Shown here piece by piece: positions 1-64,000 of a DNA stretch of 64,000 nt (position 1 is the first letter of the stretch; each line of letters begins with the position of its first letter). A model generated the notes under the pieces. That model was not told the origin of the DNA. It ran no database searches and saw only the letters and a list, made by a program, of their open reading frames with translations. Source of the DNA: an uncultured Gammaproteobacteria bacterium (GTDB lineage: Bacteria > Pseudomonadota > Gammaproteobacteria > JABCZS01); contig CAYLHG010000007.1 of assembly GCA_964383495.1 (NCBI GenBank), positions 2,861 through 66,860 of the forward strand, written 5' to 3'. Both the position numbers and the translations under genes were made by a program.

Positions 1-1
1 T

Positions 2-88
2 GAGGATCCTGTAGTATTTGCAGTAAAAGACCGTATTAGTTTGTATGCAGGATTTCTATTTGGATTAATATTTTGGTTGGCAACATGA
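2..88 (+). CDS. 3' end of a gene running off the window; the tail resembles the C-terminus of a UbiA-family polyprenyl-phosphate phosphoribosyltransferase (DPPR-synthase-like)
   Basis: Frame 2 is open from the window edge to TGA at 86-88 and reads EDPVVFAVKDRISLYAGFLFGLIFWLAT*. The tail is a hydrophobic terminal helix, and the stop overlaps the next ATG (ATGA at 85-88). The family call rests on only 28 residues plus the DprE1/DprE2-like neighbours. Confidence 0.35.
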   Translation, partial: EDPVVFAVKDRISLYAGFLFGLIFWLAT

Positions 89-1392
89 GCATCGTCACTT
101 CGTGGGGAAATTACCCTTATTTTTCACAAGCCTCTCACACTACTTATTGGCGTGAAGATATTGCACATGATTTTGATCAACTCATTCATCGTTACCAAAC
201 CACGTTAGCATTTGGGAATGGCAGAAGTTACGGAGACAGTTGCTTAGCAACTTCTGCAAACGTGATCAACATGTCTAGTTTAAATAGATTTATGAGCGTT
301 GATTGGGAAAAGGGTGTGATTATTGCTGAAGCAGGAATCACCTTAGGCGATATTTTAGAATTTTCTATTCCACACGGGTGGTTTTTACCAGTAACACCTG
401 GAACACAATATGTTACGTTAGGTGGTGCAATAGCCAATGATGTGCATGGTAAAAATCATCATATACGTGGCACTTTTGGATGTCATGTAAAACGTTTCGA
501 ATTATTGAGATCTGATCAAACTGCTAAAATCTGTTCTGCAACAGAAAATACAGAGCTATTTTCAGCCACCATCAGTGGATTAGGCATGACAGGAATTATC
601 ACTTGGGTTGAATTACAATTAATGCCTATCCAATCCCAATATATCAATACACGCACCATTCCATTTGAAAATTTGAACGAATTTTTTTTACTGTCCAAAA
701 CGTTTGACATGAAACATGAATACACTGTCGCCTGGGTTGATTGCTTAGCAAAAGGCGAACAGCTTGGGCGAGGTGTGTTTTTCATGGGAGATCACGCTGA
801 CAATGGGCCTATTGAAACTAATAAAAAGAAAAAAATTTCTATCCCATTCACGCCACCCAAATCAATGGTCAACGCGCTCACTTTAAAAATATTGAATACT
901 GTATATTATCGTTGCCATACTGCAGCTACCCAAACAGTCCATTATGAACCATTTTTCTATCCTCTAGATCGCATATTACAGTGGAACCGTTTATATGGAA
1001 ACAAAGGATTTCAACAATACCAATGCATTATTCCAGAAGCGCAGGCTGAGTCTGCTATGCATACTTTATTAGAGGTTATTGGAAAAAGCGGCCAAGGTTC
1101 TTTTTTGGCAGTGATGAAAAAGTGCGGAAAAATAATTTCTCCTGGCTTATTATCATTTCCTATGCCGGGGATATCACTTGCATTAGATTTTCCTCAAAAT
1201 GATTCATTAAATATGTTATTCTCTGCGCTTGATCATATTGTCCGAGATGCAGGTGGCAGACTATATCCTGCAAAAGATGCACATATGTCTGGCGAAGATT
1301 TTCGGCAATATTACCCAAAGTGGGAGCAACTATCTGCTTTGCGCGATCCTGCATTATGTTCACATTTTTGGAAAAGGGTTACTGAAGTATGA
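85..1392 (+). CDS. FAD-linked oxidase, DprE1-like (polyprenyl-phospho-ribose 2'-oxidase family)
   Basis: The motifs FGNGRSYGDSCL and LPVTPGTQYVTLGGAIANDVHGKNHHIRGTFGCHV closely parallel the mycobacterial DprE1 FAD-binding region. I prefer the ATG at 85 over the TTG at 73 because it forms an ATGA overlap with the upstream stop. Confidence 0.85.
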   Translation: MSIVTSWGNYPYFSQASHTTYWREDIAHDFDQLIHRYQTTLAFGNGRSYGDSCLATSANVINMSSLNRFMSVDWEKGVIIAEAGITLGDILEFSIPHGWFLPVTPGTQYVTLGGAIANDVHGKNHHIRGTFGCHVKRFELLRSDQTAKICSATENTELFSATISGLGMTGIITWVELQLMPIQSQYINTRTIPFENLNEFFLLSKTFDMKHEYTVAWVDCLAKGEQLGRGVFFMGDHADNGPIETNKKKKISIPFTPPKSMVNALTLKILNTVYYRCHTAATQTVHYEPFFYPLDRILQWNRLYGNKGFQQYQCIIPEAQAESAMHTLLEVIGKSGQGSFLAVMKKCGKIISPGLLSFPMPGISLALDFPQNDSLNMLFSALDHIVRDAGGRLYPAKDAHMSGEDFRQYYPKWEQLSALRDPALCSHFWKRVTEV

Positions 1393-2129
1393 AAAAAATA
1401 TTGATTATTGGTGCAACTTCCGCCATTGCAACAGCATGCGCAAAATATTGGGCCTCTGAACAAACAGAATTTTTCTTGGTTGCTCGAAACTCAGAAAAAC
1501 TTAAACAAACAGCAGATGACTTAATCGCTCGCGGCAGCATGAATACTACCTGTTATACATTAGACCTTAATCAATTTGACCAATATGATGCCATGTTAAC
1601 GTCATGTTTTCAAAAATTAGATACCGTAGATATTGCATTGATCGCACATGGAACACTTGCTGATCAAGAAGCTTGCGAAAAAGATGTAAATCTTACTTTG
1701 CGTGAAATATCCAACAATGGTTTGAGCGTTATTGCTATTCTTACTTTATTATCCAACCGCATGGAAGAACAACATTTCGGCAGCATTGCTGTTATTTCTT
1801 CTGTAGCGGGAGATCGCGGCAGAGCTTCTAATTATATTTATGGCGCTGCTAAGGCAGCAGTCACTACATTTTGTGATGGATTGCGTGGGCGTTTATACAA
1901 AACGGGTGTTCACGTTTTAACGATTAAACCTGGATTCGTTGATACCCCAATGACGAAAGGTTTACCCTTGCCACGCTTACTACTCGCATCACCTGAAAAA
2001 GTGGCACAAGATATTTGCGATGCTATTAAAAAACAAAAAAATGTAATTTATACACCTTGTTTTTGGGTAGGCATTATGTTCATAATCAAATCTATTCCAA
2101 ATTTTATTTTTAAAAGGTTGCCGTTATGA
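1389..2129 (+). CDS. Short-chain dehydrogenase/reductase, DprE2-like (keto-pentose reductase partner of DprE1)
   Basis: It has the N-terminal Rossmann motif KILIIGATSAIA and the SDR catalytic YGAAKAA (YxxxK). An ATGA overlap with the DprE1-like gene implies translational coupling. Confidence 0.75.
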   Translation: MKKILIIGATSAIATACAKYWASEQTEFFLVARNSEKLKQTADDLIARGSMNTTCYTLDLNQFDQYDAMLTSCFQKLDTVDIALIAHGTLADQEACEKDVNLTLREISNNGLSVIAILTLLSNRMEEQHFGSIAVISSVAGDRGRASNYIYGAAKAAVTTFCDGLRGRLYKTGVHVLTIKPGFVDTPMTKGLPLPRLLLASPEKVAQDICDAIKKQKNVIYTPCFWVGIMFIIKSIPNFIFKRLPL

Positions 2130-3763
2130 TCAAAAATTTATCTGACAAACAGATCATTGCTCCTTTTATTATTTTCGCTATTTTTCAAGTAGCATTAGCT
2201 ATTATCGGCGGGGTTCATCATTACAGCCCCGTTCCATTTGTAGATATGTGGGATGGACAAATGCCATTTCTAGCAAATACACGAGATTGGCATACTTGGT
2301 GGGCGCAACATAATGAACACCGAATTTTTTTGTCCCGGATACTGTTTTTAATGGACTTTAAATTTTTTAGCAGCAATGCTATTTTTTTATTTTTTTGTAA
2401 TTATTTATTTGCTTTTATGTCATTTATAATTTTCTTCATGGCATTAAAAGAAATGTTAAAAAATGAAAAAAATACCATTACATTACCTATCATGGCCTCT
2501 ATCCTTTTATGTTTATTGTTTTTTTGGGATCAAAAAGAAAATTTTACGTGGGCGTTTCAAAGTCAATTCTTTTTAGCATCGAGTTTACCCCTGCTTGCGT
2601 TTTATTCGTTGCATAAGTCATATACTTCTTCTCAAGTATATTGGTTTATTTTAGCGTGTTTTGTAGGGCTTCTTTCTAGCGGGGCAATGGCAAATGGCAT
2701 ATTAGCATCACCTATTATGGTTTTGTTAGCGATTACATTAAGAATGAAGTGGCCTTATATCGTTATCTTATTATTACTCGCATCATTTGAATTATTTTTT
2801 TATTTTAATGGTTATACTAAACCTTCCCAAGAAACTTCCATGATAGAAGATATTCTTAAAAATCCTATTGGGCTGATACGATACTCACTCGTATATCTAA
2901 GCAATCCCTTTGCTTCAATTGTTCATTCGAAAAAAATATTTTTCTTAATAAGCTCTCTTTTCCTTTTCAGCAGCTCCATGTGCTTATATCGCGCACTGAA
3001 GTCATGCACAACGTCTTCGCTTCAACTTGCTCTACTCGCATTCATTTTATATGTTGTTGCCACTGCTATGGTGACAAGCGGAGGGCGTTCTTTTTTAGGT
3101 ACTTCTCAAGCCTTATCAAGCCGATACGCTACACCAACTTTAATGATGTGGTCAGCATTATTTATATTATATGCGCCGTGGTTTGCAGAGCAGGCGCGCA
3201 AAAATAAATATCGCTTACTCGCATTATTAATTATCCCCGTAGTACTTTTTCCTTATCAAATAAAAGCATTATCCTCTCAAAAAGCGAAGGTTGCAGATAA
3301 AATGATCGCTGCACTTGCTTTGGCGATGCATATTCAAGATGATGAAATAATTATTTCTATTTATCCATTTCCAGGCCATGTTATCAATTCATCCAAAGAT
3401 CCCGCCAAAAAAAATATTGCTATTTTCAACAACCCTCTCATTAAAGGCGCTTCACATTTAATAGGGCAAAAAGAAAAAAATGTCTCCAATCGGATATGCG
3501 AAGGAGAAGTAACCAACATTATTTATTTAGAACATGCCCCTGAATATGTACGCATAGAAGGTACTTTATCATATGAAACTCAATCTCCTAAAGTAATACA
3601 TATTCTTTCTCAAGATCGCACTATTGTAGGCTATGCTTTAGGTGGCGCGCCTAGTGCTAAAAATCAATCTTTTAAATTTAAAGGTTATTTGAAACATGAA
3701 TATCAACATCAACCCATCATTTTAAAAGGGCTTAATCCTGATTGCGAAAAAGGTATCAATTAA
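2126..3763 (+). CDS. Polytopic inner-membrane protein with a C-terminal soluble domain; GT-C-like putative polyprenyl-phosphate-sugar-dependent glycosyltransferase
   Basis: The 545-aa product has roughly 10-12 hydrophobic segments in its first ~400 aa and a ~150-aa hydrophilic tail. There is an ATGA overlap with the upstream SDR gene. Function is inferred from architecture and context only. Confidence 0.5.
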   Translation: MIKNLSDKQIIAPFIIFAIFQVALAIIGGVHHYSPVPFVDMWDGQMPFLANTRDWHTWWAQHNEHRIFLSRILFLMDFKFFSSNAIFLFFCNYLFAFMSFIIFFMALKEMLKNEKNTITLPIMASILLCLLFFWDQKENFTWAFQSQFFLASSLPLLAFYSLHKSYTSSQVYWFILACFVGLLSSGAMANGILASPIMVLLAITLRMKWPYIVILLLLASFELFFYFNGYTKPSQETSMIEDILKNPIGLIRYSLVYLSNPFASIVHSKKIFFLISSLFLFSSSMCLYRALKSCTTSSLQLALLAFILYVVATAMVTSGGRSFLGTSQALSSRYATPTLMMWSALFILYAPWFAEQARKNKYRLLALLIIPVVLFPYQIKALSSQKAKVADKMIAALALAMHIQDDEIIISIYPFPGHVINSSKDPAKKNIAIFNNPLIKGASHLIGQKEKNVSNRICEGEVTNIIYLEHAPEYVRIEGTLSYETQSPKVIHILSQDRTIVGYALGGAPSAKNQSFKFKGYLKHEYQHQPIILKGLNPDCEKGIN

Positions 3764-4708
3764 ATGCATTCACGTGATCTTAAAATCATATTGCCTGGAG
3801 GCGCCGGGCTTGTTGGACAAAACCTTGTTGCACGTCTTAAGCAGCGCGGATACAATCATTTGCTTGTTTTAGACAAGCATAAAAAAAATTTAGATATTCT
3901 AAAACAATTACACCCTGATGTTACTACTGTTTATGCAGATCTTTCAGAACCAGGAGAATGGGAACCATACTTTCAAGATGCGGATGTCGTTGTAATGCTA
4001 CAAGCGCAAATTGGTGATCTTCATCCTGAACCCTTTATCCGCAATAATATTACTTCAACTCAGCATGTATTATCAGCCATCAAAAAATATCAAATTTCTT
4101 ATACAGTACACATCAGTTCATCTGTAGTTAAATCAGTAGCTGATGATCATTACACTCGCACCAAACGTATACAAGAAGAGCAAGTATTAGAAAGTGGTAT
4201 CCCTTGTGTTGTGTTACGTCCCACGCTTATGTTTGGTTGGTTTGATAGAAAACATTTAGGATGGCTTTCTCGATTTATGCAAAAAATACCTGTATTTCCG
4301 ATTCCTGGTGACGGAAAATACATGCGACAGCCCCTTTATGTAGGAGATTTTGCCAAAATTATTGTTAGCTGTATTGAACACCAGATCACAGGAAAAGTGT
4401 TTAACATTACAGGGTTGGAAAAAATAGATTATATTGATATTATTCATGCTATTAAAAAAACAACTTCTTCAAAATCCATCATTGTGAATATTCCTTATTG
4501 GGTTTTTTATGCACTCTTAGAAATGTGGTCTTTTTTTGATAAAAATCCACCGTTCACAACTGCTCAGCTTACTGCTCTCGTTGCACATGATGAATTTGAG
4601 GTGATCGACTGGCCCACTGTTTTTAACGTAACACCTACTCCTTTTGAAAAAGCTATTCATGAAACTTTTCATCATGATACTTATAGCAACATTGTACTGG
4701 AGTTTTGA
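3764..4708 (+). CDS. NAD-dependent epimerase/dehydratase family protein
   Basis: The N-terminal ILPGGAGLVGQNL is a glycine-rich Rossmann motif, and YTRTK is a YxxxK motif. Length is 314 aa. The start abuts the previous stop (TAAATG). Confidence 0.8.
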   Translation: MHSRDLKIILPGGAGLVGQNLVARLKQRGYNHLLVLDKHKKNLDILKQLHPDVTTVYADLSEPGEWEPYFQDADVVVMLQAQIGDLHPEPFIRNNITSTQHVLSAIKKYQISYTVHISSSVVKSVADDHYTRTKRIQEEQVLESGIPCVVLRPTLMFGWFDRKHLGWLSRFMQKIPVFPIPGDGKYMRQPLYVGDFAKIIVSCIEHQITGKVFNITGLEKIDYIDIIHAIKKTTSSKSIIVNIPYWVFYALLEMWSFFDKNPPFTTAQLTALVAHDEFEVIDWPTVFNVTPTPFEKAIHETFHHDTYSNIVLEF

Positions 4709-5995
4709 ATGACACAACGTATTGCTATATTAGGTGCAGGACCCATGGGGCTGGCAGTCGCTTATCAACTTGTACAAGATGGGTATCAGCCCATTATTTT
4801 TGAGGCCGACGATCGCCTAGGAGGAATGGCTGCTTCCTTTGATTTTAATGGCATTGAAATTGAGCGTTATTATCACTTTCACTGCATTTCGGATACTGGA
4901 TTTCTCAATATCTTAAAAGAACTTTCTCTGTTAAAAAAAATGCATTGGGTAAAAACCAAAATGGGTTATTTTTATCAAGGGAAAGTTACCCCCTGGGGGA
5001 ATCCGATTGCATTGCTTAAATTTCCTGGGTTAAGCATTATTGCAAAATTTAGATATGGTCTTCATGCTTTTTTATCCACAAAACGTAAAGATTGGCGCTC
5101 TTTAGATAAACTGGACGCTGTTCAATGGATTCAAGATTGGATTGGCATAGAAGCTTACAATGTGTTATGGAAAAAATTATTTGAGTTTAAATTCTATGAT
5201 TATAAAAATAATTTATCAGCTGCTTGGATTTGGAGCCGCATTCACAGAATTGGTCGCTCCCGTTATAATTTATTCGAAGAAAAATTAGGGTACCTAGAAG
5301 GCGGATCAGATACTTTGCTCCAAGCGATGAGAGATTACATTGAAAAAAACGGCGGAGAATTTCATTTAAAAAGCCCAGTATCACGCGTTATCATTGAAAA
5401 TAACCAAGTTAAAGGAATAGAAGTTAATGGTCTTGTCACTGCTTTTGACAAAGTCATTAGCACCATTCCGCTACCTTATGTGCCTCGCCTTATGCCTGAT
5501 TTACCCCAGACTGTTTTAAATCAATTCAAGTCACTTCATAACATTGCTGTGGTTTGCGTGATCGTAAAATTAAAAAGAAAAGTTACTGATAATTTTTGGC
5601 TGAATGTTAATGATGATAGCATGGATATTCCAGGTATTATTGAATACACACAGCTGCGCCCTATGAGTGATCATATTGTATATGTGCCGTTTTATATGCC
5701 AGGAGAGCATCCAAAATTTAAAGATCCTGATCAAGTTTTCTTAGATAAAGTAAAAAATTATTTGAAAAAAATCAACCCTGAATTACAGGATGAAGATTTT
5801 ATCGAACTACGTGCAAGCCGTTATCGACATGCACAACCCATTTGCCCGCCAGGATATTTGAGTAAACTGCCCCCCGTTGCATTACCCATCAAAGGGTTAT
5901 GGGTTGCGGATACGTCTTATTATTATCCTGCAGATCGCGGCATTTCTGAAAGCATAGATTTTGGACGCATGATGGCAAAAATGGCAATCACATGA
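4709..5995 (+). CDS. FAD/NAD(P)-binding oxidoreductase (amine-oxidase / phytoene-desaturase-like fold)
   Basis: The N-terminal IAILGAGPMGLAVAYQL...EADDRLGG is a dinucleotide-binding beta-alpha-beta motif. Length is 428 aa. The start abuts the previous stop (TGAATG). Confidence 0.8.
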   Translation: MTQRIAILGAGPMGLAVAYQLVQDGYQPIIFEADDRLGGMAASFDFNGIEIERYYHFHCISDTGFLNILKELSLLKKMHWVKTKMGYFYQGKVTPWGNPIALLKFPGLSIIAKFRYGLHAFLSTKRKDWRSLDKLDAVQWIQDWIGIEAYNVLWKKLFEFKFYDYKNNLSAAWIWSRIHRIGRSRYNLFEEKLGYLEGGSDTLLQAMRDYIEKNGGEFHLKSPVSRVIIENNQVKGIEVNGLVTAFDKVISTIPLPYVPRLMPDLPQTVLNQFKSLHNIAVVCVIVKLKRKVTDNFWLNVNDDSMDIPGIIEYTQLRPMSDHIVYVPFYMPGEHPKFKDPDQVFLDKVKNYLKKINPELQDEDFIELRASRYRHAQPICPPGYLSKLPPVALPIKGLWVADTSYYYPADRGISESIDFGRMMAKMAIT

Positions 5996-6405
5996 TTAAA
6001 CACTTTGCATCAAAACAATTCGTTGCTTTCTTGTGTACGGGGGGAGTTGCCGCACTGGTTAATTTTTTAAGCCGTATTATTTATAGCGAATGGTTTTCTT
6101 TTTCAGCGGCGATCATTATTGCTTATGTCACAGGCATGATCACTGCTTTTATTTTAGCAAAAATATTTGTGTTTAAAAAAGCAACCCAAACGTTTCAACG
6201 ATCGATTTTTTTCTTTTGTTTAGTCAACCTTGCATCTATTGCACAAACGTTAATTATCAGTTTGATTTTGGCTAATTATCTTCTGCCATTTTTCCACGTT
6301 ATTCATTTTAAGCTGGAAATAGCCCATGCAGCTGGGGTGGTTGTCCCTGCTTTAACTAGCTATATTGGCCACAAACGCTGGTCTTTCCGAGAGCTTCCTT
6401 ATTAG
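5992..6405 (+). CDS. GtrA-family membrane protein (polyprenyl-phosphate-sugar translocation associated)
   Basis: The 137-aa product has four hydrophobic helices and the C-terminal H-K-RWSF motif typical of GtrA-like proteins. There is an ATGA overlap with the preceding gene. Confidence 0.8.
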   Translation: MIKHFASKQFVAFLCTGGVAALVNFLSRIIYSEWFSFSAAIIIAYVTGMITAFILAKIFVFKKATQTFQRSIFFFCLVNLASIAQTLIISLILANYLLPFFHVIHFKLEIAHAAGVVVPALTSYIGHKRWSFRELPY

Positions 6406-6537
6406 CCTAGGTTAAGAATTTATTAACAATTTGTTACATAAGCATAAAAAAAACTACTGTCTCTTATAAAATATGGTATAATTTAGTTAACCATATTTAT
6501 TTGGTAGCTTAACATTGTACCCTATAGAGGCCTTATT

Positions 6538-7764
6538 TTGAAAACTACAGCTGTATTAACACAATATCATGAGACAACTACCACACTCAATACTGCACAT
6601 ATAAGCATCGCAGGCTCTAAATACAACAATAACAAAGAGTTAGCAGCAAGGGAACAAGAAGACACTTACAGTTACGGCGCCCTAGTGCTGCCTGAGCTCT
6701 CCCGTGAAGTACAAGAAACAGCACTCAAACACACCATTATAGAGCTCGCCGAGTCTCTCCTAAAAGGAGGCGAGGATGCCTGTATTGCTCAAGACTCCGG
6801 CTGTACTTTACTAGCCACGTGTGGCAGCGCTTGGGCTTCCGTAGGAGATAGTATTCTTCTTAAATGTACGCTTCAAGCGAATAATCAGGTTCGCCTGGAG
6901 CTTGTTAACCCTCTCCATCATATTACCCGCGCAGAAATTGAGCTGTGGCGTAAAACAAGTGAACAACAATTGCCTCTTTTTAATGTTATTAAATTCCATA
7001 ATCTTGACAAAAAAGGCAGAGGAAAATGGGCCGGTTCCGAAATGATGCGTGCCTTAGGGAATGTTTCTCATCATGAAGAATATGGGATGCACCATACACC
7101 CAGCAGCGGGCTTTTCTCAGATGTTAACGATGAGAAAAAAATATTTATTATTACTGCTTCAGATGGGTTATTCCATTGTGCCTTTCCTCAACTCATAGCA
7201 TTGCAAGCACGATATACAGCTATTGAGGAATCTTTTCAAAAAAGCCCGCAAAAAGAAGATGATTATTTGAAAAAATTAGATGAGCTCGATAAAATAGATC
7301 AAGATAAATATAAAATAATACTATCTGTTTTTGAAGCAAGCATTAATGATGCAATTTTAAAATATGGGCACGCAAATACGGATATTATTAAAAACGCGTT
7401 GGCAGAAACTTTAGCAGGTCTTCATAACGGTAATATTGAGCATTGCCTTGATAATGTCACCATACTGGTAAGCCATGCACTAAATAATGAGTTTACCATG
7501 GTGGCAGATGGGCATTCCGGAAAACAATCAGCGGAATATGTTGCAGAAAATTTCAAAAAAATATTGCAGCAACACTTATTAGCACTACATCAGTCTAAAG
7601 AAGATGATCCCTCCGTTTCTTATTCTGTGCCCCAAAAACATTTTGCCCCTCTTAGTCCGAGCTCAGCTTCTAGTAGTCCGCGACCTGGTACACCACTAGA
7701 ATCAAATAACCACTCAGTCTCTCAAAGTCCTGTGACCACAGCCATCAGAAAATTCCCATCATAA
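6538..7764 (+). CDS. PP2C-like Ser/Thr protein phosphatase, divergent, with motif 2 (DGH) relocated to the C-terminal region
   Basis: PP2C motifs seen are REQED (res 38-42), SVGDS (101-105), MMRALGN (169-175), IITASDGLF (204-212), DNVTILV (305-311) and MVADGHSGKQSAEYV (321-335). The tail is Ser/Pro-rich. The start is a TTG and is uncertain. Confidence 0.7.
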   Translation: MKTTAVLTQYHETTTTLNTAHISIAGSKYNNNKELAAREQEDTYSYGALVLPELSREVQETALKHTIIELAESLLKGGEDACIAQDSGCTLLATCGSAWASVGDSILLKCTLQANNQVRLELVNPLHHITRAEIELWRKTSEQQLPLFNVIKFHNLDKKGRGKWAGSEMMRALGNVSHHEEYGMHHTPSSGLFSDVNDEKKIFIITASDGLFHCAFPQLIALQARYTAIEESFQKSPQKEDDYLKKLDELDKIDQDKYKIILSVFEASINDAILKYGHANTDIIKNALAETLAGLHNGNIEHCLDNVTILVSHALNNEFTMVADGHSGKQSAEYVAENFKKILQQHLLALHQSKEDDPSVSYSVPQKHFAPLSPSSASSSPRPGTPLESNNHSVSQSPVTTAIRKFPS

Positions 7765-7885
7765 CATGTTGATCCATAAAATCCGTTATCGAAATACTCA
7801 TGATGCTTGTCAAGCCGTTCCATTAAACTTACCTAAATCTACTTAACTTTGACCGCAAGCTCAAAGCCACGCTTCCCGCTGACAC

Positions 7886-7910
7886 GGGAGAACTCTCCCT
7901 ATTGTTTTTT
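7886..7910 (+). terminator. Possible weak rho-independent terminator downstream of the PP2C-like gene
   Basis: The stem is GGGAG-AACT-CTCCC, followed by TATTGTTTTTT. The stem is short (5 bp) and lies about 120 nt after the stop codon. Confidence 0.35.
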
Positions 7911-7979
7911 AGCTCCTTTGCGGTATACTGTTCTGATCTGTTCTTTTTTTGAACAGTTTTTAGGCAGTAGGAGGTTTTG

Positions 7980-8747
7980 ATGTCTACGACATTAGAAAGT
8001 TATATGAATAGTTTAGATGATATATTGGAACGTCTTCGCAAAGAAAATATCAGTTTCCTTACTTATCAATATTTCATCGAAGCGTTGCATGCTAATGCTA
8101 TTCCAGGGTTCAATCCGGATACCAAAAAGGTGTTATTATTTGTTGAAACCGTAGTTAATACAAGCAATGCAGCATATTTGAAAGAAACTTTGTTCCAAGC
8201 GCATTTAAATTTTAGAAGAGCCTTGCGGACATTAGATATCACCATTGAGCCTTTCAAGAACATCGTTTCACAATTATATAATCATTATAACAGGCTACAT
8301 CCAAATCCAGAAACGAAACGGCAAATTCAAAAAAAGGAATTGTTAAGACAACTAACCCATCTTAGTGTTACTTTAATGAATGCGTTAACCATATTTCCTC
8401 CACAGCAGATGGAGAAAAGTGCAGTTGAAGGGGTAAAATCATGCTTTGACAGTATGGCTCAGCTCTTAGAAACGCCGGCTTTGAAAGATCAAGGCATTGC
8501 ATACGCTATTCACAGCTGGCCACAAGACATTTTTCAATGCCTTTTTGAAGGAGAGGAATGGACCTCAGATACTTATAGAAGGCTCAAGCCTCATTTTGTT
8601 GGCATAAGCGCAGCAATTACGCATCTGCAGGAACGGTTCCAAGCACTTGATACCATCAGAAAGCAAGTTCGCAGTGAACTACCACCCCACGACCCTGCTA
8701 ATATTGGACCTGTAGCCGGTTTAAGGCAACCGGGCGCACGCGCATAA
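7980..8747 (+). CDS. Hypothetical protein (predicted all-helical, no recognisable motif)
   Basis: The open frame gives ~255 aa. AGGAGG lies 6-7 nt upstream of the ATG at 7980, immediately after the TTG at 7977. I recognise no family. Confidence 0.5.
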   Translation: MSTTLESYMNSLDDILERLRKENISFLTYQYFIEALHANAIPGFNPDTKKVLLFVETVVNTSNAAYLKETLFQAHLNFRRALRTLDITIEPFKNIVSQLYNHYNRLHPNPETKRQIQKKELLRQLTHLSVTLMNALTIFPPQQMEKSAVEGVKSCFDSMAQLLETPALKDQGIAYAIHSWPQDIFQCLFEGEEWTSDTYRRLKPHFVGISAAITHLQERFQALDTIRKQVRSELPPHDPANIGPVAGLRQPGARA

Positions 8748-9011
8748 TTATTGGTTCACAGCTAGCTTTGCGGGGTGAGCTCTCTGAGCAGCTTGGTTGT
8801 TAGCTGGGGCCGTGCTCATGGAGACCATAGCGCCACCACTACAACAAACCACCGCTGTGCCTAGCGCGGCCGTTACCAAGCTTAATGCATTAAAGGCATC
8901 GGCCTCGCCCTGAGTGAAAACTCCTGCACTTCTGGCGAGACTGGTTAGCACAAAAGCACTACTGGGGATTAAAATACCCAAGGTAATCGCAGCAGCTGGG
9001 GAAATGTTCAT
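8748..9011 (-). CDS. Small hypothetical membrane protein (two hydrophobic segments, Ala/Gly-rich)
   Basis: The product is 87 aa. A strong GGAGGT lies ~7 nt upstream of the ATG, and the region is visibly more GC-rich than its flanks. The stop codon abuts the convergent gene's stop. Confidence 0.45.
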   Translation of the reverse strand: MNISPAAAITLGILIPSSAFVLTSLARSAGVFTQGEADAFNALSLVTAALGTAVVCCSGGAMVSMSTAPANNQAAQRAHPAKLAVNQ

Positions 9012-9177
9012 AGATACCTCCTGACCTCAAAAGAAGTTAGCATTATATCATATAAACCTCGTTATTAACAATGCTAGATGCCTAGGGCAATACCCAATGC
9101 GTAGATTTATAGGCTAGACTGATTTTAGCGGGTGCTTAATCAGGTGACCCTATCATTTTCCACTAGGAGCAAATTTC

Positions 9178-9894
9178 ATGAATTTATTCAAATCGATAGC
9201 AATAGTTTCACTGGTACTCGGCCTCACGGTAAACGCGGCAATGGCAAAAATCAACCTTATGCCAGAGGAACCACCCGCTTGCGGTGTGGTGGCTGATCCT
9301 AATGCAGGCGCAAATACATTGTCCATTAGCTCTCCTAGTAAAGACCTAGAGAAAGCAAGCGACCATGTGACATATTGGACAAAAGGTCTCTGCACGAAAA
9401 AAGAGGGGAAAAGTTTTTATAAGAATCTTGCCGATGATTGTCAAAAGGCAGCTCAACACGGGGCGGACAGACGTACTCAGGACAAAGGTAATAAAATCCA
9501 GAAGTGCGTAAAAGGCTTCAACGCTTGGGTTGCATTAAACACAAAGGCTGCTAGTGATAAGGCTGATGCTGATGCTGATAAAGCCAAAGCAGATGAAGCT
9601 GCTGCGCTGCAAGCGAAGGTAGACGCTTGTGATAAAATGGCTGCGGGGTCAGGCTCTGATTGTGCCTGCCGAAATGAATTCAAAACTAAAGTGAGCGATG
9701 CAACTTCTACACAAGATTTTGTCAATGGGACGACTCAACCTTTAGTTGCTGGATTGAAAACATGGATTCCTAATACAGGCGTGCCTGCTGTAGGCCAATG
9801 CCCTGCTGGAAACGCACCATGCCAACAAAGACAAGACTTGATCGATGCAAGAACATGCTGTGCTTTAGTGAATGGTAGTGACTGCGGCGTGTAA
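9178..9894 (+). CDS. Secreted Cys-rich hypothetical protein
   Basis: The signal peptide is MNLFKSIAIVSLVLGLTVNAAMA, with AGGAG upstream. The mature part has about 16 Cys and a KADADADKAKADEAAALQAK low-complexity helix. A clear terminator follows. Confidence 0.6.
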   Translation: MNLFKSIAIVSLVLGLTVNAAMAKINLMPEEPPACGVVADPNAGANTLSISSPSKDLEKASDHVTYWTKGLCTKKEGKSFYKNLADDCQKAAQHGADRRTQDKGNKIQKCVKGFNAWVALNTKAASDKADADADKAKADEAAALQAKVDACDKMAAGSGSDCACRNEFKTKVSDATSTQDFVNGTTQPLVAGLKTWIPNTGVPAVGQCPAGNAPCQQRQDLIDARTCCALVNGSDCGV

Positions 9895-9907
9895 TCCTAA
9901 ACCTTTT

Positions 9908-9946
9908 AAAAATCCCGGGCGACATAAGTCCTCCGGGATTTTTTTG
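9908..9946 (+). terminator. Rho-independent terminator
   Basis: The stem pairs AATCCCGG (9911-9918) with CCGGGATT (9933-9940) and is followed by a T-run. Confidence 0.7.
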
Positions 9947-9975
9947 GCCGCTCTTAAAGAAATCAAGGAACACCA

Positions 9976-10608
9976 ATGAACAATACTCGCTGGCTTTTAA
10001 CCTATGGCTTTCTCATCATCATCGCGAGCGTTTGCTTTACTTATTTTTGGGTAGATATCCCCTTGGTAGAATGGGCCCATGCACATGAATTACGACAATA
10101 CAAATGGCTGCATGTCGCGCAGCAAATTCCCGAAATATTTCCTTATGCAGCTTTTTTAATTGTCTTAATGATAGGAATACGGTCGTGTTACACCCAACCT
10201 AAATATGTTGAAAAAGCACTGCTATGCGCTTCCTTAAGCTATATTTTAGTGAATTTTTTAACTGATATATTTAAAATAATATTCGCCCGCACCTGGCCCG
10301 CAACCTGGACCAACAATAACCCCTCATGGCTTACTGATAACATTTATGGATTTTTTTGGTTTATTGATAATCCTGGCTATCGAAGCTTTCCCTCTGGTCA
10401 TACTTCTGCAACATTTGCAGTAGTTATTACGCTTTGTTATTTCTATCCTAAATTTCGCTGGCTTGGCGCGGCTGCATGTACGCTTGTTATGTTAGGGCTA
10501 ATCAGCAATTATTACCATTATTTGAGTGATATTTTAGCGGGAGCTTATCTAGGCACTCTAACAGCTTATTTAACATTGCGGTTTTACGAGCCTATTGCAC
10601 GTTATTAA
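9976..10608 (+). CDS. PAP2-family (type 2 phosphatidic acid / lipid phosphate) phosphatase, membrane bound
   Basis: The PAP2 motifs SFPSGHTSATF and YYHYLSDILAG (SRxxxxxHxxxD-like) are present, with multiple TM helices. Confidence 0.8.
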   Translation: MNNTRWLLTYGFLIIIASVCFTYFWVDIPLVEWAHAHELRQYKWLHVAQQIPEIFPYAAFLIVLMIGIRSCYTQPKYVEKALLCASLSYILVNFLTDIFKIIFARTWPATWTNNNPSWLTDNIYGFFWFIDNPGYRSFPSGHTSATFAVVITLCYFYPKFRWLGAAACTLVMLGLISNYYHYLSDILAGAYLGTLTAYLTLRFYEPIARY

Positions 10609-10689
10609 CTCCTCTTGAAAAGCTCCTCGATGTACTTTCGTTCGGGTTCTGGTATAATCGCTACGTTTTTTAGGAGAAATCTTACACTT

Positions 10690-11781
10690 ATGGGCGTAGC
10701 TAACACAGAAAAAACTATTTTAGTCACAGGCGGCGCTGGGTTTATTGGCTCTAATTTTGTGTTGAACTGGCTGAACCACGCTACTGATACTGTTGTTAAC
10801 ATTGATTTATTGACTTACGCAGGCAATATTAAAAACCTAGATTCTCTATCTAAAAACCCCGCACATGTATTTGTCCAAGGCGATATAGCGGATAAAGAGC
10901 TGCTCTCACATCTGCTCGCCACTTATAAACCTTATGCCGTGGTTAACTTTGCGGCGGAAAGCCATGTAGATCGCTCTATTCTAAACCCTGATCAATTTAT
11001 TCATACTAATGTAGTGGGTGTATATCATTTATTAGAAGCAACTCGTGATTATTGGGAAGGTTTAACGTCGCCAGAAAAAGCTGCGTTTCGTTTTTTGCAT
11101 GTGAGCACTGATGAAGTGTATGGATCTTTAGAGAAACATGATCCTGCTTTTACAGAGCATTCACAATACCAACCTAATAGTCCTTATTCTGCCAGCAAGG
11201 CCGCTTCTGATCACTTGGTGCGTGCCTGGTATCATACATATGATTTTCCCGTATTGACGACTAATTGCTCTAATAATTACGGGCCTTATCAATTTCCTGA
11301 AAAATTAATTCCGTTAGTGATTACAAACGCGCTTGCAGGCAAACCATTACCAATATACGGTGATGGGCAAAATATTAGGGATTGGTTATTTGTAACAGAT
11401 CATTGTTCTGCGATACGCACTGTATTAGCAAAAGGCAAGCCAGGAGAATGTTACAACATCGGCGGCAATAATGAAAAAACAAATTTAGAAGTGGTAGAAA
11501 CCATTTGCACATTGCTTGATGAGTACGCTCCATTATCTAAAACGCACCTTACTCATCCTGTCACCAAGAAAAATTTACTTTCATATCGTGATCTCATTAC
11601 TTTCGTCAAAGACAGACAAGGGCATGACAGAAGATACGCCATTGATTCTACAAAAATTCAAAAAGAATTGGGTTGGCGCCCGAATGAATCTTTTGAAACA
11701 GGATTAGAAAAAACAGTAAGATGGTATTTAGACAATACGTTATGGGTACAGGAATTAAGGCAAGAAGCATTACAGGTTTAA
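10690..11781 (+). CDS. rfbB: dTDP-glucose 4,6-dehydratase
   Basis: Motifs are ILVTGGAGFIGSNF, STDEVYG and YSASKAASDHL. I prefer the ATG at 10690, with AGGAG ~12 nt upstream, over the TTG at 10615. Confidence 0.9.
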   Translation: MGVANTEKTILVTGGAGFIGSNFVLNWLNHATDTVVNIDLLTYAGNIKNLDSLSKNPAHVFVQGDIADKELLSHLLATYKPYAVVNFAAESHVDRSILNPDQFIHTNVVGVYHLLEATRDYWEGLTSPEKAAFRFLHVSTDEVYGSLEKHDPAFTEHSQYQPNSPYSASKAASDHLVRAWYHTYDFPVLTTNCSNNYGPYQFPEKLIPLVITNALAGKPLPIYGDGQNIRDWLFVTDHCSAIRTVLAKGKPGECYNIGGNNEKTNLEVVETICTLLDEYAPLSKTHLTHPVTKKNLLSYRDLITFVKDRQGHDRRYAIDSTKIQKELGWRPNESFETGLEKTVRWYLDNTLWVQELRQEALQV

Positions 11782-11784
11782 ACG

Positions 11785-12678
11785 ATGAGTACAACGATGG
11801 AAAGAAAAGGCATTATTCTTGCTGGCGGATCAGGAACGCGACTGTACCCTTCTACCATTGGCGTTTCCAAACAGTTATTACCTGTTTTCGATAAGCCCAT
11901 GGTGTACTATCCCTTATCGGTATTAATGCTTGCTGGAATCCAAGATATCTTAATTATTTCTACTCCCCGAGATTTACCCTTTTATAAGTATTTACTAGGT
12001 GATGGTACAAAGTGGGGAATACGTTTGAATTATCTTGTGCAAGAATCCCCTGCTGGTTTGGCGCAGGCATTCACGATTGGCGCGCCTTTTATTGGGCAAT
12101 CCCCTTCTGCATTGGTTTTGGGCGATAATATTTTTTATGGAGATGGGTTTTCACAACTATTAATGCATGCAAATGATCGAAAAGAAGGCGCAACTGTTTT
12201 CGCTTACCGCGTACAAGATCCTGAAAGATACGGCATTGTAGAGTTCGACAAAAATGGCAAAGCCATATCGTTAGAAGAAAAACCTACCAAACCAAAATCA
12301 GATTATGCAGTCACAGGTTTATATTTTTATGACAATGACGTCATTAAATTTGCACAACATATTAAACCTTCTGCTCGCGGAGAGCTTGAAATAACAGATA
12401 TTAATGATCTTTATCTAAAAGAAAATAAATTATCTGTTACTACGCTTGGTAGAGGCTATGCATGGCTGGATACAGGCACACATGAATCTTTATTAGAGGC
12501 TTCACAATTTATTGCTGCTGTAGAACATAGACAAGGCTTTAAAATAGGTTGCCCAGAAGAAATTGCTTTAAGAAAAGGTTGGATTACACACGATCACCTC
12601 GAAAAATTAGGAAAGGAATTATCTAAAAACCAATATGGGCAATACTTACTCAAACTTGCAAAAGAGACAACCCTATGA
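11785..12678 (+). CDS. rfbA: Glucose-1-phosphate thymidylyltransferase
   Basis: The motifs [29 protein letters not shown] and [13 protein letters not shown] are typical of RmlA. Confidence 0.95.
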
Positions 12679-13214
12679 AAGCCACTCATTTAGAAATACC
12701 AGCCGTTATATTGTTTGAGCCAAAAGTATTTTCTGATAATCGCGGCTTCTTCTTTGAAAGTTTTAATCATAATATTTTTGAAGAAGCACTTGGACATCCA
12801 GTTAATTTTGTTCAAGACAATCACTCCTACTCCACACAAGGCGTATTAAGAGGACTGCATTATCAATTAGAACCTAAAGCACAGGGCAAATTAGTACGTA
12901 TTATTCGGGGTGAGGTGTTTGATGTTGCCGTAGACATTAGAAAATCATCTCCAACGTTTGGAAAATGGGTAGGCGTTATTTTATCTGCAGAAAATAAAAA
13001 ACAATTATGGATTCCACCAGGCTTTGCTCACGGTTTCCTAACATTATCAGATTGCGCAGAAATGCATTACAAAACAACAGAATATTACGCTCCTGATTTT
13101 GATAGAAGTATTATATGGAACGATCCTACCATTGGCATTCAATGGCCAACATTAGATGTTGAACATGACTACATTATTTCGAACAAAGATTTAGTAGGCA
13201 ATTTTTTAGTATAA
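12675..13214 (+). CDS. rfbC: dTDP-4-dehydrorhamnose 3,5-epimerase
   Basis: The motifs [36 protein letters not shown] and PPGFAHGF are present. There is an ATGA overlap with rfbA. Confidence 0.95.
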
Positions 13215-13224
13215 GGGTAACAAA

Positions 13225-14070
13225 ATGATTCTAGTGATTGGCGCAAGTGGCACGTTGGGTGGTTATTTCACGGCATCTCTGGATAAAAAAAATATCCCGT
13301 ATGAGGCACCCTCAAGCAAAGAATTGAATATTTGCTCTGATGAGTCTGTCAATAATTTTTTCAAAAAATCAAAAAAATTTGATGCGATTTATTTATTAGC
13401 TGCAGAAACTAATGTTGATTTATGCGAAACAGATCCTAATAAAGGATATGTAAAGAATTTTTTAGGCACAGAGCGAATTGCAAAACAAGCAGCTATTTCT
13501 GATGCCTATCTAGTTTATATCTCAACCTCCTCTGTATTTGGTGGAGGTCTCCCGAAATGGAGACATTGTGAAATTGACACACCCAATCCTGTCAATTTAT
13601 ATGGAAGCTCTAAACTGTTTGGCGAAAAAGCTGTTCAGAAATATTGCCAGCATCATTTAATTGTTAGATCATCTTGGATGATCGGTGGTGGACCAGAAAG
13701 AGATAAAAAATTCCTTTCAAAAATTATTCCTCAGCTCCAACAAGGGGCAGATATTAATATTGTGCATGACAAATTCGGCGCGTTAACTTATGCAAAAGAC
13801 CTAGCCGATTTTCTCGTCGAATCTTATCAAAAATCTTATACTGGCGTTGTACATTTCGCATCCATTGATTACGCAAGCCGTTACGATATTGCAAAATACG
13901 TGGCAAAGCGCATAGGCTCTAAATCTAAAATCAGAGGCATTGACTCATGCTGCTTCCCTTTGCCAGCCCCTCGCCCTATATCTGAAGCTTTATATTCAGT
14001 AGTGGGTTATATACAAGAACGAGCATGGGAAGATATTATTGATGATTATTTAAAGGAGTGGATTAAATGA
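13225..14070 (+). CDS. rfbD: dTDP-4-dehydrorhamnose reductase-like SDR (RmlD family, divergent)
   Basis: The motifs ILVIGASGTLGGY, LAAETNVD, YISTSSVFGG and YGSSKLFGE (YxxxK) are present, and the gene sits at the rmlD position of the operon. Confidence 0.7.
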   Translation: MILVIGASGTLGGYFTASLDKKNIPYEAPSSKELNICSDESVNNFFKKSKKFDAIYLLAAETNVDLCETDPNKGYVKNFLGTERIAKQAAISDAYLVYISTSSVFGGGLPKWRHCEIDTPNPVNLYGSSKLFGEKAVQKYCQHHLIVRSSWMIGGGPERDKKFLSKIIPQLQQGADINIVHDKFGALTYAKDLADFLVESYQKSYTGVVHFASIDYASRYDIAKYVAKRIGSKSKIRGIDSCCFPLPAPRPISEALYSVVGYIQERAWEDIIDDYLKEWIK

Positions 14071-15392
14071 ACAAGTTAACAAAGAATATTAAAAAAACTT
14101 ATGCATTGTATTCCCATTCTCGTGAGCAAGGTCTATCCGTCACGAGCGCCTTATTACTTATCGCGTATAGAATAACTATTCTTTTTTTTAGAGGCCGCAA
14201 TATTCCAGAAAAAATTATTCAACTGGATCTCTTTGATATTGCACCCACATCACCCTCAAATAAAGCGACCCTCAGCGCCAAGCCGGCGTCGCAACAAAAA
14301 TTATTTATTTGGGTAATTCCACGAACTGACAATATTTGGAGTGGCGGACACTACACTCTTTTTCGTTTTATAATTTTTTTTGCAAAAAAGCATCAAGTTA
14401 AAAATATTATTTATGTTTATGATGAATTTAATGGCCCTCAAGCAATTAATGCTTTTCAAGAAAAGCTGAACACTACATTTAATACAACACATTTCCATCT
14501 AACGGGTGAGATTAACCAACTTCCTATGGGCGACGCGGTCATTGCAACAACATGGATATCTGCTTATTTTGCGAGAAAAATTGCTGCGAAAGAAAAATTT
14601 TATTTTATGCAAGATTACGAAAGTTTATTTTACCATGCAGGAACTCAAGCATTGCAAGCAAATTATACTTACCAATTTGGTTTCCATGGAATAACAGGCG
14701 GGCTTTGGTTAAAAAGTATTTATGAATCTTACGGTAATCAAGCACAACATTATATTTTTAGTGCCGATCGCGATATTTTTTACCCTGCTGATCCTGAAAA
14801 CCTAATACGAGATGAAGTTAAGCGTATATTCTTTTACGGCCGCCCTTCCACCCCCCGTCGAGCTTACGAGTTAGGGATGGTTGCACTTGCTATGGTTGCA
14901 AGAGAATATCCCCACATAGAAATTGTCATTGCAGGTTTATCTGGGTTATCACGCCCTGGTTTTAGATGCACTTTACTAGGGAATCTATCTTTAAAAGAAA
15001 CTGGGGATCTCTATAGAACCTGCGATATAGGCATTGCATTATCGGCAACGAATATGTCTTATCTTCCTGTTGAACTAATGGCCTCTGGCTGCCCTGTTAT
15101 TTCCAACGATGGCCCACAAGTGGAATGGTTCTGCAAAGATCAATATAATTGCTTGTTGACTTCGCCTGTGCCAAGCGATATTTTTCGCGCAGTAAAACAA
15201 CTTGTAGAATCAAAGGCCTTACGTCAAGAATTGGCACAAAATGGTTTAAAAACCATACAAACCACTACATGGGAACAAGAGATGGAGAAGGTCTATCAAT
15301 ATATCTCTCATAACCTTCAAGCTACTACTGTTGATAAAGGCTGTAACATCACACCGCATAATATTCTCACCAATCCCGGAGAACTCCAATGA
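14067..15392 (+). CDS. Glycosyltransferase, GT-B fold, WsaF-like (putative rhamnosyltransferase)
   Basis: WVIPRTDNIWSGGHYTLFRF resembles the WsaF N-domain. The C-terminal LPVELMASGCPVISN is a GT1/GT4-type motif. There is an ATGA overlap with rfbD. Confidence 0.7.
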   Translation: MNKLTKNIKKTYALYSHSREQGLSVTSALLLIAYRITILFFRGRNIPEKIIQLDLFDIAPTSPSNKATLSAKPASQQKLFIWVIPRTDNIWSGGHYTLFRFIIFFAKKHQVKNIIYVYDEFNGPQAINAFQEKLNTTFNTTHFHLTGEINQLPMGDAVIATTWISAYFARKIAAKEKFYFMQDYESLFYHAGTQALQANYTYQFGFHGITGGLWLKSIYESYGNQAQHYIFSADRDIFYPADPENLIRDEVKRIFFYGRPSTPRRAYELGMVALAMVAREYPHIEIVIAGLSGLSRPGFRCTLLGNLSLKETGDLYRTCDIGIALSATNMSYLPVELMASGCPVISNDGPQVEWFCKDQYNCLLTSPVPSDIFRAVKQLVESKALRQELAQNGLKTIQTTTWEQEMEKVYQYISHNLQATTVDKGCNITPHNILTNPGELQ

Positions 15393-17797
15393 GTCTTTTG
15401 CATTATTCTCGTAAAAACAAACAAGTTATTTTCACTATCACTGAAGCAGAGTATGCCATAATGGCACTCACTATGTTTGACAGTGTAAGTCAGTTTTATC
15501 AAGACAGCGATTTAGTTTTATTTGTCATTGGCATGGGAACCCTTAGAAAATTAGATGGCAATATTAGCATAGTTTATATTGACGACATAGTGGACGAATT
15601 GGATTTAGACCAAAGATTAGCGTACTATCTCACTGTAGAGCTAGCCACATCATTTCGACCACAATGTTTTGAATTTCTTTTTGCTCAAAATTATGAAAGA
15701 GCCATCTATTTAGATCCAGATACATATGTGTTCAGACGTATGACAGAAGTCGACGATTTATTACAGAACAGTGCCAATGGCATCGTTACACCTCATTCTT
15801 TACATACTCTTGCCACAAACAATCCTGCACTTCACGGAGACGCGGATGCTATTCTGCTGCAATGCGGAATATTCAATTTGGGCTTTCTTGCTCTTAAAAA
15901 TACTGATGAAACTCTGAGAATGCTAAAGTGGTGGAGGGAAAAACTTAAATGGAAATGTCTTGCTAATATGGCAGATGGCTATTTTGTAGATCAAAAATGG
16001 TTAGAATTTTTACCCGTATATTTTGATGGGTTCCATATTCTAAAGCTACCCACGTACAATTTAGCGCCCTGGAATGCTGGACAATACAAAATATTGCCGG
16101 ATTCATCTGCCAGTAATTTTTTCATCAATGATTTTGATCACCCTGTTGCTTTTATTCATTTCAGCGGGATGAAAAGAGCTGACAAGCATTTTATACATAT
16201 GCTAGAGCCGTATAATTTTTATTTAAACCAGATGCTAAAAAGAAAATTCATAAAACTTGGCTTTGTGAATTACGAAATCAGGTTGAAACAAAAAAATTTT
16301 TATTTAGATAAAGTATGCATTCCTCTCTATAAGGATTACGTTAACGAAACCGAGAACACTAGCAGTAACCCTCTGGTTGATCCTGAATTTTACAATTTTT
16401 TGCATAGCATGGATTATGAGACTCAGCTTCCTGTCTATATAAAAAAACTTTATGAAATAATGCCAGAAATATTTATAGGATATCTGTACAAAACATCGAC
16501 AATAAGTTATGACAGCTTCATCCCACTCATTAAAGAAGAATTTTCCTTTGATGGGACAGTGAGTCTAGAAACCATGATACAACTGAGAAATGATAGTATC
16601 AAGGTCGATTACAAAATTAAATATGCTGATGAACTGCTCAAAACAGAACACCATCACAAAGCAAAATCTAAATTTTCGCATCACCTTGCCCTACTTTCTT
16701 TCGGGGATGACCTAAAAAATCATGGAGGGCAGAAGAGTTCAGCATCAGATCAAGAAATAATAGTCAAGTCTGACAGAACTGAAATTATCAACGGAAATAT
16801 TCGCGTATGCATTCCTCACATGGATGAGCGTGGAAATTTGCAAAATCTTACTGATATCAAAGCAGAAGATTATACAGAGCTTTGGGTCCCTAGCACTTAT
16901 TGTGAAAAAAAGCTGCGTTCAGCGCATGGGCTTTCCAAGCTAGCGACAATCCCTTATCCTGTGTTAAAGCCTAAATATAAAATCCAAGAAATAGAAATAC
17001 CGAATAATAAATTTATTGTCATGATGCGCCATGATTTTAATCAAGATTTTACAAGCCAAAACCCTCTAGCAAGTTTAAAAGCATTCCAGAAAGCTTTTGA
17101 ACACAAAACTAACGTTTTGCTCCTTTGCTTTCTTGGTAATGTAAAGCATTCAGAGGATTATAAGGCTCTAATTGCAGCTTTTCGTGAAGAGAAAAATGCA
17201 AAAATCATTGAGGGAACACTGGATGACGACTTATATTATAGCTACTTACATTATACGGATTGTTTAATTTCTTTACATGAAGAAACCATTTTTGGTTACG
17301 CACTGGCTGAAGCCATGAGCCTTGGCAAGTATGTTATTGCAACCACCAATGGCGGCAATACCGACTATATGAATGCTGAAAATAGCTTTCTGATTGGTAA
17401 TTTACTCCTTAATAGCTCTGCCGCAGAAGCGGCCAAAACGTTGGCTTCAATCTACGAAAATACTAACATCCGAGATGATAAAAGCAAAAAGGCTAAATTG
17501 TCTATACAGAAACATTTATCGCCAAATACAGTGGGATTCATCATGCAAAAGCGTTTGGAAATACTAAACAATTCAAAAAGCCCAGTTTCAGTACCAGTTT
17601 GGTTGAAGCAATTACGAAGACTTAAGGCTTTTTTAAAGCCGCGTTTAAAAAAAATACCTTTATGCGTAAGGATCTACATAAAACTTAAAAGCATCAGAGA
17701 TCGATACCTTTTTCCAAGAGCCGGTCACAATAACTCATACGTGACTGTAACCAAAATTCTACTTAAGCGCATAAAACGCCCTGTTGTTTTGGAATAA
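15389..17797 (+). CDS. Large two-domain glycosyltransferase (N-terminal DxD-type domain plus C-terminal GT-B/GT1-like domain)
   Basis: The 802-aa product has YLDPDTYVF (DxD) near residue 110 and GYALAEAMSLGKYVIATTNGGNTDY near residue 640. There is an ATGA overlap with the upstream GT gene. Confidence 0.6.
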   Translation: MSLLHYSRKNKQVIFTITEAEYAIMALTMFDSVSQFYQDSDLVLFVIGMGTLRKLDGNISIVYIDDIVDELDLDQRLAYYLTVELATSFRPQCFEFLFAQNYERAIYLDPDTYVFRRMTEVDDLLQNSANGIVTPHSLHTLATNNPALHGDADAILLQCGIFNLGFLALKNTDETLRMLKWWREKLKWKCLANMADGYFVDQKWLEFLPVYFDGFHILKLPTYNLAPWNAGQYKILPDSSASNFFINDFDHPVAFIHFSGMKRADKHFIHMLEPYNFYLNQMLKRKFIKLGFVNYEIRLKQKNFYLDKVCIPLYKDYVNETENTSSNPLVDPEFYNFLHSMDYETQLPVYIKKLYEIMPEIFIGYLYKTSTISYDSFIPLIKEEFSFDGTVSLETMIQLRNDSIKVDYKIKYADELLKTEHHHKAKSKFSHHLALLSFGDDLKNHGGQKSSASDQEIIVKSDRTEIINGNIRVCIPHMDERGNLQNLTDIKAEDYTELWVPSTYCEKKLRSAHGLSKLATIPYPVLKPKYKIQEIEIPNNKFIVMMRHDFNQDFTSQNPLASLKAFQKAFEHKTNVLLLCFLGNVKHSEDYKALIAAFREEKNAKIIEGTLDDDLYYSYLHYTDCLISLHEETIFGYALAEAMSLGKYVIATTNGGNTDYMNAENSFLIGNLLLNSSAAEAAKTLASIYENTNIRDDKSKKAKLSIQKHLSPNTVGFIMQKRLEILNNSKSPVSVPVWLKQLRRLKAFLKPRLKKIPLCVRIYIKLKSIRDRYLFPRAGHNNSYVTVTKILLKRIKRPVVLE

Positions 17798-17825
17798 TCA
17801 AGGGCATGTGTTCTCACGGACTTTG

Positions 17826-19631
17826 TTAGTACTTAGGTGTAGTACTATTACTGCTAACACCCTCCCCTGAGGTGCCACCACTTTTGAAATGCAAGAATCT
17901 TACCGGCGGGGATCCCGCTAAAGGCGCTTGCGTCTGTTCTATAATAGCAAGCTCGCGCGCCACTGTTTTCAAATTAGTCTCTGCATATGTTTTATCTTTA
18001 AAACATTCTTTAGCAGGGCGCTCAGTGTAAGGGTACGAAGCACTATATCGAACAATCGCTTTCACACCACTTTCGTCCCCATCTAATCTTTTCGGTGTCT
18101 TAATACCATATGTAGCAAATAATTTCTCTAATACATTTATAAAGCTTATTTGTTCTGAACCACGATTTTTAATAAAAGATAATGTTTTTCGAGCACAATG
18201 CGCACACATTTGATATGTAGAATGCATGTCCATTACAACTGCATGTATTTTATAACCTCTTAAAGAGCTTATGTTTTTGTCTTTTGTACCCGGAAACATT
18301 TTTAAAACCAAATCAGTTAACACTTGCTTCATTAAACTCTCGTTGTACATTAAGCTCTCGTAATATAAGGTTTCACTATGCGCATCAGTTTGCGAGTTAT
18401 ATCTCCTGCCGGCTTCTGATTGAGTAATATTCTCTATGGGTGTTCTTCCTTGGCTGTGCTGGCTACTACTTCCTGGTCTATCTGGGGTAGGAGGAAGTGC
18501 ACTCCTTGCTGCTATAGATCCTTTCCCTTTTCTACTGCTTGAATTATTTGAAAATTCAAAATGAAGGCTCGCGCTGGTTGCTAAATTATTTGCAAAATCT
18601 TCCCGTTTTTTTTGATCAGTCAGTGGGGATAATGCAAATTGTAATGACTTTTTTCCCTCGATAAAAACAGAAACAAATTTTCGTCCTACGCTTGAATTAT
18701 TGGAAATAGGCCTATCAGAAATCACAAATCCGATACTTGCAAAAATGCAATTCCCTTTGCCATACACTCCCAAATTAACGTACGCCTCATGAGCTTTCTT
18801 CATTTTGGCATGTATGTCATTTCCTGGTACATCAATTTGTTTATATGGTCGAGTCTCTGCATTTTTACTGGGATAAATAAGATCGAGATCAAATCTTTCA
18901 TGTATAAACCCTTCGCTTAATGAGCTTGTAGTAATAGCAGGTGTTACTGTCACAGTGGAAGCAGTTGGCTCTGTTATAGCCGGAGTAGCAGGTGGTACAG
19001 GAGCTTTTGCAGGATCATATTGTGGTAATGCCAACGCAGCTTCGTAAGTGTACCCAGAAGCACATTCACGATTCGAACATTTCAACACCTCAGCACGCAT
19101 TGGATTTTTGCCTTTAGTTGATTTTTTAGTAGGCCCTAGATCAATATCAAAAAAAGTTTGATGCTGACAGCAGCTACAAGCTCTATCTGCGTAAAAATAA
19201 TTACCAGGAGCAAATTGAATGTTGTTCTTAAGACGACCACCTACTGTCGCTGCGCTTAAAGGTGTTTTTGTTTTTTGATTTATGAAAGGGTTTCCCTCTT
19301 GCGTGGGATTATAATAATATCGCGTATCTTGTCTCTCAATATAAGCAATATAAATAAGAGGATGTAGCTCTGTCGCAGGTGTTACTACTGGAGGTTCGGC
19401 AGGCTTCGGAGTTGCTGCAAGTACAAGCGCAGGCGCCACTGGCGTATCCTCAGCAGGCGCAACAGGGATAGGAATCGGAATCAAAAGCGGCTGCAGAACA
19501 CCCACTTGAGCAACAACCTCAGGGGCAGCAGGAGCCACAACAATGTGAGGAAAAATCGGCGATAGCGATGCAAAGGGCGCCCGTGCCACTACTGGCGGCA
19601 GTACAACAGGTATCTTGGAAGAAGATTTCAT
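17826..19631 (-). CDS. Orphan 601-aa protein: Pro/Val/Ala-rich N-terminus, Cys cluster, and a C-terminal region with a deaminase-like HSE...CAHC signature
   Basis: This is a long uninterrupted ORF. The N-terminal ~90 aa are P/V/A-rich (IPIPIPVAPA), and there is a Cys cluster CSCCQHQ...CSNREC. The signature is DAHSETLYYESL (H418, E420) then VVMDMHSTYQMCAHCARK (C476, C479). No signal peptide is evident. Confidence 0.7.
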   Translation of the reverse strand: MKSSSKIPVVLPPVVARAPFASLSPIFPHIVVAPAAPEVVAQVGVLQPLLIPIPIPVAPAEDTPVAPALVLAATPKPAEPPVVTPATELHPLIYIAYIERQDTRYYYNPTQEGNPFINQKTKTPLSAATVGGRLKNNIQFAPGNYFYADRACSCCQHQTFFDIDLGPTKKSTKGKNPMRAEVLKCSNRECASGYTYEAALALPQYDPAKAPVPPATPAITEPTASTVTVTPAITTSSLSEGFIHERFDLDLIYPSKNAETRPYKQIDVPGNDIHAKMKKAHEAYVNLGVYGKGNCIFASIGFVISDRPISNNSSVGRKFVSVFIEGKKSLQFALSPLTDQKKREDFANNLATSASLHFEFSNNSSSRKGKGSIAARSALPPTPDRPGSSSQHSQGRTPIENITQSEAGRRYNSQTDAHSETLYYESLMYNESLMKQVLTDLVLKMFPGTKDKNISSLRGYKIHAVVMDMHSTYQMCAHCARKTLSFIKNRGSEQISFINVLEKLFATYGIKTPKRLDGDESGVKAIVRYSASYPYTERPAKECFKDKTYAETNLKTVARELAIIEQTQAPLAGSPPVRFLHFKSGGTSGEGVSSNSTTPKY

Positions 19632-19774
19632 CAGGCGCCCTTTTAGTTAGTTAGAAACACCATTCTACACTATTTTTAACATTAAATTAAGCTTTAAAAT
19701 CACTCAAGCTCCATGCGACCATGCAGCCCAATGGAATTTCATTGATTAATTGGAAAATATGGGATCTAGCGATT

Positions 19775-20329
19775 TTATTTCCATTTAATTGAACACCCCA
19801 TACTAGGTGTTTGCTCGCGAGGCCCCTGCCCTGTTTCAGCAATTTGTTGCATGGCCAATAATAATTCGCGCTTTGCATTTCCCACAGGATCTTTGCCACT
19901 TTGGGTGGCTGCAAAACGGCCGCGATATTGTAATTTAAGACCTGCGTTGTAACCAAAAAAATCTGGCGTACATACAGCGCCATATGCTTTTGCCACAGCT
20001 TGCGTTTCATCAATCAAATAAGGGAAAGGGAAATCAAATTTTTGCGCTATGTCATGCAAACATTCAGGAGCATCTTCTGGATATTCATTGTAATCATTTG
20101 CCATAATGGCAACACATCCCACCCCCATGCTCATCAAATGACGCGTGTCTTCAACCAATTCTGGCAAAATGGCTTTCACATAGGGGCAATGGTTGCAAAT
20201 AAACATCACCAATAAACCTTTTTCACCACGACAATTTGCTAAACAATGTTTTTTACCCTGGCTATCTTTCAATTCAAAATCAATCGATTTTGTATCAAAT
20301 TCACAAACTGGGGTGTGTAAAAGCACCAT
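19775..20329 (-). CDS. Thioredoxin-fold protein (AhpC/TSA / TlpA-like thiol-disulfide oxidoreductase)
   Basis: The CxxC-type motif FICNHCPYV lies in a thioredoxin-like context. Length is 184 aa. Confidence 0.8.
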   Translation of the reverse strand: MVLLHTPVCEFDTKSIDFELKDSQGKKHCLANCRGEKGLLVMFICNHCPYVKAILPELVEDTRHLMSMGVGCVAIMANDYNEYPEDAPECLHDIAQKFDFPFPYLIDETQAVAKAYGAVCTPDFFGYNAGLKLQYRGRFAATQSGKDPVGNAKRELLLAMQQIAETGQGPREQTPSMGCSIKWK

Positions 20330-20400
20330 GAGTTTCTCCTTTTGCTCCCTATCAGATATAATAGTCTTTTTATGATAAAGACTCTACACTCGAGGATAAA

Positions 20401-21174
20401 ATGCCTACTTTAGTATTGAAAATCAACAATACACTCAAGAATTTTAACTACCTTGTTTATTGCCAAGAAACACGTGATTGTCTTGTGATTGATCCTCTCG
20501 ACGTAGATCTCATTTTAAAAACAGCGGCTCAAGAAAACCTTGATATTAAGTATATTGTGAATACGCATGAACACCCAGATCATACTGCTGGCAATATTCC
20601 GTTAAAAGAAAAAACAGGCGCCATCATTATCGCACATTACCAAGCGCAACATATTCCAGGTTTTGACCGAGGGGTAAAAGCTAATGATATATTAGCTCTT
20701 GGCAACACCATTCATTTAAACATATTAGAAACGCCCGGCCACACCTTTCATTCTATCTGTTTATTGGATGAAAAAACCCCTGCCATTTATACAGGGGATA
20801 CATTATTTAATTGCGGCTGTGGCAATTGCTATCACAGTGGCAGTGCTGATGTCATGTTTGATACTTTCGAAACACAATTGCAATATTTGCCGAATGAAAC
20901 ACTGATTTATCCGGGGCATGATTATATTCACAATAACCTACAATTTGCGAAGCACTTGCAACCAGATCTCTCTGCTATTGTTGCATTGGAAAATAAGCTG
21001 CTGCAGCATGCACATTACATCAGCACATTGGGTGAAGATAAAACAGTCGATCCTTTCTTTAGATTAGAAGACCCTCTGCTTATCCAAGCCATTCGTCAGC
21101 ATATTTCTTTAAGTGCTCAGCCTCCACGCAAGGAAGTGTTCCTTGCTTTAAGGCAACTGAGAGATGCATGGTGA
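20401..21174 (+). CDS. gloB: Hydroxyacylglutathione hydrolase (glyoxalase II), metallo-beta-lactamase fold
   Basis: The THEHPDHTAGN (HxHxDH) motif is present, with later GHT and GHDY motifs. Length is 257 aa. Confidence 0.85.
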   Translation: MPTLVLKINNTLKNFNYLVYCQETRDCLVIDPLDVDLILKTAAQENLDIKYIVNTHEHPDHTAGNIPLKEKTGAIIIAHYQAQHIPGFDRGVKANDILALGNTIHLNILETPGHTFHSICLLDEKTPAIYTGDTLFNCGCGNCYHSGSADVMFDTFETQLQYLPNETLIYPGHDYIHNNLQFAKHLQPDLSAIVALENKLLQHAHYISTLGEDKTVDPFFRLEDPLLIQAIRQHISLSAQPPRKEVFLALRQLRDAW

Positions 21175-21242
21175 CCCTAGGAAAAATAAAATATTTATTT
21201 TATTTATCAATAAATTAAATTAGTTGTAATTATCAATTATAG

Positions 21243-21451
21243 GTTATCACACAAGCCATTCAAGTCACGTATGCTTTGCAAGATCCTCTCACTAAAGAAC
21301 GTGAATATGCTGGCTTTTAGAAGCAATGCAAACGTATGGCTTGTCTCAAGGGGTTATCTTGACTAAAAATGAATCGTATGAGGAAACAGCCACCCTTGAT
21401 TCAAAATCCTACCAAATTAAGGTGCGGCCCCTATGGCAATGGTTGTGCTAA
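21243..21451 (+). pseudogene. Remnant of the 3' end of a DUF4143-type AAA+ ATPase gene (paralogue of 45458-46747), frameshifted
   Basis: It reads VITQAIQVTYALQDPLTKEREYAGF*, then after a 1-nt shift LEAMQTYGLSQGVILTKNESYEETATLDSKSYQIKVRPLWQWLC*. This parallels the intact ATPase C-terminus IQVCETLNNETTRHRELTALQVAMKELNVSEGLILTLDESG...VTIMPIYQWLIL*. Confidence 0.6.
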
Positions 21452-21518
21452 TTTGCTTGTATAATTTACTTACCTATGATATTGATGAAAAATTGAATAA
21501 CATTTTTGAGTACTGGAA

Positions 21519-22139
21519 ATGAATATGGAATTACTGATTGCATTTATGATTTATGCGTTTGTCAGCGCGGGCACACCTGGGCCTAATAACGTCATGCTAT
21601 TAGCCTCAGGCGTGCATTTTGGTGTGCGAAAAACAGTGCCTCATATTATGGGAGTAGCATTTGGGTTTGGGTTCATGGTGTTTTTAGCAGGCATGGGCCT
21701 ACTATCTATATTAAGTGATCTCCCGCTAGTGTACGAAATATTACATGTCGTCAGTATTGTTTATTTATTGTATTTGGCATGGAAAATTGCAACTGCTGAG
21801 CCATTACACAATGGCAAAGCAACACAGAAAAAACCGATGACATTTTTACAAGCCGCTGCATTTCAATGGGTCAACCCAAAAGCAATCATGATGGCTATTG
21901 TTGCTATTACTACTTACGTACCGGAACAAAAAATAGGAGAAGCGTTATTCTTAGCTGTAGGGGCAGTATCTGTCGGCTATAGTGTAGCGAGCCTTTTTTG
22001 TGCCACAACATGGGCCGCATTTGGCAGCGGTTTTCAACGTTTTTTGAAAAATCCGCTGCATTATAAAATATTCAACATTACAATGGCAGTGCTGTTAATT
22101 TTATCGCTTTACCCCTTGTTGATTGAAATCTTGACCTAA
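21519..22139 (+). CDS. LysE/RhtB-family amino-acid exporter
   Basis: The 206-aa product has six hydrophobic segments and the N-terminal SAGTPGPNN motif typical of LysE-family translocators. Confidence 0.85.
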   Translation: MNMELLIAFMIYAFVSAGTPGPNNVMLLASGVHFGVRKTVPHIMGVAFGFGFMVFLAGMGLLSILSDLPLVYEILHVVSIVYLLYLAWKIATAEPLHNGKATQKKPMTFLQAAAFQWVNPKAIMMAIVAITTYVPEQKIGEALFLAVGAVSVGYSVASLFCATTWAAFGSGFQRFLKNPLHYKIFNITMAVLLILSLYPLLIEILT

Positions 22140-22330
22140 GATGATGCACCCCTACGCTTAGATGCTCGATTTTCGCAATACAATTCTTTGAGCGATTATC
22201 ATTAATTTGCATTGCTTGCAATTGCCTTTGCTAAATCTGCCACTGCTAATGTTTCAGCAAACACTGACTGCTTTTGGTTAACGGATTGCACCGGCTTAGA
22301 CTAGTAGGGCCTTATGGCGAAAGGTGATAA

Positions 22331-23506
22331 TTATTCCCCCTTCAAAGCAGGATATTCACCATTCTTAAATACCCACACGTCCCGGCTCCAACGCTTACTT
22401 TCAGGAAATGTTTTATCATGTTGCTTTGTCATCTCTTTTGTTGATTTTCCTTCACCACCTTCAACTCCTGCATATTTACGTTGTGCAAGTTGTTTATCAA
22501 AATAAGCCTCAATCACACCCACTTTACTACCAAAATCTCCATCACGATTTTCCGCACCAATTAACCCGCGCCCATTGTCTATTGCAACAACCTCACCCGC
22601 AGCATAGACGTGATCCAATGTTGCACTACCAAAACGAATTCGACCAATAAGCCCACCTGAAAATGAAAATGAACCTACCAAAACACGTGCGTAACTGTTT
22701 TTAATAAGTAAATTATCACCTTCCAACATGCCAACTAACCCACCTGAATGATAAGGCGAGCTTACGAAGCCTGCTGCAGAAGATTGCATAATACTCACAT
22801 TATCTCCTGCATCACCCACGAGCCCTCCAAATACCATGTCTTCAGGATACGGCTCCGTACGCTGTCCTTCTTGGATAGGTAGTAATCCTGTTACGCTGCT
22901 ATTTTCAATCCCCACACCGTACGCAACGCCGAAAAACCCTCCTGCAAACGTATGTTGTTTGATCGCGATATTCAATAAACGTACGTGCAGAATCTTGCTA
23001 TCAACAGCTAAGCCCGCAAGCCCACCCGCAAATCCAGACACATTCCATAGAGAATCATTTGTTGTATCACCCGCAATTATAATATCTTTTCCCGTAATAT
23101 CACTGACAGTAGTTCCTTTCATATCCCCTGCAAGCAACCCACGGTGCGTATCATCGTCACTCAGTACCATTACATTTTCAAATGCAAGATCTGAAATCGT
23201 AGCCCCTTGAGTGTTTTCAAATAAACCACCTTTTTTATCTTTGCCACTTCCTGCGGTGATCATTAAATGGCGAATTGCATAAACGCCTCCATCGGCTTTA
23301 TTGCCTGAAAGTGTGCCAGAAAAAGTGCCTTTAATAGGCGTGAAATCAAACCCTGTGCAATTAATGTCTTCAATTAAATGATAGTCAGCTTTCAGATTAG
23401 CGCCCATGCTTTGTAGATCGGTGCAAGAAGCAATGGCAATGCTTTCATCAGCATGTCCTATTTGCAGAAAAGAAAACAGAGCGAGTGTAGATAATAGCTT
23501 GAACAT
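22331..23506 (-). CDS. Secreted GLUG-motif repeat protein
   Basis: The signal peptide is MFKLLSTLALFSFLQIGHA. Repeated GGLxG-type motifs follow: GGLAGLAV, GGFFGVAYG, GGLVGDAG, GGLVGMLEG, GGLIGRIR and RGLIGAEN. Confidence 0.65.
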   Translation of the reverse strand: MFKLLSTLALFSFLQIGHADESIAIASCTDLQSMGANLKADYHLIEDINCTGFDFTPIKGTFSGTLSGNKADGGVYAIRHLMITAGSGKDKKGGLFENTQGATISDLAFENVMVLSDDDTHRGLLAGDMKGTTVSDITGKDIIIAGDTTNDSLWNVSGFAGGLAGLAVDSKILHVRLLNIAIKQHTFAGGFFGVAYGVGIENSSVTGLLPIQEGQRTEPYPEDMVFGGLVGDAGDNVSIMQSSAAGFVSSPYHSGGLVGMLEGDNLLIKNSYARVLVGSFSFSGGLIGRIRFGSATLDHVYAAGEVVAIDNGRGLIGAENRDGDFGSKVGVIEAYFDKQLAQRKYAGVEGGEGKSTKEMTKQHDKTFPESKRWSRDVWVFKNGEYPALKGE

Positions 23507-23576
23507 ATTTACCTCCTAATTACCAAACTGGAGACCACATAATCTAAGCTTGTCATTGCGAGCGCAACGATTACAT

Positions 23577-24863
23577 TTACAAATACGTCTGTATTTCAGC
23601 TTGATCGCGCAACTGCGTATACCAATTTTGCAATGCTTCATTCATTTTGCGTTGGTACAATTTATCTTGAATTTCGGCACGTAATAATTCATATGAAACT
23701 TCACGCTTTTTACGTTCCAATACTTCAATCACATGCCAACCAAAGGGTGTTAATACAGGTTCACTCATTACACCTACTTTCAATGTTTGCATCTCTTCTG
23801 CAAAGCGCGGTGTCAACGTTTTGGCTTGCATAAAACCTAAGTCCCCCCCAGATTGCTTGGAGCCAGGATCATCTGAATATGTTTTTGCCAATGCTGCAAA
23901 ATCTTCACCTGCTTTGAGCTTAGCAACCACTTCATCAATACGTTCACGCGCTTTTTGTTCATCACGCACTTGATTTAAAGCAACTAAGATATGGCGAACG
24001 TGCGTTTCTTCTACCCATTGCTTGGGCGCAGCATTTTCTTTTAAATCTAACAGCTGCACAATGTGTAAGCCGCTCGGATCTTGTACTGGGCCTTTCACAT
24101 CCCCTTTATTAAAACCGGCAGCTTTGTCACTTAATAACGTCGGCAATTCGTGTGCAAAACGCCAACCTAAATCGGTTCTTTCCAACACATCGCTACTATC
24201 AGAATATTTTAACGCTACTTGATGGAAGTCTTCTTTCGTTTTTAATTTTGCTAACACTTCCTCGGCCTTCTTATTTGCTTCTGCTAATTTTTCCGAAGAA
24301 GGATCTTTGGGCAAAGCGATCAAAATATGTCCAAACAAATATTGACGTTGAGATTCAACACGGTTTTTATTTTGCGCGACCCAATGGTCAATTTCCGCTT
24401 CACTCAGTTTGATATTCGAACCTACCAAACGCTGCTGCGTACGAGAAATCATTACCTGATTGCGCAGATCTGCTTCAAATTTTTTATAATCAATCCCATC
24501 CTGAGCCAACAAGTTTTTTAATTGATCCACACTCACATTATTTTGCTTTGCTACCGTTGCTAATGCTTGCTTCACATCCGCATCCGTCACAGCCACACCG
24601 CCGCGCTCGGCTGCTTGCTTCACTAAAGTTTGCTCTATCATACGATCTAGCACTTGATGCGATAACACTTCATCGGTCGGCATATCTTGGTTTTGAGAAG
24701 ATTTTTTAAATTGCTCTTTGAGAAGCGCTAAGCGAAATTCAAGCTCGTGTGCAGTGATAACATCGTTATTCACCACTGCCACAATTTTATCCAAACTTTG
24801 AGGCGCAGCCCATGAGGCTACACTGTAGAAGAAAAATAACAAAACAATCATAAATTGACGCAT
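23577..24863 (-). CDS. surA: Periplasmic chaperone / peptidyl-prolyl isomerase SurA
   Basis: It has a signal peptide, the SurA N-domain motif LDKIVAVVNNDVIT, and a parvulin motif (GGDLGF...GWHVI). It lies immediately downstream of lptD, which is conserved synteny. Confidence 0.9.
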   Translation of the reverse strand: MRQFMIVLLFFFYSVASWAAPQSLDKIVAVVNNDVITAHELEFRLALLKEQFKKSSQNQDMPTDEVLSHQVLDRMIEQTLVKQAAERGGVAVTDADVKQALATVAKQNNVSVDQLKNLLAQDGIDYKKFEADLRNQVMISRTQQRLVGSNIKLSEAEIDHWVAQNKNRVESQRQYLFGHILIALPKDPSSEKLAEANKKAEEVLAKLKTKEDFHQVALKYSDSSDVLERTDLGWRFAHELPTLLSDKAAGFNKGDVKGPVQDPSGLHIVQLLDLKENAAPKQWVEETHVRHILVALNQVRDEQKARERIDEVVAKLKAGEDFAALAKTYSDDPGSKQSGGDLGFMQAKTLTPRFAEEMQTLKVGVMSEPVLTPFGWHVIEVLERKKREVSYELLRAEIQDKLYQRKMNEALQNWYTQLRDQAEIQTYL

Positions 24864-27385
24864 CAGTAAGTTACCTCGAACCGATCTTGATATCCAGGCA
24901 GGTTGGTTGTAAAGTAATCCACCGGAGAACGCCCTACAGACCCTAGCCCTTTAAATACCCATTGTAAATAATATTCTGTATTGAATGTTTCTGCGCCCGG
25001 CTCACCCGTGTTGAGCTGCAAATAACGCCGAGCACCTGTGCGAACCGCCCAGCAACAGTTTTCGTATTCTAAACCGCCAAAACTGTCAATGGTGAATGCG
25101 TTTTTGATGTCATAATACCAACGACCTAACACATTTATACGGTCCGTTACACCTACAGAAAACCCAATATCTGATTGTACCAAATCTGCTGAGCTGCCGC
25201 CAAGTATTTCATCTGAGCTTAAGTTGCCTGACTCTTCATATCGAAAACCAATATGCATAAGGGTCCGCATGCTGGGTTGAAAATGAAACCGCAACGCCGC
25301 TAGATCGCTCTGCGTATCATACGTATGAAAACGTCCGTCTCCCGTTAAATACCATCGCGAATTAAAACGATACAATATATCTGCCACCAACGGAGAAGTG
25401 TCTGCTGTAGCGCCTGGATCTTCTGTTTTATAGCACGCAGGATCAATTTCTGTATCACATAACATCACGCGACGATCTTCAAAATAAACAATTTCCCCCA
25501 CTGTTGTTTTGAACCGCTCTGCTCCCATTTTTTCATCATAAAAACGCGATGTCAATGCTAAACTTACTTGATTAGCATCGCCAATGCGATCAATTCCTGA
25601 GAAACGATTTTGCCGAAATAATTGTGCTGTTGTAAATTCATAACGTGCGGTATCAAAGACTGGCAAATCATTTTGATCATGATAGGGAATAAAAACATAA
25701 TATAAGCGTGGTTCTAATGTTTGTTGATAATTTGTTTTAAACACTTTCACATCGCGTTCAAAAATTAACCCCATATCCATGGTTGCTGCAGGAATAGCGC
25801 TTTGCGGTGATGTGGGGTCATTAAACGCGGCATCTCTTTCTGAAAGCGTTAAATCATATACTGTTTCATATAAAGTAGTAGATGGAATAATAAATCCATA
25901 CATTGCGCGTTGTGGAAAAAACACAGTAGGCTCAATATGGTAGCGGTTACCGTACGTAGGCGTTTCATTAATCAATGGATCAAATTCATGCTGAAAAGCA
26001 GTGAACTGCCCAAGCCCTGAAAAACGAAACCCGTAATCCGGCCAATAAGGCATGTATGCAGCGCTAAAGCTTGGCATAATACGATAAGGAGGATTAACCA
26101 AATTTGCTTCAAAAGGCTGAATGGTTTGATAATTCTGCACAAATAATTTTGCTGTCCATGCCTCATCAATATAATCTAATTCTGCACGCTGACGCAACAA
26201 GCGCTCGTCCTCACTGAAATCATTTGGACCGAAATCAATTAAATATTCATCATCAGAGACTTGATTATACTCAAGCGCACTACTCCAATGATTATTGTAA
26301 TAACCATTCAATGTTGTATTAATTAACCAGCGATTGCTACCAGCATCTTCAAGATTTTCACGACGAGGATCAGTTGGGTCAGGCACAGCAGGGCTCGCTA
26401 AATGTCTTTCACGAAAATTAATAAATCTTCTATCATGATTTAGATATTCCCAATAAACAGTTCCGTATTGGTATCTATCAAGATATCGTGCTTCGGTTCC
26501 CCATTGAAACCCACGATCAGACATCCAATTAGGCGCAATGGTAGCATCATAATTAGGCGCCAAATTAAAATAATAAGGAACTTTGATTGATAAACCATTT
26601 TGCGCTGAAGAACGATACTCAGGCGTTAAAAAACCGCTCTTGCGTCGATCATCAATTGGAAAATCAAAATAAGGCAAATACAAAACAGGCACTTTCTCTA
26701 TATAAAAAAGTGAATGGTATGTTGTTCCACGCCCTGTGGCTTCATCCAATCTCACTTCTTTCGCTTTTAAATTCCATAAATTATCGCCAGGAGGGCAGGT
26801 TGTATACGTTGCATCGTATAAATACATAGGGGAATCTTTTGCTGTTTTAGCTTTTGACGCCTCTCCTCGTGCTTGACGAGGATAATAACGATACTGCGCA
26901 TTCCATAATGTCGTTTCATTATTTGCAAAAATCACCGAGGCTTTATCTGCATACACTCTAAAGCCAGGCTCCTCTAACATGACTCCGCCTGAAGCCGTGA
27001 TTTTTTGAAATTCCCCTTCTTCATCACGCGCTACAATAACCTTATCCGCAAATAAACGTCGATCTGGCTCCACCAATTCCACATTTCCCGTTAATTCAGA
27101 AGACCCCGTATTAAAAAACAAAGAAGAATTTGCTTGAATAACGCTACCTGAAGGTTGATGAGAAGAAAATTCAGGGGCGGCATAATGTCCATGGCATGCG
27201 CTTTGACCAGGAGGTTCGGGCACCCAGTCGACAAATACTTGCCTATCATCCAGCATAATTGCCTTTGGTTCACTGACAGCACCAAAAGCAGGTGTGTTTT
27301 CTGACATAATTTCATTAGGAACAGCGAAAGCACCCAAGAAAGGTGTTAAGAGGTATACTATGATGAGGGTGGAACGTCTTACCAT
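24863..27385 (-). CDS. lptD: LPS-assembly outer-membrane protein LptD
   Basis: The 840-aa product has a signal peptide and an aromatic-rich beta-barrel sequence with a C-terminal ...RFEVTY. It shows lptD-surA synteny with a 1-nt overlap. Confidence 0.9.
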   Translation of the reverse strand: MVRRSTLIIVYLLTPFLGAFAVPNEIMSENTPAFGAVSEPKAIMLDDRQVFVDWVPEPPGQSACHGHYAAPEFSSHQPSGSVIQANSSLFFNTGSSELTGNVELVEPDRRLFADKVIVARDEEGEFQKITASGGVMLEEPGFRVYADKASVIFANNETTLWNAQYRYYPRQARGEASKAKTAKDSPMYLYDATYTTCPPGDNLWNLKAKEVRLDEATGRGTTYHSLFYIEKVPVLYLPYFDFPIDDRRKSGFLTPEYRSSAQNGLSIKVPYYFNLAPNYDATIAPNWMSDRGFQWGTEARYLDRYQYGTVYWEYLNHDRRFINFRERHLASPAVPDPTDPRRENLEDAGSNRWLINTTLNGYYNNHWSSALEYNQVSDDEYLIDFGPNDFSEDERLLRQRAELDYIDEAWTAKLFVQNYQTIQPFEANLVNPPYRIMPSFSAAYMPYWPDYGFRFSGLGQFTAFQHEFDPLINETPTYGNRYHIEPTVFFPQRAMYGFIIPSTTLYETVYDLTLSERDAAFNDPTSPQSAIPAATMDMGLIFERDVKVFKTNYQQTLEPRLYYVFIPYHDQNDLPVFDTARYEFTTAQLFRQNRFSGIDRIGDANQVSLALTSRFYDEKMGAERFKTTVGEIVYFEDRRVMLCDTEIDPACYKTEDPGATADTSPLVADILYRFNSRWYLTGDGRFHTYDTQSDLAALRFHFQPSMRTLMHIGFRYEESGNLSSDEILGGSSADLVQSDIGFSVGVTDRINVLGRWYYDIKNAFTIDSFGGLEYENCCWAVRTGARRYLQLNTGEPGAETFNTEYYLQWVFKGLGSVGRSPVDYFTTNLPGYQDRFEVTY

Positions 27386-27448
27386 GACGGCGATTTTCCC
27401 AGCGGCTTTCCTTAGTTATGATACGATTATACCGAGTTTCTTTTTTCT

Positions 27449-28474
27449 GTGGGATTTTTTGTGACAACTGAACACACGCGACATGGCCAATTTGAAAACT
27501 GGCTGAAAGCTAACCTTCCCAATGAACAAGTGGAGCTTATCCCTCTGCCCGGTGATGCAAGTTTTCGCCACTATTTTAGACTGCGCGAGCACCCAAATTG
27601 GCTGGCTGTGGATGCGCCGCCAGAGCATGAAAAAACCATTGAGTTCGTGCGTGTCGCAGAAGCTTACGCCGCGCTAGGGGTCCATGTACCGCAAATCTTG
27701 GCCTACAATACTGCACTAGGGTTTTTAATTGTGAGTGATTTAGGCAATACATCGTACTTACAAGCGTTGAGTAATGCCCCAGGAAGTGCAAATAAATTAT
27801 ACCAAGAGGCATTATCCAGTTTAGTACGTATTACTTGCTGCAAACCTTCTGATGCATTACCGCTTGAAACGTTTGATGCCCATTTCATGAATACTGAATT
27901 ACAATTTTTTACACAATGGTTTTTAAAAGATTATTTGAAAATTAATATTACGCCTGCTATTCACGCATTACTCGATAAAACTTATACCAAATTAATTGAA
28001 CGTGCAGAAAATCAGCAACAAGTGTGTATTCATCGTGATTACCATTCGCGCAATTTAATTGTATGTGATGCTGGGAGAAATCCGGGCGTGATCGATTTTC
28101 AAGATGCCATGATGGGCCCCATCACGTACGATTGCGTTTCATTATTGCGAGATGCTTACATCAGCTGGCCTGCTGAACAAGTGCAATCTTTGGCACGGTT
28201 TTTTTATGAAAATTTAAAAGAAACACATAAAGAATATTGTCATAGCTTTGAACATTTTTATCATGATTTTGAATGGATGGGCATGCAACGTCATTTAAAA
28301 GCTATTTTCATTTTTGCACGAAAATATTTGCGTGATGATAATCCAAATTATTTAGGCGATATTCCACGCACACTAAATTATGTACGAACAGTTGCAAAAA
28401 ATGACCATGCATTTCGCGACTTCAATGATTTTATCGAAACAGAAGTTGTTGAACGCGTAGGAGGCTTAGCATGA
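27449..28474 (+). CDS. amgK: Aminoglycoside-phosphotransferase-fold kinase, AmgK-like (anomeric MurNAc/GlcNAc kinase)
   Basis: The APH-fold motifs HRDYHSRNL and IDFQD (Brenner and DFG-like) are present. It is divergent from lptD and overlaps the murU-like gene by 4 nt, as in pseudomonads. The start is a GTG. Confidence 0.7.
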   Translation: MGFFVTTEHTRHGQFENWLKANLPNEQVELIPLPGDASFRHYFRLREHPNWLAVDAPPEHEKTIEFVRVAEAYAALGVHVPQILAYNTALGFLIVSDLGNTSYLQALSNAPGSANKLYQEALSSLVRITCCKPSDALPLETFDAHFMNTELQFFTQWFLKDYLKINITPAIHALLDKTYTKLIERAENQQQVCIHRDYHSRNLIVCDAGRNPGVIDFQDAMMGPITYDCVSLLRDAYISWPAEQVQSLARFFYENLKETHKEYCHSFEHFYHDFEWMGMQRHLKAIFIFARKYLRDDNPNYLGDIPRTLNYVRTVAKNDHAFRDFNDFIETEVVERVGGLA

Positions 28475-29136
28475 AAGCCATGATCTTAGCTGCAGGTTTT
28501 GGCACACGCATGAGGCCACTGACAAATCACACACCAAAACCTTTATTGATGTTAGCTGGAAAGCCATTAATTGTTCACACGCTGTTAAGATGCAAAGCAG
28601 CAGGCATTACTGATATTGTGATCAATGTGTCATACCTTGCTGATCAAATCAAATCCATTTTACAGGATGGCAGCCATTGGGGTGTGCATATTCGTTATTC
28701 TGATGAAGCAACACCATTAGGCTCGGTCGGAGGCATGGTGCATGCATTACCTTTATTAGATGATGAAGCTTTTATCATCACAAGCGCGGATGTATTTACT
28801 CATTATGATTTCAACAAATTAATTCAAAAAGCACCGAATATCACACATGCACATTTAGTGATGTGTAATCATCCGCCCCACCATTTATACCATCTTGATG
28901 ATCAAGGTTTGATTACACTCGAAGGCAAACCCAAATTAGATTATGCTGGCTTTGGTATTTTCAATCCATCCATATTAAAAAATTTACCTGAAGGCCATAT
29001 GGAGCTACCACCACTTCTGAACCCTTACATTTTAGAGCGGAAAATCACGGGCGAATATTTTGAAGGCGAATGGCACAATTTAGGCACGCCTAAACAATAT
29101 GAAGCATTATGTGAGCAAATGGTGGCTTCATCATGA
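28471..29136 (+). CDS. murU: Nucleotidyltransferase, MurU-like (MurNAc-alpha-1-P uridylyltransferase)
   Basis: The N-terminal MILAAGFGTRMRPLT is a sugar-nucleotidyltransferase motif. Length is 221 aa and the gene is coupled to the amgK-like gene. Confidence 0.7.
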   Translation: MKAMILAAGFGTRMRPLTNHTPKPLLMLAGKPLIVHTLLRCKAAGITDIVINVSYLADQIKSILQDGSHWGVHIRYSDEATPLGSVGGMVHALPLLDDEAFIITSADVFTHYDFNKLIQKAPNITHAHLVMCNHPPHHLYHLDDQGLITLEGKPKLDYAGFGIFNPSILKNLPEGHMELPPLLNPYILERKITGEYFEGEWHNLGTPKQYEALCEQMVASS

Positions 29137-29957
29137 TATTCCTCGGCCGCATTATCGGAACATTATTGGGCTATTTAATGGCGCGCATCCCTGGTGCTAT
29201 TATTGGCTTTTTAATTGGTTATGCGTTTGATAAAGCCATCAAGCAACAAGCGGTTGTTTCAAGTTTGTTCAGTGGCAACATAAAACGCGAAAAAACACAG
29301 TCCGTATTTTTAAAAGCAACTTTCCAAATCATTGGCCACGTTGCAAAATCAGACGGACGCGTGAGTGAAACTGAAATTCAAGAGGTGGAGCGCATCATGC
29401 ACCAACTTCGCTTACAAGGCGAAGCACGACAAACAGCCATTGAATATTTCAAAGAAGGAAAATCTGCAGAATTTAATTTAGATAATACTTTAAATAAATT
29501 AATCGCCGCATTAGGCAACCAACAATTATTGATCACCATGTTTATTGAAATCCAATTACAAGCTGCTTACGCAGAAGGTTATTTAACAGATGGCAAGCGC
29601 GCAAAATTGGTTTACATTTCTGAACGATTAGGATTTAATCGCGTTGCATTTGCACGGTTAAACAGTATGCATCAAGCTGAAGAAAAATTCAGAGACTATC
29701 AACGAAAACATTTTCATCAACAATATCAAAAAATGCATCAAGGATCTGCATTGTCTGAAGCTTATAAAGTATTAGGCATAGAAAAAACTGCCAATGATAA
29801 TGATGTGAAAAAAGCATATCGCAAATTAATGAGCATGCACCATCCAGATAAATTGATTGCAAAAGGTTTGCCTCCTGAAATGATTCGCCTTGCAACGGAA
29901 AAAACACAAGAAATTAAATCTGCTTATGAATTGATTATTGAAGCTCGCGCTAAATAA
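29133..29957 (+). CDS. djlA: Co-chaperone DjlA (membrane-anchored J-domain protein)
   Basis: It has an N-terminal TM segment, a TerB-like middle region, and a C-terminal J domain with AYRKLMSMHHPDK (HPD). Confidence 0.85.
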   Translation: MIFLGRIIGTLLGYLMARIPGAIIGFLIGYAFDKAIKQQAVVSSLFSGNIKREKTQSVFLKATFQIIGHVAKSDGRVSETEIQEVERIMHQLRLQGEARQTAIEYFKEGKSAEFNLDNTLNKLIAALGNQQLLITMFIEIQLQAAYAEGYLTDGKRAKLVYISERLGFNRVAFARLNSMHQAEEKFRDYQRKHFHQQYQKMHQGSALSEAYKVLGIEKTANDNDVKKAYRKLMSMHHPDKLIAKGLPPEMIRLATEKTQEIKSAYELIIEARAK

Positions 29958-29966
29958 GGAGAAAAC

Positions 29967-30647
29967 ATGTCACTATTTGCTAAACAACCCACCATCATCG
30001 CCCCTTCTATTTTATCTGCACGTTTTGGACGGCTCGCGGAAGAAGTAACCAATGTGATTGACGCAGGCGCTGATTGGATACATTTTGATGTGATGGATAA
30101 TCATTTCGTGCCTAATTTAACCGTAGGCCCGATGGTCTGCAAAGCACTGCGTGATGAAGGTGTCAAAGCCCCGATTGACGTGCATTTAATGGTGACACCG
30201 GTTGATTCATTAATCACACCTTTTGTAGAAGCCGGTGCAAATATGATTACATTTCACCCAGAAGCTTCTTTTCACGTTCACCGCACCTTACAACATATTC
30301 GATCTTTAGGATGCCATGCGGGGATTGCATTAAATCCTGCAACACCCGTTGAAGTATTAGCAGATATTTTGCCTGATGTAGACATGATTTTAGTAATGTC
30401 AGTGAATCCTGGCTTTGGCGGGCAAGCTTTTATTCCGCAAATATTACATAAAATTGAACGCATACGAAAAATGATTGATGCCTGCGGGAAATCTATTCGT
30501 TTGGAAGTAGATGGCGGCGTTAATCTTGATAATATTCGCGCTATTTATGATGCGGGTGCAGATACATTTGTGATGGGAACAGCCATTTTTGGAAGCAAAG
30601 ATGGCTATCCCCAAACACTGGAGAAAATTAAACAGTTATTGAAGTAG
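29967..30647 (+). CDS. rpe: Ribulose-phosphate 3-epimerase
   Basis: The motifs [31 protein letters not shown] and EVDGG are typical of Rpe. Confidence 0.95.
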
Positions 30648-31784
30648 CGGTTTACTACTCACTACCGCTGAGCCTCTATTATGATCACTCAAAGATGGTT
30701 TTGATAACAATATTTTTCCTCCTTCTACATAAGTAGTACGTTTTTGCATCTGCTGTTGATGCAATGTTACTGCTATCGTCGCTAACAAAGACAATACTAT
30801 TGTTGTCGATACAAAGACCAATATTCCTGTTTCTGTGAGCGGGCTATCATGCAATTCAGTATTTTTTGGCATCGCTTGAGAAATAGCAAAGCATAATCCA
30901 AGCCCTATCCCCGCACCTAATGATCCCCCTATTAATGCTGCCAATACCCTATTTTCAATATTTATAGCAGGATTTGTAGCCTCTAACATAAATTTCTCTT
31001 TTAAAAAAAACGCTGTGAACAGAGAAAACAAACCAAGCCAGCTTGAAATTATAACAAAGCAAAGCATCTCTACGTCATCCTTCCAATCACATATAATTAA
31101 ATAAGGCCCCAATGGTATGAGAGCAACGCTTGCACTCATTAATGTGCAATCTAAAATAACTTTTTCAGCACCAATGATCATAGGTGTTGGCAAGATATAT
31201 GGATATGGATGAGTAAATGTTGCGATTGGAACTTTATAGTTTATCCAATCAACAATCACGCCATCCAATGTTGTATTATCTGTAATAGCTCCTACTCTAT
31301 TTGCATAAGCGCGCAACGCTTGATAAGCTACATTTAATTCAATATTTAAGCCATCAAAATAAACATAATCAACATTTTTTTTCCACCGATATAATTGATT
31401 TACTTCTGGCACATACTCATATACACCTTCTTCCACATCTTTTTCAATTACCTTACCTTTCTTTAAGATCATAGGATCAATACACAAAGTACTACTATAT
31501 GAATTTAGAATGATTTCAATCAGACTTTGATGTGCAATTGCTTCAGCAATTTGATTTTCAGCTTCTCGTGCTTTTTTCAACAGTTTTTCATACAAAAAAA
31601 TTTGCTCTTCAAACAAATGCAATTCTCGAAAAGCTTTGCATAACGTTTGAGCAAGTGCTGCTAAAATTTCTAGCCCATTCTGAGCATTAACCAACTCTGT
31701 CGAGGGTAATTTAGCTTCTATGGTTGTCAGAAGCTCCATTTCTATTTCGTTTGAACCTCTCATCATTGCCTCTCCTCTTTGCAT
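30636..31784 (-). CDS. Hypothetical protein: helical N-terminal half and a C-terminal half with about 4 TM segments
   Basis: The 382-aa ORF has no recognisable motif. Its stop overlaps the 3' end of convergent rpe by 12 nt. The start is uncertain (alternative Met 7 or 8). Confidence 0.5.
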
Positions 31785-31871
31785 CTTGGCTTAGTATGTC
31801 CGCCTGCCTATTGAAAAACAATACTCATAAATGGTATTCTATTGTTTCTTTTATTGAACAATAGGCTGCCC

Positions 31872-32780
31872 ATGATAGAGTACGCATTATCATTTGTATC
31901 GGTTGTTAAGGCAGGCGGATTCTCAGCAGCAGCAAAAAATACTGGTATTTCAAAAGGTTGTCTGAGCCGCCACGTTAGCCAATTGGAGACCTTATTGGGC
32001 ATTTCCCTGCTACACAGGACTACTCGCTCTGTGTTACTAACTGAAGATGGCAAACGCTTTTTTGAGGCTTGCCAATCAATTGAAGAGGATTATCAAGAAG
32101 CGATTAATAACATCACGCAAAATTTTAAAGGGATGGAAGGCACGCTACGCATCACGGCTCCTATTGATTTTGGGATTCAATTTTTGCCCAGTGTTGTTGA
32201 TGAATTTTCAAAACAATATCCTAAAATGAATGTGATGATTTCTTTATCTAATGTCAACGAAATGATTATTGAAAATAATTATGATCTTGCTATCAGGATT
32301 GCCAACCAATTACCTGATTCTAATTTACGCATGAACACTCTTTTTTCGTTCAAACGTCTTTTTTGTGCTTCACCTTTTTATCTTAAGAAAAATAAAAATC
32401 CAACAACACTAGAAGCCTTACAAGAGCATCGTTGCATCACATCAGTTAATAGAAACGTTAATACAATTAAACCTCAATGGCAATTTTACATCAACAAAAA
32501 AATGGTTAATTACCCATTGAATCACTATATTGAAGTAGATAGTTTATTTGCACAAAAAGATCTTATTAACCGAGGCTGTGGCATTGGTAGATTACCGAAT
32601 TATTTTATTCAAAAAGAATTAGAATCTGGGGAGTTAATTGAAATATTATCTCACATTGAAAAGCCAAATTCATATGTGTATTTATTATATCCTGATGGCG
32701 CAGGCATACCTCAAAAAACGCGTATATTTATTGATTTCCTCAAATCTCGTTATCATGCTGATGATATTAAGGTGAAATAA
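31872..32780 (+). CDS. LysR-family transcriptional regulator
   Basis: The N-terminal wHTH is FVSVVKAGGFSAAAKNTGISKGCLSRHVSQLE, followed by a LysR substrate-binding domain. I prefer the ATG at 31872; the ORF track starts at 31842. Confidence 0.85.
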   Translation: MIEYALSFVSVVKAGGFSAAAKNTGISKGCLSRHVSQLETLLGISLLHRTTRSVLLTEDGKRFFEACQSIEEDYQEAINNITQNFKGMEGTLRITAPIDFGIQFLPSVVDEFSKQYPKMNVMISLSNVNEMIIENNYDLAIRIANQLPDSNLRMNTLFSFKRLFCASPFYLKKNKNPTTLEALQEHRCITSVNRNVNTIKPQWQFYINKKMVNYPLNHYIEVDSLFAQKDLINRGCGIGRLPNYFIQKELESGELIEILSHIEKPNSYVYLLYPDGAGIPQKTRIFIDFLKSRYHADDIKVK

Positions 32781-32804
32781 TGTTGATTTTTCAGAACATA
32801 CTAC

Positions 32805-34037
32805 TTAATCTTTAACCAAAGAAAACGCAGAATCCATCCGCTCTATTTCTCTTTTCTTAATTCCAAATTTTTCTGCCTCTAATTTCCAATTTGATAAAAC
32901 GTGTTGAAGATCATGAACAATAACATTTGCTTCATCTTTATCAAGATCAAAATAACTTGCCACACTTAATACATGTTCAATTGTTCCTGTGCCATCATGA
33001 AAATCAATATACGTAGATAAGATACGAGGCTTAACATCCAAGGGCACAGGATTTAAATCATAGGCAGGAGATAAATGCCACCCTCGATCTCTATCGTATA
33101 AAAAAGCATGATTCCTCAAATGATCATCTGTATTTGAAATCAATACATTAAATAGCATACGGCGCCACAACTGTTTTAGATCTTTTTCAGGATACGACCC
33201 ATATTGCCTAATAGCATCTGCTAAATCCAAATAGCTACCCGCTTCATTATCATTCGCATTCAACATGCTCATCGCAGACAAAAACGGGATACGCGCTGTT
33301 TTTTTTCGATCAAAACGTTTCGATAGTAATACAGGCAATTCATTTACGATATTTATCTTAAAATCAGGAACTGTAATGCCACACATTTTTGCTAACATCA
33401 GCGCAACGGCTTCCCACCTAACAACATCTATTTCATCTTGTACCAATGGGAATTTAGCAATCATTAAATGACCATCCAGATCGCGAACCGATGCTTTAGG
33501 CCTCGCTCCGCCCAAAGAAGAACCTGGAGCAAGCAATAATCTGAGATCTTCATACGAACCTGAATCATCATTAATATGTTGAGATGCCGTTAATAACTTC
33601 GGCAAATCCAATAAAGGCGGGATGGATGTATCATTCTTATCTGCTAAAAAAGGTCCTCCTAATTTTTCTGCAAAACGTAATGCTCCCATTCTAGCTTCAT
33701 CATTGACTTGCAATAAATAATCAATTTCCATTAATGTCCGAGGCAACTCTTTTGCTGCGGCTGCGCGCTGACGTTCAGCGCGCCTCATTAAAGCTCTTCC
33801 CCAACGATCAGGCGCAGAATCACTTAATGAAGCGAATATTTTTTTATCAGTATGATACGATCCACCCCCCTGTGCAAGTAAAGGTTCAATAGCAAAAAAA
33901 TTTGGATTCTGTAACCAATTTTGATTATATTCAAAAGAAGCGCTTTCAATTTTTTTACGTACACGTGTCCATAATTTTCCTACCAATAAGGGGGAATTAT
34001 CAATATCTAAATAAACCCAGATCAATTTTTCCATCAC
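32805..34037 (-). CDS. hipA: Type II toxin HipA-family Ser/Thr kinase
   Basis: It has a HipA N-domain followed by a kinase core with LGGARPK and the catalytic NTDDHLRNHAF. Length is 410 aa. It lies 11 nt downstream of an HTH antitoxin gene. Confidence 0.85.
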   Translation of the reverse strand: MMEKLIWVYLDIDNSPLLVGKLWTRVRKKIESASFEYNQNWLQNPNFFAIEPLLAQGGGSYHTDKKIFASLSDSAPDRWGRALMRRAERQRAAAAKELPRTLMEIDYLLQVNDEARMGALRFAEKLGGPFLADKNDTSIPPLLDLPKLLTASQHINDDSGSYEDLRLLLAPGSSLGGARPKASVRDLDGHLMIAKFPLVQDEIDVVRWEAVALMLAKMCGITVPDFKINIVNELPVLLSKRFDRKKTARIPFLSAMSMLNANDNEAGSYLDLADAIRQYGSYPEKDLKQLWRRMLFNVLISNTDDHLRNHAFLYDRDRGWHLSPAYDLNPVPLDVKPRILSTYIDFHDGTGTIEHVLSVASYFDLDKDEANVIVHDLQHVLSNWKLEAEKFGIKKREIERMDSAFSLVKD

Positions 34038-34048
34038 TGCATACCTTC

Positions 34049-34366
34049 TTACTCATCTTCTTTAGGCTGCTTCGGCAAATGTATTCTTTTTGGTAATCGT
34101 TCCTCATCTATGAATTGCCCTACGCGATCAAATCGAATATCTGCCAATTCATTTACCCGATCCAGCATGCCTAGCACAAATAACACGCGTATGTAATAAA
34201 CGATCGCTACGTTCGGAGCGCCTTTTTCAATCTTACTCAACGTAGCACGACTAATGTCTGCACGTTCCGCCATTAACTGGGTAGGAATGCGACGACGCCT
34301 CCTAGCGTCCTTGATATCTTCTCCTAATTTACGTAATGCTCTTATTGCTGAGATAGGGGTTGCCAT
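34049..34366 (-). CDS. hipB: XRE-family HTH antitoxin (HipB-like)
   Basis: The 105-aa product has the HTH segment QLMAERADISRATLSKIEKG and sits immediately upstream of hipA. Confidence 0.75.
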   Translation of the reverse strand: MATPISAIRALRKLGEDIKDARRRRRIPTQLMAERADISRATLSKIEKGAPNVAIVYYIRVLFVLGMLDRVNELADIRFDRVGQFIDEERLPKRIHLPKQPKEDE

Positions 34367-34411
34367 TTAATGTTCTCTATCAGACGCGTTATCCTTCATA
34401 TTGTATATAAT

Positions 34412-34454
34412 AGTATACATTATTTAATAACTCAACATTTTATTAATGTATACT
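34412..34454. promoter_or_regulatory. Perfect 11-bp inverted repeat in the hipBA promoter region (candidate operator)
   Basis: AGTATACATTA (34412-34422) and TAATGTATACT (34444-34454) are exact reverse complements separated by 21 nt. They lie 46-88 nt upstream of the hipB-like start. Confidence 0.5.
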
Positions 34455-34615
34455 ACCATCGCAGTATAGATTACGCTTTTCTTATCTTTATTCTGTAGAA
34501 ATCGAGCAATCCCGCTACATTTACTGCCTTATCAGTAACCTAAACAACCGCACGCCCCCCTGGGCTTTTGCGCCAAAACCCAGTATCATTCACCTGTCCA
34601 CATAAAGGGAGCTTT

Positions 34616-34978
34616 ATGCACACATTTCCCATCATCCTGACAGGCGTTCTGCTCAATGCCATTGCTCAGCTGTGCCTTAAAGGCGGCACGCAGAAAGTAG
34701 GCGCTATCACGCTCAACAATTTAACGGCTGTTTTCTGGGATGTAGCACTTAACCCTATGATTTTAGGCGGGCTTTTTTGTTATGTGCTCAGCGTAGGCTT
34801 GTGGATTATCGCGCTTTCGCGAGTGGATGTAGGTTACGCTTACCCCATGCTAAGCCTGGGCTATGTCGTAAACGCCATTGCAGCCTATTTTCTTTTTGGG
34901 GAACAAATTTCTCTCACACGTATGGCAGGAATTGGTGTAATTATCCTAGGTGTTTATATGATTTCAAGAACTGCTTAG
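34616..34978 (+). CDS. Small four-helix membrane protein, ArnE/ArnF-like (SMR/EamA-type flippase subunit)
   Basis: MHTFPIILTGVLLNAIAQLCLKGG resembles the ArnE/ArnF N-terminus. The product is ~120 aa counted from the ATG at 34616, which has AAGGGA upstream. It lies directly upstream of arnB. Confidence 0.6.
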   Translation: MHTFPIILTGVLLNAIAQLCLKGGTQKVGAITLNNLTAVFWDVALNPMILGGLFCYVLSVGLWIIALSRVDVGYAYPMLSLGYVVNAIAAYFLFGEQISLTRMAGIGVIILGVYMISRTA

Positions 34979-34990
34979 TAAGGGGCTCAG

Positions 34991-36151
34991 ATGACACAAC
35001 CTTTTATTCCTTTTGCAAAACCTTCCATAGATGATGCAACGATTGCTGAAGTGATCAGCACATTGAGCAGCGGTTGGATTACAACCGGCCCACGTGTACA
35101 AGCATTTGAAGACGCACTTAAAATTTATTGCGATGCGCCATTTGCACAAACTGTCACAAGTGGAACAGCGGGGCTACATTTAGCACTGTTGGCGTGCGAT
35201 ATTGGGCCAGGAGATGAAGTGATCACTACTCCTTTCACATTTGCAGCCACTGCTAATACGATTGAACTTGTTGGTGCAAAGCCTATATTCGTTGATATCG
35301 ATAGCACGTTAAACATGGATTTATCAAAAATAGAAGCAGCCATCACATCCAATACAAAAGCTATTTTACCTGTGCATTTTGCAGGCCAACCTTTAAACTG
35401 CAATCAATTATACGACATCGCAAAACAACATCGATTACGTGTGATCGAAGATTGCGCGCACGCCATTGGCGCTACATTTAGTGATAAAAAATTAGGCAGC
35501 TTTGGTGATATTCAAGTTTTTAGTTTTCATCCTAATAAAAACATGACCACAGGCGAAGGTGGGTTAATTACTTCTCGTGATCAAAAATTTGCTGATCGTA
35601 TTTCTCGTTTACGTTTTCATGGCATTGACCGTGAAGTGTGGAACCGGTTCACTGCAAAGGGTTCTCAGCATTATGATGTGACTGAGCCCGGCTTTAAATA
35701 TAATATGATGGATTTACAAGCTGCGATTGGCTTGCATCAATTACCCAAACTAGATGGATTTATTGAAGCGCGCACACAATGGGCAAATCATTATAAAGCA
35801 GCATTGAAAGATATCCCAGGCCTGACATGGCCAACAGAACTACATGTTGGGAAACACGCATGGCATTTATTGATTGCTTTTATTACATCAAACGATTTAA
35901 CACGTGATGATTTTATGCAACGCCTTAAAGAAAAAGGTGTTGGAACAGGATTACATTATCAAGCAATACATCGTTTTTCTTATTATCAAGAAAAATACGG
36001 GCTCAAAGAAGGCGATTTCCCCGAAGCGGAGTGGGCAGCTGATCATGTCGTAAGCTTGCCGCTTTATCCGCACTTAGATCAAACTTCATTTGATCGTATT
36101 ATTGAAACCATTCAAAACACTTTATGCGAGGAAGCATTATGTCTGCCGTAA
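34991..36151 (+). CDS. arnB: UDP-4-amino-4-deoxy-L-arabinose--oxoglutarate aminotransferase-like (DegT/DnrJ/EryC1 family)
   Basis: The N-terminal FIPFAKPSIDDATIAEVISTLSSGWITTGPRV parallels E. coli ArnB, and the PLP-lysine region FSFHPNKNMTTGEGG is present. Confidence 0.85.
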   Translation: MTQPFIPFAKPSIDDATIAEVISTLSSGWITTGPRVQAFEDALKIYCDAPFAQTVTSGTAGLHLALLACDIGPGDEVITTPFTFAATANTIELVGAKPIFVDIDSTLNMDLSKIEAAITSNTKAILPVHFAGQPLNCNQLYDIAKQHRLRVIEDCAHAIGATFSDKKLGSFGDIQVFSFHPNKNMTTGEGGLITSRDQKFADRISRLRFHGIDREVWNRFTAKGSQHYDVTEPGFKYNMMDLQAAIGLHQLPKLDGFIEARTQWANHYKAALKDIPGLTWPTELHVGKHAWHLLIAFITSNDLTRDDFMQRLKEKGVGTGLHYQAIHRFSYYQEKYGLKEGDFPEAEWAADHVVSLPLYPHLDQTSFDRIIETIQNTLCEEALCLP

Positions 36152-37077
36152 ACATCAGTATTGTTATTCCTGTTCACAATGAAGCAGAAGTCTTACCTTC
36201 TTTATTCAAGCGTTTGCTACCTGTGATGGAAAGCCTCAATACAACTTACGAAATTATTTTAGTGAATGATGGCTCTACGGATGCCAGCGCTGCGATTTTA
36301 GATAATTATCACGAACAATATCCTGATCATATTCGCGTTATTCATTTTAATGGAAATTTTGGCCAACACATGGCGATCATGGCAGGGTTTGAACATGTGC
36401 ATGGCGAAGTTGTTATCACACTCGACGCTGATCTGCAAAATCCCCCCGAAGAAATTCCAAAATTGTGGGCACTCACACAACAAGGACATGATGTTGTCGG
36501 TGGTTACCGCATGGATAGACAAGATAGTACATGGCGTTTATATGCATCCAGATGGCACAATAAAATACGCGAAAAAATTGCACCCAGTTTGAAAATGAAA
36601 GATGAGGGTTGCATGCTTCGTGCTTACAGCAAAAAAGTAGTAGATGCCATGGTGAGCACAAAAGAAACTTCTACATTTATTCCTGCACTGGCAATGGCCT
36701 ATGCGCACAATCCAGCAGAAGTAGGCGTAAAACATGAAGCGCGCACAGAAGGCACATCCAGTTACAATTTATATAAATTGATTCGTTACAATTTTGATTT
36801 GATCACTAATTTTTCATTAGTCCCTTTGCAAATATTTACTTTTATTGGCATAGGCGTTTCTGCATTATCTACGTTATTTGTGATTTTTCTTTTCATTCGC
36901 CGTTTAATCATTGGGCCTGAAGCGGAAGGGTTGTTTACGTTATTCGCCATTTTGTTTTTATTAATGGGTATTGTATTGATGGGGCTAGGCATTGTGGGCG
37001 AATATATTGGGCGTATTTACCAAGAAGTGCGTGGTCGCCCACGGTTTGTTATTCAACGTTTGGTAGGATTTAAGTGA
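36139..37077 (+). CDS. arnC: Undecaprenyl-phosphate aminoarabinose-type glycosyltransferase (GT2), ArnC-like
   Basis: ISIVIPVHNEAEVLP...YEIILVNDGSTDAS and TLDADLQNPPEEIP parallel ArnC, and two C-terminal TM helices are present. I prefer the ATG at 36139. Confidence 0.85.
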   Translation: MSAVNISIVIPVHNEAEVLPSLFKRLLPVMESLNTTYEIILVNDGSTDASAAILDNYHEQYPDHIRVIHFNGNFGQHMAIMAGFEHVHGEVVITLDADLQNPPEEIPKLWALTQQGHDVVGGYRMDRQDSTWRLYASRWHNKIREKIAPSLKMKDEGCMLRAYSKKVVDAMVSTKETSTFIPALAMAYAHNPAEVGVKHEARTEGTSSYNLYKLIRYNFDLITNFSLVPLQIFTFIGIGVSALSTLFVIFLFIRRLIIGPEAEGLFTLFAILFLLMGIVLMGLGIVGEYIGRIYQEVRGRPRFVIQRLVGFK

Positions 37078-38099
37078 TGTCAAAGAAAATATTGATTTTA
37101 GGTGTAAATGGATTTATCGGATCACATTTACTCACGAAAATTTTAATGCATACAGATTGGGAAGTGTTCGGATTAGATTTAACTACACATAAAATTGAAT
37201 CACATCTCAATAATCCTCGCTTTCATTTTAAAAAATCGGACTTACGCACTGAATCCGATTGGGTGAAACAAACTGTTCAAGTGGTGGATACCGTATTACC
37301 ATTGGTTGCCATTGCAAACCCACAAATTTATGTAGATGATCCGTTACGCGTATACGAGCTTGATTTTGAAGCCAACCTTCCTATTATTCGTTGGTGTGCA
37401 GAATATAAAAAACATTTAGTTTTCCCATCCACATCCGAAGTGTATGGTATGTGTGAAGACAAAGCGTTTGATGAATACACATCACATTTAGTATTAGGCC
37501 CAACCAGTACACCGCGTTGGATTTATTCATGCTCCAAACAATTACTCGATCGTGTTATTTTGGCGATTAATCAACGAGAAGCTTTCCCATTTACTTTATT
37601 CAGGCCATTCAATTGGTTTGGACCAGGACTAGATGAATTAGGCGCACATGTCAAAACACGCACGCGTGTCGTCACGCAATTCATGAACCAAATTTTACGT
37701 GGAGAAAATTTGGTATTATCTGATGGCGGGAAACAAATGCGCAGCTTCACTTACATTGATGATGGTATTGATGCTTTATTTAAGATCGTTGAAAACAAGA
37801 ATGGCGCTGCACATCAAGAAATTTTCAACATTGGCAACCCGAATAATCAAGCCTCTGTTGCTTCACTTGCAGAATCTATTTTGTCGATCGCCCGTTCAAT
37901 TCCTGCTGTGAAAACATTAGCTGAAAAAGTAAAAATTGTGAGCGAGCCTGCAGCAGTTGTGTATGGCACAGGGTACCAAGACGTACCTTGCCGCGTTCCC
38001 AGCATTGAAAACGCACGCCAAAAGTTAGGGTTTGATCCGAAAATCAGCTTAGAAGAAGGATTGCAGAAAACATGGAAGGCAGTGCATCATGCGCTTTAA
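37074..38099 (+). CDS. arnA: Stand-alone ArnA C-terminal-domain homologue (UDP-glucuronate oxidative decarboxylase); no formyltransferase domain
   Basis: KILILGVNGFIGSHL, VLPLVAIANP, LRVYELDFEANL, FPSTSEVYGMC, PRWIYSCSKQLLDRVI and TLFRPFNWFGP closely track E. coli ArnA residues ~317-660. At 341 aa, only the dehydrogenase domain is present. Confidence 0.9.
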   Translation: MMSKKILILGVNGFIGSHLLTKILMHTDWEVFGLDLTTHKIESHLNNPRFHFKKSDLRTESDWVKQTVQVVDTVLPLVAIANPQIYVDDPLRVYELDFEANLPIIRWCAEYKKHLVFPSTSEVYGMCEDKAFDEYTSHLVLGPTSTPRWIYSCSKQLLDRVILAINQREAFPFTLFRPFNWFGPGLDELGAHVKTRTRVVTQFMNQILRGENLVLSDGGKQMRSFTYIDDGIDALFKIVENKNGAAHQEIFNIGNPNNQASVASLAESILSIARSIPAVKTLAEKVKIVSEPAAVVYGTGYQDVPCRVPSIENARQKLGFDPKISLEEGLQKTWKAVHHAL

Positions 38100-39591
38100 A
38101 AAAACAGCTTTTTTGTTGATAGGACTTATTTCAATAGCAGCATATTTAGGGATAAACCACGCACAAAAAACGCGTGCTGACATTCCTTTTTATCAACCCA
38201 ATCAACCTGCTTATGTGTGGTATGCAGCGGGACAGAAAAAAATACTTGATGCGCAAAAATTATTTCCCGGAAAAAAACGTGCTAAAAATGTTATTTTATT
38301 CGTAGGCGATGGCATGGGAATCCCCACGATCACAACCACTCGTATTTTAGCGGGGCAACAACAAAATCAAACCGGGGAATCATATCAATTAAGTTTTGAA
38401 AAATTTCCGCATCTTGCATTATCAAAAACATATAACACAAATCAACAAGTGCCCGATTCTGCAGGCACCATGACGGCCATGATCACTGGCGTTAAAACCA
38501 GTGCAGGCGTTTTGTCTGTTGATGAAACTGTTAAAGTAAACGAAACAAACAATATTCAAACACGCACCTTAAAAACACTGATTGAAGAGGCCGAAGAACA
38601 AGGATTAGCGACAGGTATTGTGACCACTACTCGCATCACACACGCAACACCTGGGGCAGCGTATGCACATATTGCTAATCGTGATTGGGAAGCCGATTCT
38701 CAATTACCTGAAGCAGCTAAAAACGCGGGAGTTGCTGATATTGCATTGCAACTTATTCAATTTTCATCAGGCGATGGCATCAATTTAATATTAGGAGGAG
38801 GAAGCAGTTATTTTTTACCTCAGTCAGAAAAAGGCTTGCGTGATGATGGACGAAATTTAATTGCAGAATGGAAGCAAAAATATTCAGATGGTGTTTTTGT
38901 ATCAGACAATCAAAGTTTTGATGCTATTGATTGGAAAAAAACAAATCATGTATTAGGATTATTTACCCCCTCGCACATGAGTTACAATGTGGATCGCAAT
39001 GATGGCCCACACGGTGAGCCTTCTTTATCTGAAATGACTGAAAAAGCGATTGCTTATTTATCACGCTATCCTGAAGGTTATGTATTGATTGTTGAGGGTG
39101 GGCGCATCGACCATGGGCATCATGAAGGCAATGCGTATCGCGCACTCACAGATGCAGTGGAATTTGCCAACGCAGTTGCTATGGCGAATGAAACAACAAA
39201 TGCAGATGACACATTAATTATTGTCACAGCTGATCATAGTCATGTAATGACCATGAATGGTTACCCTATTTTAGGCAATCCTATTTTTGAAAAAGTAGTT
39301 CAATGGAATGAAATAACAGGAAATAGCGAACTTGCATTGGATAAAAACGGATTGCCTTACACAACATTACAATATGCCAACGGTCCGAGTGCACGCCAGC
39401 GCACAGATCTTACACACATAGATACAACGTTGCCTGATTATCACCAAGATGCACTCGTGCCTTTTGAGAATGAAACACACGGTGGTGAAGATGTTGCGAT
39501 TTATGCTCGCGGACCAGGAAGCCAATGGTTACAGGGTACCGTGGAACAACATGTGATTTATCATGTGATGCGGCAAGCGTTGGGTCATTAA
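38089..39591 (+). CDS. Alkaline phosphatase (PhoA/TNAP family), membrane-anchored or secreted
   Basis: It has an N-terminal hydrophobic segment and the active-site region VPDSAGTMTAMITGVKT (DSA-T). The metal-ligand motifs EGGRIDHGHH and TADHSH are present. The start overlaps the arnA-like stop by 11 nt. Confidence 0.9.
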   Translation: MRFKKTAFLLIGLISIAAYLGINHAQKTRADIPFYQPNQPAYVWYAAGQKKILDAQKLFPGKKRAKNVILFVGDGMGIPTITTTRILAGQQQNQTGESYQLSFEKFPHLALSKTYNTNQQVPDSAGTMTAMITGVKTSAGVLSVDETVKVNETNNIQTRTLKTLIEEAEEQGLATGIVTTTRITHATPGAAYAHIANRDWEADSQLPEAAKNAGVADIALQLIQFSSGDGINLILGGGSSYFLPQSEKGLRDDGRNLIAEWKQKYSDGVFVSDNQSFDAIDWKKTNHVLGLFTPSHMSYNVDRNDGPHGEPSLSEMTEKAIAYLSRYPEGYVLIVEGGRIDHGHHEGNAYRALTDAVEFANAVAMANETTNADDTLIIVTADHSHVMTMNGYPILGNPIFEKVVQWNEITGNSELALDKNGLPYTTLQYANGPSARQRTDLTHIDTTLPDYHQDALVPFENETHGGEDVAIYARGPGSQWLQGTVEQHVIYHVMRQALGH

Positions 39592-39750
39592 TCACCTGCT
39601 ATTTACCTTACCCCAATTTTCTATTGTTAAACCCGGAAAACGCTTAAAATTCTTTACATTATTAGTAATCAATGTACATTGTAAGCTCAATGCATCGGCC
39701 CATTTGTAAATACGGTACTCGTTTTCATCACCACCCCGAAGAATATATGT
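39592..39750 (-). pseudogene. Possible remnant of a PIN-domain (VapC-like) toxin gene 3' end
   Basis: The minus-strand frame reads ...YRIYKWADALSLQCTLITNNVKNFKRFPGLTIENWGKVNSR*. This resembles the C-terminal ...AL..g.TLvTnN.kDF.r.pGL.ieNW of VapC toxins. No start codon or N-terminal part is present. Confidence 0.4.
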
Positions 39751-39805
39751 TAATTATATATATTATAAAGAAAAAATGAATATTGTTTTAACCCAATGAT
39801 TTTTA

Positions 39806-40972
39806 TCAGAAAACAATTTTTAATCCTGCTTCGTAATGCTTAAGCGCCTGCTCAAGGTCACCTATTTTTTCATACACATGCCCTAACATCCAATAAGCTT
39901 CTGGATCCGGCATAATACGTATGCTTTGCATCAGTAATTCTTGTGCTTGTCCCCAAATACCTTTGACAGCATATAATCTTGCTAACGTTAATAATAAAAT
40001 AGGATCATCCGCATGTTTTTTCTGCCAATGTTCTACTGTTTTAATTTGTTTATCAATTTCTAATGTATGGACACGTCCATAAAAACGTACAAGCCTTTCA
40101 TCCCATGTGTGATTTAAACTATCACGTAATAAAGCTTCTGCGGTCGCCACGTCATTCTCTTCCATTAAAACAGGTAAATAACGCGATGCAATATCTGCAT
40201 CAATACGAAATACATTGGGAATAGCACCCCACATCAATTTTTTCGCGTCCATTGTGTTTGCTTGTAATAACAACCCGCTGTACGCTTTGCGATATAATCC
40301 TACACATTGGACTTCAGATAATAATTTTTTCTTTTTTAACGTGGGCAATAATGCCAGCAACCCTGTCCAATCTTTCAACTGCAATAATACTTGCTGTAAT
40401 AATTGCATGATGAAATCATGCTCAGGTGACAATTGATGTAAACGCTGCAACGTAGCCAAGCTTTGTTCCCATTGTTCACTTTCCATTTGTAAACGCGCCT
40501 GAGTAATCCCGATCGCCAAATCTGCACGGCTATCAAGTTGATGTGCTTTACGCAAATATTCATCTCGTTCAGTAATTTTACCTTGCTTCTCTGCTGCCGT
40601 TGCTGCACACAAATAATTAATCACAGCCGTATGCCACTTGTGGCTACTCTTAACTAATAAATTTTCTGCTTCTTTCCAATTCCCCTCTAATAAAGCAATA
40701 TACCCCCGCACTGTTCTTCTTCGCATCCTATGCAAACGCCCATGCTGAAACCATTGCTTGATTTCTTTCGGAACAGCCCATAAATGGCGAAAAATGTACA
40801 CTATTAAATAAATAAGATACATCCCAAATAATGTGCCTAATATACCTAACCACAAAGGCATTTCAATGCTTATTTTTCGATAGACAATTAATAAATAGCC
40901 TGGATCTTTAGCAACGGCAATTCCTGCGATGACACACAACACTAGTGCTATTAAAAAAATGATAAGTCTCAT
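39806..40972 (-). CDS. hemY: HemY-like protein (TPR-containing, heme biosynthesis-associated membrane protein)
   Basis: It has two N-terminal TM helices followed by TPR-like repeats, and it occupies the last position of the hemCDXY operon. Confidence 0.8.
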   Translation of the reverse strand: MRLIIFLIALVLCVIAGIAVAKDPGYLLIVYRKISIEMPLWLGILGTLFGMYLIYLIVYIFRHLWAVPKEIKQWFQHGRLHRMRRRTVRGYIALLEGNWKEAENLLVKSSHKWHTAVINYLCAATAAEKQGKITERDEYLRKAHQLDSRADLAIGITQARLQMESEQWEQSLATLQRLHQLSPEHDFIMQLLQQVLLQLKDWTGLLALLPTLKKKKLLSEVQCVGLYRKAYSGLLLQANTMDAKKLMWGAIPNVFRIDADIASRYLPVLMEENDVATAEALLRDSLNHTWDERLVRFYGRVHTLEIDKQIKTVEHWQKKHADDPILLLTLARLYAVKGIWGQAQELLMQSIRIMPDPEAYWMLGHVYEKIGDLEQALKHYEAGLKIVF

Positions 40973-41943
40973 AAGGATTTCTCTTGTTGTTGCATAAATA
41001 TTGTCCAGGTATCAAAACTTTTTAACCTACTTGGCGGATTAAATATTACGCTGACTTTTTCTAAATGTTGCAACGTAGTTAATGCTGCTTGAACCGTAGG
41101 CGATGTAGTATCGTAATAGCGATTTATCCAAATGATAGCTTGATCAACTTGCTGATTGTACAATGTTTCTTGAGCTCGCATTGCACTAAAGCTGGCTTGA
41201 CTCAAGATTAAAGCAACATTTTCGTTGATCAACGCTTGTTCATCTTTGGAGAAATAAGGCACTAATTCACCGTCTGTTGTACGAACACGTATTAATGATT
41301 TTAAATTATCCCAACCTGATTTTAATGATGCACGCCAGCTTTGTTTTTCATCTTCAGGTGCAATGGCATTTTGCTCGGACATTTTTTCAGCAGTTTGTTT
41401 ATGTGGCAATGTATTAATACTGTTGCTAAGCACCGATAAGCTCAACATGGCCTGTGCAATTGCATTACCTCCCGTTTGCGACAAATCCTGAATATCTTGT
41501 TGAATAGCTTCTTGAACGGGCAATAAATTGGGTTGCTGTAAATGAATCGCATTGTCCAGTGCTGCTTGCAACCAACTTCTTGCAGCTAAAGGATCTTTCA
41601 TCACATATGTTTCTTGCGCAGCACGTTCTAAATAAAACTGTATCTGTGTATATCGCCAAGCCGGACTTCCCTCATGCACAGTACGGTCTAATCCCTTCAA
41701 TCCTTCTGCAATTTTATTGCTGTGATCTGCTAATTGCTGAAATTGTTGTCCGTGTTTCTCCACCACTCCTTTTAATAAGATTAATTGTCTTTGCTGTGTG
41801 TCTAATGCTAACATTAAATCAGCACGCGAATTTCTATCAATTAATAATTTTAATTGCCAACCTATGGCACCCACAACAATCATTAACGTCAATGTTAATA
41901 ACCATAATATTTTCAATCCCCATTGCTTGTTCACTTCACTCAT
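40969..41943 (-). CDS. hemX: HemX-like membrane protein
   Basis: It has a single TM segment (LKILWLLTLTLMIVVGAIGW) followed by a Gln-rich coiled region. It sits at the hemX position. I prefer the ATG at 41943, which gives an 8-nt overlap with the hemD stop; the ORF track extends to 42030. Confidence 0.75.
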   Translation of the reverse strand: MSEVNKQWGLKILWLLTLTLMIVVGAIGWQLKLLIDRNSRADLMLALDTQQRQLILLKGVVEKHGQQFQQLADHSNKIAEGLKGLDRTVHEGSPAWRYTQIQFYLERAAQETYVMKDPLAARSWLQAALDNAIHLQQPNLLPVQEAIQQDIQDLSQTGGNAIAQAMLSLSVLSNSINTLPHKQTAEKMSEQNAIAPEDEKQSWRASLKSGWDNLKSLIRVRTTDGELVPYFSKDEQALINENVALILSQASFSAMRAQETLYNQQVDQAIIWINRYYDTTSPTVQAALTTLQHLEKVSVIFNPPSRLKSFDTWTIFMQQQEKSL

Positions 41944-42718
41944 GTTTTGTTCCCTCATACCAAGCCTGAACTGCATTGACGATAGCATCATTACTTGCAT
42001 CTTTTGCAACATAAGTGTGCTGAAATCCAAATAATTCTGCTACGCTTTTAATACGGTCACTCACCACAATTAAAGGTGTTTGATAAAAATCCTGTAGTAA
42101 GTGTGGAGGAATCAATGCATGTAGTGATCGTAAGCTTTCACCACTCGTCAATACAATGATATCAATACCCCTTCTAATCAGCGCATGTAACACAGGCATA
42201 GGATCCTCTTGCGTATGAATGCGTTTATAACAAATACATTCATTGACAACAGCGCCCCGCTCTTTCAACTCATCTTCAAGTGTTTGATTTCCACTATCAC
42301 CTTTAAACACAAATACTTTTTTATTTGACAAATTTGTAGGCAAACATGAAAGCAACGCTAAGGCGCCGATATCATTTTCAGGAAATAAAACAGTCTTTAC
42401 ACCAAAATTTTTTAACGTATCGGCAGTTCCTTCGCCTACAGTTGCAAATTGTGGTTTAAAATATTTTAAATCAAAGTGTGACAAAAGATGTGGCATGCCA
42501 TAATTCACTGCATTAGGGCTAATAAATACAACATAATCGTAATCTACTAATGTTAATATTTTTTCTTTTACATTTTCTTCTAGTGTGACAGGATGAATAA
42601 TCAATGTAGGAAATGAAAGCACAGAAGCTCCGCGCTCACTCAGTGCCACAATCAACCCTTGTGATTGATGTGCGGGTCGTGTGACCAATACATGTATGCG
42701 CTCCCAATGTTTCATCAT
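41936..42718 (-). CDS. hemD: Uroporphyrinogen-III synthase
   Basis: The 260-aa product has the HemD-type two-lobe pattern (VLVTRP...; TVGEGTA) and lies between hemC and hemX. Confidence 0.85.
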   Translation of the reverse strand: MMKHWERIHVLVTRPAHQSQGLIVALSERGASVLSFPTLIIHPVTLEENVKEKILTLVDYDYVVFISPNAVNYGMPHLLSHFDLKYFKPQFATVGEGTADTLKNFGVKTVLFPENDIGALALLSCLPTNLSNKKVFVFKGDSGNQTLEDELKERGAVVNECICYKRIHTQEDPMPVLHALIRRGIDIIVLTSGESLRSLHALIPPHLLQDFYQTPLIVVSDRIKSVAELFGFQHTYVAKDASNDAIVNAVQAWYEGTKHE

Positions 42719-42732
42719 TATCCCTTGAACAA

Positions 42733-43653
42733 TTAACTCAGCATTGCTGCGTTAATAACCTCACGCGCTCCTTGCGCCAATAATGCCTCAGCAACTTCAA
42801 TACCTAAAGCATTGGCCTCTGTTATAGGCCGTGTACATCGCGCGCGAAGTATCTGTTTACCATCCAAACTACCTACCAAACCTTCTAATATAAGATGCTC
42901 GCCTTCTAAAGCAGCATGCCCGCCAATAGGCACTTCGCAACTACTGCCTAATTGCTGCCCCAAACTACGCTCTGCCACCGCTTGCGCATGTGTATGAACA
43001 TCGTGAAGCGCTTGCAACTGGGGCAAAAAACGGCTCCCTTCCAGCGCCTGCACAACCACCACACCCTGGCCAATAGCTGGCAGCATTTGGGTTTGCGGCA
43101 ACAAGCTCCGAATGTGTCCCCCTAAGTTTAGACGCTCCAGACCACATGCAGCTAAAATAATGGCGTCATAATCCCCTGCAAGCATTTTTTTTACGCGTGT
43201 GTCGACATTCCCTCGCAACATGCGCACTTCCACGTCCGGACGTAGTGCTTTCAGCTGGCTTTGTCGACGCAAACTGGATGTTCCGATTCTTGCGCCCACT
43301 GGCAACTCCTGTACCGAGCTAGCAACAGGCGATAAAAAAGCATCCCAAGGTGTGGCGCGGGGTAAAAATGCAGCCAAAGTAAGACCCTGTGTATTTGTTA
43401 CAGGACAATCTTTCAAGGAATGAACAGCAATGTCTGCTTGCCCTTCAAGCAAGGCAGCTTCTAATTCCTTTAAAAACAACCCCTTACCGCCTATTTTTGC
43501 CAATGAAACATCCAGCGTCAAGTCACCCTGAGTATTCAATAATACAAATTCAATTTTTAAATCAGAATAACGCGCGCGCAACAAATCACCTACCCAATGA
43601 GCTTGCCAAAGGGCGAGGGCACTTTTTCGTGTTGCAATCCGTATTGTTTCCAT
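42733..43653 (-). CDS. hemC: Hydroxymethylbilane synthase (porphobilinogen deaminase)
   Basis: The motifs IRIATRKSALALWQA, GGKGLFLKELE, AVHSLKD, IGTSSLRR and LRGNVDTR are typical of HemC. Confidence 0.95.
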   Translation of the reverse strand: METIRIATRKSALALWQAHWVGDLLRARYSDLKIEFVLLNTQGDLTLDVSLAKIGGKGLFLKELEAALLEGQADIAVHSLKDCPVTNTQGLTLAAFLPRATPWDAFLSPVASSVQELPVGARIGTSSLRRQSQLKALRPDVEVRMLRGNVDTRVKKMLAGDYDAIILAACGLERLNLGGHIRSLLPQTQMLPAIGQGVVVVQALEGSRFLPQLQALHDVHTHAQAVAERSLGQQLGSSCEVPIGGHAALEGEHLILEGLVGSLDGKQILRARCTRPITEANALGIEVAEALLAQGAREVINAAMLS

Positions 43654-43762
43654 GAGTGAAGTGTATCATGGCAAAGTCGCTTTGAGCGACCTATACTTGG
43701 GAATACATTGACATAAGGTGTTTAGCTTGTTACTATGATCGCATTTCCACAAAGGGCAACTC

Positions 43763-44059
43763 ATGCATCACGAACCTCCTCCATCTTCAAAACCCACTTT
43801 TTTACGCAATGAAGCGACAAAAAGTAAAGGGCAGCAAGGCATGCAAAGCGAAGAAGGCAAAGGCCTGATGACGCAAATGTTTGAGTTGTTAAATGCCATT
43901 TTTAATAAACTGATTTTACCTGCCAAACCTCAAAATGCTGCACGCAGCAGTGCCAGCCCGCTTGCAGGCGGCCCATTTGCTGACACACGTCGTGGCCCAA
44001 CACCGCCTCCCGGGGTGGTGCGCCATGATCACAATGACAAAGAGAATGACGAACGCTAA
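43763..44059 (+). CDS. Hypothetical small Pro/Gly/Lys-rich protein (doubtful)
   Basis: The 98-aa ORF is low-complexity and ends 5 nt before the next gene. It has no clear RBS and no recognisable family. Confidence 0.3.
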   Translation: MHHEPPPSSKPTFLRNEATKSKGQQGMQSEEGKGLMTQMFELLNAIFNKLILPAKPQNAARSSASPLAGGPFADTRRGPTPPPGVVRHDHNDKENDER

Positions 44060-44064
44060 GCAAT

Positions 44065-45483
44065 ATGGATAACGAAGCCTTTTTCAAACAAGCTTTCGAA
44101 TCTGAAAAAAGTGGCCACGTTGACCTGGCAGCAACACTTTATCAACGTATTTTAGATAATTTGCCGACGCATCCAGCTACTTTATATAATCTTGCGGTAC
44201 TTAATGCTAAGCGCAATGATTATACTCGCGCCGTCGATTTATTTGAACGTTTAATACAAGTAACACCAAATGCTTCACAAGCATATTATAATGCAGCGAT
44301 TTGTTATATTAAAAAAGGTAATATTGACCACGCTATCTCGTATCTTATAAAAGCAGTGGAATATGAACCTTCTTATGCGGCAGCACAACACATGCTAGGC
44401 AGCATTTTATTACGTAGAAATGAATTCGAAAAAGCGTTGTTACATTTGACCGTAGCAGTGCAATATTTACCCGATGATGCCAATGCACATTGCCACATGG
44501 GGATGGCGTGTATGCATACAGAGCATATTGATGAAGCGCTTCTTCATTTGGAAAAAGCCATTGCTTTAGATTCTTCATTAGCAGAAGCGCATTATCATTC
44601 AGGTGTGATTGCTTTAAGGCGCGGAAAATTAGAAGATGCTGATCAACATTTTCAATCTACCGTAGGGCGTGATTCTTCGCATTTTTCCGCTTATTACAAT
44701 TTGGCTTTGATCAAAAAAAATCAATCGCAATTAAATTTAGCGAAATATTACATTGAAAAAGCATATCAATTATCTGATAACAATCCATTTATTGCTTATC
44801 TTCATGCCATTTTAAATGGAAATACTGCGTTCGATCACACACCTGATGAATTTGTCACAAATTTGTTTGATCACTATGCTTCGTATTATGATGAACATTT
44901 AAAAAATGTATTGCATTGTGGCTTGCCACAACAATGTGTTGCATTGTTTAATGATCATATCAAAAATATAAAAAATCAATGGGACTGCATACTTGATCTT
45001 GGTTGTGGCACAGGATTAACAGGTGAAGCATTTCGTTCTTATGCTACACAATTAATGGGATCTGATTTATCAGAAAACATGTTAAGCAAAGCACGAGAAA
45101 AAAATATATATGATCACTTGTACCATGAAAACATGATTGAAACTTTGAAACGCTTTGACCACACAATAGAGATCGCTATATGCTGCGATACATTAGTATA
45201 CGTGGGTAAATTAGAACCTTTTTTTGATAATTTGTCTCATGCATTACGTCCAAATGGATATGCAATATTAACTTTTGAATCAAGTGATACAGAATCAACG
45301 ACTTTATCTTCCACAGGTCGTTTTACACATTCAGCATCTTATATTCGATCCTGTGCAATACAATACGAATTCAACATGATTGAAATGCGAGAAACAGGGT
45401 TACGAAATCAAGCAGGAGAACAAGTGCCTGGATATATTGTTTTGATACAATATCTGCCTATAAAATTAACCACTGATAAATAG
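44065..45483 (+). CDS. TPR-repeat protein fused to a class I SAM-dependent methyltransferase domain
   Basis: There are about six TPR-like repeats (AxxYxNLAxxxxxxxxYxxAxxxFE pattern), followed by ILDLGCGTGL (SAM motif I) and a methyltransferase core. Confidence 0.8.
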   Translation: MDNEAFFKQAFESEKSGHVDLAATLYQRILDNLPTHPATLYNLAVLNAKRNDYTRAVDLFERLIQVTPNASQAYYNAAICYIKKGNIDHAISYLIKAVEYEPSYAAAQHMLGSILLRRNEFEKALLHLTVAVQYLPDDANAHCHMGMACMHTEHIDEALLHLEKAIALDSSLAEAHYHSGVIALRRGKLEDADQHFQSTVGRDSSHFSAYYNLALIKKNQSQLNLAKYYIEKAYQLSDNNPFIAYLHAILNGNTAFDHTPDEFVTNLFDHYASYYDEHLKNVLHCGLPQQCVALFNDHIKNIKNQWDCILDLGCGTGLTGEAFRSYATQLMGSDLSENMLSKAREKNIYDHLYHENMIETLKRFDHTIEIAICCDTLVYVGKLEPFFDNLSHALRPNGYAILTFESSDTESTTLSSTGRFTHSASYIRSCAIQYEFNMIEMRETGLRNQAGEQVPGYIVLIQYLPIKLTTDK

Positions 45484-46747
45484 GCATTATCGTCACTTTA
45501 GTATGCTGCGAAAACTCAATTATCCCACTTTCGTCTAATGTTAAAATCAAACCTTCCGAAACATTAAGCTCCTTCATTGCGACTTGTAGTGCTGTTAATT
45601 CTCGGTGACGAGTGGTTTCATTGTTTAATGTTTCACAAACCTGGATAAGTGATATTATTTTTTTCCCTTCTTGTACTACAAAATCAACTTCTAGCTTATC
45701 CTCAGTTTTATAATAATATATAGATTGATATCGTCTTCTTAATTCTAAGAAAACAATATTTTCAAGACATCTCCCAGTATTTCTACTAAACTGAGTACTC
45801 ATGATGTTTACTAAACCTGCATCAATGACATAAACTTTTTTTTGAGAAATTTTTTGTTTCAAAATAGAATAATCATAGCTTTCTATAGTAAAAATTAAAT
45901 AAGAATTTTCAAGATAATGAACATAATTTTTCACAGTGTTTATACTTCCTAGTTGAAGTACATTTTTTATTTTAGTATATGAAATAAAAGTACCGATATT
46001 ATTTATTAAATAAATAGCTAACTCACGAAATGCACGCACAGACTGAATCTCATAACGCACAATAATATCTTTATATAAAATATTTTCATAAAGTGATGAT
46101 AAAATGTGGGGGAATTGATAAGTGACATATTCTGGAATGCCTCCAATTCTCATGTATTCATTAAATTTATTTTTTAATAAACCCCTTTCACTAGTAATAA
46201 ATATATTATTTTTATCGTATTCAACATTAAAATAATTTAAGAATTCTTTGAAAGAATACGGAAGAAGTTCAATTTGTATATGACGCCCAGTTAATTTTGT
46301 ACCAAGCTCTCTACTTAATAAGGAAGCATTCGAACCTGTGATGATGAATTTCATTTTTTCATTTTGTAATCGACGCACAAAACGTTCCCACCCAGAAACA
46401 ATTTGTACCTCATCAAGAAAAAAAAGAGATTGCTTACCATATAACTCAATCATAACTTCATATAAATTATTAAAATCTTCCACTGTAAAATCAATAAGAC
46501 GTTCATCTTCAAAATTAAAATAATAGACGTCCCCATCATACTGTTTTTTAATGAGCTGAAGTAAGAGAGTAGATTTACCCGCTCGGCGTAGCCCACTAAT
46601 AATTAAGGCATGAGGTGTGGGGAGATAGGCCACGAGCTCTGCATATTTTGCTCGAACCACACCCACTTCTTCAAGCATTAGAGCTTTTTTTTGCTCTAAA
46701 ATCAACCCCTTGAGAAATAATTTGTCTAGCATGGCCCCTCCTGTCAT
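45458..46747 (-). CDS. AAA+ ATPase with C-terminal DUF4143-type domain
   Basis: It has Walker A GLRRAGKST and Walker B FFLDEVQ, and its C-terminal region is shared with the remnant at 21243-21451. An alternative start lies at 46732. Its 3' end overlaps the convergent methyltransferase gene by 26 nt. Confidence 0.8.
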   Translation of the reverse strand: MTGGAMLDKLFLKGLILEQKKALMLEEVGVVRAKYAELVAYLPTPHALIISGLRRAGKSTLLLQLIKKQYDGDVYYFNFEDERLIDFTVEDFNNLYEVMIELYGKQSLFFLDEVQIVSGWERFVRRLQNEKMKFIITGSNASLLSRELGTKLTGRHIQIELLPYSFKEFLNYFNVEYDKNNIFITSERGLLKNKFNEYMRIGGIPEYVTYQFPHILSSLYENILYKDIIVRYEIQSVRAFRELAIYLINNIGTFISYTKIKNVLQLGSINTVKNYVHYLENSYLIFTIESYDYSILKQKISQKKVYVIDAGLVNIMSTQFSRNTGRCLENIVFLELRRRYQSIYYYKTEDKLEVDFVVQEGKKIISLIQVCETLNNETTRHRELTALQVAMKELNVSEGLILTLDESGIIEFSQHTKVTIMPIYQWLIL

Positions 46748-46768
46748 AGTTAATGATAGGTTATATCG

Positions 46769-46798
46769 AAAAACCTGTCAATGGAATTGACAGGTTTT
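46769..46798 (-). terminator. Rho-independent terminator downstream of tsaC
   Basis: A perfect 13-bp stem, AAAACCTGTCAAT-GGA-ATTGACAGGTTTT, is followed by a T-run on the minus strand. Confidence 0.65.
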
Positions 46799-46830
46799 CA
46801 TATAAAAGGCGTCATTGCTGTAGACAGCTT

Positions 46831-47379
46831 TTACCGCACAAACTCCCCCGTCACACCATCAATAATACGGGTGGGTGAGCTTAAATCACCCAACTCCCCC
46901 GCCATAACAGCCGGGCAAACATGAAATGCTTGCAACAAAGCTTCTACACTTCGTGCCGGAGGTTCACCCTCACGGTTTGCGCTAGTAGAAACTAACGCAC
47001 CACCAAAACTTTTACACAGATCCCTTAACACAGGGTGCGCCGTGATACGCACTGCCAATGTATTGTGTTTGCCGCGCAATAAAGAAGGAACATTTAGTTT
47101 GGCAGGGACTATCCATGTGTATGGGCCGGGCCACGTAGGCAAAATGCGTAAAGCCATTTCAGGAGTGAAAGGCTCAATCCACGGAGATAACGCTTCTAAT
47201 GTATGGGAAACCAAGATAAACCCTTTGGAAGGGTCGCGTGCTTTAAGGTTTATCAGCGCGCGTAATGCGGATTCTTGGCGTGGATCAACACTCAACCCGT
47301 AAACGGATTCTGTAGGCACCGCAACAACTTGGCCGGCATGAAGAAGGGCTAATGCGTCGTTGAGATCAATACCTAGCAT
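46831..47379 (-). CDS. tsaC: L-threonylcarbamoyladenylate synthase, type 1 (YrdC/TsaC)
   Basis: The motifs VVAVPTESVYGL, KGFILV, PGPYTWIVP and LVSTSANREGEPP are present. Length is 182 aa. Confidence 0.85.
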   Translation of the reverse strand: MLGIDLNDALALLHAGQVVAVPTESVYGLSVDPRQESALRALINLKARDPSKGFILVSHTLEALSPWIEPFTPEMALRILPTWPGPYTWIVPAKLNVPSLLRGKHNTLAVRITAHPVLRDLCKSFGGALVSTSANREGEPPARSVEALLQAFHVCPAVMAGELGDLSSPTRIIDGVTGEFVR

Positions 47380-47464
47380 ATTCTACCTCGTAACTTTTTC
47401 AGATCCCAAAGACCCCCGCATAGTGTAAAAGAGGCAAGGGTAAGGAGGCAGCTGCTATTCCCAG

Positions 47465-48895
47465 TTATCCTTTGGAAAACATCTCCTGCCCATCAAACTT
47501 ATAAAGCTGCTCAGTCTTGATAAAATCTACATGATGAGCAACCAGTTTTTCTAATAAGGCAACCACATCTTTGTTTTGAATCGCAGATTTTGCTTCAAAA
47601 CGTGCGCGCCAATGCGTTGTGCAGAAAGTTTCTGCCATACCACCTGGCCATACATTGCTACCACGGTTGCCAATACTGCTCAATGTCAAACCAGCAGTCT
47701 CAGAAGCTTGCAATGCCTTTACTAATCCTTCCAAATCATCTGCTTTCCAATACACAAATACGTCAACACCTACTAGTTCACGTAGCTTCACTTCAGTGTT
47801 GATTGTCAATGTACGTAATTGCTCAGCCTCACGGTTTACGTAGTGCGCAGGCTTTAAAATTTTAGGCGTTTGTCCTAAATGTGCAATCACGGCATCTGCA
47901 AAGGCTTTTGTACCAACTTTCTGTTTGCTCGTGGCCTCATTGTAAATATCATAAGTATGAATGCCTTCTTCTAAAGTTGACAGCCAAGCATTTTGTACAC
48001 GCGTTGCAATAGCTGCTTGCCCAATATGCACAAGCATCATGATAGCACCTTGTAATAATCCAGATGGGTTTGCCATATCTTGCCCTGCGCGTCTCGGTGC
48101 TGAACCGTGAATCGCTTCAAACATAGAGCAAGAATCGCCAATATTGGCAGAGCCAGCCAAACCAACAGAACCTGCAATTTCAGCAGCAACGTCAGATAAA
48201 ATATCGCCATATAAATTTGGCATCACAATCACATCAAATTGCTCTGGTTTATCCGCTAATTTAGCAGCACCAATATCTACAATCCAATGCTCGTTTTCAA
48301 TCGTGGGATATTCTTTTGCAATTGTGTCGAAAATTTTATGGAAAAGACCATCCGTCATTTTCATGATGTTGTCTTTTGAAAAACAAGTTACTTTTTTGCG
48401 ATTGTTATTTAATGCATACTCAAACGCATAACGAATAATTTTTTCTGTACCAGGAACGCTGATCAACTTCAAGCATTGAACCATGTCAGGCGTTTGCTGA
48501 TGCTCGATACCCGCATATAAATCTTCTTCATTTTCACGCACAATCACAACATTCATATCAGGATGCAATGTTTGCACAAACGGTGCGTAAGAAGTACAAG
48601 GACGCACATTAGCATACATGCCAAATGCTTTTCTAACTGTTACATTCAAACTTTTAAAACCACCACCTTGAGGGGTGGTAATAGGCGCTTTCAAAAACAC
48701 TTTGGTTCGTAATAATGATTCCCACGCTTCAGGGTGAATACCCCCTTTAACGCCCTCATTATAGACCTTTTCGCCAATCTCAATGACTTCAATATCTAGC
48801 TGAGCCCCCGCTGCCTCTAAAACGCGCAGGGTAGCATCCATAATTTCTGGGCCAATGCCATCGCCATAGGCAACTGTAATAGGGGTGCGTTTCAT
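47465..48895 (-). CDS. icd: NADP-dependent isocitrate dehydrogenase (IDH/IMDH family with a ~130-aa C-terminal extension)
   Basis: The motifs ITVAYGDGIGPEIM, SLNVTVRK, VIVRENEEDLYAG, NLYGDILSD and GSAPR are present. I prefer the ATG at 48895 (MKRTPITV). Confidence 0.9.
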   Translation of the reverse strand: MKRTPITVAYGDGIGPEIMDATLRVLEAAGAQLDIEVIEIGEKVYNEGVKGGIHPEAWESLLRTKVFLKAPITTPQGGGFKSLNVTVRKAFGMYANVRPCTSYAPFVQTLHPDMNVVIVRENEEDLYAGIEHQQTPDMVQCLKLISVPGTEKIIRYAFEYALNNNRKKVTCFSKDNIMKMTDGLFHKIFDTIAKEYPTIENEHWIVDIGAAKLADKPEQFDVIVMPNLYGDILSDVAAEIAGSVGLAGSANIGDSCSMFEAIHGSAPRRAGQDMANPSGLLQGAIMMLVHIGQAAIATRVQNAWLSTLEEGIHTYDIYNEATSKQKVGTKAFADAVIAHLGQTPKILKPAHYVNREAEQLRTLTINTEVKLRELVGVDVFVYWKADDLEGLVKALQASETAGLTLSSIGNRGSNVWPGGMAETFCTTHWRARFEAKSAIQNKDVVALLEKLVAHHVDFIKTEQLYKFDGQEMFSKG

Positions 48896-48940
48896 ATATT
48901 TCTCTCCAAGTAAAAGCTGTGCCATTGTACCATAAAATAG

Positions 48941-49645
48941 CTAATTTTTTATGCGCTTACTCCGGTATAAATTCAAGCTTTCCACCAACACTGAAAAGCC
49001 CATAGCAAAATAAATATAACCTTTAGGCACGTGCATATGAAAACCCTCGATAATTAAAACACCGCCCACTAATAATAAAAATGCTAATGCAAGCATCTTG
49101 ATGGTCGGGTGGCGCTCAATAAAAATGGTTAAAGGCTCACTGACAAAAATCATCGCAATAATGGCAATCGTAATGGCTACAGCCATTACCCAATATTGCT
49201 GCGTCAAACCAATGGCTGTAAGAACACTATCAAGTGAAAAAACAACATCCAACAAAGCAATTTGCACAATTACTATCAGAAATTTTTTTGATTTTGTCAC
49301 TGCTTTTTCCATGCCACGCGGCTCAATCAAGTTACGAATTTCTTCCGTAGCTTTCACTAACAAAAATATTCCTCCAGCAAGCAGAAACACATCCCTTCCT
49401 GAAAATTCAAAATCAAAAACGGTTATAAAAGGAGCAGTTAATTTCGTTAACCATACAGCAGAAGCCAATAGCATCAAACGGGTTACCCACGCCAAGGTTA
49501 AACCAAAACGCCGTGCAGATTTACGTTGCTCCTGGGGTAAACGCTCTGTCATAATGGCTAAAAAAATTAAATTATCAATACCCAGCACCACTTCAAGCAC
49601 TGTTAATGCTATTAAGGCTAAGCCAAAATCTAAAAAATGTTCCAT
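48941..49645 (-). CDS. TerC-family integral membrane protein
   Basis: The 234-aa product has about seven TM segments and the GIDNLIFL and SLDSV motifs typical of the TerC family. Confidence 0.85.
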   Translation of the reverse strand: MEHFLDFGLALIALTVLEVVLGIDNLIFLAIMTERLPQEQRKSARRFGLTLAWVTRLMLLASAVWLTKLTAPFITVFDFEFSGRDVFLLAGGIFLLVKATEEIRNLIEPRGMEKAVTKSKKFLIVIVQIALLDVVFSLDSVLTAIGLTQQYWVMAVAITIAIIAMIFVSEPLTIFIERHPTIKMLALAFLLLVGGVLIIEGFHMHVPKGYIYFAMGFSVLVESLNLYRSKRIKN

Positions 49646-49657
49646 TATTACTTTTCC

Positions 49658-50314
49658 TTATCGATATGCTTTATAAACAGCCGTTAATTCATTAGACAAT
49701 GTAACTGCATCATGTGGAGCTGTAAAAATAGCTTGAATAGCGCCACGGGGATTGATCAAAATAATGCTTGTCGAATGTTCCATCACGTAATTTTCAGGAT
49801 GAGCATCATCTAAAATCATTTTGTCATAAGCAATCCCTGTTTGTCGTGTTAATTGTTGGAGTGATTCATCACTTCCTGTTGCCCCCATGAAATTAGGATT
49901 GAAGTAATCAATATATTTTTTCATGGCCTCTATTTTGTCACGCGCAGGATCTACTGACACAAAAACAACTTCCGGCGCTTTGAATTTTGGTGATGTTTTT
50001 TTGAAATCCTCAATCGCCGTATTCAATAAGGCCAACGTAGTGGGGCAAACATCTGGACAATGTGTGAACCCAAAAAACATCAATGTCCAATGCCCTAATA
50101 AATCTTCATCCGTAAATGATTTTCCTCGCGTACTTTTTAACTGAAAAGGGTTCAAATAATTAGGCTCAGTAAAATAAATACCGTGAATTGAAACAGCCTG
50201 CTGCATACCTGGTTCATTTGCTCTTGGAAATAACATATAAATTGCTACCGCCACCAACCCCACCAATATTGCAACAGGTAAGGTTGTTTGAACCCATTTT
50301 TTAAAAAATACCAT
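49658..50314 (-). CDS. SCO1/SenC copper chaperone (thioredoxin fold)
   Basis: It has an N-terminal TM anchor, FGFTHCPDVCP (CxxxC copper site) and a downstream H in the HST motif. Confidence 0.85.
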   Translation of the reverse strand: MVFFKKWVQTTLPVAILVGLVAVAIYMLFPRANEPGMQQAVSIHGIYFTEPNYLNPFQLKSTRGKSFTDEDLLGHWTLMFFGFTHCPDVCPTTLALLNTAIEDFKKTSPKFKAPEVVFVSVDPARDKIEAMKKYIDYFNPNFMGATGSDESLQQLTRQTGIAYDKMILDDAHPENYVMEHSTSIILINPRGAIQAIFTAPHDAVTLSNELTAVYKAYR

Positions 50315-50317
50315 TTT

Positions 50318-51178
50318 TTATCCCCACTTTAAATAATGGTCAACCAATAATAAAGTAAATAATACACATAAATAAACATTTGAAAAATGAAAAGTGTAAA
50401 TAGGCATAAAAGGCTCTTCGCTTCTCATCAAGCGTAACACAAACCCTAAGAAAAGCATGTCTAATATCACCGCGCCTATTAAATAAAGCAAATGGCTCAT
50501 GCCTACAATGTACGGCAATATACTAACCACGCACAATAATATTGTATAAAGTAAAATACAGCGCTTTGTAAATAAAATACCGTGAGTCACAGGCAACATC
50601 GGAATGTTAGCTTTTTGATAATCTTTTAAACGATGAAGCGCTAACGACCAAAAATGTGGCGGCGTCCAAACAAAAATAATCAACACAAGCAATAGGGCAT
50701 GGGGAGATACGCTATTGGTAACAGCAGCCCAACCCAATAAAGGCGGTGTTGCGCCTGCTAAACCCCCAATCACAATATTCTGGGGAGTGAGGCGTTTTAA
50801 TATCCCTGTATAAATTCCTGCATAACCAATTAAACTGGCAAAACTTAATATAGCTGTCAATGTATTCACGTACACAGATAAAATCGTCATACTTATCACC
50901 GTTAATATTACGGCAAAAATAATGGCTTGTTTTTCTGTAATTTGCTGCATCGGTAATGGGCGGTTTTGCGTGCGACGCATCACACTATCTGCTTTTTGAT
51001 CAGCAATATGATTTAACACTGCTGCAGCTGCGGCTGCTAATCCAATGCCCACCGTACCACAAATTAAAATACGCAAAGGAACAAATGTGTCTGTAGCCAA
51101 AAACATCCCAACCAGCGATGTGATCAGCATCAATACCACGACTTTGGGTTTCGTTAATGCAATATAATAATTAAACAT
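50318..51178 (-). CDS. cyoE: Protoheme IX farnesyltransferase (heme O synthase)
   Basis: This is a UbiA-family protein with LNHIADQKADSVMRRTQNRPLP (NxxxDxxxD...R..RP) and multiple TM helices. I prefer the ATG at 51178. Confidence 0.9.
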   Translation of the reverse strand: MFNYYIALTKPKVVVLMLITSLVGMFLATDTFVPLRILICGTVGIGLAAAAAAVLNHIADQKADSVMRRTQNRPLPMQQITEKQAIIFAVILTVISMTILSVYVNTLTAILSFASLIGYAGIYTGILKRLTPQNIVIGGLAGATPPLLGWAAVTNSVSPHALLLVLIIFVWTPPHFWSLALHRLKDYQKANIPMLPVTHGILFTKRCILLYTILLCVVSILPYIVGMSHLLYLIGAVILDMLFLGFVLRLMRSEEPFMPIYTFHFSNVYLCVLFTLLLVDHYLKWG

Positions 51179-52121
51179 CTTTCCTCCGTGCTTCACTACA
51201 GAAGAAACATAACGTAATGGTTGATGCTAATAATAATGCTCCAACACCATTGTGTAACACGGCAATGGGGAGAGGCAAAAACAATAGCACGTTGCTGATC
51301 CCCAAACCAACCTGTATGCACAGCAATCCGAACATTGCTATGGCTGGGAAACGTAATGCCTTAACACGCATACTGAAAGCCACTAATAATAACAATAAAG
51401 ACGTAACACACAATGCACCCAGCCGATGCATAAATTGAATTGTCACGCGCACATCATGTGGGAAAACACCACCTTCGTAATTTGTACCAATAGGATGTAT
51501 TAACTGAAATGCTTCTCTTAAATGCAATGCAGGCCACCAGGTTTCCCGACACGTAGGAAAATCTGTACAAGCCATTGCTGCATAGTTTGCAGACGTCCAT
51601 CCACCCAATGCAATTTGAAAGAAAACAAGTGCCACCGCAGCGTAAGCTAAATATTGTAATGATGAATGCACAGAAGTGTCGCTTATAACATGTGTTTTAT
51701 CTTCACGTCTTGTCACCAGAAATGCACACCACAGCAATGCAAAAATCAACATTCCGCCCAACAAATGACCCATCACAACAGTAGGATGTAATTTCCACGT
51801 GACAGTCCACATACCTAATGCGGCTTGGAAAATAACAAGCAAAGAAGTAAAAATCAATAATGTTGTTGCTGCTCGTTTTTTAATAATGCTTGCGATGGTT
51901 AGCCCTGCAATTAATAACCCCAACGTGCCAGCAAAATAACGATGGATCATTTCTGTCCACGCTTTTGTGCTTTCGGCAACATTGTCTGCAACCACCATAT
52001 GACCATAACATCCCGGCCAATCAGGGCAACCCAATCCTGCATCTGTTAAACGTGTGTAAGCCCCTAACATGATCACGCATAGCGCAAAAACACACGCAAT
52101 CAGCAACAACCGACGAAACAT
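51171..52121 (-). CDS. ctaA: Heme A synthase (COX15/CtaA)
   Basis: It has eight TM segments, the GCPDWPGCYG motif and conserved His residues (HR..A, HRLGA). Confidence 0.85.
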   Translation of the reverse strand: MFRRLLLIACVFALCVIMLGAYTRLTDAGLGCPDWPGCYGHMVVADNVAESTKAWTEMIHRYFAGTLGLLIAGLTIASIIKKRAATTLLIFTSLLVIFQAALGMWTVTWKLHPTVVMGHLLGGMLIFALLWCAFLVTRREDKTHVISDTSVHSSLQYLAYAAVALVFFQIALGGWTSANYAAMACTDFPTCRETWWPALHLREAFQLIHPIGTNYEGGVFPHDVRVTIQFMHRLGALCVTSLLLLLVAFSMRVKALRFPAIAMFGLLCIQVGLGISNVLLFLPLPIAVLHNGVGALLLASTITLCFFCSEARRKDV

Positions 52122-52125
52122 AGCG

Positions 52126-52668
52126 TTATCCTATTTGAGAAACTTTCAATAAATGACGCAAATCTAATAATAAACGATTATCTAATGTGACAGGATTATA
52201 ATTCAAAATGACATTACCTAATGGATCCACCAACCATATCGCACAGCCATTTTCCGCCGGCAATGATGCAGGCAACGGCATTCCATGCTGAATAATATAC
52301 ACATCTTTGAATGGGACAGCATCCGTGGCAGATTTTGTAATTAAAATGATACCTAATCGATCTTTCTCTTTCAGCAACGACTCACGGATCGTTTCAAAAT
52401 GATTTAATGCACGCTCACACGCTTCATCGCAACCATTATCACTGTAATATACCATCCACCAGCGATGCTGTTGCTCCGGTAACGTTCCCACTGTACTAAA
52501 CGCAACAGAAGGATGAATAAGTGCACCCACGTTTTTTGTCATAAAATGTAAGCCATCACGCGCCTGGTAGACGAATAATGCAATAATAAAGGGCGCAAGA
52601 AATATCACTAATAATAGCGTTAACTTCCAAGCCTGATTATTTTTTTTCACGATATTTTCTCCATGCAT
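52126..52668 (-). CDS. Hypothetical membrane-anchored protein within the cytochrome-oxidase biogenesis cluster
   Basis: The 180-aa product has one N-terminal TM helix and a soluble domain with a CDEAC pair. It sits between the SURF1 and ctaA genes. I recognise no family. Confidence 0.5.
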   Translation of the reverse strand: MHGENIVKKNNQAWKLTLLLVIFLAPFIIALFVYQARDGLHFMTKNVGALIHPSVAFSTVGTLPEQQHRWWMVYYSDNGCDEACERALNHFETIRESLLKEKDRLGIILITKSATDAVPFKDVYIIQHGMPLPASLPAENGCAIWLVDPLGNVILNYNPVTLDNRLLLDLRHLLKVSQIG

Positions 52669-53365
52669 TCACAGACAACACACCATAAATCACCACCAAA
52701 CAAGCTGCCATTGCAAACCATTGCACGGCGTAACCATAATGTTTCTCAGGTGGCATTACCACTATTTCCCATTCCCTGATCAGACCATCGTGCAAATCCG
52801 TTTCCGCCAATATTACCACTGGCAGCGCGCGCTTCCCCGTCACAGCAGACAACTCATCCACATCGAGACGCTGTATTTCAAGAGGGCGTTTGGTGGGAAA
52901 CAAAATGTTCTCGCCAAGAATAAACCGGTCCGGCTCAGGCAGGTCTATTATGCCACGGATCCGCAAAGACTGGGTAGGGGGCGGGGGGATTTCATTTTTA
53001 TGTCTAACTGACAAAAACCCTCGATCTACCCACAGGGGCAGCCCCCCTGAAACAGGCTGAAACAGGGTGAGCACATGATACCCCACATCTTGCGCCTGCA
53101 TTTGGTGCATGAGCAATACGTCTTCCCCTTGAATAAAATCTCCTTCTAGCTCAATACCATGAAACTGATAGCCTCGCGGATCTGGCAAAATTTGAGCAAG
53201 AGAAAAAGGGGTTTCATGGGTACTGGCAGACAAAGCCGCTAACATGGCTTCCTTTTCATGTGCGCGAGAGAGTTGCCAAACGCCCAAAGAGATGAGCAAA
53301 GGGAAAACCACCAAGAAGGCAAGCACGGGCAGCCCGTTGAGGAAAAGTCGTTTTAATACACTCAA
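52637..53365 (-). CDS. SURF1-family cytochrome oxidase assembly protein
   Basis: It has N- and C-terminal TM helices, LGVWQL.R...K near the N-terminus and YAVQWF near the C-terminus. Confidence 0.8.
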   Translation of the reverse strand: MSVLKRLFLNGLPVLAFLVVFPLLISLGVWQLSRAHEKEAMLAALSASTHETPFSLAQILPDPRGYQFHGIELEGDFIQGEDVLLMHQMQAQDVGYHVLTLFQPVSGGLPLWVDRGFLSVRHKNEIPPPPTQSLRIRGIIDLPEPDRFILGENILFPTKRPLEIQRLDVDELSAVTGKRALPVVILAETDLHDGLIREWEIVVMPPEKHYGYAVQWFAMAACLVVIYGVLSVNAWRKYREKK

Positions 53366-53425
53366 GGAAAACCTCTGGTTGCTATAGGATGGAAGGATTA
53401 TATCATTGAGGGAGCTTTACCATGA

Positions 53426-53635
53426 CTAGACAGGGTGTGGCACAATCCATCCCATATAGAACGAAAACACTAATAGAAAGATAAGCAATAAGCTTAACGC
53501 GACGCGTATTATAAGCGAGCGCAGCGCCTTTTGCGAATGCCCATCTTCTTTCATCAAAAAAAATAACCCTGAAAAAAGGGCAACAACAATCAGAATTAAA
53601 ATGGTCAGTAAAGCTATTTTCATAGCACTCTCCAA
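53426..53635 (-). CDS. Twin-TM small protein (DUF2909-like), cytochrome-oxidase-cluster associated
   Basis: The 69-aa product (or 65 aa from MKIALL) has two hydrophobic helices. Its position upstream of SURF1 is the usual one in such clusters. Confidence 0.55.
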   Translation of the reverse strand: MESAMKIALLTILILIVVALFSGLFFLMKEDGHSQKALRSLIIRVALSLLLIFLLVFSFYMGWIVPHPV

Positions 53636-53651
53636 ATTAAGTGTTCACCTA

Positions 53652-53783
53652 CTACGAAAACTGATAAGCAATTGTAGCCAATATTGAAAGCACAAAAATG
53701 ATGCCCACAATTTGAATAATGCTCAATCCAAACACACCATATTTTTTGCGTAGCGCTTTAGTATCAAACGGCTTTTTTTCCAT
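53652..53783 (-). CDS. Possible small single-TM protein (below the ORF-track length cut-off)
   Basis: It reads MEKKPFDTKALRKKYGVFGLSIIQIVGIIFVLSILATIAYQFS*. GAGGAA lies ~7 nt upstream of this ATG, and another in-frame ATG lies at 53789. The call is based on the sequence alone. Confidence 0.3.
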   Translation of the reverse strand: MEKKPFDTKALRKKYGVFGLSIIQIVGIIFVLSILATIAYQFS

Positions 53784-53793
53784 TTTCATTTCC

Positions 53794-54456
53794 TCACTCT
53801 GGTTTTATCGTCTTCACACCTGCGGCGCCTGCGACTAATATCACATCTGCATGGCGTTTCGCAAAAATTCCATTGCACACTACTCCCGGAATTTGGTTAA
53901 TGGTTTCTTCCATTTCCACAGGATTTAATATTTTAAAATTATACATGTCAATAATCATATTACCATGATCGGTTGAAGCTCCCTCGCGCAATGCAGGATC
54001 ACCACCCAATTTGATGAGTTGTCTCGCAACACTGCTGCGAGCCATCGGTAACACTTCTACGGGAAGTGGAAATTTACCCAATACATCTACCCATTTGCTT
54101 TCATCAATCATACATATAAATTTTCGACAAAAGCTTGCCACAATTTTTTCGCCGGTTAATGCCCCGCCGCCACCTTTAATTAAATATCCAAAACGGTTTG
54201 CTTCATCAGCGCCATCAACATATAATGACAAATCTCCTGCAACATTAGAGTCAATCACACGTATGCCGATTGCTTTCAAACGTTTTGCAGTTTCTGCAGA
54301 ACTCGCGACAGCTCCTTCCAATTCAAAGGGCAATGTTTTCAACGCTTCTATAAAAAAATTTACAGTAGAGCCTGTTCCTACACCAATGACCATTCCTTCT
54401 TCAATATATTTTAATGCTGCTTGTGCAACAGCTTTTTTGTACTCATCAACGTTCAT
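53794..54456 (-). CDS. rpiA: Ribose-5-phosphate isomerase A
   Basis: The motifs [25 protein letters not shown] and CNGIF are typical of RpiA. Confidence 0.95.
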
Positions 54457-54827
54457 TGAGATAATTCCTTAGTTAATAAATGTGTATCTGCCAATAAATA
54501 AGCCTCTACCACTTTCCCCTTGATTAAATGGGTTTGAATAATTTCCTCTAGTACATCCGGGGTACAGCTATGATACCAAACTCCTTCAGGATATACTACG
54601 GCAATAGGACCTTGCATACAAACTCGCAAACAATTTGCTTTTGTTCGGTAAATCCCACCTTGTTCACTTAAACCTAATTCTTTCAACCGTTTTTTTAAAA
54701 AATTCCATGATATTAAACTTGTCTCTTTATCACAACATTTAGGTTTAGTTTGATCACAACATAAAAAAATGTGACGCTTCAGTTGAGGAATACCTAATGA
54801 TTGAATGACATTATTTATCATGATCAA
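54453..54827 (-). CDS. Thioredoxin-like [2Fe-2S] ferredoxin-family protein
   Basis: Cys clusters are [14 protein letters not shown] and CLRVCMQGP, followed by [11 protein letters not shown]. Length is 124 aa. It overlaps rpiA by 4 nt. Confidence 0.6.
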
Positions 54828-55278
54828 GACCTATAAATTCCCGCAATAATTTCATTGCCTCTTCTATTTTTTCACGATTATTAGGATCGCGGCGCATGGA
54901 TTCACTGCCTTGAAATAAAGGCACCTCTGGCAGCTCAACAGGTGAAGCGCTTAATTCTAACAATCGTGCTTTGCGTGGGGTTAACATGATATTTTTAGAT
55001 TTTTTTGCATGTTGCGTTAAACCTAGTGCTTGACGTGCATCTTGGATTAAACGATCTAATTGTGGTAAAAAAATATTTTCCAATAACTCATCCATGATCG
55101 CATCACCCTGACTGATCAAAGCTTGAGCTACTTGTGTTCGCAAAGATTTTGCACGCGCAGGCAGCAAAGATGTATCTGGTAATTGCGCAGCTAAACGTGT
55201 TTCCAAATCTTGCAGGCGCCGCAACCATTGATGCAAATAAAATCCATCTGAATGTTGAGCACTCGCATGTGTACTCAT
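54811..55278 (-). CDS. Hypothetical protein (helical, no motif recognised)
   Basis: The 155-aa ORF overlaps both neighbours (4 nt upstream, 17 nt downstream), which is consistent with translational coupling within the operon. Confidence 0.45.
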
Positions 55279-55973
55279 GTGCCAGAATTCTCCACCACAA
55301 AATCAAAATAAATATCAGGGTAAGGTTCATCTATTAGACGATAGTGCCACCACTCTTCATGGTAGCCTTTAAACCCACCTTTTTCCATCGCGCTACGCAA
55401 TAAATCTCGGTTACGTTGTGCTTCAGGTGTAATCAAGGTATTTGTTTGACGAGACACAAGATGAAATAAATCAAAACTTGATCCCATATCTACGGTGTTA
55501 TCGTCTAAAAAAGGAATTTCTTCATGATTACGCAATGTTCTTTCCGTCACAGTTATTTTTTTAAGCGATTCATTCATGGGAATAATCGTCAAATCAAAAG
55601 TACTGCCGCGCGTATGCTCAGATCGCGGCGACACATACCCTTCGCTAAAAATTTGCTGTTTAGTCAAAGTAGGATAATATAATTTTTTAGCTACAGTGTC
55701 GCGCTCATCATCACCCCACTCAACAAAAGCATTCGCAGCACGTTGTGGCCTGTATCCATCATACACGACTAAATTAAACCCTTGCTTTTTTAATGCATCA
55801 TGTACTTTTTTTAACGCTATTGCTGCTTTTTCAGTGCAAATAATACGATTCACCGCATATCCTGGCACCTGTTTTTCTAAAAAATTTTCCGGCCCATAAT
55901 ACCGAACATTTTCGATCACAGTAGGATCAACGTCAGATAGAAATACAAAACCTTCTGGCAATTTTTGAGACAT
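55275..55973 (-). CDS. ddpX: D-alanyl-D-alanine dipeptidase (VanX/DdpX, peptidase M15D)
   Basis: The motifs YDGYRPQRA, SEHTRGSTFDLT (SxHxxGxAxD) and EWWHY are present. I prefer the ATG at 55973, which has AAGGAA upstream. The ORF track extends to 56039, adding a hydrophobic 22-aa leader. Confidence 0.85.
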   Translation of the reverse strand: MSQKLPEGFVFLSDVDPTVIENVRYYGPENFLEKQVPGYAVNRIICTEKAAIALKKVHDALKKQGFNLVVYDGYRPQRAANAFVEWGDDERDTVAKKLYYPTLTKQQIFSEGYVSPRSEHTRGSTFDLTIIPMNESLKKITVTERTLRNHEEIPFLDDNTVDMGSSFDLFHLVSRQTNTLITPEAQRNRDLLRSAMEKGGFKGYHEEWWHYRLIDEPYPDIYFDFVVENSGT

Positions 55974-56102
55974 CGCTATTCCTTGTTGGCTCAGTATTAT
56001 CATGCTGCACCATAATATGTTCATGCACCATTTTAACATTCAGCACCACTTGCTAACCTATCAATAATCGTCATAACTTGAAATTGCGCGACAGGCTGGA
56101 AT

Positions 56103-56765
56103 TTACACATCTGATTCCGCGACCACTTCCTCATCGTATAATCCTGGTGTTGGCGTTCCATATACATTTTCTAATGTATTATCGGCGCGTAATATCCGAA
56201 TTGCACGAATGGGGTTGCTTAAATCATGTGCAGCTCTGATATCTGAATCTGAATCACCATAATAAATTTGAATGTCCCGTTCTTTAATGGCTGGCACTTT
56301 GAGATTGACTCCGGGTTGGTAGCCGACAAACACGACAGACGCTAATTCAGGCGCATTGAATAAATCACGTAATACATTTGATAATGTTTCGCTTTTCGTC
56401 CCTGTACGTGCGGTAATGAAATAAATAGCATCGCCACGTTCAATGTGCATTTTCACCAATTCAACACCCACACGTTTAGGCAAACTAAATGTGTCTAGAC
56501 GATTTGCACGCTCCCAATAACCTTTCTCCATATTGCATTCTTCTAAAACACCCTCGCACAGTTCTAGTGACAAATGATAAAAACCAGGGCTGCTAAATAA
56601 AACTGTTTCGTCCACGTCAAATCCAACTGCCATGGGTGGCGTGTCTTTCAAACTTTCTTTAATTTCGGCCACCGTCACATATTGAGGATTCTCAGGAGAA
56701 GCAAATGCGCTAAATGTGCATAAAAACAAAGTGAAAACTAGAAAGTAACGTTTTAATGAATACAT
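56103..56765 (-). CDS. aphA: Class B acid phosphatase (AphA-like, HAD/DDDD superfamily), secreted
   Basis: It has a signal peptide, FDVDETVLFSSP (DxDxT) and YYGDSDSDI (the second Asp pair). Confidence 0.75.
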   Translation of the reverse strand: MYSLKRYFLVFTLFLCTFSAFASPENPQYVTVAEIKESLKDTPPMAVGFDVDETVLFSSPGFYHLSLELCEGVLEECNMEKGYWERANRLDTFSLPKRVGVELVKMHIERGDAIYFITARTGTKSETLSNVLRDLFNAPELASVVFVGYQPGVNLKVPAIKERDIQIYYGDSDSDIRAAHDLSNPIRAIRILRADNTLENVYGTPTPGLYDEEVVAESDV

Positions 56766-56949
56766 AATACACCCCTACCAAAAAGATTACCGCACCTATC
56801 TAAGACCCGAGCTTAAGGCCGAGAGGTTTAGAAGCCCGCCCAACCGAACTTACTGTAACATATAGCAATAAATAATAACAATACAATCAAACTGCTACAA
56901 TGATTGGAAGCCGAAAGCTCTTGGTAACTATTTGATTTTAATGTGCTTA

Positions 56950-64000: not shown

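Follow-up and report, generated by a model that had tools for sequence, protein, structure and literature searches.

A probable PP2C-type phosphatase of an uncultured gammaproteobacterium with its DGH-bearing strand and helix encoded behind motif 11

For decades eleven motifs in an unvarying order have served to define PP2C/PPM phosphatases; the order runs from β1, motif 1 (Glu-Asp), β2, β3, motif 2 (Asp-Gly-His-Gly-Gly), α1, α2 and β4 to motif 11 (Asp-Asn) and the last strand. One gene in the stretch of gammaproteobacterial DNA analysed here (64,000 nucleotides, the window) departs from this order, and we asked what kind of rearrangement it carries and whether its product could still be an enzyme. 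The original prediction had described a PP2C-like phosphatase with motif 2 transposed to the C-terminus by an apparent circular permutation. We conclude that the product of the gene is probably a metal-dependent Ser/Thr phosphatase with the PPM/PP2C fold and a polypeptide order that is rearranged non-cyclically. The features of the locus are the following:

6474..6482, plus strand: putative extended −10 promoter-like element TGgTATAAT, read from the sequence, about 55 nt before the start codon
6526..6530, plus strand: Shine-Dalgarno-like AGAGG, read from the sequence, 7 nt before the TTG
6538..7764, plus strand: PP2C/PPM phosphatase gene (ORF list; TTG as sole possible start; five homologues)
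6649..6681, plus strand: motif 1 (R38-E-Q-E41-D42) and strand 42-48; Asp-42 invariant, strand pLDDT about 81
6682..6702, plus strand: short loop 49-55 without DGH (family alignment; model secondary structure)
6703..6762, plus strand: helix 56-75, equivalent of canonical α2, the second switch helix (AF2 pLDDT 83-93)
6799..6852, plus strand: motifs 5-6, strand G88-C-T90 and V102-G103-D104-S105 (family and PPM1A alignments)
7048..7062, plus strand: motif 8, RALGN 171-175 (family and PPM1A alignments)
7150..7173, plus strand: motif 9, ITASDGLF 205-212; ASDGL invariant and aligned to PPM1A ILACDGI
7174..7422, plus strand: helical region 213-295 between motifs 9 and 11 (alignment; helices 217-235, 240-276 and 281-294)
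7450..7476, plus strand: motif 11, D305-N306, and strand 307-313; DN invariant
7483..7602, plus strand: relocated unit, residues 316-355 (invariance, out-of-order profile alignment, AF2, Pfam deletion and re-insertion)
7606..7761, plus strand: Ser/Pro/Thr/Asn-rich tail, residues 357-408, predicted disordered (pLDDT <50)
7886..7966, plus strand: two terminator-like hairpins with T-runs (consensus matches only)

The rearranged protein of 408 residues is encoded by the plus-strand ORF at 6538-7764, stop codon included. Could a start further upstream reveal a second, canonical DGH motif, as the original prediction had cautioned? None is possible, as TTG at 6538 is the only ATG, GTG or TTG codon 5' of motif 1 and an in-frame TAG at 6505-6507 closes the ORF upstream. 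A pattern scan of 6300-8000 in all three forward frames gave a single match, the ADG of ADGH at 7504, and therefore this region holds no second or frameshifted DGH. Together the start codon and the three-frame scan rule out a hidden upstream motif or a frameshift. The Asp-324 codon is GAT at 7507-7509. The putative extended −10 element was omitted by the consensus scan because a good −35 hexamer is missing. The terminator-like hairpins (7886-7899 and 7938-7956) lie between the phosphatase gene and the next ORF at 7977.

All motifs that had been read from the sequence were found at the predicted residues: REQED at 38-42, SVGDS at 101-105, RALGN at 171-175, ITASDGLF at 205-212 and DNVTILV at 305-311, with the motif 2 segment MVADGHSGKQSAEYVAENF (residues 321-339) C-terminal to motif 11. 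Glu-41 and Asp-42 correspond to Glu-37 and Asp-38 of PPM1A, and Arg-38 is a candidate phosphate-binding arginine. Gly-88, Thr-90, Gly-103 and Asp-104 are invariant and aligned to PPM1A GSTAV...CGDS; Asp-104 we take to be the equivalent of PPM1A Asp-146, a third-metal ligand. Asp-209 and Asp-305 correspond to the metal ligands Asp-239 and Asp-282, and the strand after Asp-305 and Asn-306 is the last strand of the canonical PP2C domain. Behind it, the relocated unit comprises strand 318-326 with Asp-324, Gly-325 and His-326, which correspond to Asp-60, Gly-61 and His-62 of PPM1A (M1/M2 ligands and proposed general acid), and helix 330-355, the canonical α1 or first switch helix. The short loop 49-55 occupies the place where canonical PP2Cs have β3-DGHGG-α1.

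An exhaustive HMMER search returned five relatives of the query, with 21-37% identity and all from uncultured bacteria. They come from different samples and assemblies (JGI, NCBI, Logan), and one is annotated merely as ‘PrpC’. The original prediction had proposed a search for homologues with the same motif order, and the relatives do share it: DGH follows DN in all six members. Asp-42, Gly-103-Asp-104, Ser-208-Asp-209-Gly-210, Asp-305-Asn-306 and Asp-324-Gly-325-His-326 are invariant in 6/6, and the four metal-liganding aspartates (Asp-42, Asp-209, Asp-305 and Asp-324), all of them present according to the original prediction, are thus conserved throughout the family. The complete M1/M2 ligand set, Asp-42, Asp-324-Gly-325, Asp-209 and Asp-305, matches Asp-38, Asp-60/Gly-61, Asp-239 and Asp-282 of PPM1A in every member; the ligand roles of these PPM1A residues in PPM enzymes are taken from PMC10115812. 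In each of the six, an Arg or Lys precedes the motif-1 Asp by 4-6 residues. Two positions set the query apart: Asn-175 in motif 8, where the other five members have Asp, and His-213, where they have Asp or Glu. Because only six members were found, the conservation statistics are thin.

Other searches added no member. A word-indexed protein search with the query returned nothing beyond the query itself, and the same search with the family alignment returned only the query, the relative P0005 and generic PP2Cs, common PP2C words having filled the candidate list. Scans of reference genomes gave no match with the query and, with the relative P0002, only that protein's own MAG; a metagenome scan with a three-member alignment recovered only the contigs of P0002 again. 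No match was obtained by plasmid tblastn or in PHROGs, and an NCBIfam search and a single-sequence PDB search gave noise only.

The out-of-order homology to canonical PP2Cs is direct. Searched against the PDB, the family profile matches PPM1A with E = 1.1e-12, which bears out the PP2C-like identity of the protein, and the alignment splits in the way that the original prediction had proposed to look for: profile positions 360-398 align to PPM1A 53-88 and positions 102-260 to PPM1A 101-244. Helix 56-75 has kept its original place, since its profile columns align from PPM1A 101, just past 53-88. The same displacement of motif 2 is seen with hhalign against the canonical P0009, where family positions 86-251 align to 165-339 and positions 292-341 to 80-134. 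The match of the DGH segment itself is well beyond chance: the canonical PP2C P0007 aligns solely to residues 318-399 (E = 1.1e-4 in a search of 1.84 billion proteins), and about 30 plant PP2C chains match through profile positions 354/357-390 alone (358-390 for HAB1 and ABI1) with E of ~1e-8 to 1e-9, among the best 60 of 78 matches.

Pfam scores tell the same story at the level of single proteins. The query alone reaches 19.0 bits on PF00481, slightly short of the 20.3-bit cutoff, so that for its assignment to PP2C we rely on the family profile and on the predicted fold. We compared PF00481 scores after the unit had been deleted, or re-inserted in silico after motif 1 (Option A). The query (P0001) lost its hit on deletion and rose to 22.4 bits on re-insertion, a gain of 3.4 bits. 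P0004 scored 93.0 bits in two stretches in its natural form, 82.7 with the unit deleted and 99.9 with it re-inserted, now in one stretch over profile positions 29-255; for P0008 the corresponding values were 73.5 (two stretches), 59.6 and 83.9 (one stretch, again 29-255). Re-insertion also raised P0005 from 69.7 to 74.9 bits and, on PF13672, P0003 from 21.6 to 38.5 bits; P0002 gained nothing from re-insertion after motif 1. Alignments to PF13672 cross the motif-1 Asp only in the Option A constructs. The natural chains lack the collinear succession of motifs 1 to 11 seen in canonical PP2Cs, which is regained only upon in-silico re-insertion.

Two AF2 models built on the six-sequence alignment are of moderate confidence (pTM 0.70 and 0.77; mean pLDDT 68 and 73). 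The C-terminal unit is modelled as a strand and a helix with pLDDT 80-92, and the Ser/Pro-rich tail that had been predicted to be disordered stays below 50 over residues 357-408. For both models, all significant Foldseek matches in the PDB are PPM, PP2C or TAB1 structures (best E = 3e-10, TMt up to 0.62, probability of the top matches 0.95-1.00). By these models the query family is predicted to adopt the α-β-β-α sandwich of PPM/PP2C proteins.

The rearrangement is a non-cyclic relocation of a segment. The N-terminal part of the query reads β1, Glu-41-Asp-42, β2, short loop, α2 (56-75) and β4, and the C-terminal part reads Asp-305-Asn-306, strand 307-313, a 4-residue turn, β3 (318-326) with Asp-324-Gly-325-His-326, α1 (330-355) and the disordered tail. 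The original prediction was right that motif 2 had moved, but the term circular permutation does not hold, because motif 1 (β1-β2) remains N-terminal and only β3-DGH-α1 has shifted behind motif 11. A true circular permutant was rejected on the ground that the invariant Asp-42, with strands on both sides, is still N-terminal; moreover, no ED motif lies between DN and DGH. With motif 1 still in front and an internal unit at the end, the order of the query cannot result from a single duplication-and-truncation.

How could the relocated unit reach its place? In SpoIIE the two sheets run β1-β10-β9-β6-β7 and β2-β3-β4-β5-β8, and in canonical PP2Cs the termini lie close together and β1-β3 can be exchanged between subunits (PMC3517971). 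By this published strand order the last strand takes the second position of sheet 1, and it would face β3, which is second in sheet 2. Both ends of the excised β3-α1 unit would lie on one side of the sandwich, its bottom, and with the canonical C-terminus adjoining the N-terminus, its folding back should be geometrically easy. The relocated strand would then insert between β2 and β4 of sheet 2, its usual place, and Asp-324 and the carbonyl of Gly-325 would reach the binuclear Mn2+/Mg2+ centre together with Asp-42, Asp-209 and Asp-305. Hydrolysis of phospho-Ser/Thr would follow the standard PPM mechanism, with a metal-activated water and with Arg-38 binding the phosphate. Because all metal ligands are conserved, the family is likely to be catalytically competent; the activity of the query itself could be reduced, as Asn-175 replaces the motif-8 Asp and His-213 replaces Asp or Glu. 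The arrangement likely arose when a segment of a eukaryote-type PP2C was duplicated and the original copy was then lost.

Could the two hairpins have exchanged their roles instead? If the C-terminal DN-strand-turn-strand-DGH-helix stood for canonical motif 1, motif 2 and α1 (Option B), the β2-β3 hairpin of sheet 2 would come from the C-terminus and the Asp-42 hairpin would take the last-strand (motif 11) position in sheet 1, leaving the active site unchanged with its Asp positions exchanged. We consider this unlikely. It is true that the hhalign match of family positions 292-341 sets Asp-305-Asn-306 on the motif-1 ‘EDN’ of the canonical protein, that the DN-to-DGH spacing of 16-23 residues equals the canonical one between motifs 1 and 2 (Asp-38 to Asp-60 in PPM1A), and that constructs re-ordered in this way scored slightly above those of Option A for P0001 (25.1 vs. 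22.4 bits) and P0005 (77.5 vs. 74.9). They scored lower, however, for P0004 (94.6 vs. 99.9), P0008 (76.2 vs. 83.9) and, on PF13672, P0003 (27.6 vs. 38.5), and they lose the end of the profile, with alignments stopping at 227-230, whereas the Pfam alignments of natural P0004 and P0008 are collinear to the final profile position (255/255) at DN. Furthermore, ‘GSTDNITVMI’ fits the motif-11 consensus and ‘RRSQEDRF’ fits motif 1, and the models place a helix before DN as in motif 11 and a strand before Asp-42 as in motif 1. An assembly or annotation artefact, in which a chimeric contig or a frameshift fused an incomplete PP2C gene with the beginning of a second one, has a negligible probability. 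The assembly is of metagenome type, and the sole other contig with the gene (L001) is identical and from the one recorded sample of the protein; yet the same order recurs in five other proteins, whose samples and assemblies differ, the frame of the gene is unbroken and holds one DGH only, and no PP2C remnants lie downstream in any frame. The family-wide conserved order effectively refutes an assembly chimera.

Granted that the unit is relocated, it might complete the active site of a neighbouring subunit, so that activity would need dimerisation. The crystal dimer of the SpoIIE PP2C domain does exchange β1-β3, with the crossover between β3 and α1 (PMC3517971), the terminal location of the unit sterically favours swapping, and in the query model only 4 residues link the DN strand to the relocated strand. 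Such an obligate domain-swapped oligomer is nevertheless quite unlikely in our estimate: the intramolecular route appears short by topological reasoning from PMC3517971, and the AF2 models give the C-terminal unit high confidence in a monomer. The remaining alternative is a dead pseudophosphatase or scaffold resembling TAB1, in which the C-terminal DGH would be a remnant of a second PP2C copy that has decayed, and would have no structural role. TAB1 structures are among the top Foldseek matches of the query model, Asn-175 and His-213 stand where other members are acidic, and the Pfam score of the query is weak. We rate this reading as very unlikely, since DGH and the surrounding hydrophobic pattern are invariant in six proteins at 21-37% identity, all M1/M2 ligands are kept, unlike in TAB1, with Asn-175 and His-213 outside that set, and AF2 places the unit confidently. 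Without the unit, moreover, sheet 2 would miss the strand between β2 and β4. The 307-residue chain of P0008 finishes directly after α1, and therefore leaves no room for a degraded second domain. The relocated, intramolecularly docked unit of a metal-dependent phosphatase thus stays our preferred reading.

The best matches in both sequence and structure are eukaryote-type PP2C/PPM proteins (PF00481; PPM1A 1A6Q/4RA2, PPM1K, HAB1/ABI1), and the family profile resembles these more than bacterial PP2Cs. Shared with them are the predicted fold, the metal ligands, the GDS, ALGD-type and DN motifs and the Arg near motif 1. In the query, by contrast, β3-DGH-α1 follows motif 11 rather than motif 1, so that the switch helices α1 and α2 are about 255 residues apart; in addition, a large helical insertion separates motif 9 from motif 11, and the chain ends in a disordered Ser/Pro-rich tail. 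The extra residues in region 213-295 are present in P0001-P0003 and P0005 and absent from P0004 and P0008.

Legionella Lem3 (8ANP) and SidD (6RRE) are also bacterial PPM-fold proteins; they carry C-terminal extensions, lack a cognate kinase and act on the host (PMC10115812); P0004 and P0005 likewise bear C-terminal extensions, which are helical. Lem3 keeps the canonical ligand order, however, with Asp-82, Asp-105/Gly-106, Asp-254 and Asp-394, and in Lem3 and SidD the phosphate-binding Arg is replaced by Leu-68 and Phe-74, respectively, which makes their activities phosphodiesterase-like (PMC10115812). This hydrophobic swap is not seen in the rearranged family, where all six members have Arg or Lys at the position judged equivalent by sequence. 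Neither Lem3 nor SidD is among the best 60 of 78 profile-PDB matches. In SpoIIE, a second chain can supply the N-terminal strands, that of motif 2 among them (PMC3517971), and work on its PP2C domain has described a ‘regulatory switch’ of the DG junction and α1/α2 that controls M2 metal binding. The unit relocated in the query is exactly this switch junction together with α1. In SpoIIE itself the sequence order is canonical and the swapped dimer is a form seen in the crystal, while in the query family the rearrangement is encoded in the gene and conserved. The circularly permuted GTPase CpgA/YloQ, cited in PMC3517971, likewise keeps its fold with a changed motif order; such classical permutants are cyclic shifts, whereas the query retains motif 1 in its leading position and has only an internal unit transferred to the end.

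Hints at what the phosphatase does are indirect, among them its likeness to eukaryotic-type PP2Cs. The gene stands alone, in a context that differs in each genome, and its composition matches the host. In agreement with the original prediction, no Hanks-type kinase was found near the gene; none of the 30 ORFs scanned in the window matched a secretion-system gene. The genome of the closest homologue is assigned to the GTDB order JABCZS01, which adjoins protist-associated orders; the marker-gene tree of one paper groups it with Berkiellales and UBA6186/Azoamicales. For the host itself, isocitrate dehydrogenase proved an uninformative marker: its best named relative, at 89% identity, is labelled only ‘MAG: Gammaproteobacteria bacterium’, and matches further away are spread over several phyla. 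In the tail, Ser, Thr, Pro, Asn and Gln make up 60% of the last 30 residues and Phe stands at position −3, a disordered Ser/Thr/Pro/Asn-rich composition that is compatible with a C-terminal translocation signal but nonspecific; P0008, which stops at α1, has no such tail. The effector reading of the original prediction is circumstantial; as to biological role, our best guess is a phosphatase that is secreted and directed at a host.

Literature searches for permuted PP2C/PPM proteins found no published description or solved structure of this arrangement, and the only PP2C-related mention was a hypothetical permutation that links PP2C phosphatases to proteasome-type proteases (PMC5468089). Within this known enzyme family, the relocated-unit PP2C is a genuine topological variant, and a new one. 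Because annotation pipelines and Pfam models assume a fixed motif order, the query falls just under the Pfam threshold and a relative is labelled ‘PrpC’. Here the catalytic strand, two metal ligands, the proposed general-acid histidine and one of the two switch helices are encoded at the C-terminus. The fold thus tolerates a non-cyclic rearrangement; such events are less common than circular permutation and take more than a single step of duplication and truncation.

Is the relocation functional, and not merely tolerated? We entertain, as a doubtful idea, that the DG junction and α1 at a free C-terminus form a detachable plug, with the active site assembling on docking. If so, the plug would sit beside a variable tail or extra domain and the universal PP2C ‘switch’ would become detachable; docking might follow unfolded passage through a secretion apparatus or the binding of a host factor to the tail, or might take place in trans, from one subunit to another. 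Such a protein would also show, by natural example, that the PP2C fold survives non-cyclic re-ordering, which would bear on the proposal that PP2C phosphatases and proteasome-type proteases are linked in evolution through a permutation (PMC5468089). The family offers a ready-made split system for studying how the α1/α2 switch controls metal binding. Its members are eukaryote-like phosphatases of uncultured low-GC Gammaproteobacteria related to protist-associated lineages, and as such are candidate host-directed enzymes.

The ORF at 6538..7764 (plus strand) yields a 408-aa product from a TTG codon, and all PP2C motifs listed in the original prediction were recovered at their residue numbers, with GAT at 7507-7509 as the D324 codon. 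This TTG, at 6538, is the sole ATG, GTG or TTG codon ahead of motif 1, and the reading frame is blocked on its 5' side by an in-frame TAG (6505-6507); a pattern scan of 6300-8000 in the three forward frames found no second DGH, returning solely the ADG of ADGH at 7504. A canonical DGH hidden upstream, on which the prediction would have foundered, is therefore excluded, and no PP2C remnants were found in the 212 nt 3' of the gene. The gene looks monocistronic and is accompanied by the following signals.

7 nt 5' of the TTG start: AGAGG box
6474-6482: TGgTATAAT element, read from the sequence
7886-7899 and 7938-7956: two terminator-like hairpins

By Pfam the query alone (P0001) is borderline as a PP2C, scoring 19.0 bits on PF00481 (cutoff 20.3) with residues 166-228 only as its best stretch. 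With the query, neither NCBIfam nor a single-sequence PDB search rose above noise, and a word-indexed protein search matched nothing other than the query itself. Five relatives emerged when 1.84 billion representatives were searched exhaustively with phmmer: P0002 (E = 3e-42), P0003 (3e-10), P0004 (3e-8), P0005 (1e-5) and P0008 (3e-4). In the same search the canonical-order PP2C P0007 aligned to query residues 318-399 only (E = 1.1e-4). Identity to the query in the six-sequence alignment is 21-37%, and D42, G88, T90, G103-D104, G174, H186, A207-S208-D209-G210-L211, D305-N306 and D324-G325-H326 are invariant in 6/6. The permuted order sought in homologues is present in 5/5 relatives, DGH following DN in all six members.

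A profile of this family aligns with human PPM1A (E = 1.1e-12) in two stretches that are out of order, profile 360-398 on PPM1A 53-88 ('[21 protein letters not shown]') and profile 102-260 on PPM1A 101-244, which is the split alignment that had been proposed as a test. Comparison with P0009, a canonical trypanosomatid PP2C, by hhalign gave the same out-of-order picture, and about 30 plant PP2C chains were matched via profile 354/357-390 alone (E ~1e-8 to 1e-9). The best 60 of 78 PDB matches to the family profile are all canonical PP2Cs, and for those of the 60 that match in two stretches, the printed alignments show a non-collinear order. The observation is confirmed, and the protein is a PP2C whose motif 2 is displaced. 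Judged by profile scores, the family resembles eukaryotic PP2Cs (PPM1A, PPM1D, PPM1K and plant clades, E = 1e-12 to 1e-8) more than bacterial ones, which score more weakly (Stp1 ~1e-5; cyanobacterial chains 2J82 and 2XZV ~1e-3).

The displaced unit, β3-DGH-α1 (query residues 316-355), was excised in each member, starting 9 residues ahead of the DGH Asp and ending 30 residues past it, and was either deleted or pasted 8 residues after the motif-1 Asp, and the constructs were scanned with Pfam.

PF00481 scores (bits) of natural and rearranged sequences
P0001 (query): natural 19.0; deleted, no match; re-inserted 22.4, above cutoff, profile 29-122
P0004: natural 93.0 in two stretches, the best being 146-353 on profile 63-255; deleted 82.7; re-inserted 99.9 in one stretch, profile 29-255
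P0008: natural 73.5 in two stretches; deleted 59.6; re-inserted 83.9 in one stretch, profile 29-255
P0005: natural 69.7; re-inserted 74.9
P0002: natural 28.9; deleted 28.4; re-inserted 28.3 (uninformative)

P0003 rose on PF13672 from 21.6 to 38.5 bits after re-insertion, with an alignment on profile 2-119. Because the scores change on deletion and re-insertion, the C-terminal unit adds real PP2C signal, and more so at the canonical position.

An AF2 model of the query built from the six-sequence alignment (mean pLDDT 67.9, pTM 0.70) has strands 26-29 and 42-48, helix 56-75, strands 88-95, 98-102, 106-112 and 118-122, a flap region, strands 189-192 and 202-207, helices within 209-294, strands 307-313 and 318-326 and helix 330-355; the final two elements reach a block pLDDT of 80-92. 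Residues 357-408 fall below pLDDT 50, in keeping with the disordered tail that had been proposed. The minimal member P0008 (307 aa; pLDDT 73.4, pTM 0.77) is modeled with the same order of elements and ends on the helix. Foldseek against the PDB returned, as significant matches for both models, PPM/PP2C or TAB1 structures only: 18 for the query (probability 0.95-1.00) and 106 at E <= 1e-3 for P0008, whose top 50 are all PP2C and whose best is PPM1K (4DA1; E = 3e-10, TMt 0.60). Modest TM-scores are expected, since the Foldseek alignment follows sequence order.

Helix 56-75 belongs to the part of the profile matched to PPM1A from residue 101 on, just past the motif-2/α1 stretch, and we read it as the probable α2 equivalent. 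The piece absent between motif 1 and this helix is β3-DGHGG-α1, which appears after motif 11. Since motif 1 stays N-terminal, the rearrangement has moved an internal unit to the C-terminus and is not the circular permutation originally suggested. Two observations led us to examine a role swap, in which the DN strand acts as motif 1 and the N-terminal hairpin as motif 11: hhalign places DN305-306 on the canonical "EDN" of motif 1, and the DN-to-DGH spacing of 16-23 residues equals the canonical spacing between motifs 1 and 2. Matching constructs, scanned likewise, scored marginally above those of the simple relocation for P0001 (25.1 vs 22.4) and P0005 (77.5 vs 74.9), but below them for P0004 (94.6 vs 99.9 bits), P0008 (76.2 vs 83.9) and P0003 on PF13672 (27.6 vs 38.5). 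Moreover, the role-swap alignments do not extend beyond profile 227-230, which means that in no case is the N-terminal hairpin taken as motif 11; "GSTDNITVMI" fits the consensus of motif 11 and "RRSQEDRF" that of motif 1, and a helix precedes DN while a strand precedes D42. We therefore favor the relocation of the unit behind motif 11 with motif 1 in place.

Such a relocation is made plausible by the published topology of SpoIIE, whose sheets are ordered β1-β10-β9-β6-β7 and β2-β3-β4-β5-β8, with α1/α2 at the top within the β3-β4 connection, short loops at the base and adjacent termini; in its domain-swapped dimer, β1-β3 can come from another chain (PMC3517971). By analogy, β3-α1 would both start and end at the base of the sandwich, where β2 would also end and α2 begin. 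The last strand would end there too, probably opposite β3, as each is the second strand in its own sheet. With all these ends at the base, both new joins, β2 to α2 and the last strand to β3, would be short. In P0008 (locus L006 8001-8924), the loop at the canonical motif-2 place carries "IEFDGLS" (residues 59-66); this might be what is left of the original motif 2, but may be chance, because the other five members do not share its Asp.

For the mapping of catalytic residues we used the PPM1A metal-ligand set E37/D38, D60/G61, D239 and D282 (PMC10115812). As predicted for the four metal-liganding Asp, all ligands of the binuclear center are present and invariant in the six-member alignment, E41/D42 corresponding to E37/D38, D324/G325 to D60/G61, D209 to D239 and D305 to D282. 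H326 and D104 are likewise conserved; their counterparts in PPM1A are H62, which has been proposed as the general acid, and D146, a third-metal ligand. In the family, a basic residue, which is R38 of the query, stands 4-6 positions ahead of the motif-1 Asp, whereas Lem3 has Leu and SidD Phe at this position and both act on phosphodiesters (PMC10115812). The invariant ligands and this basic residue make ordinary Mn2+/Mg2+-dependent phospho-Ser/Thr hydrolysis the most likely activity. With all ligands kept, the enzyme is probably active despite its permuted order, as had been supposed; N175 and H213, which replace acidic residues of the other members, might lower the activity of the query.

The relocated unit comprises the Asp-Gly junction and α1, the element that, by moving, brings in the M2 metal and turns PP2Cs on (Bradshaw et al.). 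It is followed by S/P-rich tails in P0001-P0003, by a ~150-residue region in P0004 and P0005 and by nothing in P0008. Because a switch element is thus placed beside variable tails or domains, its terminal site may, speculatively, have regulatory meaning. In P0004 and P0005 (locus L005 900-2630), the ~150-residue region adjoins the switch helix α1, and both carry a ~120-residue N-terminal extension ("WKTKVLRGG...").

The window is an ordinary Gram-negative chromosome (LptD, SurA and Icd are present) with the following features.

73-6405 (+): six abutting or overlapping genes directly upstream of the phosphatase (FAD_binding_4 oxidase, short-chain dehydrogenase, 545-aa protein without Pfam match, NAD epimerase, amine-oxidase-type flavoprotein, GtrA-like membrane protein)
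7977-8747 (+) and 9178-9894 (+): two downstream genes without Pfam or PHROG match
17826-19631 (-) 601 aa, 56950-58230 (-) 426 aa and 30636-31784 (-) 382 aa: large ORFs without Pfam match
22331-23506 (-): 391-aa protein matching the N-terminal region of M26 IgA1-specific metallopeptidases (37.9 bits)
32805-34037 (-): HipA-like Ser/Thr kinase toxin (PF07804 HipA_C, 160.8 bits)
45458-46747 (-): AAA_14/DUF4143 ATPase gene; also twice around P0002 in its MAG (L002 1358-2494 and 11009-12166)
47465-48925 (-): isocitrate dehydrogenase (Icd), PF18324+PF00180 type

The upstream cluster has the appearance of an operon for modifying envelope glycans or lipid-linked sugars, its first two genes resembling a DprE1/DprE2-type pair. 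The 9178-9894 product (238 aa) is Cys-rich with a hydrophobic signal-like N-terminus, and its gene has a GC of 46%, above its neighbors. As originally noted, no kinase partner is nearby: the ORFs scanned include no Hanks-type kinase, and the only kinase-like gene, the HipA-like toxin, lies ~25 kb from the phosphatase. None of the 30 scanned window ORFs matches secretion-system families. The M26-type match is a host-interaction-type domain, unusual for an environmental gammaproteobacterium. NCBIfam had no match for the 17826-19631 and 56950-58230 ORFs; such large unmatched ORFs are characteristic of genomes with many lineage-specific, possibly secreted proteins. The pairing of AAA_14/DUF4143 genes with phosphatase loci may be coincidence. 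A few Icd relatives have 74-89% identity, the only one named being "MAG: Gammaproteobacteria bacterium"; those at ~70% span Acidobacteriota, Chloroflexota and Bacteroidota, which suggests horizontal transfer of this gene type. The phosphatase gene itself shows no sign of recent transfer, since its GC (40.5%) and GC3 (31.5%) are as in the window.

In the literature searched, a permuted PP2C/PPM is not described; the sole passage with any bearing on it posits a hypothetical circular permutation linking PP2C with proteasome proteases (PMC5468089). Lem3 and SidD, unlike this family, have the canonical motif order. The family is rare, comprising six 50%-identity clusters at single-sequence sensitivity in a library standing for ~15 billion proteins, and reference-genome scans (query, P0002) and a metagenome scan (three-member alignment) revealed no additional members. 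One member is annotated just as "serine/threonine protein phosphatase PrpC". The members are single genes in unrelated contexts, all in low-GC loci (37.5-43%). P0002 comes from the MAG JABCZS01, which gives its name to a GTDB order; one paper's marker-gene tree groups this order with Berkiellales and UBA6186/Ca. Azoamicales, the latter an order with ciliate endosymbionts. As to the putative effector role that had been proposed, the eukaryotic-type profile, the protist-linked lineage and the single-gene contexts would fit a eukaryote-like, possibly host-directed protein.
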